Part shown: in pieces, positions 1 through 32,000 of the stretch
Numbering within the stretch: the stretch's first letter is position 1
How the letters are laid out: every line of letters starts with the position of its first letter
DNA from: Geotalea uraniireducens Rf4
GTDB lineage: Bacteria; Desulfobacterota; Desulfuromonadia; Geobacterales; Geobacteraceae
Length of the DNA: 32,000 nt
Direction: 5' to 3'
Assembly (NCBI RefSeq): GCF_000016745.1
Contig: NC_009483.1
Location: forward strand, 2,850,001-2,882,000
The notes under the pieces: generated by a model
The model's database searches: none
What the model was told of the DNA's origin: nothing
The model's input: the letters and a program-made list of their open reading frames with translations, nothing else
Position numbers and translations under genes: made by a program

Positions 1-6
1 TCTAAC

Positions 7-1848
7 ATGGGAATGGTAATTATGCAGATACCTTACGTAAAAAATACGGTCAGCCCATGGTTCTTTGCGGTGCTTATTTTTGCATGTTTTACCGCTGCAG
101 TTCCGCTCTATGCCGGTACCAATCAGTGGACGGGGATCGGCCCGGCTGGCGCAGACGTTCGCGCCCTGGCTGTGGACCCATTAACCGCGGACACCATCTA
201 TGCGGCTACTTCTGCAGGAATCTTCAAGAGCGTTGACGCTGGCGGGAGTTGGAGTGCCGCCAATACGGGTCTCACGGCAAGCGATATGCGTGCATTCGCC
301 ATTGATCCGCTTACCCCGACGACGCTCTATGCGGGGAGTACCACCGGCGGGGTTTTCAAGAGTGTCGATGGCGGCGGGAACTGGAGCTCAGCCAATAGCG
401 GCCTTACAGCCAGCGATGTGCGCGCCCTGGCCGTTGATCCGCTGACTCCGGCAACAGTCTATGCTGGAACAGCCACCGGCGGGATATTTAAGAGTGTCAA
501 CGGTGGCGGAAGCTGGAGTGCTGTCAACAGCGGCCTCACGGCAAGCGATATCCGCGCCTTGGCCGTGGATGCGGTCACCTCGACAACGGTCTATGCTGGT
601 ACCGCTACCGGCGGGGTGTTCAGGAGTATTGACGGTGGTACGAGTTGGAGTGCCGCCAACAGCAGTCTCACGGCTGGAGATATGCGTTCTCTGGCTGTAG
701 ACCCGCTGACCCCGGCAACGATCTATGGGGGCACAGCCACCGGCGGCGTCTTTAAGAGCGTCAACAGCGGCGTGAGCTGGAGCGCCGTCAATACCGGCCT
801 TACCGATATGGTTGTTCAGACGCTCGTTATCGACCCGCTGACCCCGGCAACAGTCTATGCGGGCACCACAACCGGCGGCGTCTTTATGAGCAGCGATGGT
901 GGCGACAACTGGCGTACCGTGAACGCCGGCCTCACCAGTACCACGATCCAGTCTATTGCCATAGGCAAGGCTGCCCCGACCACAGTTTATGCGGGCACCT
1001 CCGCAGTCGGCGTCTTCAAAATAACCACTGCCCCTGAGATTGCCATCTCACCGGCATCATTTAATTTCGGTAGCGTCACGGTCGCCATTCCGTCGCCGGC
1101 CCAGGGATTCACCCTCACCAATACCGGCCTGGCGGACCTCACGGTAAGCTCCATCACCGCTTCCGGCGGTGACAGCGCCATGTTCGGCGTGGCTGCCGGC
1201 AGCTGCCCGAGTCTGACCCCGACCCTCAAGGCCGGGACGGGTTGTACCGTTAATGTCACCTTCACACCTGCACTTTCCGGTGCAAAGACTACGAATCTTG
1301 TTGTTGCCTCCAACGCGGTAACAGCTCCGAACCTCACTGTTCCATTAACGGGTACCGGGGTGATTCAGACCTATCCACTCACCCTGTCTGTGATAGGTAC
1401 TGGTACCGTCAACTATTCAACCGGAGGGAGCTGCAGTACTTACTGCAGCCAATCATTCGACAAAGGCACGTCGATAACCCTCTCGCCGGTGGTTGATGCA
1501 GGCTCTGCTTTTGCCGGCTGGAGCGGTTGCCCCATGACAATGGGGGATTCCTGCCTCATTATTCTGAATTCACCGCTCACCATGACAGCTACGTTCAACC
1601 TGCTGCCGCTCGACGTGCCCCCCTCTCCGTCCATCCAGGCCGCCTACAATGCCGTGTTGGCAGGCGGCGTCATCAGGGTTACGGCAGCGCCCTACAGTGA
1701 AATCCTTACCTGCGACCGTAATATTTCTGTTGCCCTGCAAGGTGGCTATGATACGCTTTTCACAACCGTTAGCGGCTACACTACCCTGAACGGCAGCCTG
1801 ATCGTCAGCAACGGGACGCTGACTGTTGACGGGCTGGTGATTATGTAG
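7..1848 (+). CDS. Secreted BNR/Asp-box repeat beta-propeller protein with C-terminal Ig-like (ASH/choice-of-anchor-D-like) and GWSG bacterial-repeat domains
   Basis: N-terminal hydrophobic signal-like segment (WFFAVLIFACFTAAVPLYA). About 6.6 tandem 44-aa units each carry an Asp-box-like S-x-D-G-G-x-S/N-W. Then comes ISPASFNFGSV...LTNTG (Ig-like) and a GWSGC-containing module. Long ORF; the antisense ORFs over it look spurious. Confidence 0.8.
   Translation: MGMVIMQIPYVKNTVSPWFFAVLIFACFTAAVPLYAGTNQWTGIGPAGADVRALAVDPLTADTIYAATSAGIFKSVDAGGSWSAANTGLTASDMRAFAIDPLTPTTLYAGSTTGGVFKSVDGGGNWSSANSGLTASDVRALAVDPLTPATVYAGTATGGIFKSVNGGGSWSAVNSGLTASDIRALAVDAVTSTTVYAGTATGGVFRSIDGGTSWSAANSSLTAGDMRSLAVDPLTPATIYGGTATGGVFKSVNSGVSWSAVNTGLTDMVVQTLVIDPLTPATVYAGTTTGGVFMSSDGGDNWRTVNAGLTSTTIQSIAIGKAAPTTVYAGTSAVGVFKITTAPEIAISPASFNFGSVTVAIPSPAQGFTLTNTGLADLTVSSITASGGDSAMFGVAAGSCPSLTPTLKAGTGCTVNVTFTPALSGAKTTNLVVASNAVTAPNLTVPLTGTGVIQTYPLTLSVIGTGTVNYSTGGSCSTYCSQSFDKGTSITLSPVVDAGSAFAGWSGCPMTMGDSCLIILNSPLTMTATFNLLPLDVPPSPSIQAAYNAVLAGGVIRVTAAPYSEILTCDRNISVALQGGYDTLFTTVSGYTTLNGSLIVSNGTLTVDGLVIM
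154..1032 (+). repeat. Tandem 132-nt (44-codon) coding repeats, about 6.6 copies (propeller blades)
   Basis: Repeated peptide D(V/M/I)RALAVDPLTPxTVYAGTxTGGVFKSVxGGxSWSAxNxGLTxS is read directly from the translation. The DNA-level repeat is visible (gccgttgatccgctgac..., accggcgg...). Confidence 0.85.
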
Positions 1849-1977
1849 CGAGCGATATCCCCTCCCGCCTTCCAGAGTTGTACGGCGGACAGGCGGCTGC
1901 GTCGGTCGGGTCAGCGCAGGCACAATGTTATCCGCGTGAACGTTTTTGATCCGTTTCACAGAACAATCCGGCAACAG

Positions 1978-2163
1978 CTACAATATTTCAGAAAGCAGCT
2001 TCCCGCCGACACCGATGTTATCCCGCTCCATCTCGTTGATGAGAACGATGAATTTCTCAGCAGGAATCTGCGTCACCTCGCTCGCCTTTGCCGTCAGCTC
2101 CCTTACGAGCCCTGCCTTTTTTTCTTTGTCCAGGTTACCAATATCGATGGTTATCACCGGCAT
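1978..2163 (-). CDS. 4-oxalocrotonate tautomerase family protein (about 61 aa; start moved to the internal Met-Pro)
   Basis: MPVITIDIG... has the characteristic Met-Pro1 N-terminus and the size of the 4-OT family. The 71-aa ORF in the track has 10 extra upstream codons. Confidence 0.7.
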   Translation of the reverse strand: MPVITIDIGNLDKEKKAGLVRELTAKASEVTQIPAEKFIVLINEMERDNIGVGGKLLSEIL

Positions 2164-2241
2164 ATTCCTTCTCCTTTCGTTTATCCAGCGCAAGGCTTGG
2201 TCTTTATTGCTCGGTCATCATATTTATTACTTCACCCACCG

Positions 2242-2934
2242 TCAATGGAATTGATGCCTCAAAACAATCTCCCCCTCCTGCCTTTCAACTTCCAGAGATT
2301 TGGTCTGAGAATCGTACCTGTAGGTGAGGTAGCAACTGATTCTGGGGTCGCTCAGTATCGAGGGCTTAAATGCTACCAAGTTTGTCCCGCTGTAGCGTGC
2401 AGATGGTGCAAGCAACCCCGGATGGCCTTCTTTCTGCAGCCGCTCTGCTATCTGTTGAGTGAATCCGTAGTCGTTGGACAAGAGGTCCGGAAAGCGCTTT
2501 TCCTTTCCTGCCAGGTCTATGAGAACAGCGCGAGCGCGGACCAGGTAAACCGCCCGTTCACGGACAATCAGTCCTGTATTCCCCTCTACTCGGGCTTCTT
2601 CTTTCATCATGTGGTAGGCCGTTTCGTAGAGGGTCGTCTCCATCTCCAGAGCTCCATACCAGACGCCGAAGGTCCCATTCCCGTAGCGAGAGATTAAATA
2701 GGGTTCTTTTTGGAAAGGATAATCAATCGCCGTCGTGTAGTGAAAACCACGGTTGATTAACCCTGACGGAATCCCTTCCTTCACCCGCATCTCGGCGTGG
2801 GCCGCCAAAGCGCTCAAGTGCGTATTTCCTTGTGTGAGATCATCAAAGAGATCAACGGATTCACGCAAAGAAACGATATTGCGATAAACATCGCTGTTCA
2901 AATCCCGGGTTCTTGCAAATAGAGAAGAACTCAC
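2242..2934 (-). CDS. RES-domain toxin (NAD+-targeting RES family of RES-Xre TA systems)
   Basis: R...E...S-type core (RYGNGTFGVWYGALEMETTLYETAYH...). Sits directly downstream of a DUF2384/Xre-type antitoxin with a 1-nt overlap. Apparent GTG start. Confidence 0.75.
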   Translation of the reverse strand: MSSSLFARTRDLNSDVYRNIVSLRESVDLFDDLTQGNTHLSALAAHAEMRVKEGIPSGLINRGFHYTTAIDYPFQKEPYLISRYGNGTFGVWYGALEMETTLYETAYHMMKEEARVEGNTGLIVRERAVYLVRARAVLIDLAGKEKRFPDLLSNDYGFTQQIAERLQKEGHPGLLAPSARYSGTNLVAFKPSILSDPRISCYLTYRYDSQTKSLEVERQEGEIVLRHQFH

Positions 2935-3347
2935 TACAAGCCCCGGTAATAGTCAAGGTAGCGTGATACCCTGGCAAGCCCGATGATCCCCTGCTCTTTC
3001 ATTACGGCCAATGGAGTGAGATTGTCGAAAGCCGTGTTTCGGCGATTTATCCAACTGTAGCGGATCTCGGGATTCTGAGGATAGAGCAAACGCAAGGCTT
3101 TGTGAATTGCCAGCAGCCACCCTACCCGGTCGAGCGAATCCCGCCCTTCGGGAAGAGCCTCACCCTTCGCGTATTTGGCAAGGAGACTACGGCTCTTTGG
3201 GCTCAGGCCAAGAAGCTCCAACTGGTCAGCAGTGGTCAAATTCCAAAGATCGAATAATTTGATGATCATTTTTGCCAATTCTCCACGGGCCTCTTGGCTC
3301 TGGAGATTGATATCTATCGCTTGAGGTTCTCTTTTTGTCTGTAACAT
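2934..3347 (-). CDS. Xre/MbcA/ParS-like antitoxin (DUF2384 toxin-binding domain)
   Basis: C-terminal FDNLTPLAVMKEQGIIGLARVSRYLDYY is typical of DUF2384 antitoxins. GGAGGG RBS lies about 9 nt upstream of the ATG. Gene order is antitoxin then RES toxin. Confidence 0.75.
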   Translation of the reverse strand: MLQTKREPQAIDINLQSQEARGELAKMIIKLFDLWNLTTADQLELLGLSPKSRSLLAKYAKGEALPEGRDSLDRVGWLLAIHKALRLLYPQNPEIRYSWINRRNTAFDNLTPLAVMKEQGIIGLARVSRYLDYYRGL

Positions 3348-3370
3348 TTGAGCGCCCTCCCTGAACCTTT

Positions 3371-3410
3371 TGGTATATTATTGCACATAATTTGTTTATT
3401 ATGCAACAAT
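3371..3410 (-). promoter_or_regulatory. Putative promoter/operator of the Xre-RES operon
   Basis: AT-rich stretch with an imperfect palindrome ttgcacataat(3381-3391)/attatgcaa(3398-3406) and a TAATAT -10-like hexamer on the minus strand about 25-30 nt upstream of the ATG. Confidence 0.35.
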
Positions 3411-3423
3411 TTAACAGAGGGCG

Positions 3424-3506
3424 ACCCAGCGGGCCATAGGATGAAAGCGAGGGGGGATTGTCGCGTGGAACCTCCGTGACTACAAAAAGCGGCGATAATC
3501 GCAGTT
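3424..3506. repeat. Direct repeat copy 1 (partner at 5035-5163)
   Basis: acccagc-gggccataggatga...aaagcgaggggggattgtcgcgtggaacctccgtgactacaaaaagcggcgataatcgcagtt. The 56-nt core 3451-3506 is identical to 5108-5163. Confidence 0.9.
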
Positions 3507-3541
3507 GAGAGCTTTTGCAAGTTTCTTGGCGTTCTCTTTAC

Positions 3542-3625
3542 CTATAGGGCGCTTCCTGCGAATTCCAAGCGGAAGTCCCAGTGGAGGTGGGTGTAGTGGT
3601 GTTCGTGGACGACGAAACGGAGCAT
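3542..3625 (-). pseudogene. Remnant: first 27 codons of a LigD 3'-phosphoesterase-like (DNA polymerase/ligase N-terminal domain) gene
   Basis: MLRFVVHEHHYTHLHWDFRLE matches the remembered N-terminal FVVQ-H-x-x-x-x-LHYDFRLE signature and is followed at once by a stop. A different frame just downstream reads like the C-terminus of an XRE HTH protein (ENAKKLAKALNCDYRRFL). Confidence 0.35.
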
Positions 3626-3698
3626 AATGAGTAAGAATGCGGAGCGCAAGGAATCTTCCCCACGGGCGCAGCAAAGGCAGGAGAAAATTCGGTCTTTT

Positions 3699-4082
3699 TC
3701 AGGAAAGTCTTTTCTCAACGAACTCGTGGAGTGACCTGACCAATTTGAAAAGCGTTTCACGGTCGAGCTCGACCTCGGCAGGCAGATCCTCGTAGCGAAA
3801 CAGGGTGCCGTAAGGAGTGAGTATATCGAGCTCGGCCAGGTCAGCAGGAAGCGGCTGTCCGAAATCTGCCAGAAGGTCCATGAGCAAGCGCAGGTTATGG
3901 GTTCTGGGATAGCCGATGCCAGCTTGGGAAAGCAAAGCCTTGAGAAGCTTTTCCGCAGCCTGCTGGCAATGAAACCCGAAAATTTCATCGCTTACATGAC
4001 TGGATGAGAGAATCTCGGCGAGGAGCGCCTCATCGTCGGCAGCCTTTTTAGCCAGGAGCATAGCCTGTTCATGCTGCCTCAT
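3699..4082 (-). CDS. HEPN-domain protein (toxin of a HEPN-MNT pair)
   Basis: 127 aa, helical, with a HEPN-like R-x4-H type region (YPRTHNL). Overlaps the upstream MNT gene by 14 nt, the classic MNT-then-HEPN order. Confidence 0.7.
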   Translation of the reverse strand: MRQHEQAMLLAKKAADDEALLAEILSSSHVSDEIFGFHCQQAAEKLLKALLSQAGIGYPRTHNLRLLMDLLADFGQPLPADLAELDILTPYGTLFRYEDLPAEVELDRETLFKLVRSLHEFVEKRLS

Positions 4083-4398
4083 AAACTACCTTCCCTTCTG
4101 TATTTGCCTGGTAATATACATTGCCCGGAGTTTCAGCCCAATAATCGAACATCTCCTGGCTGACCACCAGTAGATCGACGGGAATGCGAAGCGGACTCAA
4201 TGTCCGGTTAAGGCGCACCATCTCGGCAATGCGATCCTTCACCTCAGTTTCAATGACGAGAATATCGACATCACTGTCTTCGCGCGCTTCTTTCCGGGCA
4301 TGAGAGCCAAACAGGATGATTTTTTGCGGATGGGCAGTATCCTTGAGCAGTTCGGTTGCCCTGTCCAGAAGAGCTTGATTTATCATGTACAACTCCAT
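4069..4398 (-). CDS. Minimal nucleotidyltransferase (MNT) antitoxin
   Basis: LFGSHARKEAREDSDVDILV is the G-S-x(n)-D-x-D pol-beta nucleotidyltransferase signature. 109 aa. Confidence 0.8.
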   Translation of the reverse strand: MELYMINQALLDRATELLKDTAHPQKIILFGSHARKEAREDSDVDILVIETEVKDRIAEMVRLNRTLSPLRIPVDLLVVSQEMFDYWAETPGNVYYQANTEGKVVYEAA

Positions 4399-4670
4399 GC
4401 ATGATTAGTGATAGCAGGTTGGTTGCTGGCATTATACAGGATTAACAGGGGAAATCAACGGGTTAGGGTAAAAAGCGAGAGGGCGAAGTGAATATGATGA
4501 GTGAAGCATTGCACAAATCCATAAATGTCAGAATGTAGGGGTGTAGAACGTAGCTATTTCCCGTGCATACCCCTCCTCTCTGGCATTCAGAAAGGTAAGA
4601 ACGCGCTCGCAGTTGATGGAACCGACAATTTACTCAATCATGAACTCTGATCCTTTATACTTTAATGTAG

Positions 4671-4718
4671 GTCACATGACCTACTTAATAAGTCACATGA
4701 CCTACTTAATAAGTCAAT
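4671..4718. repeat. 21-bp tandem repeat, 2.3 copies (gtcacatgacctacttaataa)
   Basis: Two exact units at 4671-4691 and 4692-4712, plus a partial third. The first unit, with its preceding 'ag', contains the inverted half-sites aggtca-ca-tgacct. Confidence 0.9.
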
Positions 4719-5034
4719 AACTCTTGTAGCAGCGATTGTCAAGAACAGAAATTGAGCATACAAGTGAGGGATGAGGTGTTGTTGATGATCGCCGGGGTGA
4801 TGGTCGTGCCCGGCTGGGGGACCAGTTCCCAGAACGGTTCCCGATCGAAGCGGGAGAAGGGGAAGGCGATACTGCTGGTCTGCATTCATTCTTCGTTTCA
4901 ACTCATCCCTGACCCCGCGCCACTCTGCAACCTCCAAGGACTCGCTACCCGGTGGCTGGCCAACCTTCCGGGGCGGGATTCGCACCCGCTAGATTACGCG
5001 ACCTTGCCCGGCCGCACTGGAAGCCTGACCCCGC

Positions 5035-5163
5035 ACCCAGCTGGGCCATAGGATGATACTGCCCCGCTTCTTTTTTTGCCGAGGAAAGAGGCTGAATGAA
5101 AAGCAAGGGGGGGATTGTCGCGTGGAACCTCCGTGACTACAAAAAGCGGCGATAATCGCAGTT
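5035..5163. repeat. Direct repeat copy 2 (partner at 3424-3506), with about 45 nt of extra internal sequence
   Basis: Same ends as copy 1. The extra block (tactgccccgcttctttttttgccgaggaaagaggctgaatg...) lies between ggatga and aaagc. Confidence 0.9.
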
Positions 5164-5210
5164 TCCAACTCCCTCACCCTGTTCACCAGCAGTTTAACAC
5201 CTCAAATCAA

Positions 5211-6356
5211 CTATCTCAGCGAAGATATTCTACAAGCCACGGCATCCCAATCAATCTCCGTTGTCATATGACACCAGCTGAGGCGGACGCAGGCATTCGC
5301 TTCGTCATCGCTCATACCCATCGCCTTCAACACATGACTTGGTGTATAATTACTCGATGTGCACGCCGAGCCGTTGGAGATCGCAATCAAATCCTTCAGG
5401 GCAACTATCAGGGCTTCAGAATCAAGACCGGGAAAGGCCAGGTTAAGAACATGATCCATCGCCAAGGACTGCTCGCCAGTCAATTTCGGTTCAAGAGGTG
5501 ATAAGGCCTTCAACGCATTTTCCCGCATGCACCGGCAGGCTTCTCTCCGTTTTTCGTTATCACGCACAGCAATCTCGGCTGCCGTTCCAAGGGCAGCTAT
5601 CAGTGCTACCGGCAATGTTCCCGGCCGCAGGCCACGCTCCTGCCCCCCACCATAGACGAGTGGTTGCAGTAGTATGCGCTCATAGCCACGCCTCCGCATG
5701 ACTAAGGCGCCGATTCCCTTTGGTGCATAAATTTTATGTCCGCTGATACTGATGAGATCGATCCGTAGATTACGTAGTAGCTCTAAATCCTTACCAAAAC
5801 CCTGCGCCGCATCGGTGTGGAAGTAGGCAGGATGATTCTTTAGTATTTCGGCAATATCATCCAATGGCTGGCGGATACCGGTTTCATTATTCGTCTGCAT
5901 GACTGAAACCAGCAGTGTATCCGGCCGTAGAGCAGCTTTTATCGCTTCCAGTTCCACCACACCACCAGCGCCAACAGGCACTCGTGTTACTGCAAAACCA
6001 GCCCGTTCAAGGGCATCGCATGGCTCCAGCACGGCCTTGTGTTCAATGGCCGTGGTGATAACGTGTTTCTTCCCCTGCTCCTCTCCCGCAGCCCGTAAAC
6101 CGAGAATTGCAAGGTTGTTGCTCTCCGTCGCGCCGCTGGTAAAAATCACCTCGTCACGCTTGGCTGAAACTACAGCGGCTACCTGATCCCGCGCTTTCTG
6201 CACCGCCTGTTTAGCCCGTGCGCCGAATTCGTGGGTACGGCTCCCCTCATTGCCGAAGTCCTCTGTCAGGTAACGGAGCATTACCTCTCGAACCTCAGCA
6301 TCCAGGGGGGTGGTAGCATTGCAATCCAGATAGATAGTTCCCATAAAATTCCCCAT
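5211..6356 (-). CDS. dndA: Cysteine desulfurase, NifS/IscS-like (DndA)
   Basis: PLP-lysine motif SGHKIYAPKG and active-site Cys loop SNGSACTSS. Divergently adjacent to dndBCDE, the classic dndA arrangement. Confidence 0.85.
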   Translation of the reverse strand: MGNFMGTIYLDCNATTPLDAEVREVMLRYLTEDFGNEGSRTHEFGARAKQAVQKARDQVAAVVSAKRDEVIFTSGATESNNLAILGLRAAGEEQGKKHVITTAIEHKAVLEPCDALERAGFAVTRVPVGAGGVVELEAIKAALRPDTLLVSVMQTNNETGIRQPLDDIAEILKNHPAYFHTDAAQGFGKDLELLRNLRIDLISISGHKIYAPKGIGALVMRRRGYERILLQPLVYGGGQERGLRPGTLPVALIAALGTAAEIAVRDNEKRREACRCMRENALKALSPLEPKLTGEQSLAMDHVLNLAFPGLDSEALIVALKDLIAISNGSACTSSNYTPSHVLKAMGMSDDEANACVRLSWCHMTTEIDWDAVACRISSLR

Positions 6357-6379
6357 GTATGTTAATTTGTTATTTTATA

Positions 6380-6408
6380 TTGACATACAAATCTGATTTC
6401 AGTATAAA
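6380..6408 (+). promoter_or_regulatory. Sigma70-type promoter for dndBCDE
   Basis: TTGACA (6380-6385), 17-nt spacer, TATAAA (6403-6408), about 70 nt upstream of the dndB ATG in the dndA/dndB divergent spacer. Confidence 0.55.
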
Positions 6409-6476
6409 CTACCTGCATACTTTTAACAAACTTTTTTCTTACAACAGTCAAGCTTATCCCCCTATAAGGACGTATA

Positions 6477-7553
6477 ATGGATACGAACTCTACCCTTTCA
6501 TTCCCAGTTATTCGCGGACTACAGGCCCATCGCGAATATTACGTTGCCATGTGGACACTCCGGATGATGAGGCAAATTTCGATATTCAATGAAGATGAAC
6601 TCCCTCCGGAACTACGCGCCCAGCGAATCCTCAACAAGGCGCGCATACCGGAAATCGCCGAGTATATCATCGACAACCCGGATGATTATGTTTTTTCTGC
6701 CCTCACCGTTTCAATCGATTCCGACGTCCTGTTTGAGCCGCTCCCCGGCCAGGATAAACTCGGTCTGCTCCGCGTCCCAATGGATGCCCATTTCATCATC
6801 AACGATGGCCAGCACCGCCGGGCCGCTATTATCGAGGCACTGAAGCAACGACCCGAACTGGAACACGAAACAATCGCCGTAGTCTTTTTCCTAGACATAG
6901 GCCTGGAGCGCTGCCAGCAGATGTTTGCCGACCTCAATCGCTACGCCATCCGTCCGAGCCGCTCGCTGGGCCTGCTGTACGACCACCGCAACGACAAGGC
7001 CCGCTTGGCAAAAATGGTTATCATGAAATCGGAAATCTTCCGTGACCTGGTGGACATGGAGAAATCCTCTCTCGCCCCCCGCGCCCGAAAACTCTTCACA
7101 CTCTCCGCATTTTACAACGCCTGTGCCGATCTTGTTAACGGCTTAGCTACTGGCAATCTGATAGAAGACGCAGATCTTGCCCGCACATTTTGGGAGGAGA
7201 CAGCCAAGCATTTCCCTATGTGGGAGCAAGTGCGCGAGGGGAAACTTCCTGCCAGTGAGGTGAGGGAAGGATTTATCCACTCCCATGGAATTGCGCTCCA
7301 GGCCATCGGCAAGGCGGGAAATGCTCTTCTGCACAGCCATCCAAACGACTGGAAAAAACGACTGAAAGCCCTGGAAAAAATCGATTGGTCGCGCAACAAT
7401 GCCAAGATATGGGAAGGCAGAGCCATAATTGGCGGCAAAGTCTCCAAATCCACCACTAACGTCGTCCTGGCCACAAATGTCATAAAGAAAGCCTTATCGC
7501 TCTCTCTCAGCGAAGAAGAACAGCGAGTCGAAACAGCACACCTCAAAAAGTAA
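6477..7553 (+). CDS. dndB: DndB (DGQHR-domain protein, regulator of PT modification)
   Basis: Exact DGQHR motif (FIINDGQHRRAAI). 358 aa. First gene of the dndBCDE set. Confidence 0.9.
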   Translation: MDTNSTLSFPVIRGLQAHREYYVAMWTLRMMRQISIFNEDELPPELRAQRILNKARIPEIAEYIIDNPDDYVFSALTVSIDSDVLFEPLPGQDKLGLLRVPMDAHFIINDGQHRRAAIIEALKQRPELEHETIAVVFFLDIGLERCQQMFADLNRYAIRPSRSLGLLYDHRNDKARLAKMVIMKSEIFRDLVDMEKSSLAPRARKLFTLSAFYNACADLVNGLATGNLIEDADLARTFWEETAKHFPMWEQVREGKLPASEVREGFIHSHGIALQAIGKAGNALLHSHPNDWKKRLKALEKIDWSRNNAKIWEGRAIIGGKVSKSTTNVVLATNVIKKALSLSLSEEEQRVETAHLKK

Positions 7554-7577
7554 TTCAGAATAAACAGACAGGCACCC

Positions 7578-9233
7578 ATGAAAACAGCAAAAAAGAAAGC
7601 TGGTGTTCCAGCAACAAATGATTCTGTACAACCTGAATGTACGGTAACTGAAACATCTCTTCCCAACACAGACAACTCAAATTCGCCAGCTGCAAAGGTC
7701 CGCAAATCGGCCTTCAATGAACTCGGTTTCCAGGCGACCATCGAGCTGCTTCAGGAAGAAATCCGTAGCCTCTACATTGCCGACGAAATCCCCTGGATCA
7801 TCGGCTATTCCGGCGGCAAGGATTCCACCGCAACCCTCCAACTGGTTTGGACCGCCATCGCAGAACTTCCTGCTGAACAGCGCCGGAAAACGGTCTATGC
7901 AATCTCCACCGACACCATGGTGGAAAATCCGGTCGTAGCTGCATGGGTGGCTAATTCGCTCGCTGTCATGAAGCGAGCTTCTGCCGAGCAACTGGTACCC
8001 ATACAACCTCGCCGCCTGACACCGGCTTTGGTAGATTCTTTCTGGGTCAATTTGATCGGGAAAGGGTATCCTGCCCCTCGACACAAATTCCGCTGGTGCA
8101 CGGCCCGCCTGAAAATTTCACCCTCCAACTCCTTCATCAACAGCATCGTATCTTCAAGTGTCGAAGCCATTCTCGTCCTTGGTACTAGAAAGGCAGAGAG
8201 CTCAGCCCGTGCAGCCAACATGGCTCGACATGAAAAGGGACGAGTCCGGGATCGGCTCAGTCCCAATTCCAGCTTACCTGGCTCACTCGTCTACTCTCCC
8301 ATTGAGGCTTGGACAAACGACGATGTCTGGTTTTATCTCATGCAAGTTAAAAATCCGTGGGGCTACAACAATCGGGATCTGCTTGGCATGTATGCCGGGG
8401 CATCTGCTGATGGCGAGTGTCCGCTCGTCGTAGATGATTCAACGCCGAGTTGCGGTGACTCACGTTTTGGCTGCTGGGTCTGCACCCTGGTGGACAAAGA
8501 CAAGTCCATGACCGCCATGATTCAGAATGACGAAGAAAAAGAATGGATGATGCCACTGCTCGATATCCGCGACGCTCTGGATTTCCGCAGAGACCACAAG
8601 GGCGAATACGCTGAAAATGCTGATTATGACATCCGCGATTTTCGCCGCATGAGCGGTGCCGTCCAAGTGATGTCGGGTGGCCGCCCAATTCCCGGACCCT
8701 ACATTCAGAGCGCTCGGGAAGAATGGCTTAGGAAGTTGCTCATTGCCCAAACCTACATCCGCAAAAACGGCCCACCCGAAGTACAAGGGATAGAACTGAT
8801 AACCCTGGAAGAGTTACAGGAGATCCGTCGTATCTGGGTGGTAGACAAGCACGAACTGGAAGACTCTCTGCCCCGCATTTACCGGGAAGCTACCGGCAAT
8901 GATTACCCAGGCCGCCCACTAGATGACAATCTGGTGATTGGCGAGGAAGAAATGCACGTTCTTGCCGAACTATGCGGAGAAGATCGCCTGCACTATGAGC
9001 TTACGCGCGAACTATTGAGTATAACCCGGCAACAACGGACAACCTCCCGTCGTGCCGGTCTTCATGAGCAACTAGAGAAGACCTTTTCCCGCCATTTTTA
9101 CGACGACAAGCAGGACGCCCTCACCCGCGCCCAGCAGATGGCCGATCAAAAGCAACGTTTGTCCAATAATCGCCAGCAGTTCGTTTCGGTCGTCATGGAA
9201 CCTTTGGCCTGCGATCAGGAGGGCGAAGCATGA
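7578..9233 (+). CDS. dndC: DndC (PAPS-reductase/PP-loop ATP pyrophosphatase family sulfurtransferase)
   Basis: PP-loop SGGKDS (IGYSGGKDSTAT) and Cys cluster CGDSRFGCWVC. 551 aa. Stop overlaps the dndD start (ATGA at 9230-9233). Confidence 0.9.
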   Translation: MKTAKKKAGVPATNDSVQPECTVTETSLPNTDNSNSPAAKVRKSAFNELGFQATIELLQEEIRSLYIADEIPWIIGYSGGKDSTATLQLVWTAIAELPAEQRRKTVYAISTDTMVENPVVAAWVANSLAVMKRASAEQLVPIQPRRLTPALVDSFWVNLIGKGYPAPRHKFRWCTARLKISPSNSFINSIVSSSVEAILVLGTRKAESSARAANMARHEKGRVRDRLSPNSSLPGSLVYSPIEAWTNDDVWFYLMQVKNPWGYNNRDLLGMYAGASADGECPLVVDDSTPSCGDSRFGCWVCTLVDKDKSMTAMIQNDEEKEWMMPLLDIRDALDFRRDHKGEYAENADYDIRDFRRMSGAVQVMSGGRPIPGPYIQSAREEWLRKLLIAQTYIRKNGPPEVQGIELITLEELQEIRRIWVVDKHELEDSLPRIYREATGNDYPGRPLDDNLVIGEEEMHVLAELCGEDRLHYELTRELLSITRQQRTTSRRAGLHEQLEKTFSRHFYDDKQDALTRAQQMADQKQRLSNNRQQFVSVVMEPLACDQEGEA

Positions 9234-11206
9234 TACTGGATACGATCATACTGGAAAACTATGGTGCTTACGGTGGACGGCAGGAAGCTCTCCTTACTCC
9301 TGAAGAGGGGAAGCCTATCATCCTTTTCGGTGGTATGAACGGCGGCGGTAAAACAACCCTGCTCGACGCTATTCAACTGGCCTTCTATGGGCCAAAGGCG
9401 CGTATCTCCAACCGGGGCAAGCTTGGCTATAAGGAGTACCTCCGGGAATCGATCCACCGCGGCGGAGATCCGGGCGAAGGGGCCGGCATCACGGTGCGCT
9501 TCCGCCGGGTCATCGAAGGTAAAAGTAGAAATTTCGAATTACAACGTTGCTGGCGTGAAGGGGTTAAAGGAATCGAGGAAACTGTTAGGGTCCTTCGTGA
9601 TGGCCTCCCCGATGATATATTCACCGAACATTGGGATGAATCCATCGAAGCCTATCTCCCCAGCAGTATCGCCCACCTCTTCTTCTTTGACGGCGAACAG
9701 ATCAAGGAGTTGGCCGAGGGTGGCCACGCTGCTGATATTCTCGGCACAGCCATCCACTCCCTGCTGGGTCTTGATTTGGTTGATCGCCTGGAAAACGATC
9801 TCAAGGTGTTTGAACGGCGCAAGAAAGCCGAAGGACTCGACCCCGAAGCAACAAGGAAGCTAGCAATTGCGCGAAGTGAGTTCGTTGAAATCTTCCGGGA
9901 GGAGGAAAAGGCCGCTTCGTTGTCGGGTGCACTCACCAATGAATCAAACCAACTTGCAAAGGAATTGCATGCTAAAGAAGAATTATTCCGGAAGGAAGGT
10001 GGCGATCTTTTTTTACGGCGCAAAGAGCTGGAAGATGAGCTAGTCGCACTGAAGGCCCGGAAAGCAGCAACAGAGGCGCAATTCCGAGAGCTGATCGCTG
10101 GACCGCTGCCGTTCCTTCTGGTGGAAAACCTGCTTGCCGAAGTGGAGCAGGTCGTTCGTCATGAAACCGAAATAAAGCGTGCTCGGGTATTGTTGGAGGT
10201 ATTGGAAACCCGCGACACTGAGGTGCTGGACTCCCTGAAAGCGGAAAAGATCGGTGGGCAGCTACTTCGCTCCATGGACAGGATTCTGGAAAAAGACCGC
10301 AAAAGCAGGGCCGGACTAGCGAAGAAAACATTAATTCTCGACGCAGATGACACTCTGGCCCCGCAGATAGCCCATTTGCGTGGGACCGTACTCCCGACAG
10401 CCGAACAACAGGCGTGTGACTTCACTGCAAAAATTGCTGCCTTGGACGAGAAAATTGCCCGACTGGAAGGTGAACTGGATCGTGCTCCGACTGCGGAGCG
10501 GATTGCAGAAGTTCAAGAGGTGCTGGAAGCAGCCCGAAAAGCCCATCAGGCTAAACTGGCTGAACTTGAGGCGATAAAGGTGCGCCGCCAGGCGTTACAG
10601 CGGCAACGACTGATGGCGGAAGCCAGGTTAGACAAGATGGGAGAAAATGATGTTAATTCCCAATTCCATGAGGATGGCCGCCTGCGGATGCTTAAACACT
10701 CGCTTCGGGTGCGTGAGACTCTTGGGCGATTCCGCACTAAGATCGTAAAACATCACACTGAGAACATGGAATCGCTGATGCTTGAATCCTTCTGCAAGCT
10801 GCTCCGTAAGAAGGAGTTGGTTAGTGGACTAAAGATAAATCCTGAGACATTCGAGGCCACGCTTGTAACCAAGGATGGGAAGATCCTCCCCTTTGAACGT
10901 CTTTCCGCTGGCGAAAAGCAACTCCTAGCAACGTCACTTCTCTGGGGTCTTGCTCGCGCTTCCGGACGCCCTGTGCCAACAATTATTGACACTCCACTGG
11001 GGCGGCTCGACTCTTCACACCGTAAGCATCTGATAGAACGCTACTTCCCGAATGCCTCCCATCAGGTTCTATTGTTGTCTACAGATGAGGAGATTGTTGG
11101 GACTTATTACAAGGAACTGAAACCCTTCATAACCAGAACCTATCTTCTTGAGCACAACGAGGAGGCGGGGCAAACAAATCTTAAGCAAGGATACTTCAAC
11201 GTATGA
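9230..11206 (+). CDS. dndD: DndD (SMC/ABC-like ATPase)
   Basis: Walker A GGMNGGGKTT, long coiled-coil middle, signature-like LSAGEKQ, Walker B/D-loop TIIDTPLGRLD. ATGA overlaps at both ends. Confidence 0.9.
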   Translation: MILDTIILENYGAYGGRQEALLTPEEGKPIILFGGMNGGGKTTLLDAIQLAFYGPKARISNRGKLGYKEYLRESIHRGGDPGEGAGITVRFRRVIEGKSRNFELQRCWREGVKGIEETVRVLRDGLPDDIFTEHWDESIEAYLPSSIAHLFFFDGEQIKELAEGGHAADILGTAIHSLLGLDLVDRLENDLKVFERRKKAEGLDPEATRKLAIARSEFVEIFREEEKAASLSGALTNESNQLAKELHAKEELFRKEGGDLFLRRKELEDELVALKARKAATEAQFRELIAGPLPFLLVENLLAEVEQVVRHETEIKRARVLLEVLETRDTEVLDSLKAEKIGGQLLRSMDRILEKDRKSRAGLAKKTLILDADDTLAPQIAHLRGTVLPTAEQQACDFTAKIAALDEKIARLEGELDRAPTAERIAEVQEVLEAARKAHQAKLAELEAIKVRRQALQRQRLMAEARLDKMGENDVNSQFHEDGRLRMLKHSLRVRETLGRFRTKIVKHHTENMESLMLESFCKLLRKKELVSGLKINPETFEATLVTKDGKILPFERLSAGEKQLLATSLLWGLARASGRPVPTIIDTPLGRLDSSHRKHLIERYFPNASHQVLLLSTDEEIVGTYYKELKPFITRTYLLEHNEEAGQTNLKQGYFNV

Positions 11207-11601
11207 GACCACCAGTTGAGCATGTGCGAGTTAGCACTAAGGGGAAAGAAATATTAATCAAGATAAAAAGACGTACAGGTCTAGAGCATTGGAACGAAGT
11301 ATGTAGAGTGGCACTTTGCCATTCGCTTTCAAATCCAACATCGCCTCCGAAGCTTGAAAGAGTCAGTGACAGCACAATCGATATTGAATGGAAAACGTTC
11401 GCAGGACAGTATCAAAAAGAATTTGCTGCTATGATCATGCTTAGGAGCAAGCAACATGGCATAAATATAAACGATAGAGAGGAAATAGCTCAATATTTTC
11501 GATCTCACCTAGAGAGAGGAATCGTGTCCTTGCAGACTAGCAAAGATGTTAGCAGCTTGTTCCATTATTCTCAGCATTTTGAGTTGAAAGATAATCCATG
11601 A
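11203..11601 (+). CDS. dndE: DndE
   Basis: 132 aa. N-terminus RVSTKGKEILIKIKRRTGLEHWNEVCRVALCHSL fits the DndE pattern. Translationally coupled to dndD (ATGA at 11203-11206). Confidence 0.8.
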   Translation: MRPPVEHVRVSTKGKEILIKIKRRTGLEHWNEVCRVALCHSLSNPTSPPKLERVSDSTIDIEWKTFAGQYQKEFAAMIMLRSKQHGININDREEIAQYFRSHLERGIVSLQTSKDVSSLFHYSQHFELKDNP

Positions 11602-11995
11602 TTTGTTCGTAAACTTTTACAGCCAATTCATCTCCCCATGAGTACCTGCACCTAGCAGGTGCAGTTCTAGTAGTATCTGAAATTATTTTTTCAATAGGTG
11701 CCAATCGAGGGAGATTAAGAATGCACTTTTCATGAACTCTGTGTTCAATATATTGAGTGACTATTTTATGTTCATCCTGAGATAACTTTGCGATTTCTTT
11801 ACAGTCTATACAAAGAAATACTATCTCCTCATCCATTGCCCATAAATCTTGATCAGCTTCCTTTAATCTCTTTGTGAAACTTCCAATCTCTTGTAAATGC
11901 TGCCCCCATCTAGATACAGGATGTTGCTGTGTCTCTCCAATATAAATGCAGTAGCTTTTTATAATCGCATAGATGTAAGGATGATGCGACTTACC
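11549..11995 (-). pseudogene. GIY-YIG nuclease-family gene, 3' portion; the 5' 11 codons lie at 13404-13436 on the far side of the IS
   Basis: YIYAIIKSYCIYIGET supplies the GIY...YIG motifs. The track ORF begins with a TTG inside the IS terminal repeat. Deleting 11996-13409 restores ATG ATT CGT TTT GCT GGA GCT ATA AGG GGT AAG | TCG CAT... in frame. Confidence 0.75.
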
Positions 11996-13403
11996 TGTCA
12001 AATGTCAGGACATCGGTTACCCAAGCCTAACTCTAAAAAGTGTCAGGACATCGGTTACCCGACCCCCTGATTATGCATACTATTTCATGAGCTGAACTCT
12101 GTAGGCATTCTGTACTCAAAGCTTTGAACAAAGTCTTCACCCAGGTACACTTGCAGCGTGTGAATTTCCGTTACGATCATGGCTCGCACATATGAATAGA
12201 CGAGGTCTTTTGAAACCTCAAATTTTTCGCCAAAGATGTTAAGTGTTCTATCGCTCCTGATAAATCTAATGAGCGAAATGGTGCCGTCCGGGAGAAAATC
12301 AAGTTTTGGCATCCTGGTATTTGGCCCCAGCGTCAAGGGCTTGAATTTGTCAGCTTCAATAACCTCCAGTGGCGTTTTCCCCTTGAGATAGCTGTAACGG
12401 TGATTCTTGTTGTGAAACTGCTGGAAATTCTTGCTTTGCCGCTTGAGCATGGAATAGCTTGTGAACCACTGGCGGCGAAAAAACTTTTTGTCATAGGTAT
12501 CGTTGAAGCTCTCTATTACGCCATCGCGCCACGGTTCCGCAACAGGGATAAAAACAGGATGAACGCCGAAGTAGAGACATAGTCGCAGCACCAGACCAAG
12601 TGACCTCGGATAGCGGTTACTGCCACGGAAACTGAGTTCATTGTCCATTTGCAGGAAGTCGGGAAGCCCCATTGACTTCCAGCAGCGCAGCAAACCCTGT
12701 GCAATGTTGTCATCCTCCTTGGTGCGATTTGATTCGATGAAGACCCGATGGCTGTACAGATCAATCACATTCATCGAGTAAAATCTGCCGTCACTCTTGA
12801 TGTAGCGGGGGCCAACAAGATCCATCTGATGGATGTTGTTGCAGCACAGGGCTTCGGTAAAGTACGGGTACTCGACCCCTTTGGGGGAATATCTCGTTTT
12901 TTTTAACGAGTCCTTCCCGCTTCAGGGTCCGGTTAATGGTGCTGTCAGAGCGAAACGGTAACCCCAGCTTATGCAGCTCCCACTTGATAGCGGAAACGCC
13001 AATCTGTGCAAATGGTGACGAGTCCAGGCGGTTTCTGGTGGAGACAATAATCTCCTTATCTACGATGCTGAGTTCAGACGGTCTTTTAAGTGGCGCTCTT
13101 GAGTGTTCCTTGTACCAGTCAGTCGCGCCAGATTGATACCGGTTCAACCACTTAAAAAACCACTTCTTGGAGCGATCAAGGCTTGTATAGACTGCCTTGG
13201 GTGATTCGCCTGCAAGATGGCGCTGGACTGCTTGTTTCCTGAGTTCTTCTTCCATGCGGATGTTCTCCCCTCAAGTTGAAATCACAGAGAACATTGTAGC
13301 TGATATTTCTAATGAAGGTAACCGATGTCTTGACACAAAAAAGGGCGTTAAGGGTAACCGATGTCTTGACACATCCGGGTAACCGATGTCCTGACACTTG
13401 TCA
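11996..13403 (-). mobile_element. IS element (1408 bp), rve/DDE transposase, IS481-like or IS3-superfamily
   Basis: Terminal inverted repeats tgtcaaatgtcaggacatcggttaccc (left) and gggtaaccgatgtcctgacacttgtca (right). Direct 6-bp duplication CTTACC at 11990-11995 and 13404-13409. The about 20-bp IR core is reiterated subterminally (12003, 12040; 13317, 13352, 13377). Confidence 0.85.
12085..13255 (-). CDS. Transposase, HTH N-terminal part plus DDE integrase core, split into two frames at an A8 run
   Basis: ORF 12791-13255 carries the HTH part and ORF 12085-12825 the rve core (HQMD...LQMDNE...GVIESFN). The downstream frame stays open back to the A8 run (plus-strand T8 at 12897-12904), giving ...KKTRYSPKGVEYPYFTEALCCNNIHQMDLVGPRYI. 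Confidence 0.7.
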
Positions 13404-13432
13404 CTTACCCCTTATAGCTCCAGCAAAACGAA

Positions 13433-15133
13433 TCATATTTTAATATTCCCAAAAATATGCTGATTGCCAGTTGCCCAGGCGCTTATGTTAAATGAAAGAA
13501 CGGAATAATATCGTTCAAATACTTTTCTAATACTATCTTCTGGCACCAAAGTTAAATTCTCGTAAGTTTTATTTTCACCAATTGCGCAGCAGAAAATAAC
13601 AGCTTCAAGCGCAAGTCTTTCTGGAGAAGACTCATCCAAATTTCCGAGAACAGATTGATAGAACGCATGTCTCCTGTTGATAATTACATAAGTTCCTTGT
13701 ACAGCGTCTTTCTGAGTACTCCACAGATTAATACCTGGAAGGTTGTCACTGTAACGTATCTTCACAAAATCACTCTCTTCAGTTGTAGAGGTCTCTTCTT
13801 CAGGCTCCTCAGGCTTAATTTTATCAAGAGTCTCCTTAGATTCTTCTTCTCGTTTCTTAGCTCTTTCCTTCCTCTCTGCTGGATCTGGTGGTGTAAGATC
13901 CTCGATAGGATCCTCTTCTGGGACCGAATCAACAGTATTTGTGAAGCCAGCACCCTCCCCATTCCCCTTTCGAAGAAGATCCTTACATACAGCAAAAACT
14001 TGAGCAGCTTGTTTTCGCGGCAATCGCATGAGGAGATCTAGATTATTCCTGGTTTCGTCATCCATTTCTAGACGCTGTTTTGACACATCAACATGTAAAA
14101 GGTCATCGTGTTCTGTTAATAATTCCATACGAGCACGAAACCCTATTAAATCTTTTGGCACCAAGTTGTCAAGATCATCTCCCCAACGAATAAGCCGACC
14201 GTTTCTATAAATAAAAAATCCTTTATTCTCCCGTGATACTCGGTATGTTCTAATACGCGCCCTATCATCCTCACCAAGAGGAGACGAAGAAGCCCCCATA
14301 GTATCCTGTGGAAATGTCACAACCTCTAGTTTTATTGGTGGTGCCCCCTCTTCTCCTAAAGCAGGAATATTCCACTCTCCTTTGAAGGCGAAACACGGTT
14401 TTTTCGCATCATATGATGTAGGATCGAAACCAGGATCAGAATCATGTGTAAACAATATATCGAAAGGCTTAATATCTAGACCTTCTTCCCCAGGGTATAT
14501 TAACTTAATATTTAAGCGCGAACCCTCCGATGCAGATAAAAATGAATAGTAAGTTACTCCTAGACGATGTTTGAGTTTCTCTATAGTAGTCTTTGCCGAG
14601 GTATGGTAAATAGAGCCACAACCTGATATTTCAACGATAGTTCCTGAAGAATTAGGCAACAGAGAAGTAATTTCTTCTTTTTCAATTGCTGTTAAGTCTT
14701 CACAACAGACAACATATTCGTTTCTTGCTTCAATCACTTTTCTGTCTAAAAAATACTTTCGCGTTAGCTGACCTTCTGTTTTACTGATGATTTGAATTCG
14801 AAGTCCCAAAGAAAACCCAGCAGACTTTAATCCCATCCCATACTTAGACAGACTGTTCTGCTTGTAGTTAGCATCTGAGCCAAGCTTGAAAGCGTTTTTT
14901 ATTCCATCCTCATCCATGCCCTTCCCATCATCAACAACACGATACCTCGCGACATTATTCCTCTGATTTATCGTTTTTCCTTCAACCAAGTCAACGTAGA
15001 GCTTTACATTTAAAGCATCGGCGGCAACAGAGTTATCAATAATATCCATTAGTGCTGAATGTGGCTCATAGCCTATTCTCGCTATTGCATCGCAAACACG
15101 AACAGCATTCATTGAGATAGGAATTGTTTCCAT
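13433..15133 (-). CDS. GHKL-superfamily ATPase (HATPase_c_3 / MORC-like), 566 aa
   Basis: Bergerat-fold motifs: N-box MDIIDNSVAADA, DDGKGMDEDG, SKYGMGLKSAGF. Acidic low-complexity linker (EEDPIEDL...EEPEEETSTTEESD). AGGAGA RBS 7 nt upstream of the ATG. Confidence 0.75.
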   Translation of the reverse strand: METIPISMNAVRVCDAIARIGYEPHSALMDIIDNSVAADALNVKLYVDLVEGKTINQRNNVARYRVVDDGKGMDEDGIKNAFKLGSDANYKQNSLSKYGMGLKSAGFSLGLRIQIISKTEGQLTRKYFLDRKVIEARNEYVVCCEDLTAIEKEEITSLLPNSSGTIVEISGCGSIYHTSAKTTIEKLKHRLGVTYYSFLSASEGSRLNIKLIYPGEEGLDIKPFDILFTHDSDPGFDPTSYDAKKPCFAFKGEWNIPALGEEGAPPIKLEVVTFPQDTMGASSSPLGEDDRARIRTYRVSRENKGFFIYRNGRLIRWGDDLDNLVPKDLIGFRARMELLTEHDDLLHVDVSKQRLEMDDETRNNLDLLMRLPRKQAAQVFAVCKDLLRKGNGEGAGFTNTVDSVPEEDPIEDLTPPDPAERKERAKKREEESKETLDKIKPEEPEEETSTTEESDFVKIRYSDNLPGINLWSTQKDAVQGTYVIINRRHAFYQSVLGNLDESSPERLALEAVIFCCAIGENKTYENLTLVPEDSIRKVFERYYSVLSFNISAWATGNQHIFGNIKI

Positions 15134-15151
15134 AAATTTTCTCCTCTAAAT

Positions 15152-15877
15152 TCAAATAGTGAGTTCTAAATCCAACCGCCCTGCGCTTTCTTCTTTCTGT
15201 GTTTCAATAAACGCAAGCAAGCCATCCAGATCGAGCGGACGACCAGTAAAGAAGTCCCTCAAAATCTCAAGCCCTCCATTCGCATACTCCTGAAATACGG
15301 AAACCCTATCGTCCTCCGCTTCCGCAGAACCCGAGAGACAATTGGAGTTTTGGGTTTCAGCCAGTGTCATAAGGTAGAGCACACCCGGCCAGGCTGGACA
15401 GTTGCCAAAGGTACTTTGATCAATTCCTTTGCCTGCATCAACAGCCTTCAGCGGCAATCGCTTATCATTCCTCATCCCTACCTGAGCGGCAAAAAGGAGA
15501 AGCTTCCATATTTCCTTGAAAACACCGACTTGATCGGACATCAGGGTCTTGATGATTTCCTCTTTATCATTTGCCCGTTGAATTCGTTTCATACCGGAAC
15601 CCGCCCTTTTCCTTGCAGTTGTTCGTATGCCAGAACTCAAATCATAAACATCATCACTCACCATTTCGAACAACACCTCGTCTGAAGAATCCACACGTTC
15701 AACGTTTCCAGTCTGCCTGCGAATTGTAGTCCGCAGTACATGCTCAGGTGTTGGTGTATTGAACTCGTAAAGCTTTCTTCGCACGATTTCAGCGTAAATC
15801 TCATCAATGGACGCTGCTCTGCCCAGAGCACGCAGCACCTTCTGCGCTACTTCGGCGATAGTGTCTTTGGTGTTCAT
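15152..15877 (-). CDS. HARE-HTH/Mrr_N-like winged-helix protein with an uncharacterised C-terminal domain (possibly a Dnd-associated family)
   Basis: The N-terminus VAQKVLRALGRAASIDEIYAEIVRRKLYEFNTPTPEHVLRTTIRR...LFEMVSDDVYDL fits the HARE-HTH pattern. I could not place the C-terminal half. ATGA overlap with the upstream gene at 15874-15877. Confidence 0.5.
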   Translation of the reverse strand: MNTKDTIAEVAQKVLRALGRAASIDEIYAEIVRRKLYEFNTPTPEHVLRTTIRRQTGNVERVDSSDEVLFEMVSDDVYDLSSGIRTTARKRAGSGMKRIQRANDKEEIIKTLMSDQVGVFKEIWKLLLFAAQVGMRNDKRLPLKAVDAGKGIDQSTFGNCPAWPGVLYLMTLAETQNSNCLSGSAEAEDDRVSVFQEYANGGLEILRDFFTGRPLDLDGLLAFIETQKEESAGRLDLELTI

Positions 15878-17973
15878 AGCGGCACGATCTCCGTATATTC
15901 ATCAGTTTCCAGCGGGAAATACTGCTGAATTTTTTGTCCCTCAACTATGAGTTCCGGTGCTGCCTTCTCCGGCATTGTCGGGCCATAGTAGGTAAGGTAG
16001 TAACGCTTGCCAATGCGCCCGGAAGAAGAAAGCACTGCCTCGACTTCACCGTCGTACTGTTTCGGGCTGACAAAGAGAACTACCTGCGGCGCAAGCTCGG
16101 GAATGTATTTCGCAACACCCTCACGGAAGATGCTTAAGGAGCCAAAGGGAGAATCTATTGCAATTGGAAAGGTTGACCCAGCCAGATCCCTGAGTATGGT
16201 TGGAATTTCCGATCGTCGCTTCGCCAGGGCAACAAGACTGGCTATAAAGACAAGCGAAGTTACGGTTCGTTCCCCGGTACTTAACGCTGCATCGATCTCC
16301 ACCGGGTCGGCACCGCCATCGCCTCCAGCAACTCTCTTGCGAATCCGCAGGGTGAAGTTATCTGTCAACTCCGCCCAATAATCCTTGGTCATTATCTTGC
16401 GGAAATGACTGTCGATTTCCGCATTGAGAAGTGGCCGAAGGTCTTCGGTTTCAGCTTTCAAGATTTGCGTAAGGATATTGATGCAGTCCTCAACTGCGTC
16501 TACCCGGCGTTGTGCACGGGCTGCGGCTTCTTCTTTGTCTGCAATCTGACGAATTTGCGCTTCCAACGTTTCTATTTCGACTGTTGCAGCTTTGATCTGA
16601 CCGTCTATTCGTCCAAGGGCTGCGTTCTGCCCATCGCGATCAAGATGCAAAGACTTAAACTTCTCCTCAAGCTGATTAACCTCTTCATCCTTTTTACCTC
16701 CGAGAGCCTGATGAATCTCCTCAAGTTCTTCGTCACGCTCACGGATGTCGCGGGAAAGCTCAAGACGCTCCAGCTTCAACTGATTTAGCAGTTCCTGAGT
16801 CTGACCGCCAACCCCTTCTATGACTCCGATTGCGTGATCAAGAGCACCCACAGCGTTATTGAAGTCCTGATCTCCAGCTATGGTCAGGAGATTTTCAACG
16901 GCAGCACGCTCAGGAGAACCTTCTGCAAGGCTCCGGGTGCAGATGCATTTGCTATGCTCCAGCAGCTCCTGTAAAAAGGTGTTCAATACTCGCGCAGGAA
17001 TTTTCCCCTCGCTACGGAGTTGAGCGATGATTTCGCAGCCACGATTAATCAATTTGGAAGTTAGAAGAGTGTAGCCGTCATCTGATATAAGCTTAGACAG
17101 GCGTTTCGTTACCTCGTCACGCTTACCAGCCAATTCCTCTCTCTCGCGTGTAAGATGAATACGCTTGGATTGAAGCTCGTGCGCCACGCGATTGGCAGCC
17201 AACTTATCATTTACTGACGCAAGTTCTGCGTTAATAGCTTTCAAGTTAGCAAGCGTCTGATCTTGTTGGCCGATATACTCCTTTATCAGCTCTTCTTGTC
17301 TTGAGAGTTGTTCAATCAATTCCCTCTTCTCTTCACTTGTTGTCTCTTTTTGCTCAGTACGAAGTTTGCCGCGGACATTCTGGTGACGAAGGTCATCGAT
17401 TGTAATCTTTAGTAAATCAAGGCCTAGCATCTGGTGTATGGCATCGGTTACCTGGGAGCTGTTGCGCTCCATGGCCAAGTAGTTAATGCGTTCACCATTG
17501 AAAAAAAGGAATCGGCTGATGCCATCAGGGATGAGTGCTTGAATGCGCTGTTGCGGTCGATCAAGAGAGAAAGTCTGCCCGTTTCTCATCACTTCAAGCG
17601 ATAGCGTTGTCTGCCTCGGGTTCAGATTTTGTTGTGCCAATGAAAGCTGGCGAGTCAGTACATAGCGATCCGCATCGTGTTTGAAGGTTATCTGCACAGA
17701 AGCCGTGAGAGCCAGTGGATCTTTAGCGCGGAGAGCGAGACCTTCATGAATAATCCGATCAGGACGTTCGAAGTCGTCGGGGTTACCGTCAATGCCCATT
17801 AAACCATCACGACCGTAGAAGCACCAGACTAAAGCTTTGAGCAGGGTGGTCTTCCCAAAGCCGTTTTCTGCATGGACAACCGTTACGTTACGTTCGCGGA
17901 GATCTGAGAAGACGAGCTCCTGGCGCCCCTTGAACTGTCGAAAATTCTCCAGTATGAGCCGCTCTAATATCAT
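15874..17973 (-). CDS. DndD-like SMC/ABC ATPase (paralogue of the dndD in this window)
   Basis: MILERLILENFRQFKGRQE...ENGFGKTTLLKALVWCFYG parallels DndD MILDTIILENYGAYGGRQE...GGGKTTLLDAIQLAFYG. Also LFFNGERI vs FFFDGEQI, LSTGERT vs LSAGEKQ, and IAIDSPFGSLS vs IIDTPLGRLD. Long coiled-coil middle. Confidence 0.8.
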   Translation of the reverse strand: MILERLILENFRQFKGRQELVFSDLRERNVTVVHAENGFGKTTLLKALVWCFYGRDGLMGIDGNPDDFERPDRIIHEGLALRAKDPLALTASVQITFKHDADRYVLTRQLSLAQQNLNPRQTTLSLEVMRNGQTFSLDRPQQRIQALIPDGISRFLFFNGERINYLAMERNSSQVTDAIHQMLGLDLLKITIDDLRHQNVRGKLRTEQKETTSEEKRELIEQLSRQEELIKEYIGQQDQTLANLKAINAELASVNDKLAANRVAHELQSKRIHLTREREELAGKRDEVTKRLSKLISDDGYTLLTSKLINRGCEIIAQLRSEGKIPARVLNTFLQELLEHSKCICTRSLAEGSPERAAVENLLTIAGDQDFNNAVGALDHAIGVIEGVGGQTQELLNQLKLERLELSRDIRERDEELEEIHQALGGKKDEEVNQLEEKFKSLHLDRDGQNAALGRIDGQIKAATVEIETLEAQIRQIADKEEAAARAQRRVDAVEDCINILTQILKAETEDLRPLLNAEIDSHFRKIMTKDYWAELTDNFTLRIRKRVAGGDGGADPVEIDAALSTGERTVTSLVFIASLVALAKRRSEIPTILRDLAGSTFPIAIDSPFGSLSIFREGVAKYIPELAPQVVLFVSPKQYDGEVEAVLSSSGRIGKRYYLTYYGPTMPEKAAPELIVEGQKIQQYFPLETDEYTEIVPL

Positions 17974-18158
17974 TTGATCACCCGTTTTACATGCTCAAAG
18001 AGTCGCTGATGAATATCACTGCGCCGCTTCAGGTGCATCACGTCGCGCTCTTCTTTCAGAATATCTCTGATGAGCGTCTGGTATTCAGGAGATGCGGCTT
18101 TAAAGATTTCCTGGGCGCGTGTCAGTTTTTTTGATTGTTCAGGCAGCTGATCTGTCAT
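17970..18158 (-). CDS. Small (62 aa) helical protein of unknown function
   Basis: Sits 6 nt after the PLD-helicase stop and overlaps the DndD-like gene start by ATGA (17970-17973). No motif recognised. Support is positional only. Confidence 0.5.
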   Translation of the reverse strand: MTDQLPEQSKKLTRAQEIFKAASPEYQTLIRDILKEERDVMHLKRRSDIHQRLFEHVKRVIK

Positions 18159-18164
18159 AATAAA

Positions 18165-20285
18165 TTACTCCGATAACAAGTTATATTTCAGGCGCAAATC
18201 ATGTAATGAATGCAATGCCTCTGGGCCGTTTTCGGCCATCCGGCAAAACTCCACAATCCTGCTCAATTCCCTCTGGAAAAACGATCGTTCCATATTAAAC
18301 CCATCATCATCAAGACTGCCACCAAGATCAGGCGGTTGCACAATAAAGTCGTAGATGATCGCCCGATTCTTCCCCGGCGAATTCCTCAGCAGCCGACCAC
18401 GGCGCTGTACAAACTGTCGCGGATTGGTAGAGCTGGCAAGCAGGAACCCCATCCGCAAATCCGGCAAGTCAATTCCCTCATCCAGACACCGTATCGCTAC
18501 GACACCATCCAGAAAGCCGCTCGTCAGGTCGCGCAGGATTTCTTCCCGCTCTTCAGTGCTCTCCCGAAAAGTGAAATTCCGCACCCGGAGACCATGTCTT
18601 TCACCCAACAGCCGAGAAACAGCCTGAATCTGGCGAACTTCTTCATCGGTAATGGCATCAGTCGTTCGCCCGTCGCCACAATAGAAGATGGCTTTTTTCG
18701 GCGGCTCAGGTAGCGAAGCAATGACCCGATCCAGGGCAGCGAGTTTATTCTCCGCGCCGGCAAGAAGCCGCGCCCTCTTGATAAGAAGCCGCATGGCCAC
18801 CTGCTGCATTTCACTGTCGTCATCCCCTTTGGAGAAAAACTTTGCCAGCTTGGTAGTTATCTCTTCATAGGCATCGGTTTCGGTCTCGGTCAGCTCTACG
18901 GGAATCGGGTAGTAACGATACCGGCAAAGGCGACCGTCGGCAATAGCCGATGATAGAGGATATTCATAAACGATATTTCCGAAATAGTCCAGCACTGCCG
19001 ACGTGCCAACCGGGTCGTAGTGACGTTCCGGGGTAGCAGAGAGCCCCAGACGCAGGGCAATTCCATCCGGCAGAGCCTCCCGAATCCGTTCTGCCCCCAG
19101 GTTATGGACCTCATCGGCAATCAGGAGATGATGGACTGCCAACGTCGCCACTCGTGGGCGAATGCGCGCCTGGAAACTCTCGCTTTGAAACGTTGCGTTG
19201 GTGGCAACAATGGCATGTACCTGCGACAGTCCGACTGAAAGCCTTTGATACCCCTCCTCCAGCTCTGCCTGCCACCGATCTTTCCCCTCAAAGCAGGCAA
19301 CCGGCTGCAGTCCGAAAGCCGCCATCTCTCGCAGCCACTGTCGGCAGAGATTGATAAACGGACAAACCACGATAAGGACAAGCGGACGATTCTTTTCCGC
19401 AACCTTGCTGGCCAGGGTGAGCGCGGTCAACGTCTTCCCGGAACCGGTGGCCATGGCAAAAATCCCCTTGCCTCCCGCCTTGCTCCAGGCACGAATGGCG
19501 TCAGCCTGGTAGGGACGAAGTTCAAAGCTCTTGGGTGGGATGAATTCCGTGTGCAGTCCAGGCTCTTTTACCCGGTCGAGCGATAAGCCCGCTGGTGGCT
19601 TGTCCAGATCACGGAAGCGCTCCAGCAGTTCTTTACCGGCTTCACTGAATTCCATGATCCGCAGCCCCGGTGTCGAGTCGTTCCAGAGCGCTTCAAAGTT
19701 CTCCACTTCTTCTTGTACCCGGCCTTCCTGATCGCGCCACGAACAGAAAACCTTGATGCTTTCGAAGTTCTCCACCAACCCGCCAGCTGTCTCGTTGGAC
19801 GAACCGGAAAATGCCACGAGGTTCCCGTCTCGATCGGTGAAAATGCCCGTTTTCTCATGGAAAATACCACGGGAAAATCCACCCCGAGCATCCAGCCGTA
19901 GAGCAAGCTTGATCTCCAGCAGACCGGCAGCAGCAAGCCACGCCAGGGCGTTGAGCCGATCCTTGATCAAGGCATCTTCAATACCAGCAAGACTCCGGGC
20001 AGCTATTGCGCGTAAAGCATCAGCAGGATTACTGGCCGCCGCCTGGAGCGCCTCCACATCCGCCGGTTCCAGATAGGGTGAAACTACCAACTTCATCTTT
20101 CCTCGCCGGGACGCGAGACTGGCCACCCCACTTGCCGCCAATGCAAGACCGGCACTGGTAAAATATCCCGCCGCCCGGCGATAGAGGACAGACGACTCCA
20201 GACACGGGATAAAGAAATCCCTTACCAGATCATCACGCCCGGTGCGGTAGGAAAGGTTGATTGTTATGTCAGAAAGATTGGGCAA
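18165..20285 (-). CDS. PLD-family nuclease domain fused to an SF2 (ResIII/DEAH) helicase
   Basis: HKD motif FHEKTGIFTDRDGNLVAFSGSSNET. Helicase motif I MATGSGKT, II LIADEVHNL, III LGLSATP, VI QRRGRLLR. Apparent TTG start. Confidence 0.85.
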   Translation of the reverse strand: MPNLSDITINLSYRTGRDDLVRDFFIPCLESSVLYRRAAGYFTSAGLALAASGVASLASRRGKMKLVVSPYLEPADVEALQAAASNPADALRAIAARSLAGIEDALIKDRLNALAWLAAAGLLEIKLALRLDARGGFSRGIFHEKTGIFTDRDGNLVAFSGSSNETAGGLVENFESIKVFCSWRDQEGRVQEEVENFEALWNDSTPGLRIMEFSEAGKELLERFRDLDKPPAGLSLDRVKEPGLHTEFIPPKSFELRPYQADAIRAWSKAGGKGIFAMATGSGKTLTALTLASKVAEKNRPLVLIVVCPFINLCRQWLREMAAFGLQPVACFEGKDRWQAELEEGYQRLSVGLSQVHAIVATNATFQSESFQARIRPRVATLAVHHLLIADEVHNLGAERIREALPDGIALRLGLSATPERHYDPVGTSAVLDYFGNIVYEYPLSSAIADGRLCRYRYYPIPVELTETETDAYEEITTKLAKFFSKGDDDSEMQQVAMRLLIKRARLLAGAENKLAALDRVIASLPEPPKKAIFYCGDGRTTDAITDEEVRQIQAVSRLLGERHGLRVRNFTFRESTEEREEILRDLTSGFLDGVVAIRCLDEGIDLPDLRMGFLLASSTNPRQFVQRRGRLLRNSPGKNRAIIYDFIVQPPDLGGSLDDDGFNMERSFFQRELSRIVEFCRMAENGPEALHSLHDLRLKYNLLSE

Positions 20286-20515
20286 TATGGCTCTCAGCGC
20301 TAAGTTTTGATGCCTTCGTAAAGATCGTTCATTTCAGGAGATCGAAGAGGTGAGATACTCCTGTTGCTGCTTTTCTGGATTTACGACAGTAAAAAACTGG
20401 ATGGTCAAGTTTAAACATTCTCCAACTATTTTCCCCGCTGGAATCTCTCCACACTCCGCTCAGTTCAGTGTTATTCGCAATATTCCGGAAGCATGCAACA
20501 ATTTACTTTCCCCAA

Positions 20516-20740
20516 CAAAAAAGCCGCCAATCAGCATATCCCTGACCAGCGGCTTTTATCTACACGCAGTGCATCTATTCCACTTTCTATCACTCATCCC
20601 AAAAAACTCCACATAACACAATAAAATGAGCCTTCTATTTACACCCCGGATGCACTCGCTGTCAACCTTTAGCTATGTATTTTCTAACACACTCTTCTTC
20701 CCCATTAACCAGACACGACTCCACCCTCCCCCACCCGACA
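20516..20740. repeat. Direct repeat copy A (partner 21342-21737)
   Basis: Begins with a bidirectional terminator-like hairpin aaaaagccgcc...gcggctttt. It then shares tacacgcagtgcatctattcc...ctccacataacacaataaaatgagccttctatttacacc...gtcaacctttagcta...ccagacacgactccaccctcccccacccgaca with copy B. Confidence 0.85.
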
Positions 20741-20879
20741 TCATCTTAATCCTTACCCGGCCCTAATTACTCCTCTGGGTCGATCTTGCCGAAAACAGTT
20801 CGCAGCTCCGGATGCTGGGCCAGAGTATCGCGGAGATATTCATCAATGAGCGCATCGTAAATGCCGGCAGCAAGGTACT

Positions 20880-21296
20880 TCATCGGAAGCCTGCCTTACA
20901 TTCGGCAAGATACGACCCAATCACTGGGACATCAGCCTCAGCCCAGTCGAGGGTATGGAGTTTCTCCGGAGGCAGCCAGACGATGGCAGCGTGCTCGTGA
21001 AGCACGATCACGCCCGAATTAATAGAGCAGACAAACGGATGGAGCGTAACAGCGAAGGTCGGGTAATGGTGCATGCTGGTCGGCAAGCTCTTACCGATGA
21101 TCACGTGAATGCCCATCTCTTCAACCAGTTCGCGCCGCAGGCACTCTTCCGGCGTTTCACCGGGGTCGATCTTGCCTCCGGGAAACTCCCACTTGAGCGG
21201 CAGGCTCATGGCGGCGCTCCGTTGGGCGGCCAGAACGAGACCGTCCTGTTCGATGATAGCGCAGGTGACATTAATGTGTATTGCTTTTGCAGACAT
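20880..21296 (-). CDS. NUDIX hydrolase (MutT-like)
   Basis: Nudix box GGKIDPGETPEECLRRELVEEMGI. 138 aa. Confidence 0.85.
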   Translation of the reverse strand: MSAKAIHINVTCAIIEQDGLVLAAQRSAAMSLPLKWEFPGGKIDPGETPEECLRRELVEEMGIHVIIGKSLPTSMHHYPTFAVTLHPFVCSINSGVIVLHEHAAIVWLPPEKLHTLDWAEADVPVIGSYLAECKAGFR

Positions 21297-21341
21297 AGCC
21301 GCCTAATTTTCCATGCAAATAAACAGGGGGCAACGAATGGT

Positions 21342-21737
21342 CAAAAAAAAGCCGCCAATCAGCATATCCCTGACCCGGCGGCTTTTATCTACACGCAGTG
21401 CATCTATTCCAAAGTTTATCACCCATCCCCAAAAACTCCACATAACACAATAAAATGAGCCTTCTATTTACACCCTGGATGCGCTCGGTGTCAACCTTTA
21501 GCTAGAGTCTGTCGGACTAAGGAATGAATCTACTGCGAGAATGGCAAATCGGTCCATATCTCCGTAAATTTTCGACGAATAGGTCCACTATTCGCTCTCA
21601 AATTTCCGGAAATCTGTCCTCGATTTTCCATCCTCTCGCTACGATTCCCTAAGTCCGACAGACTCCTGGGAATTTTCTAACAAAACTACTTATACACCCC
21701 GTCACCCAGACACGACTCCACCCTCCCCCACCCGACA
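21342..21737. repeat. Direct repeat copy B, interrupted by a 161-bp palindromic insert
   Basis: Collinear with copy A, apart from scattered substitutions, except for 21505-21665. Confidence 0.85.
21505..21665. mobile_element. MITE-like palindromic element (161 bp)
   Basis: Absent from repeat copy A at the equivalent point. Termini gagtctgtcggactaaggaat / attccctaagtccgacagactc are inverted repeats. The interior is also largely self-complementary (gcgagaatggcaaatcg / cgattttccatcctctcgc). Confidence 0.6.
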
Positions 21738-21824
21738 CCGGCTGACAGCAGTGGCGCACAAACCAAAAGGCCCCTGGGTGCGAAACCCAAGGGCCAAATG
21801 CTTATAAGTACAGAAGGTTCCGCG

Positions 21825-21862
21825 CAAAACAAAAGGGGCTAACCTTAATTGGCTAACCCCTT
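21825..21862 (-). terminator. Rho-independent terminator downstream of tRNA-Cys
   Basis: aagggg(21833-38)...cccctt(21857-62) stem with an inner CC/GG pair, followed on the minus strand by ttttgttttg. Confidence 0.55.
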
Positions 21863-21870
21863 GTTTTTAT

Positions 21871-21945
<75 letters not shown>

Positions 21946-22061
21946 GGACAAATTATCAATCTATTCCAAAATTCAGTATGATGAACTGATACATTCGGAA
22001 CAGAAAAGTTTTATACATTGTTTTGCTTACGGTGTCAACGAATAATATGTCGGGAAAAAGG

Positions 22062-24089
22062 TTATACCGCCCCGCTAGCTGTACACTCATCGGCACTCTT
22101 GCTCTCCGTCCGGAAAATCAACATCTCCCGGCGCAAAGATTCGATCTCGATGGAGATGGCCGCTATGCTGGCGGAAACACCCTGGAACCCGCTTATGGTA
22201 CTGGCGCCTATATCCATGATCTGATCCATGGAAACAATGATGCCGCCATTCACGTGCTGTTGCTGGGTAGATGCGGCAACGATTTCAGCAGTTCTGTCGT
22301 TTGCAGCCTGGAGATTGAACTGGATCGACTGCAACGTGCTTGCCTGCTCATTGGCAGCCCGTCCCGTCATTTCCATGGCATCCTTGATTGAACTGATACC
22401 CTTGACCAAATGGGAAATGCTTTTTTCTTCTTCCTCTGTTGCCCGGTTCACTTCGTAGTTTAAAGTCTGCAACTCGTTAACGGCTCCGATTATGTTCTCA
22501 ATGCCATCGCTCTGTTCAACGGCAGAATCTTCTATGCTTTTGATCATTTCCGTCGATTTGCGCGCCGAACCCAGTATTTCACGCAAAGCATCACCGGCTT
22601 TCGAGACGACCTTCCCGCCCTCATGCACTATCTTGGACGTTTCCCCCGTACCTCTCACCGCCACGTCTATATCCTGCTGAATGGCCCTGACAATTGCTTC
22701 TATTTCTATGGTCGATCCGACTGTCTTGTCGGACAGCAACTTAATCTCATTGGCAACTACCGCGAAGCTTTTTCCATGCTCGCCAGCCTGTGCCGCTATT
22801 ATTGATGCATTCAGCGACAACAGCTTGGTTTCATCGGTAACTTCTTTTATCACGGCAAGAATTCTTGTTATGTCTTTGGACCTGGAACCGAGGTTGCCGA
22901 TAGATTTGGAAAGAGTACCGACGATCAAGTCGATTTTTTCCATGCTGGCCTTTGTTTCGTAGACGGAAACAATCCCTTTGTCGGAAATGACCTTGGTCGT
23001 ATCGTTGCTGAGTTCGACCGATTCCTTGACGGAATTTTCTATTTTTTTCACAGATTCTTTGATCTGCGCCACGGAACCGGAAACACCACCTACCGTCATG
23101 GATGCCTTTGCGGCAAGAGCTGCCACATTTTTCGCCGATTGTCCCAGTTCGGCAACGGTGGAATAGGAAGAGTTGATATTGGTATTCAATGTTTCAACCT
23201 TGCCGGCAATTTCTTCCGATGCTGCACCGACCTCGGTCAGGGAAACAGTGTTGTCATTGGCCAGCGACAACAATTTATTGCTGTTATCGATGATCTGGTT
23301 CTGTGACTCTGACGCTTCTTTTACCGCCTGTGAAGTCTGCTCGGTTGATAGCTGCTGCCGGCTCACGGACTCGACCAGATTTTGCAGGATATCATTCAGA
23401 CGCATCGTCGCATTCGAAACATCATCAGAAATGTTTTTTATCCTGTTGATGCTTACGGAGAGGCGTTCCACAAGAAAATCAAAACCAGTGGCTATCACAC
23501 CGATTTCGTCCATTTTCGAGGGTTTCATCCGCTGGGTAAGATCGCCTTCGGTGGCATTTCTGATGAACTTGCTGATAAGCGCAATCCTGTTGCCTATGTT
23601 TGCGTAATAAAAACGATAAATAAGAAAGATCAGTGCAACAAATACAACCGCTTGTATGGCAAAACCGGTAAGAACCTGATGCAGCAATTCATCTTCGATT
23701 TTTTTCTGCGAAAACAGGACATTGAGCGTCCCTACCTTGTCCCCTCCTGCAAGAACGGGGATTTCGAGTTTTTTGAGGCCGCCGTCGGACTTCTCGACTT
23801 TTTTCAGCACAGTAAGTCCGCTTTTGTCCAAGAGTTCCAACGCTTTAACATCTCCATCCTTCAGGGTTTCATCCATCAGAAGCCCCAGGTAGGTAAAATC
23901 ATAATCGGTCAATGAGCGGGACGATGTGCTCACCAGCAGTCGGGAAACTACCTGTATTTTTTTGGTGAGGTCAGCCGAAAGTAAATGGCGGTTATTATAA
24001 TACGACCAGCACAGAATGACCGTCTGACCCAGAAAAAGCACCAACAGCACCCTTATGATAAACACCCTTGAAAGACTGGACTGTTTCAT
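22062..24089 (-). CDS. Methyl-accepting chemotaxis protein
   Basis: Two transmembrane segments, a HAMP-like region, and the conserved signalling hairpin LLSLNASIIAAQAGEHGKSFAVVANEIKLLSDKT. Confidence 0.85.
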   Translation of the reverse strand: MKQSSLSRVFIIRVLLVLFLGQTVILCWSYYNNRHLLSADLTKKIQVVSRLLVSTSSRSLTDYDFTYLGLLMDETLKDGDVKALELLDKSGLTVLKKVEKSDGGLKKLEIPVLAGGDKVGTLNVLFSQKKIEDELLHQVLTGFAIQAVVFVALIFLIYRFYYANIGNRIALISKFIRNATEGDLTQRMKPSKMDEIGVIATGFDFLVERLSVSINRIKNISDDVSNATMRLNDILQNLVESVSRQQLSTEQTSQAVKEASESQNQIIDNSNKLLSLANDNTVSLTEVGAASEEIAGKVETLNTNINSSYSTVAELGQSAKNVAALAAKASMTVGGVSGSVAQIKESVKKIENSVKESVELSNDTTKVISDKGIVSVYETKASMEKIDLIVGTLSKSIGNLGSRSKDITRILAVIKEVTDETKLLSLNASIIAAQAGEHGKSFAVVANEIKLLSDKTVGSTIEIEAIVRAIQQDIDVAVRGTGETSKIVHEGGKVVSKAGDALREILGSARKSTEMIKSIEDSAVEQSDGIENIIGAVNELQTLNYEVNRATEEEEKSISHLVKGISSIKDAMEMTGRAANEQASTLQSIQFNLQAANDRTAEIVAASTQQQHVNGGIIVSMDQIMDIGASTISGFQGVSASIAAISIEIESLRREMLIFRTESKSADECTASGAV

Positions 24090-24101
24090 TGTTGTTTCCC
24101 G

Positions 24102-24929
24102 TTATAGACTGAAATTAGTTGGAACAGCCTTTTCCTTCTTTATCAATCCCTGGGCCTCGGGTGACTTGATAAACTGGATGAACCGTTTGATGGCCTCGCT
24201 ACGATTTTTACCCAGGACAAGATTATAATGATGGATTATCGGCCATTGGGAGGACGCAGATACCTCCTTGCCGTCGAGCTTCAGCGCCTTGGCCTTCGCT
24301 CCCGCATCGAACAATGCAACGGTATCGATCATGCCGATAGAACCGGGCTTGGCAGTCAAAGCGGTGAACATGTCCTTTGCCTTTGGAAGCACGGCGACAT
24401 CGACTGGCTCTTTCAGCGCAGCAAAACAGGCGATCCCGCGGCGTACGGCAATCTTGGTGGAATCCGCTTCGGGCCTGGACAGAACGACTATCGGTGCATC
24501 TGCCCCACCCACCTGCTTCCAGTTTTTGATCTTGCCTGAATAGATGTCGCATATTTGCTGACTGGTTACAGCTTTTACCGGCACAGAACTATTCACCGCA
24601 AAAAGACCGGGCATGACGGCAATTTCATACGCCTTGACCGGAAGCGCTTTTTCAGAGCGGTCCAGATCGCGTGCCGACATGGCGATATCAATGGCGCCGT
24701 TGTTGACGGCCATTACCCCGCCCACTTGACCAAGAGATTTTTGATTAACCTCAACCGTATCCTGGGGATATTTTTTCATGTATGCTTTTCCCAGTTCGGT
24801 TATCAGCGGGATCATGCTTCCCGAACCTGCCAGCGTGATGTTTTCGGCTTGTGCAGCCAGAGGGGTTAATAACAGCATTGAAATCATGAGCGCAACACAC
24901 AAGTTTTTCATTCGGTCTCCTTTGTTCAT
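24102..24929 (-). CDS. PstS-family (PBP-like) periplasmic substrate-binding protein
   Basis: Signal peptide (LLLTPLAAQA). LAGSGSMIPLITELGKAYMKKYP is typical of phosphate-binding-like PBPs. Lies 12 nt upstream of the MCP. Confidence 0.7.
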   Translation of the reverse strand: MNKGDRMKNLCVALMISMLLLTPLAAQAENITLAGSGSMIPLITELGKAYMKKYPQDTVEVNQKSLGQVGGVMAVNNGAIDIAMSARDLDRSEKALPVKAYEIAVMPGLFAVNSSVPVKAVTSQQICDIYSGKIKNWKQVGGADAPIVVLSRPEADSTKIAVRRGIACFAALKEPVDVAVLPKAKDMFTALTAKPGSIGMIDTVALFDAGAKAKALKLDGKEVSASSQWPIIHHYNLVLGKNRSEAIKRFIQFIKSPEAQGLIKKEKAVPTNFSL

Positions 24930-25036
24930 GTTTAGAGTAATGCCGGAACTTCACATGGAAGCAATCTCCCGCAAGTCGGCCGCAACTTCAGCGAGACGAT
25001 AATCAGGCAAAAATGGATTGGGAGTTTAAAATGGAA

Positions 25037-25630
25037 TTATTTGGCGATGATGCTGGTGAATTTTGCCAAATAGTCTATACCGGACCAAATTGTGATGACA
25101 GTGGCGATCCAGAGATAAAAGATTCCGATATTATGCATGTTCACAGTAAGCAGCGGGTGATTAACGGCAAAAAACCAATGATAGTCGTAGTGGAGCAACA
25201 AACCGAGAATGGCCACAATCTGGAAAATCGTCTTGAATTTACCCAGATTGCTTGCAGGTATCACAATTCCTTCGGTGGAGGCGAGGCCTCGCAAGCCGGT
25301 AATGATGATCTCCCGGCCTAAAATTACCAGCACCATCCAGGCTGGAACACGATTGAACGGAAGCAGCATGATAAGCGCCGCCATAACTATCAGTTTATCT
25401 GCTATCGGGTCGAGGAATTTGCCGAAAACTGTTTCTATGCCCATGCGTCTGGCCAGATAACCGTCAAGCCAATCGGTTATGGAGGCAATGGCAAACAGTG
25501 CAGCAGCCCAAAATCCCGCCTCTTTGGAAGGGGAAAGAAGGAGCACCACCAGAAGTGGAATGGCGGCTATACGAAGTAAAGTGAGAATGTTGGGAAGATT
25601 AAGAATTGGGGATTTGGTGGCAGTGGACAT
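25037..25630 (-). CDS. pgsA: CDP-diacylglycerol--glycerol-3-phosphate 3-phosphatidyltransferase
   Basis: CDP-alcohol phosphatidyltransferase motif DWLDGYLARRMGIETVFGKFLDPIADK. Multi-transmembrane, 197 aa. Confidence 0.8.
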   Translation of the reverse strand: MSTATKSPILNLPNILTLLRIAAIPLLVVLLLSPSKEAGFWAAALFAIASITDWLDGYLARRMGIETVFGKFLDPIADKLIVMAALIMLLPFNRVPAWMVLVILGREIIITGLRGLASTEGIVIPASNLGKFKTIFQIVAILGLLLHYDYHWFFAVNHPLLTVNMHNIGIFYLWIATVITIWSGIDYLAKFTSIIAK

Positions 25631-25645
25631 GAACGGGCCTTTGAT

Positions 25646-26248
25646 TTATTTGTAGTTTTTCTTGTAATTCAGCACCTTGGCAACGTAATTGCGGGTTTCT
25701 TCGTAGGGAGGAACTCCCCCGAATTTGGCTACCTTGCTGAGACCGGAATTATATGCTGCCAGGGCCAGCGCTTCATCACCCTTAAAGGTATTAAGAAGAA
25801 ATTTTAAATAACGCACCCCACCGCGAATATTCTCGGCTGGATCGAGAGAGTTGGTCACCTTCAGGTCCTGGGCTGTTTTCGGCATGAGTTGCATGAGACC
25901 TCTGGCCCCTTTGGGGGAAACGGCAGTCGGGTTATATCCGGACTCCGCGTGGATGACAGCCTTGACCAGTGATTTATCCACACCGTATTCGAGGGCGCAG
26001 GCGTTGATTATCGGTTCGAATTCTTCCGGATTTCTTGCACATCCGGCGAGTCTGAACGTGGTACGAAGTTTCCTGTCCTTTTTCAGATCACGCATAAATA
26101 CTTTAAAGCGCTTGTCGGTCGGGGCATCGGTGAAATGCAGAACCCCTTCTTCATCTTCGTACTTGTATATGTCTGCAAAAGACGAAATAGCAGTGAAAGT
26201 AACCAACAACATGGCATAGCACATCAACAGTTGTTTCTTCATCTGCAT
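25646..26248 (-). CDS. Lytic transglycosylase (SLT domain) with a DUF4124-like N-terminus
   Basis: ESGYNPTAVSPKGARGLMQLMPKTA plus AYNSG are SLT motifs. Signal peptide present. Confidence 0.8.
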   Translation of the reverse strand: MQMKKQLLMCYAMLLVTFTAISSFADIYKYEDEEGVLHFTDAPTDKRFKVFMRDLKKDRKLRTTFRLAGCARNPEEFEPIINACALEYGVDKSLVKAVIHAESGYNPTAVSPKGARGLMQLMPKTAQDLKVTNSLDPAENIRGGVRYLKFLLNTFKGDEALALAAYNSGLSKVAKFGGVPPYEETRNYVAKVLNYKKNYK

Positions 26249-26439
26249 TATCCCTCTTTACATCGCGCATCGACACTTATAACAACCTGTTAATGTATAT
26301 AGACCATAACCAGTGATAATTCAAGCGTTAATGTCTGGTGATTCTCGATAACATGTTAAAATGCCTTGACAAAATGCAAGTGGGAGTAAATAATTCGCCC
26401 ATTGGAGCAAGGACGTTATAAGCCTTATCGGAGGGTAAC

Positions 26440-28035
26440 ATGAAGGTTGATAGTGATTTCCTGGTAATCGGCAGCGGCATTGCAGGCCTATCATTTGCTT
26501 TGCAGGCAGCAGACCATGGCAAAGTGGCACTCATTACCAAGAGGGAAATAACCGAATCTGCAACTAATTATGCCCAAGGCGGGATTGCAACGGTATCATC
26601 TAAAGAGGATACCTTCGATGCCCATGTGGAGGATACGCTGATTGCGGGCGCAGGAATCTGCCACGAGGACGTTGTCAGAATGGTGGTCGAGGAAGGCCCC
26701 AAGGTAATCCGCAGCCTTATTGACTGGGGGGTGAAGTTCACCACGAGCGGCGATGCCTACGATCTGACCAGAGAAGGTGGTCATAGCCAGAGACGAATCC
26801 TCCATGCAGAAGACATAACTGGTCGTGAAATCGAACGGGCACTTGTGGCAGCCGCCAAAGCCCACAAGAACATCGATATTTATGAGCACCACATTGCTAT
26901 CGACCTGATAACCGAATCAAAAATCCTGCGCAAGCGACTTAAGCCTAACCGTTGTATCGGCGCACACGTTCTCGATATTGCCAGCGGCGACATCAAGACT
27001 TGCAAAGCCAAGATTACCCTCCTGGCGTCAGGTGGCGCTGGCAAAGTCTATCTTTACACCTGCAACCCCGATGTGGCCACCGGAGACGGCGTAGCCATGG
27101 CCTATCGCGCCGGAGCAACCATTGCCAACATGGAATTCATGCAATTCCACCCCACCACCCTCTACCACCCAAATGCAAAGTCTTTTCTTATCTCCGAGGC
27201 GGTACGGGGTGAAGGGGCGATCCTCCGCCGCCGCGACGGCACCGCTTTCATGGAAAAATACCATAAACTGAAGGACCTGGCCCCGCGTGACATCGTGGCC
27301 CGCGCCATTGACAATGAAATGAAAACCTACGGCGACGACTGCGTCTTTCTCGACATAACCCACAAAGACCCCGAATACGTGAAAAGCCGTTTCCCCAATA
27401 TTTACCAAACCTGCCTGGAATATGGTCTGGACATGACAAGGGAAGGTTTGCCCGTTGTGCCGGCAGCCCACTATCTTTGCGGTGGAGTTGCAGTCGATAC
27501 CAACGCTGAAACAGATATCCAGCATCTCTATGCCATCGGCGAGGTTGCCTTTACCGGCCTCCATGGCGCCAACCGCCTGGCCAGCAACTCACTACTCGAA
27601 GCCGCAGTATATGCCGGCCGTGCCTATGCACACGCTATCGAGCAACTACATGCACACAAATTTGAATTTCCTGAAATTCCCACCTGGGATTCCAGTACCG
27701 CTACTAATAGTGATGAAATGGTGGTCGTATCGCAAAACTGGGACGAAATCCGCAGATTCATGTGGAATTATGTGGGAATCGTCCGCTCCGACAAGCGACT
27801 GGAACGCGCCATGCGCCGGATCAAGCTGATTCAGGACGAGATTGAGGACTACTACTGGAATTTCATCGTCACCTCGGACCTGATCGAGTTGCGCAACATT
27901 GCTACGGTGGCAGAGCTTATTGTGACATGCGCCCAGCAACGCAAAGAATCACGAGGACTCCACTATAATATCGACTACCCTGGCCGAGACGATATCCATT
28001 GGCAAAGGGATACCTTTGTAAAAAAGCAGTTTTAA
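26440..28035 (+). CDS. nadB: L-aspartate oxidase
   Basis: FAD fold [16 protein letters not shown]. Fumarate reductase/succinate dehydrogenase flavoprotein-like core (HPT..., RGEG..., ESRGLHY). 531 aa is typical of NadB. Confidence 0.85.
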
Positions 28036-28071
28036 TTTCAGGCGCAAAATAACAACCCGACCGGGGACTTC

Positions 28072-28347
28072 ATGAACATTGACAATTTAAGAGAGCAAAT
28101 AGACAATCTCGACAGCGAACTGCTGCGAATCTTCAATGAACGGGCTAATCTTGCGCTGAAAATTGGCGAAATCAAAAAAGGGCTTGCTCTCCCGGTCTAC
28201 GACCCATCCCGAGAAAAGAAGATTTTTAAGCGGATGCAAGAGGAAAATCCAGGTCCCTTGGACGATCAGGCAATTGTCAGGCTGTTCGAACGGGTTATCG
28301 ATGAATCGCGAAGACTGGAAAGGATTATGACCAGCAGGGAACTATGA
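28072..28347 (+). CDS. Chorismate mutase (AroQ type, 91 aa)
   Basis: LREQIDNLDSELLRIFNERANLALKIGEIKK...VYDPSREKKIF is the CM_2 helix pattern. Confidence 0.75.
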   Translation: MNIDNLREQIDNLDSELLRIFNERANLALKIGEIKKGLALPVYDPSREKKIFKRMQEENPGPLDDQAIVRLFERVIDESRRLERIMTSREL

Positions 28348-28369
28348 CACTGCCAAGGAGGACGAACGG

Positions 28370-28579
28370 GTGTTGATAATCATGAAGCAAAACGCCAAAG
28401 ACCTGGCACAGGTCCATATTAAGGAGTATCTGATCAACAGGAATTTCGATATTCACCAGTCGACCGGGGCAAACCGGGTCATTATCGGAGTTATCGGCGA
28501 CACGGATAAACTTGAAGCCGCAGAGTTGGAAAAGATGCCGGGAGTGCTTCAGGTTATAAGGATCAACAAAGAGGAATGA
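28370..28579 (+). CDS. Stand-alone ferredoxin/ACT-like domain resembling the N-terminal regulatory domain of type I-beta DAHP synthases
   Basis: NRVIIGVIGDTDKL...VLQVIRINK resembles the remembered Thermotoga-type DAH7PS N-domain (ERTVIGIIGD...VVRVLK). AAGGAGG RBS upstream of the GTG start. No catalytic barrel follows. Confidence 0.5.
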   Translation: MLIIMKQNAKDLAQVHIKEYLINRNFDIHQSTGANRVIIGVIGDTDKLEAAELEKMPGVLQVIRINKEE

Positions 28580-28597
28580 GTAAATTGGCTTGAGCCG

Positions 28598-28775
28598 CCT
28601 TCTATTCTAAAAACGGCATTTGAACCGCAAAGACGCCAAGAACGCGAAGAAAATCAATACATTTGATACAGAAAACCTTCTTACCCAAAAGGTGATCACA
28701 GGCTGTTTATTAACTCTTTGATTTCTTTGCGAACTTTGCGGCTTTGCGGTAATGAACTGCTTTTTCTAGGATAAA
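28598..28775. repeat. Long imperfect palindrome (about 180 bp), REP/MITE-like
   Basis: accgcaaagacgccaagaacgcgaagaaaatc (28624-28655) pairs with gatttctttgcgaactttgcggctttgcggt (28720-28750). Flanking ttctaaaaacggcatttgaa / ttcattaccg...ctttttctagga extend the pairing. Confidence 0.7.
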
Positions 28776-28823
28776 TATCCAAAACACATTTGCATTGCCG
28801 CTTTCATCCCCCTATCCACAAAC

Positions 28824-28868
28824 AAAAAGCCGCCCGTCAACTTTACGCTGACAAAGGCGGCTTTTTAT
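28824..28868. terminator. Bidirectional rho-independent terminator between convergent genes
   Basis: aaaaagccgcc (28824-34), loop, ggcggcttttt (28856-66). Confidence 0.7.
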
Positions 28869-28896
28869 TATGCTCTGAAGTGTTCTCGTATCTATA

Positions 28897-29652
28897 CTAG
28901 CGAGGCATAGCGCAGTACATGTTGCCGTAAGGACGCTTGCTCTTGGGGAGTATCTTGACAAATTTTTCCCGCATGATTTCTTTAAAGTCCAGTTTAAAGT
29001 CCTTGCTGAATTCCTGAAGATATCCCTCCAGTTCTTGCCGATCCTCAGGGGTCAGGTCGAACACGCCGACTTCACTGGAAAGTTTCGCTTCATCCACTCC
29101 GCCACGGACATAGATAACCCCGCCGTGCATACCGGTGCCGAAACGGAAACCGTGCTTCGACTTTTCGGGCGCATCGGTGAACATGCCGAGCAGGACGAGC
29201 ACCCCGCCGGCCATGTATTCGCCGAAGAAGTCTCCTGCCTTGCCGCCCGCCACGAGCACCGGCTTGTTGTCCTGATAGGATTTCATATGGATGCCTACCC
29301 GGTAGCCGACATCTTTCAAGATGTGGATGCGGCCGCCGCGCATGCCGTAACCGAGCACGTCGCCCGCATGGCCATGCACCACCACCTTGCCGGCATTCAT
29401 GGTGTTGCCGATGTTGTCCTGGCCGTTGTCCCTGACAATGATCGTGGCGCCGTTCATGAAAGCCCCCAGGTCATTGCCCGGCACACCGTTAACCGTAATG
29501 GTGACCGGCTTGTTGATACCATCGCCGATAAAGTACTGGCCGTTGACATTGACCAGGTCAATTTTATCAGCACCGCCAGCAACCGCCTCACGGATTTTTG
29601 TATTCAGATCTCTGTAATATACGCCCTGTGCGTCGATTTTCATGGTAAACAC
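28897..29652 (-). CDS. Glutamate synthase alpha-subunit C-terminal (GXGXG) domain protein
   Basis: Repeated beta-helix G-x-G-x-G pattern (GDGINKP..., GHAGDVLGYGMRGG..., GGKAGDFFGEYMAGG...). 251 aa. Confidence 0.75.
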   Translation of the reverse strand: MFTMKIDAQGVYYRDLNTKIREAVAGGADKIDLVNVNGQYFIGDGINKPVTITVNGVPGNDLGAFMNGATIIVRDNGQDNIGNTMNAGKVVVHGHAGDVLGYGMRGGRIHILKDVGYRVGIHMKSYQDNKPVLVAGGKAGDFFGEYMAGGVLVLLGMFTDAPEKSKHGFRFGTGMHGGVIYVRGGVDEAKLSSEVGVFDLTPEDRQELEGYLQEFSKDFKLDFKEIMREKFVKILPKSKRPYGNMYCAMPR

Positions 29653-29660
29653 CTCTAAAG

Positions 29661-29735
29661 TTAAAGTTCAATGTTCAACGTTCAATGTTCAATGTTTTAA
29701 AACCTTGAACCTCGAACTTAGAACCTTGAACCTGG
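29661..29735. repeat. Low-complexity inverted tandem repeats (gttcaaYg x4 facing cttgaacc x4)
   Basis: gttcaatgttcaacgttcaatgttcaatgtt / aaccttgaacctcgaacttagaaccttgaacct fill the whole intergenic spacer. Confidence 0.8.
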
Positions 29736-29736
29736 T

Positions 29737-30852
29737 TCAAAATACTCCCGGATTCAGCTTGGCAATGACCGGCTCTCCGCCGCGGGGAGACCAGACATGA
29801 TCGGGGGCGGGACATATCTCACGGATGGCAGCCTCTTCCGAAGCCATGTAGACGAAGTCATCCTTGGTGGCGCAGACCAGCGGCCGGAGCTTGACCCGGT
29901 CGTTGAGGCCGATCAGCCCCTCATTGCTGGCGAAGAGGATGGCAAATGGGCCGTTGAGAAGGCCACTGCCGTACACCTGGCGAATAGCGGTCAGCAACTG
30001 GCGTTCGTCTTCCGGCAACGTGTCGATCATGTCCCAGAACGGCGCTGCGAGGGCCATGCTCGCAAGTTCAGGCGTCAGGCCGTGCTTTCTTATCAAAAGG
30101 TCGAGCATGTAGGCCACCACCTCGGTGTCGGTGAGCATGGTGCAGAGGTAGCCGTACATCTCCAGGTAACGCTTGTTAATGCCATAGGAGGAAATTTCCC
30201 CGTTGTGGACAATGGACCAGTCAAGCAGGGTAAAGGGGTGTGCGCCCCCCCACCAGCCGGGTGTGTTGGTCGGGAAACGGTTGTGGGCTGTCCAGATATA
30301 ACCCTTGTATTCTTCCAGGCGGAAGAAGTCGGCGATCTCTTCGGGATAGCCGACACCCTTGAACGCCCCCATGTTCTTGCCCGAGGAAACGACAAATGCG
30401 CCTTCGATCTCGTTGTTTATGCGCATGACATGACCGACGATCACGTCCTCGACGGTCATGTTCTGGAATTCGACAGCCTCTTTGTAATCGGCAGTCTCAA
30501 GCGGCTTGACGAAATAACGCTTGAAGACGGGCGGATTGGCAATGGCGGCAATGCGGCGGGTCGGAATATCCTCCTGCTGTTCGACGAAGAAATGTTCTTC
30601 GAGATACTCCTCGGTCAGTTGCAGGGCCATGCCGCTCTCGTACATCAGGTGAAAGGCAAAAAACTCCTTATAGTCCGGGTAAATGCCATAGGCGGCAAAA
30701 CCTCCACCCAAGCCGTTGCCGCGGTCATGCATAAGGGTGATCGACTTGATGATCACTTCCCCTTCAACCAGTTTTCCCGTCTTGGATATAAATCCGGTCA
30801 AACCGCAGTTTGAAATGTCTTTCTCAAATATATGGGTCGGTTGTCTTTTCAT
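29737..30852 (-). CDS. Class II (Ntn) glutamine amidotransferase domain protein, GltB N-terminal-like
   Basis: Candidate nucleophile Cys in DISNCGLTGF, then the GATase_2 core (HNRFPTNT..., HNGEISSYG). 371 aa. Confidence 0.75.
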   Translation of the reverse strand: MKRQPTHIFEKDISNCGLTGFISKTGKLVEGEVIIKSITLMHDRGNGLGGGFAAYGIYPDYKEFFAFHLMYESGMALQLTEEYLEEHFFVEQQEDIPTRRIAAIANPPVFKRYFVKPLETADYKEAVEFQNMTVEDVIVGHVMRINNEIEGAFVVSSGKNMGAFKGVGYPEEIADFFRLEEYKGYIWTAHNRFPTNTPGWWGGAHPFTLLDWSIVHNGEISSYGINKRYLEMYGYLCTMLTDTEVVAYMLDLLIRKHGLTPELASMALAAPFWDMIDTLPEDERQLLTAIRQVYGSGLLNGPFAILFASNEGLIGLNDRVKLRPLVCATKDDFVYMASEEAAIREICPAPDHVWSPRGGEPVIAKLNPGVF

Positions 30853-30880
30853 GAGATTATGGTTCTCCGATTAACTAAAA

Positions 30881-30942
30881 GGTACGAGGTACGAGGATCA
30901 AGAAAAAGTAGTCTCTCTTCCTCGCTCCTTTAACCTCGCTCC
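30881..30942. repeat. Low-complexity inverted tandem repeats (ggtacgagg x2 facing cctcgctcc x2)
   Basis: ggtacgaggtacgagg (30881-96) and cctcgctcctttaacctcgctcc (30920-42). Confidence 0.7.
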
Positions 30943-30954
30943 TACAGCCTGTTT

Positions 30955-32000
30955 TTAAGCTACTTTCCCTTGCGGCGCAAAAAGGGTGCTGCGAATCTCC
31001 CTGGTCAGATGGATGAAGCCGAAATCGACGGCCAAAAGCTTATCCTTGAAAGGAGCAACATCGATCTTCTCCCGAATCAGCCCGGCGAAGATGCCGGCCC
31101 GGTCCACTGCGCCGACAAGCACCGCTCCCATGAGGAGATTATTCTTCAGAACGATCTTGCGATACTGGTAGTTTTCCTGGTCCTGATAGGTAAGGATTTC
31201 AAACTCCTTCTCATCCGACGGATTGGTGATCCCCATGGAGATGGTCGGCACCTTGAACAGTTCGATGGAGTTCATGGCCAGCCCCCCCGCATACCCCTTA
31301 TCCTTGCCGGCCATGGACACGCCGGCCACGTCGCCCTGGATATAGGCATCCGGCCAGATCGGCATGGGATTCTTGCTTGATGTGAAAAAGTCCCGGGCCT
31401 CGGCCACGTCGCCGGCAGCGTAGATACCTTTTGCCGAGGTTTCCATCCGGTCATCGACGACAATGCCGCGGTTGACTTCCACCTTGCTCCCTTTCAGGAA
31501 GCCGGCTGCCGGGCGAACGCCGATGGCGACGATCACTGTGTCGCAAGGAATGAAGTCGCCCGATTTAAGGGTAACACCACTTATCGCAGCCCCCTCACCC
31601 TCGATCCTGACCACCGTGTCTTCGGTAATGACATCGATACCGTTGGCTTTCATCTTCTTTGCCACGATCCGTCCGGCGGTGCGGTCGAAGGCAGCGGAGA
31701 GAATCCGGTCTGCCAGCTCGACGATGGTCACCTTTTTCTCCAGTTGGTAAAGACCTTCTGCCGCCTTGAGGCCGATCAGACCGCCACCGATCACCACTAC
31801 CCGCTGGATGTCGTAGGCCAGGCCCTTCAGTTTTGCGGCGTCATCCCATGTGGTAAAGGTAAATACCTTCTCCTTGCCCGACATGCCCTCGATGGGCGGG
31901 ACAAAGGGATCGCCGCCGGTAGCGATGAGGAGCTTATCGAACGGAATAGTATCACCTGCAGCCAGCTTCACCCGCTTTTTATCGCTGTCGACACCGACCA
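30955..32000 (-). CDS. FAD/NAD(P)-dependent pyridine nucleotide-disulfide oxidoreductase, 5'-partial (runs off the window)
   Basis: Second Rossmann motif VVVIGGGLIGLKAAEG and AAGDVAE motif. The reading frame stays open to position 32000. Confidence 0.75.
   Translation of the reverse strand, partial: VGVDSDKKRVKLAAGDTIPFDKLLIATGGDPFVPPIEGMSGKEKVFTFTTWDDAAKLKGLAYDIQRVVVIGGGLIGLKAAEGLYQLEKKVTIVELADRILSAAFDRTAGRIVAKKMKANGIDVITEDTVVRIEGEGAAISGVTLKSGDFIPCDTVIVAIGVRPAAGFLKGSKVEVNRGIVVDDRMETSAKGIYAAGDVAEARDFFTSSKNPMPIWPDAYIQGDVAGVSMAGKDKGYAGGLAMNSIELFKVPTISMGITNPSDEKEFEILTYQDQENYQYRKIVLKNNLLMGAVLVGAVDRAGIFAGLIREKIDVAPFKDKLLAVDFGFIHLTREIRSTLFAPQGKVA

Follow-up and report, generated by a model that had tools for sequence, protein, structure and literature searches.

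The PbeABCD system of a haloarchaeon imposes a phosphorothioate (PT)-dependent block on the replication of unmodified virus DNA, and in the published system PbeABCD alone is enough for defence (Xiong et al. 2019, PMC6459918). It has also been described as a CxC ABC-ATPase/DndE-cognate system by Krishnan et al. (2024, PMC10853773), in whose work the CxC Zn-hook is defined. The mechanism is disputed: cleavage was not seen in the former study, whereas a cleaving HKD nuclease is predicted in the latter. Other restriction partners that depend on PT, DndFGH/DptFGH and SspE/SspFGH, are likewise encoded next to the genes for PT modification. DndI, an HNH nickase joined in one protein to a DUF262 NTPase, is able to partner dndBCDE by itself (Tang et al. 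2024, PMC11662687). Standalone URI (GIY-YIG) nucleases have been noted where Dnd neighbourhoods end, with a proposed role as suicide effectors (PMC10853773).

We are concerned here with a locus in a 32,000-nucleotide stretch of Geotalea uraniireducens DNA (the window). With high confidence, we read it as two stacked defence modules, PbeABCD and a pair formed by a GHKL ATPase and a GIY-YIG nuclease. Our literature search found no description of such a pair as a PT restriction module, and as a candidate restriction effector it is the more interesting part of the locus, PbeABCD being already known.

Organization of the Locus

The minus strand from 11549 to 20285 carries six co-directional genes, convergent on dndBCDE (Table 1). 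All six ORFs of the initial annotation were recovered with their coordinates and strand, as were the junctions, which are a 6-nt gap between pbeA and pbeB, ATGA overlaps at pbeB/pbeC and pbeC/pbeD, an 18-nt gap between pbeD and the GHKL gene with AGAGGAG ahead of the GHKL start, and a further ATGA where the GHKL stop overlaps the GIY-YIG ATG (at 13436). Since the ORFs are long and their profile matches very strong, they are not chance occurrences. The NCBIfam cut-offs are exceeded by each of dndA, dndB, dndC, dndD and dndE.

Table 1. Features of the locus (window coordinates).
Feature	Position	Strand	Remarks
dndA	5211-6356	minus	TIGR03235, above cut-off
dndBCDE	6477-11601	plus	TIGR03233, TIGR03183, TIGR03185, TIGR03184, above cut-offs
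Gene 1, pbeA	18165-20285	minus	706 aa; single-HKD (PLD-fold) nuclease fused to SF2 (ResIII/DEAD) helicase
Gene 2, pbeB	17970-18158	minus	62 aa; small protein in the pbeA/pbeC interval
Gene 3, pbeC	15874-17973	minus	699 aa; DndD-like CxC-type ABC ATPase
Gene 4, pbeD	15152-15877	minus	241 aa; N-terminal HARE-HTH-like, C-terminal DndE cognate
Gene 5, GHKL	13433-15133	minus	566 aa; MORC-like GHKL ATPase, intact
Gene 6 remnant, GIY-YIG	11549-12001	minus	150 aa; nuclease ORF
GIY-YIG gene, 5′ fragment	13404-13436	minus	Codons 1-11; final 6 nt are one target-duplication copy
IS481-like insertion sequence	11996-13403		1,408 bp; 27-nt terminal inverted repeats
GIY-YIG gene, 3′ fragment	11549-11995	minus	Whole catalytic core; repaired product 157 aa

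Genes 1–4 Correspond to PbeABCD

By sequence, genes 1–4 are PbeA, PbeB, PbeC and PbeD, one-to-one and in the published order, an already characterised system; family, order, sizes, CxC motif and dnd adjacency are all as in Xiong et al. (PMC6459918). The product of pbeA matches the PADLOC PbeA model over residues 4–689 (E 2e-235) and scores 652 bits with TIGR04095 (cut-off 600), which places it in the "DNA phosphorothioation system restriction enzyme" family, as had been suggested for PLD-helicase fusions. Its Pfam matches are PLDc_2, ResIII/DEAD and Helicase_C, and the motifs HEKTGIFTD...GSSN, GSGKT, DEVH, SAT and QRRGR are present. pbeB gave zero matches across all the profile libraries searched; it is 79–81% identical to its counterparts in the related loci L004–L006, and is alike in size and position to the 66-aa PbeB of Haloterrigena jeotgali (PMC6459918).

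PbeC matches its PADLOC model (E 6e-132) and Pfam AAA_23/SMC_N, and scores 152 bits with the DndD model TIGR03185, under the cut-off of 246. A CIC motif lies mid-protein at residues 343–345, and the LSTGE signature is present. In PbeD, residues 97–238 score 160 bits (cut-off 74) with TIGR04062 (dnd_assoc_4, "DNA phosphorothioation-associated protein 4"). The HARE-HTH match at residues ~6–63 is weak (E 4e-4, under threshold); many 241-aa homologues carry a precomputed PF05066 assignment, and the UniRef name for the exact protein is "HTH HARE-type". The archaeal prototype of PbeD has 152 aa, whereas the 241-aa form with an N-terminal HARE-HTH is a common bacterial variant. The domains initially assigned to these proteins were thus borne out by Pfam, as was the HATPase_c_3 domain of gene 5.

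Models for DptF, DptG and DptH, validated on a Vibrio locus, found no match among the proteins of the region, which agrees with the earlier view that the cluster is not DndFGH, and neither DndFGH/DptFGH nor SspE/SspFGH has homology to the six proteins. The initial annotation suspected that pbeABCD might account for part of the set, and it accounts for more than was guessed. Orthology in the same order to a characterised PT-restriction module therefore holds for genes 1–4, two thirds of the array, and genes 5 and 6 fall outside PbeABCD as published.

The GHKL ATPase

The gene 5 protein, 100% identical to a Geotalea uraniireducens protein, matches HATPase_c_3 (Pfam, E 1e-34) and consists of a GHKL domain, an S5-type transducer and an uncharacterised C-terminal domain. 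The top PDB folds for its AF2 model (pLDDT 83) are the ATPase modules of MORC2/3/4 and SMCHD1 (E ~5e-16); a PDB fold search with the C-terminal domain, residues 452–566, gave no match. The ATP-binding motifs and the transducer lysine are invariant, and the invariant residues comprise D30, D33, N34, D68, G70, G72, G99, G101, T165 and K352. The rate of hydrolysis is uncertain because motif I has an Asp, D30, at the position of the catalytic Glu of canonical GHKL ATPases.

The GIY-YIG Gene and Its Insertion Sequence

The proposal that a GIY-YIG gene overlaps the GHKL gene once an IS is conceptually removed was upheld. The 27-nt inverted repeats of the element are 93% complementary, and CTTACC, a 6-bp target duplication in direct orientation, flanks it at 11990–11995 and 13404–13409. 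Its transposase is split into ORFs at 12791–13255 and 12085–12825 (minus), with the break at an A8 run, 12897–12904; deleting one A from the run gives a 389-aa ORF. The best transposase matches are to IS481, with rve and HTH domains, and are under cut-off because the ORF is split.

Excision of the IS and one CTTACC copy gives a 157-aa ORF that scores 28.2 bits with Pfam GIY-YIG (gathering score 22.6) and, aligned from end to end, shares 82% identity with the uninterrupted gene of the related metagenomic locus L004. The catalytic Tyr, Tyr, Arg and Glu are invariant, and the family-invariant residues are Y18, Y27, G29, R38, W39, H42, E93 and S115. The insertion cuts the gene after codon 11, so that the start, the conserved N-terminus and the coupling to the GHKL gene are lost. 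In Geotalea uraniireducens, the GHKL/GIY-YIG module has thus probably lost some or all of its activity; PbeABCD and dnd are intact. Some residual expression is possible, since the whole catalytic core is still present in a 150-aa ORF that starts at a TTG within the end of the IS.

The Pair in Other Genomes

Homologues were sought with the GHKL protein only, a query that introduces no bias towards dnd, and were clustered at 70% into 27 lineages. Among the 25 with at least 600 nt of downstream flank, a GIY-YIG gene lies directly downstream (-1 to 60 nt) in 23, and in one of the two exceptions, L061, the partner is also present by Pfam and hhalign. For 17 lineages at least 4 kb could be inspected on both sides, and dndB, dndC, dndD or dndE occurs in 16 of them; the remaining one has PAPS-reductase-like, DUF4007 and dnd-related-methyltransferase neighbours. 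In other bacteria, the pair is nearly always beside DNA-phosphorothioation genes, and the link of the cluster to phosphorothioation, suggested initially by the adjoining dndBCDE, is confirmed. Pbe is found in only four of the same 17 lineages.

In Stutzerimonas stutzeri the pair stands alone with dndBCDE, with housekeeping genes on either side, and it is similarly alone with dndBCDE in P. aeruginosa, Methylomonas and Edaphobacter. In Vibrio cholerae it is immediately 3′ of dptF-dptG-dptH, and one array reads dndC-dndD-dndE-GHKL-GIY, with overlapping stops and starts.

Might the six proteins nevertheless act as one integrated machine, in which the pair cuts the DNA, a step not seen with PbeABCD alone? 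The genes are co-directional, the gap before the GHKL gene is short, and terminator-like or promoter-like signals are not enriched at that junction. The six-gene order is intact in L004–L006 and partial in L009–L011, and Pbe and the pair are together again in the divergent lineages L014, L025 and L027. However, the pair occurs without Pbe in 13 of the 17 lineages, and one GHKL lineage (at least 70% identity) includes loci with Pbe, L024 and L025, and one without it, L019. The pair follows Pbe in L004–L006 and L025, where an extra gene intervenes, and precedes it in L027. Relatives of PbeD (57–88% identity) have unrelated cargo in the pair's slot, namely a GmrSD-type (as after pbeD in L058), Mrr-HARE or FRG protein. 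The G+C content is 0.37–0.40 in the pair against 0.48–0.55 in pbe and 0.53 in dndBCD, a dip repeated in L004, L005 and L007. Together with the sufficiency of PbeABCD in the published system, these observations make a single machine improbable, and the claim of one undescribed six-gene machine is not sustained. With Pbe in only four of the 17 lineages, the pair is, on sequence evidence, inherited independently of it. Cooperation between the two modules is possible, given that the co-directional, 18-nt arrangement is also seen in related loci and the combination recurs.

The same neighbourhoods bear on whether the pair might assist PT modification in repair or maintenance, processing Dnd-made nicks or oxidised PT lesions. 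It is linked to the modification genes themselves, most tightly in the dndCDE-GHKL-GIY array, and is kept in loci where DptFGH or Pbe already provides restriction. Both superfamilies have classic repair members, MutL (GHKL) and UvrC (GIY-YIG). Yet the GHKL family amounts to ~108 representative clusters among 1.84 billion proteins, so most dnd systems do without it. Moreover, the pair sits in a variable slot of known or predicted restriction nucleases (DptFGH-adjacent, GmrSD-type, Mrr), its G+C is foreign, and here the nuclease is disrupted while dnd is intact. We regard a repair role as unlikely.

Nor do we give much weight to the view that the pair, placed at the border of the dnd island, acts independently of PT as a suicide or abortive-infection effector. 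Such a function is in line with the role suggested for boundary URI nucleases (PMC10853773), with VcSduA-like GHKL-nuclease fusions, which defend alone, and with the fact that no recognisable PT-binding domain was detected in the pair. It would, however, leave the dnd linkage without a reason, and that linkage extends over at least five gene arrangements in Proteobacteria, Acidobacteria and Desulfuromonadota-like loci.

A Two-Module Proposal

In our reading, module 1 (15152–20285) is PbeABCD, comprising an HKD-nuclease/SF2-helicase, a small and probably regulatory PbeB, a CxC ABC ATPase and a DndE-like DNA-binding partner. Module 2 (11549–15133) is an autonomous unit in which the gene for a GIY-YIG nuclease of ~155 aa is coupled in translation to that of a MORC-like GHKL ATPase. 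Both would use the PT mark written by dndA/dndBCDE, module 2 by inference. A GHKL dimer may clamp or loop DNA, with the outcome of its ATP cycle set by PT status; on PT-free DNA, the ATPase would license the separate nuclease to nick or cut, following a MutL–MutH logic. Gene context and family paradigms suggest that the pair may sense PT, license the nuclease and act against phage. We put its PT-dependent restriction role at about even chances, and consider the explanation as a whole, including mechanism, role and probable disabling by the IS, to be moderately probable.

Comparison with Known Systems

The GHKL protein has in common with the prokaryotic MORC/paraMORC proteins of restriction-modification systems a GHKL + S5 module (Iyer, Abhiman and Aravind 2008, PMC2292703). 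In the text of that account, their neighbourhoods include nucleases, SF2 helicases (among them HKD-Rad25-like ones) and DNA-modification genes, and DNA looping tied to an epigenetic mark is the proposed role; the same text does not mention dnd, phosphorothioation or GIY-YIG partners. Its Figure 2 legend names a neighbourhood from Geobacter uraniireducens, possibly the locus described here.

Control of a nuclease by a GHKL ATPase, as proposed for the pair, is found in MutL–MutH and in paraMORC3/Shedu type I-D (VcSduA, PMC12137116). MutH is a small nuclease distinct from MutL, and the strand is chosen by means of an epigenetic mark, whereas VcSduA is a fusion protein without a modification partner. 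The MutH and Shedu nucleases have the PD-(D/E)xK fold, in contrast to GIY-YIG in the pair, and the likeness is one of mechanistic analogy only.

In DndI, as in the pair, an NTPase is combined with a nuclease, and the genes follow dptFGH or lie next to dndBCDE; the position after dptH in V. cholerae is the slot of DndI. Their folds are unrelated (DUF262/HNH versus GHKL/GIY-YIG), and DndI is one polypeptide, the pair two. The pair would be the two-protein counterpart of DndI, in DndI's genomic slot.

Layout of the Locus

The six minus-strand ORFs that converge on dndE lie at exactly the positions given in the initial annotation, and their spacing is also as described there: a 6-nt gap, two ATGA overlaps, an 18-nt gap containing AGAGGAG, and a further ATGA overlap. 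Its observation, as distinct from its interpretation, is borne out in full. In order, the genes are pbeA, pbeB, pbeC, pbeD, a gene for a MORC-like GHKL ATPase of 566 aa, and a gene for a small GIY-YIG nuclease; the last two are referred to here as the pair. At their 3′ ends, dndE and the GIY-YIG ORF, which converge, share 53 nt. A promoter and terminator scan of window 11000-21500 found sites no more numerous than in shuffled sequence and is uninformative on operon structure. A near-identity DNA search with segment 11200-20400 gave no match in E. coli genomes and plasmids.

The pair is compositionally foreign. Its G+C content is 0.37-0.40, versus 0.48-0.55 for the pbe genes (0.55 for pbeA) and 0.53 for dndBCD. 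The dip is sharp over the GHKL and GIY-YIG genes, and dndE is also low, at 0.40. The same dip occurs at the pair in three other loci, L004, L005, and L007.

Both flanks hold further features (see the table). Just upstream of pbeA, a Nudix-like ORF lies between the copies of a direct repeat of about 160 nt, and a second pair of repeats, of 41 nt, is spaced about 1 kb apart. The repeats could belong to a small mobile element, a repeat element, or an island boundary. On the other side, the small ORF adjoining dndA has a counterpart, a PF13298 (LigD_N) gene, at the corresponding place beside dndA in L004 and L005.

Features of the window and of compared loci
Locus	Feature	Coordinates	Strand	Remarks
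Window	Small ORF	within 3542-4398		Weak LigD 3′-phosphoesterase match; adjoins dndA
Window	MntA-like nucleotidyltransferase antitoxin gene	4069-4398
Window	dndA	5211-6356		Divergent from dndBCDE; exceeds NCBIfam cut-off
Window	dndB, dndC, dndD, dndE	6477-11601	plus	All exceed NCBIfam cut-offs
Window	G+C dip	11203-15133
Window	Six convergent genes	11549-20285	minus
Window	IS481-like element	11996-13403		1,408 bp; 27-nt inverted repeats; 6-bp target duplication CTTACC
Window	A8 run in transposase	12897-12904
Window	GHKL ATPase gene	13433-15133	minus
Window	Direct repeat, ~160 nt	20517-20675 and 21345-21504		Copies 92-100% identical
Window	Repeat, 41 nt	20700-20740 and 21697-21737
Window	Nudix-like ORF	20880-21296	minus	138 aa
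L057	pbeD-dndE slot	9756-12476		HARE-HTH+Mrr nuclease, DndB-like protein, uncharacterised protein
L058	pbeD-dndE slot	9743-11665		640-aa GmrSD_N/GmrSD_C protein
L059	pbeD-dndE slot	9740-12335		FRG-domain protein, uncharacterised protein, DndB-like protein
L060	pbeD-dndE slot			Empty
L061	Distant pair and neighbours	1562-8667
L063	Stand-alone HARE-HTH/winged-helix gene	1400-1696		98 aa; Pfam E 3e-7
L065	dptFGH, pair, and dndBCDE	1946-12149		V. cholerae, ACAMGG010000010.1

Genes 1-4 Correspond to PbeABCD

The first four genes form one transcription unit beside the dnd modification genes, in the order A-B-C-D. PbeA (706 aa) has an HKD/PLD domain, with one HKD motif, fused to an SF2 helicase whose motifs are intact. 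It scores 652 bits against TIGR04095, ‘DNA phosphorothioation system restriction enzyme’ (cut-off 600), which confirms the family suggested for it in the initial annotation, and it matches the PADLOC PbeA model over its full length (E 2e-235). The PbeB candidate is the 62-aa ORF between pbeA and pbeC, which overlaps pbeC by ATGA. It has no match in PADLOC, NCBIfam, or Pfam, none of which includes a PbeB profile, and is assigned by position and size only; in both it agrees with a PbeB-type protein, fast-evolving and of about 60-70 residues, PbeB of the described system having 66 (PMC6459918).

PbeC (699 aa) matches the PADLOC PbeC model with E 6e-132 and scores 152 bits with the canonical DndD model, under the cut-off of 246. 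A CIC motif at residues 343-345, the midpoint of the protein, is the expected CxC Zn-hook at the coiled-coil apex of a DndD-like ABC ATPase, and this hook is the defining mark of the clade (Krishnan et al., PMC10853773). PbeD (241 aa) scores 160 bits over residues 97-238 with TIGR04062, the DndE cognate dnd_assoc_4 (cut-off 74). Its N-terminal HARE-HTH is sub-threshold in Pfam. This domain, the sole local peculiarity of the four genes, is a common bacterial variant, since at least 120 clusters have the same 241-aa architecture, a PF05066 match is precomputed for many of them, and the UniRef name is ‘HTH HARE-type’.

Judged by sequence, then, genes 1-4 are the already known PbeABCD, and nothing is new in four of the six genes. 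The initial annotation had proposed a single undescribed six-gene machine; this one-to-one match, in the same order, to a characterised phosphorothioate (PT) module contradicts it for genes 1-4, and what is left of the proposal is the pair, of which the literature readable without subscription gave no description. Xiong et al. reported that each of the four pbe genes is required to inhibit virus replication in a PT-dependent manner, with no detectable DNA cleavage (PMC6459918). Krishnan et al. re-annotated the products as an HKD-SF2 protein, a small disordered protein, a CxC ABC ATPase, and a DndE cognate, and predicted cleavage (PMC10853773).

The GHKL ATPase and the GIY-YIG Nuclease

The GHKL protein matches HATPase_c_3 of Pfam with E 1e-34. 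Motifs I-IV are present, with invariant residues D30/D33/N34, D68xGxG72, G99/G101, and G164-T165, and the GHKL domain is followed by an S5-fold transducer in which K352 is invariant in the family. Motif I reads D30-I-I-D-N34 (window ~15044-15046), and D30 is found in 25 of 25 family members; the position it holds is that of the catalytic Glu in MutL, Hsp90, and MORC. The best PDB matches of an AF2 model (pLDDT 83) are the GHKL and transducer modules of MORC2, MORC3, MORC4, and SMCHD1. With the MORC2/3/4 ATPase modules, it aligns over ~420-460 columns (E 5e-16 to 1e-13; TM normalised to target, 0.49-0.58). When the C-terminal domain, residues 452-566, was modelled alone (pLDDT 88), to see whether it has a sulfur-binding or winged-helix fold, the best PDB match had only E 0.76. 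The family is small: a set of 1.84 billion proteins yields 108 representative clusters for it at E ≤ 1e-30.

The GIY-YIG gene of the window is interrupted by an IS481-like element. An A8 run divides the transposase of the element into two ORFs, which the removal of one A joins into a single ORF of 389 aa, and it is because of this split that the best matches, to IS481, reach only 64 and 49 bits (cut-off 224). The split reflects a frameshift mutation or else a site of programmed or transcriptional slippage. Excision of the element restores a 157-aa GIY-YIG ORF, its ATG overlapping the stop of the GHKL gene upstream, and an uninterrupted orthologue of 82% identity exists in the related metagenomic locus L004, where the six genes have the same order. 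The restored protein scores 28.2 bits with PF01541 (cut-off 22.6), which is matched by 15 of the 22 members of its family. Y18, Y27, G29, R38, and E93 are invariant in the family and comprise the GIY and YIG tyrosines and the catalytic Arg and Glu. These features mark a divergent but bona fide GIY-YIG domain. With the family profile, T4 endonuclease II was the sole, marginal match among PDB sequences (E 0.67).

In G. uraniireducens, the pair is probably disabled, because the element takes away nuclease codons 1-11, including the nearly invariant Gly6, together with the coupling to the ATPase gene. Some doubt attaches to this, since a 150-aa ORF starting from TTG at 12001 keeps the catalytic core. 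Truncated GHKL or GIY-YIG frames also occur in the metagenomic loci L040, L042, L043, L051, and L012, although their contigs run on: in L042, 5.6 kb of sequence follows a frame that covers only GHKL residues 2-339, and the GIY remnant of L051 measures 45 aa. Such decay seems frequent for the pair, the IS of the window being one instance.

Genomic Neighbourhoods of the Pair

Public genomes and metagenomes were searched with the GHKL protein alone, and the surroundings of each match were then inspected. Clustering of the GHKL proteins at 70% identity gave 27 lineages. Of the 25 lineages whose sequence extends 600 nt or more past the GHKL gene, 23 have a GIY-YIG homologue within -1 to 60 nt downstream of it. 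In L061, one of the two exceptions (33% identity), the GIY-YIG partner was found by Pfam and profile comparison. Among the 17 lineages in which each flank extends for 4 kb or more, the initial annotation's expectation of linkage to dnd holds for the pair, canonical dnd modification genes being present in 16, but its expectation that all six genes are inherited together does not, Pbe being present in only four. The remaining lineage is L061, where the surroundings include a dnd-related methyltransferase and genes of the PAPS-reductase-like and DUF4007 types.

The arrangements are varied. The pair converges on dndE, with nothing similar nearby, in Stutzerimonas stutzeri, Pseudomonas aeruginosa, Methylomonas, and Edaphobacter; in S. 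stutzeri CP073105.1 it lies between nrdAB and dndBCDE, within 1,679,770-1,701,494. In Vibrio cholerae it comes directly after dptF-dptG-dptH. Elsewhere, dndC-dndD-dndE-GHKL-GIY forms a single overlapping array, or the pair is divergent from dndB or beside dndA. It follows Pbe in L004-6 and L025 (with an extra 188-aa gene in L025) and precedes it in L027. Conversely, PbeD relatives of 57-88% identity differ in what lies between pbeD and dndE, a site of variable cargo, as the contents of L057 to L060 illustrate.

Because of these arrangements, the other cargo beside PbeD relatives, and the differing G+C, the six genes are best read as two modules, which this lineage happens to have stacked. The integrated six-gene machine of the initial annotation is disfavoured by the same neighbourhoods, and by the G+C dip at the pair.

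Some neighbourhoods deserve separate mention. In the V. cholerae locus L065, dptF-dptG-dptH-GHKL-GIY converges on dndBCDE, with an Mrr-type nuclease on the far side of dndA, so that three candidate restriction modules surround one modification operon. In L061 and L062, the distant pair directly follows a 374-aa PAPS-reductase-like gene, and nearby are DUF4007 and HNH_4 genes, as well as a methyltransferase-HIT fusion that matches ‘dnd_rel_methyl’ weakly; these loci may represent a different sulfur- or modification-type system with the same effector pair. The HARE-HTH gene of L063 is immediately upstream of a distant GHKL homologue (29% identity).

Proposed Function of the Pair

We favour a role for the pair in PT-dependent restriction, because it follows PT-modification genes in many arrangements, because it occupies the slot of DptFGH, DndI-like, and other nucleases, and because most dnd systems do without it. 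Two other roles are conceivable, a repair accessory of Dnd and a suicide effector that acts independently of PT, and the neighbourhoods of the pair weigh against both. For PT-dependent restriction, we propose that the MORC-like dimer would clamp or loop DNA in its ATP cycle, that PT sites would modulate this cycle, and that the dimer would license the small GIY-YIG nuclease on unmodified DNA. MutL-MutH is a precedent for a GHKL ATPase that licenses a separate nuclease. DndI is a further one, in which PT stimulates the ATPase and frees the nickase from self DNA (PMC11662687).

The pair matters more than genes 1-4. If the proposal is true, it lengthens the list of restriction partners for PT modification, and a bacterial MORC-like ATPase can be assigned both a concrete epigenetic mark and a nuclease partner of its own. 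The pair would then be a tractable model for MORC/MutL-type clamps that couple mark-reading to DNA cleavage. A direct test is possible in S. stutzeri, where dndBCDE plus the two genes of the pair between housekeeping genes make a compact natural test case. As a source of further PT-linked effectors, the variable slot that separates pbeD or dptH from dndE looks promising.

Comparison with Known Systems

No description of a GHKL/GIY-YIG pair with dnd was found in the literature readable without subscription. The 2024 reappraisal of Dnd places URI (GIY-YIG) nucleases at system boundaries and never mentions a GHKL or MORC partner (PMC10853773), and a 2025 review lists dndFGH/sspFGH, sspE, and pbeABCD as the only PT restriction branches. 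In the text of the 2008 MORC paper (PMC2292703), dnd and GIY-YIG are never mentioned; its Figure 2 legend lists a Geobacter uraniireducens (‘Gura’) neighbourhood and HKD-helicase partners, and that neighbourhood may be this very locus. We rate the pair as a PT-linked restriction-type module, made of protein families without an earlier link to PT, that adjoins a characterised one.

No protein of the region matches the DptF, DptG, and DptH models (TIGR03236, TIGR03237, and TIGR03238), for which the V. cholerae locus L065 gives 313-1363 bits; the initial annotation was right that nothing here resembles DndF/G/H, the ~1,700-aa DptH included. PADLOC gave the GHKL protein a weak MzaB match only, and even with E relaxed to 10 its models missed PbeB, PbeD, and the GIY-YIG protein. 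PADLOC v2 thus does not include the pair among its systems. MzaB of the MZA system was rejected as the identity of the GHKL protein, the match being confined to the GHKL domain (64.5 bits versus an NCBIfam cut-off of 850).

DndI and SspE were likewise rejected as the identity of the pair. In these proteins, a DUF262 (DGQQR) NTPase is fused to an HNH/DUF1524 nuclease, DndI being DUF262-HNH, whereas the pair matches HATPase_c_3 and GIY-YIG only. It resembles DndI in position and proposed function only. It is possible, if not quite probable, that the pair is a further, undescribed class of PT-dependent effector beside DndFGH/SspFGH, SspE/DndI, and PbeABCD, one in which a MutL-like clamp would read the backbone mark and license a separate nickase, and which would work with dndBCDE alone or stack with DptFGH or PbeABCD.

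Follow-up and report, generated by a model that had tools for sequence, protein, structure and literature searches.

What is the two-gene unit that lies between a Pbe operon and the dnd genes for writing phosphorothioate (PT, sulfur) DNA marks in Geotalea uraniireducens Rf4: a part of Pbe, a defence pair of its own, or an effector added to the PT system? The window, meaning the whole stretch of DNA analysed, is 32,000 nucleotides long. An earlier reading made from its letters alone (the sequence-only reading) had described a GHKL ATPase gene and a GIY-YIG nuclease gene, joined by an ATGA overlap at 13433-13436 and RBS-coupled to a HARE-HTH gene. The pair is real, as ORF coordinates and Pfam matches agree. 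The overlap was found exactly as described (nuclease ATG 13436-13434, GHKL stop TGA 13435-13433), and the coupling was confirmed as well: pbeD, the HARE-HTH gene, has its stop at 15154-15152, and the 18-nt gap that separates it from the GHKL gene carries an AGGAG; a convincing terminator was sought in this gap and none was seen. The cassette thus described sits behind pbeD and is probably co-transcribed with pbeABCD. The features of the region are as follows.

5211-11601, both strands: PT-writing genes dndA to dndE (NCBIfam equivalogs or homology)
5211-6356, minus strand: dndA, NCBIfam equivalog above cut-off
6477-7553, plus strand: dndB, NCBIfam equivalog above cut-off
7578-9233, plus strand: dndC, NCBIfam equivalog above cut-off
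9230-11206, plus strand: dndD, NCBIfam equivalog above cut-off
11203-11601, plus strand: dndE, by homology to Pfam DndE genes in related loci
11549-12001, minus strand: GIY-YIG ORF fragment as read, Pfam GIY-YIG E 2.2e-6
11549-11988, minus strand: 3' part of the GIY-YIG nuclease gene, with all catalytic motifs, Pfam GIY-YIG
11996-13402, minus strand: insertion sequence (IS) in the GIY-YIG gene, ~1407 nt, two-ORF transposase
12085-12825, minus strand: IS orfB, rve_3/rve
12791-13255, minus strand: IS orfA, HTH_23
13403-13409 and 11989-11995: copies of the 7-bp target-site duplication GGTAAGT flanking the IS, the first being the last 7 nt of the 5' fragment
13403-13436, minus strand: 5' fragment of the GIY-YIG nuclease gene, codons 1-11, MIRFAGAIRGK
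13433-15133, minus strand: GHKL (MORC-like) ATPase gene, 566 aa, intact, Pfam HATPase_c_3 E 1e-34
15141-15145, minus strand: RBS of the GHKL gene, AGGAG, 8 nt before its ATG (15133)
15152-20285, minus strand: pbeABCD operon, upstream of the pair (PADLOC and NCBIfam)
15152-15877, minus strand: pbeD, N-terminal HARE-HTH and dnd_assoc_4 (DndE-like) domain
15874-17973, minus strand: pbeC, DndD-like ABC ATPase, PADLOC PbeC E 6e-132
17970-18158, minus strand: pbeB, 62 aa
18165-20285, minus strand: pbeA, PLD/HKD nuclease fused to SF2 helicase, PADLOC PbeA E 2e-235

In pbeABCD, NCBIfam TIGR04095 and TIGR04062 scored above their cut-offs. The last 53 nt at the 3' end of the nuclease gene are shared with the 3' end of dndE, in convergent orientation. 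The ATPase is 100% identical to an NCBI Geotalea uraniireducens protein.

The nuclease ORF (start 13436) is broken after codon 11 by the IS of about 1.4 kb. A 20-nt terminal repeat, TGTCAGGACATCGGTTACCC or a near variant of it (13-nt core GACATCGGTTACC), is present in three copies at one end of the element and in two at the other. The empty site is visible in an alignment with an intact relative (L001, 91% identity), and joining the two gene fragments restores an in-frame protein of 157 aa. In public read sets the same IS assembles as a separate contig of 1408 nt, which suggests that it is multicopy. Because the IS splits the nuclease gene, the Geotalea copy of the cassette is probably inactivated, and the phenotype of this organism therefore says nothing on the function of the cassette.

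The sequence-only reading had judged the pair by eye to be more AT-rich than the dnd and upstream genes. Computed values bear this out for most of the comparison: GC is 0.400 for the GHKL gene and 0.366 for the GIY-YIG gene, versus 0.52-0.53 for dndA-D, 0.55 for pbeA, 0.50 for pbeC and 0.48 for pbeD, and GC3 is 0.31 (z -4.0) and 0.29 (z -4.3), respectively, with the 20 other genes of the window as reference (mean 0.58, sd 0.07). The AT-rich block spans ~11100-15200, however, and so includes dndE (GC 0.40, z -3.5); the IS in the middle of the block is not AT-rich (GC 0.47-0.50). The GC of the GHKL gene is below that of dndC in 32 of 33 loci, across phyla. Low GC is hence a trait of the whole cassette family and not of the Geotalea genome alone, so AT-richness is no sign of a recent acquisition in Geotalea.

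To gather related loci, one genome per species was scanned by GHKL peptide patterns alone, a scan without bias toward dnd, and targeted contig look-ups were added. This gave a sample of 35 loci with 36-91% identity. A small GIY-YIG ORF directly follows the ATPase gene in all 35; wherever its start can be placed, the two genes overlap by 4 or 8 nt or lie 2-5 nt apart, with overlaps in most loci. Genes for dnd modification adjoin the pair in 35/35 loci, usually within tens of nucleotides, in Proteobacteria, Acidobacteria, Planctomycetes, Campylobacterota and Bacteroidota. The pair is convergent with dndE in most loci, and the order in Bacteroidota is dndC-D-E-GHKL-GIY. More distant relatives (27-33% identity) were found directly downstream of sspB-sspC-sspD (PADLOC E < 1e-80), with sspBCD linkage in L042 and L043; in L040/L041 the ssp cluster is degraded. 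In two of these three contexts the next small ORF fits the profile of the GIY-YIG partner (hmmsearch E 4e-10 and 1e-7), and in the third (L042) the GIY-YIG motif was seen by eye alone. Nowhere among the 35 dnd loci or in the ssp branch sampled was the pair found away from PT-writing genes.

The company of the four upstream genes is far less constant. Pbe accompanies the pair in only 4 of the 35 loci, and the pair is neither integral to PbeABCD nor dependent on it. Elsewhere it may be solitary beside dndBCDE (e.g. P. aeruginosa L002), directly after dndF-dndG-dndH (L009, L018 and L021, DndFGH being separate upstream genes in L009), or directly after a gene for a HARE-HTH+Mrr nuclease (L006, L014 and L028). 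The position at the operon end described for the window is kept with the pbe-then-pair arrangement in L001 and L036, but it is not general, as L037 has the pair between pbeA and pbeB. The sequence-only reading took the pair for a graft onto the operon, and named uniform composition and constant association with the four genes as observations that would speak against it. Composition is not uniform and the pair is not always beside these genes, so the graft reading survives on both counts.

The two genes also travel together, in discordance with DndC. Between L006 and L018, DndC is 90% identical and GHKL 34%; between L016 and L017 the values are 84% and 41%; for L013 and L010, conversely, GHKL reaches 69% and DndC 47%. 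A further case is L015, whose Pbe and Dnd proteins are 72-81% identical to those of the window (DndE 61%), whereas GHKL and GIY-YIG are at 42% and 40%. The pair is a discrete mobile two-gene cassette with its own history, swapped as a unit between dnd alleles. What had been called a separately acquired module does therefore have its own history and swapped alleles; only its AT-richness fails as a mark of recent arrival.

The PF13589 (HATPase_c_3) match places the larger of the two proteins in the GHKL/Bergerat-fold superfamily, which is recognised by an N-box (E-x3-N), a G1 box (DxGxG), a G2 box (Gly-rich lid) and the Thr of motif IV. Across 21 family members the ATP-binding residues N34, D68xGxG72, G99xG101 and T165 are invariant. 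An invariant Asp, D30, replaces the usual catalytic Glu of GHKL ATPases, and ATPase activity of the family is therefore only predicted. K352, within S-K352-Q-R, is invariant too and lies at the position expected for the transducer lysine, this structural position being inferred. An AlphaFold2 model (pLDDT 83) was compared with the PDB by Foldseek, and the top matches were MORC2, MORC3, MORC4, SMCHD1 and Hsp90 (E 3e-15 to ~1e-11), over 420-480 alignment columns for MORC/SMCHD1 (E 3e-15 to 2e-12) and ~700-740 for Hsp90. In this modelled comparison GHKL domain and S5-fold transducer form one ATPase module, as in the MORC family. The protein comprises a Bergerat domain for ATP binding, a transducer of the S5 type and a C-terminal domain of ~110 aa that is specific to the family. 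At the sequence level only residues 25-127 resemble MORC2/MORC4 in the PDB, and only weakly (E 3.5e-5), so the earlier label "MORC-like" is justified at the level of the modelled fold, but strict membership of the MORC family is not established.

The smaller protein belongs to the GIY-YIG (URI) superfamily by its PF01541 score (28.3 bits, cut-off 22.6), and Y-x-I, [LI]Y[IF]GET, R-W-x2-H and E-x3-H are conserved across the 35 partner sequences, window copy included. Its model has a pLDDT of 83.5, with the GIY-YIG nuclease Slx1 as best, non-significant, Foldseek match in the PDB (E 0.34). These motifs indicate that gene 2 encodes a stand-alone GIY-YIG (URI) endonuclease of 157 aa, translationally coupled to gene 1 through the ATGA.

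Several named systems were tried and rejected for the pair. A partial PADLOC match of the GHKL protein to MzaB, the ATPase of the MZA system, was obtained (E 1.8e-15), and NCBIfam NF041932 gave 64.5 bits for a cut-off of 850. Shedu type I-D/paraMORC3 (e.g. VcSduA) was discarded, as Pfam shows no DUF4263 match and the nuclease is a separate GIY-YIG protein. There was no PADLOC match of the pair to DndF/G/H or SspF/G/H, nor of either protein to Pbe.

Because every sampled relative adjoins PT-writing genes, the pair is probably an undescribed effector that reads PT marks; our literature search retrieved no paper in which dnd or ssp is connected with a GHKL or MORC ATPase. We lean, if slightly, towards a PT-dependent "ATPase switch plus nickase" effector carried by a self-contained, horizontally exchanged cassette. 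The ATPase dimer would bind or clamp DNA, its ATP cycle would respond to the presence or absence of PT marks, and it would then license the partner nuclease to nick DNA devoid of the host's PT pattern, self DNA being spared. The direction of this PT dependence is purely what we infer: cleavage could be aimed at DNA that lacks PT or be switched on by PT, or the nuclease could serve as a suicide effector. More tentatively, and with somewhat less than balanced confidence, the pair may represent an unnamed family of PT-reading restriction effectors serving both Dnd (double-strand PT) and Ssp (single-strand PT) writers. If true, a MORC-like ATPase would for the first time be shown to read a modification of the DNA backbone, with a MutL/MutH-like licensed nickase, and the pair could supply the restriction partner that some of the many "orphan" dndBCDE/sspBCD clusters lack.

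The pair might instead be a backup suicide (abortive-infection) effector, the GIY-YIG nuclease attacking DNA indiscriminately once a phage inhibits or overwhelms Dnd, Ssp or Pbe; the ATPase would be a trigger or guard, and the nuclease would act regardless of whether its target carries PT. Krishnan, Burroughs, Iyer and Aravind (NAR 2024) proposed such a role, as stand-alone backup suicide nucleases, for the URI (GIY-YIG) enzymes encoded at the edges of Dnd modification loci, in some cases on the opposite strand, and our pair often occurs together with a genuine restriction module (DndFGH, Pbe or HARE-HTH-Mrr), like a second layer. We nevertheless consider this unlikely, since in many loci (L002, L005, L007, L010, L011 and others) the pair is the sole nuclease candidate beside dndBCDE, since its tight and exclusive linkage to two unrelated PT writers is easier to explain with PT as the signal read, and since the nuclease of these authors stands alone whereas here it is always coupled to an ATPase. 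A role without defence can also be imagined, in which a nickase-ATPase accessory to PT modification or maintenance prepares or repairs sites, or removes or turns over PT. The pair lies strictly beside a writer gene (dndE or sspD), the gene ends often overlap, and the Ssp writer itself contains a nickase, SspB, which shows that nicking can belong to PT writing. Yet well-studied writers work without the pair (Salmonella dndBCDE; Vibrio or E. coli sspBCD), most dnd loci lack it, it is swapped between dnd alleles, its low GC is typical of mobile defence cargo, and its disruption by the IS is tolerated in Geotalea with all dnd genes still intact; an accessory function is thus improbable.

That the pair supplies fifth and sixth subunits required for Pbe function in the Geotalea lineage is suggested by its co-directional, RBS-coupled position behind Pbe without intervening terminator, by the conservation of this order in L001 and L036, and by its location inside the pbe operon of L037. 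This we regard as very improbable: characterised PbeABCD requires four genes only, 31 of the 35 pair-bearing loci have no Pbe, the cassette of L015 was replaced by a 42%-identical allele while Pbe was conserved, and pbeABCD is intact in Geotalea despite the broken nuclease gene. The sequence-only reading had also envisaged an independent defence pair, that is, a restriction-type pair merely sharing a defence island with the dnd genes. Prokaryotic MORC/paraMORC ATPases do accompany nucleases in many RM-like operons, and defence genes do cluster in islands. An invariable dnd neighbourhood across five phyla and a distant branch adjoining Ssp disfavour this explanation, as does the failure to find a close homologue among PLSDB plasmids, phage genomes and E. 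coli genomes, and we hold it to be the least probable of all. The other option offered earlier, an add-on to the PT-linked system, fits if the system meant is the Dnd/Ssp modification module, and not Pbe.

The PT-reading effector that we favour can be set against systems already known. PbeABCD (Xiong et al. 2019) is PT-dependent and found next to dnd genes. It forms the immediate upstream operon in the window, but the pair is absent from characterised Pbe systems and its position relative to Pbe varies. The main text of Krishnan et al. (2024) mentions no GHKL, MORC, MutL or HATPase, and that paper describes neither an obligate GHKL partner nor a branch linked to Ssp, nor the exchange of the cassette. 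Iyer, Abhiman and Aravind (2008) reported prokaryotic MORC/paraMORC RM operons linked to SF2 helicases, methylases, or REase, HNH, TIR or DUF4263 domains. These operons and VcSduA (GHKL-Shedu/paraMORC3) resemble the pair in associating a GHKL+S5 ATPase with a nuclease in a defence context, where control of cleavage by an ATP-driven switch or by DNA looping has been proposed; unlike the pair, the operons of 2008 are mentioned with neither a dnd/ssp link nor a GIY-YIG partner.

The logic proposed would also recall MutL activating MutH at an epigenetic mark. In that couple a GHKL ATPase activates a separate small endonuclease, and cutting is directed by an epigenetic DNA mark. The likeness is one of analogy only, as MutH is a PD-(D/E)xK enzyme reading GATC methylation, whereas the pair has a GIY-YIG nuclease and its presumed mark is backbone sulfur.

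The closest parallels are the effectors of PT systems themselves. In DndI, SspE and DndFGH alike, an NTPase goes together with a nickase and PT marks self; SspF carries a Walker A motif, and SspH resembles FtsK. DndI of Salmonella consists of a DUF262 (ParB-like) NTPase and a DUF1524/HNH nickase, and is encoded between dndH and dndE, the very slot of the pair in L009, L018 and L021. Like DndI and SspE, the pair is coupled to PT writers (dndBCDE or sspBCD), as an add-on module that coexists with DndFGH or occurs without it, and it is predicted to share their plan of an NTPase switch and a nicking nuclease. DndI goes with dnd and SspE with ssp, whereas the GHKL/GIY-YIG family spans both contexts. 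There is no homology, the pair having neither a DUF262 nor a DUF1524/HNH domain by Pfam, and DndI and SspE are single chains whereas the pair consists of two polypeptides, a GHKL/MORC-type ATPase and a GIY-YIG nuclease, of predicted function. The cassette would thus correspond, in split form and without homology, to these single-chain "NTPase plus nickase" PT sensors. On the best reading, the pair is a variant, for which no earlier description was found in the literature, of a known type of PT-linked effector.

A six-gene operon on the minus strand of the window converges on dndE. Genes 1 to 4 encode PbeABCD, a known restriction component linked to DNA phosphorothioate (PT), and genes 5 and 6 a GHKL (MORC-like) ATPase and a small GIY-YIG (URI) nuclease. 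The features are as follows.

5211-6356, minus strand, divergent from dndB: dndA, above the NCBIfam equivalog cut-off
6477-11601, plus strand: dndB-dndC-dndD-dndE, with dndB to dndD above NCBIfam equivalog cut-offs
11996-13402: insertion sequence (IS) of about 1407 nt, flanked by a 7-bp target duplication, GGTAAGT
13436 to 11549, minus strand: nuclease gene, split by the IS
13433-15133, minus strand: ATPase gene
15152-15877, minus strand: PbeD, TIGR04062 with an N-terminal HARE-HTH
Operon gene 3: PbeC, a DndD-like ABC ATPase (PADLOC E 6e-132)
Operon gene 2: PbeB, 62 aa
Operon gene 1: PbeA, a PLD/HKD nuclease fused to an SF2 helicase (PADLOC E 2e-235; TIGR04095)

Both junctions claimed in the sequence-only reading were found. 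The TGA stop of the ATPase gene overlaps an ATG at 13436-13433, and an AGGAG motif lies 8 nt before the ATPase start, within the 18-nt gap that follows pbeD. At the other end, the nuclease gene and the 3′ end of dndE overlap convergently by 53 nt (11549-11601). The HARE-HTH of PbeD is an N-terminal extension of about 95 aa in the window, with a Pfam E value of 4e-4 that is below cut-off; the 146-aa ORF called as PbeD in L015, one of the related loci, is without it, taking the start as called.

The ATPase gene is intact (Pfam HATPase_c_3, E 1e-34), and an NCBI protein of Geotalea uraniireducens matches its 566-aa product at 100% identity. The best alignments of its predicted structure (pLDDT 83) were with MORC2, MORC3, MORC4 and SMCHD1, then with Hsp90, and extended over the GHKL and transducer domains alike; at the sequence level, MORC proteins of the PDB resemble it only weakly, and in the N-terminal region alone. 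Alignment of 21 homologues showed that N34, DxGxG, the Gly-rich lid, T165 and a transducer-type lysine, K352, are kept in the family, and that an invariant Asp occupies the usual position of the catalytic Glu. A conserved extra domain, without Pfam match, lies at residues 455-566, and R12, C14 and Y22 of the N-terminal strap are invariant. These three residues and the C-terminal domain would be candidates for any sulfur-binding pocket.

The nuclease ORF runs for 11 codons from 13436 before it meets the IS, and its frame resumes past the element. The empty site could be seen by alignment with L001, a 91%-identical relative in which the gene is uninterrupted. Joining 13436-13403 to 11988-11549 restores a nuclease of 157 aa, which scores above the Pfam GIY-YIG gathering threshold; the catalytic Tyr, Tyr-x-Gly, Arg-x3-His and Glu are all retained. 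Its structure is predicted with confidence (pLDDT 83.5); a structure search with this model gave no significant match, the sole suggestive neighbour, itself non-significant, being Slx1. The IS, which is not AT-rich, carries three copies of a 20-nt terminal repeat at one end and two at the other, each copy being TGTCAGGACATCGGTTACCC or closely similar to it. Its transposase consists of two ORFs, HTH_23 (154 aa) and rve_3 (246 aa; rve), and programmed frameshifting may take place at a run of eight A (12898-12905). This two-ORF element also occurs as a stand-alone contig of 1408 nt assembled from public reads (Logan run SRR9436596), which suggests that it is multicopy and active and that the hit is recent. 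Since the IS stands between the nuclease and its start codon and breaks the translational coupling, the Geotalea copy of the pair is probably dead. Promoter and terminator scans stayed at chance level; they included a hybrid promoter-like site at 12008-11981, straddling the junction between the IS end and the target.

We then asked what adjoins the pair elsewhere. One genome per species was scanned with two peptide patterns of the ATPase, and contig look-ups were added; as the patterns came from the ATPase only, the scan could not be biased towards dnd neighbours. The survey, of local neighbourhoods and less than a full census, yielded 35 Dnd-linked loci (36-91% identity) and three Ssp-linked contexts (four loci). 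The 35 loci span Pseudomonadota, Acidobacteriota, Planctomycetota, Campylobacterota and Bacteroidota. In all of them a small GIY-YIG gene directly follows the ATPase gene, with an overlap of 4 or 8 nt or a gap of 2-5 nt where the start could be placed, and in all of them dnd modification genes adjoin the pair. Most commonly dndB-C-D-E is convergent with the two genes; in Bacteroidota the order is dndC-D-E-GHKL-GIY in one direction, and in L039 the pair lies on the dndA side. PbeABCD is beside the pair in only 4 of the 35 loci, three of which (L001, L015, L036) have the layout of the window, the pair of the fourth, L037, being placed between pbeA and pbeB. Other companions vary. In three Pbe-less loci (L006, L014, L028) the gene directly upstream of the ATPase encodes an Mrr-type nuclease joined to a HARE-HTH, and in L009 (2026-9999), L018 and L021 the pair follows dndF-dndG-dndH by 1-13 nt and abuts dndE. 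In further loci, such as L002 of P. aeruginosa (GCA_047916295.1, JBLRIN010000002.1:516313-538043), there is no other nuclease partner nearby.

Two Bacteroidota loci, L025 (4240-5790) and L029 (8401-9987), encode directly upstream of the ATPase gene a DndE fused to a HerA/FtsK-type ATPase resembling the DndH C-terminus (516-528 aa). Conjugation genes (TrbI/CagX/VirB8/TrbL, TraF/G/H, TrwB/TrwC) or phage tail genes often adjoin the whole module (L002 17385-21731, L037 1-3257, L039 18420-21749, and L038), so that prophages or integrative conjugative elements may carry dnd and the pair. Searches of PLSDB plasmids, phage genomes and E. coli genomes yielded no close homologue. In the window itself, a tRNA-Cys gene (21871-21945, minus strand) lies beside a duplicated segment (20517-20740 and 21345-21737; three repeat blocks, about 200 nt in total, 92-100% identical) that brackets a Nudix gene (20880-21296) just past the pbeA start. 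These may be att-like scars at one edge of a dnd-pbe island. A perfect 56-nt direct repeat (3451-3506 and 5108-5163), flanking 1.6 kb of small ORFs just outside dndA, could be a sign of the opposite edge of the island or of a small inserted module. Farther out, about six tandem copies of a 132-nt period (223-1016, 73-86% identical) within a large ORF (7-1848) point to a repeat-domain protein.

By an exhaustive profile-free search, the ATPase family comprises about 108 clusters (50% identity) at E ≤ 1e-30. Three contexts of distant full-length members (27-33% identity) were looked at. In L042 and L043, sspB-sspC-sspD immediately precede the ATPase gene (PADLOC SspB, SspC and SspD, E < 1e-80), and L040/L041 have sspB, an sspC remnant and sspD. 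The small ORF after the ATPase fits the GIY-YIG partner profile in L040/L041 and L043 (E 4e-10 and 1e-7); L042 shows the motif by eye only. The two genes are thus found attached to PT writers of either known family; the two families have their mark chemistry in common and little else.

Comparison of the ATPase and nuclease with DndC over 31 loci revealed discordance in many locus pairs.

Discordant protein identities between related loci
L006 and L018: DndC 90%, ATPase 34%
L016 and L017: DndC 84%, ATPase 41%
L013 and L010, L011 or L014: DndC about 47%, ATPase 67-69%
L018 and L027: DndC 37%, ATPase 63%
L015 and the window: Pbe and Dnd proteins 72-81% (DndE 61%), ATPase 42%, nuclease 40%

L036, which is as distant from the window as L015, has an ATPase and a nuclease 70% and 71% identical to those of the window. 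This discordance indicates that the two genes move together from one dnd backbone to another.

The AT-richness of the pair, earlier judged by eye, was borne out by computation, GC being 0.40 for the ATPase gene and 0.37 for the nuclease gene versus 0.52-0.55 for dndA-D and pbeA. Their GC3 (0.31 and 0.29) is about 4 SD below that of the 20 other genes of the window (0.58 ± 0.07). The low-GC block takes in dndE (11203-11601) too, which is as AT-rich as the pair (GC 0.40, GC3 0.37), in contrast to dndA-D. In 32 of 33 loci the ATPase gene has a lower GC than dndC (mean difference -0.07; 0.10-0.22 in GC-richer hosts), and in most related loci so does dndE. The dip is a trait of the whole family, and we therefore rejected it as a sign of recent acquisition in Geotalea; its recurrence fits chronic horizontal turnover and gives no date for the event in this genome.

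We conclude that the two genes form a discrete, translationally coupled and horizontally exchanged cassette, whose sole constant neighbour is a PT writer. We infer that it would act as a PT-dependent effector, in which the ATPase, as an ATP-driven DNA clamp, would gate a nickase, its GIY-YIG partner. The survey disfavours two other readings, a subunit of Pbe, rejected because Pbe accompanies only 4 of the 35 loci with the pair, and a coincidental neighbour in the island. There are two further rivals. The cassette could be a suicide backup blind to PT, as Krishnan et al. (2024) propose for URI nucleases at dnd edges, or an accessory of PT modification itself.

Membership of described systems was also considered. 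The position after dndH raised DndI for the GHKL protein, which was rejected as DndI is DUF262 plus HNH. Homology to SspFGH was rejected on the Walker A motif of SspF and the FtsK-like SspH, MzaB on score cut-off, and VcSduA/paraMORC3 on the absence of DUF4263.

PbeABCD, DndI, SspE and SspFGH are already published, and GHKL-nuclease operons were predicted in 2008, without a dnd link. Krishnan et al. (2024) give one sentence to URI nucleases at dnd boundaries, the ATPase partner being absent from their main text. Literature searches on phosphorothioate or dnd together with GHKL, MORC or HATPase, and on MORC with DndD and DndE, found no description of the module, and those on dnd with GIY-YIG found only that one-line mention. 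In bacteria, around half of the dnd clusters have no known restriction partner, and for sspBCD the share is about 84%; the authors of these studies expressly raise the question of other restriction counterparts. A conserved, exchangeable cassette tied to both kinds of writer is a concrete, testable candidate, and a PT-linked NTPase-plus-nickase effector would be of interest given how many dnd and ssp clusters are ‘orphans’. If the reading is true, prokaryotic MORC-like ATPases would gain a defined epigenetic input, which bears on eukaryotic MORCs, where ATP-driven DNA clamping is coupled to chromatin marks. For Geotalea the point is narrower: dndABCDE, pbeABCD and the cassette are all present, the nuclease gene of the last being knocked out by the IS.

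As a PT-dependent effector, the cassette would be a functional parallel of DndFGH, and of DndI and SspE, which hold a DUF262 NTPase and an HNH nickase in one chain. DndI of Salmonella occupies the very slot, after dndH and next to dndE, taken by the pair in L009, L018 and L021. By analogy, the proposed logic would be like that of MutL-MutH.
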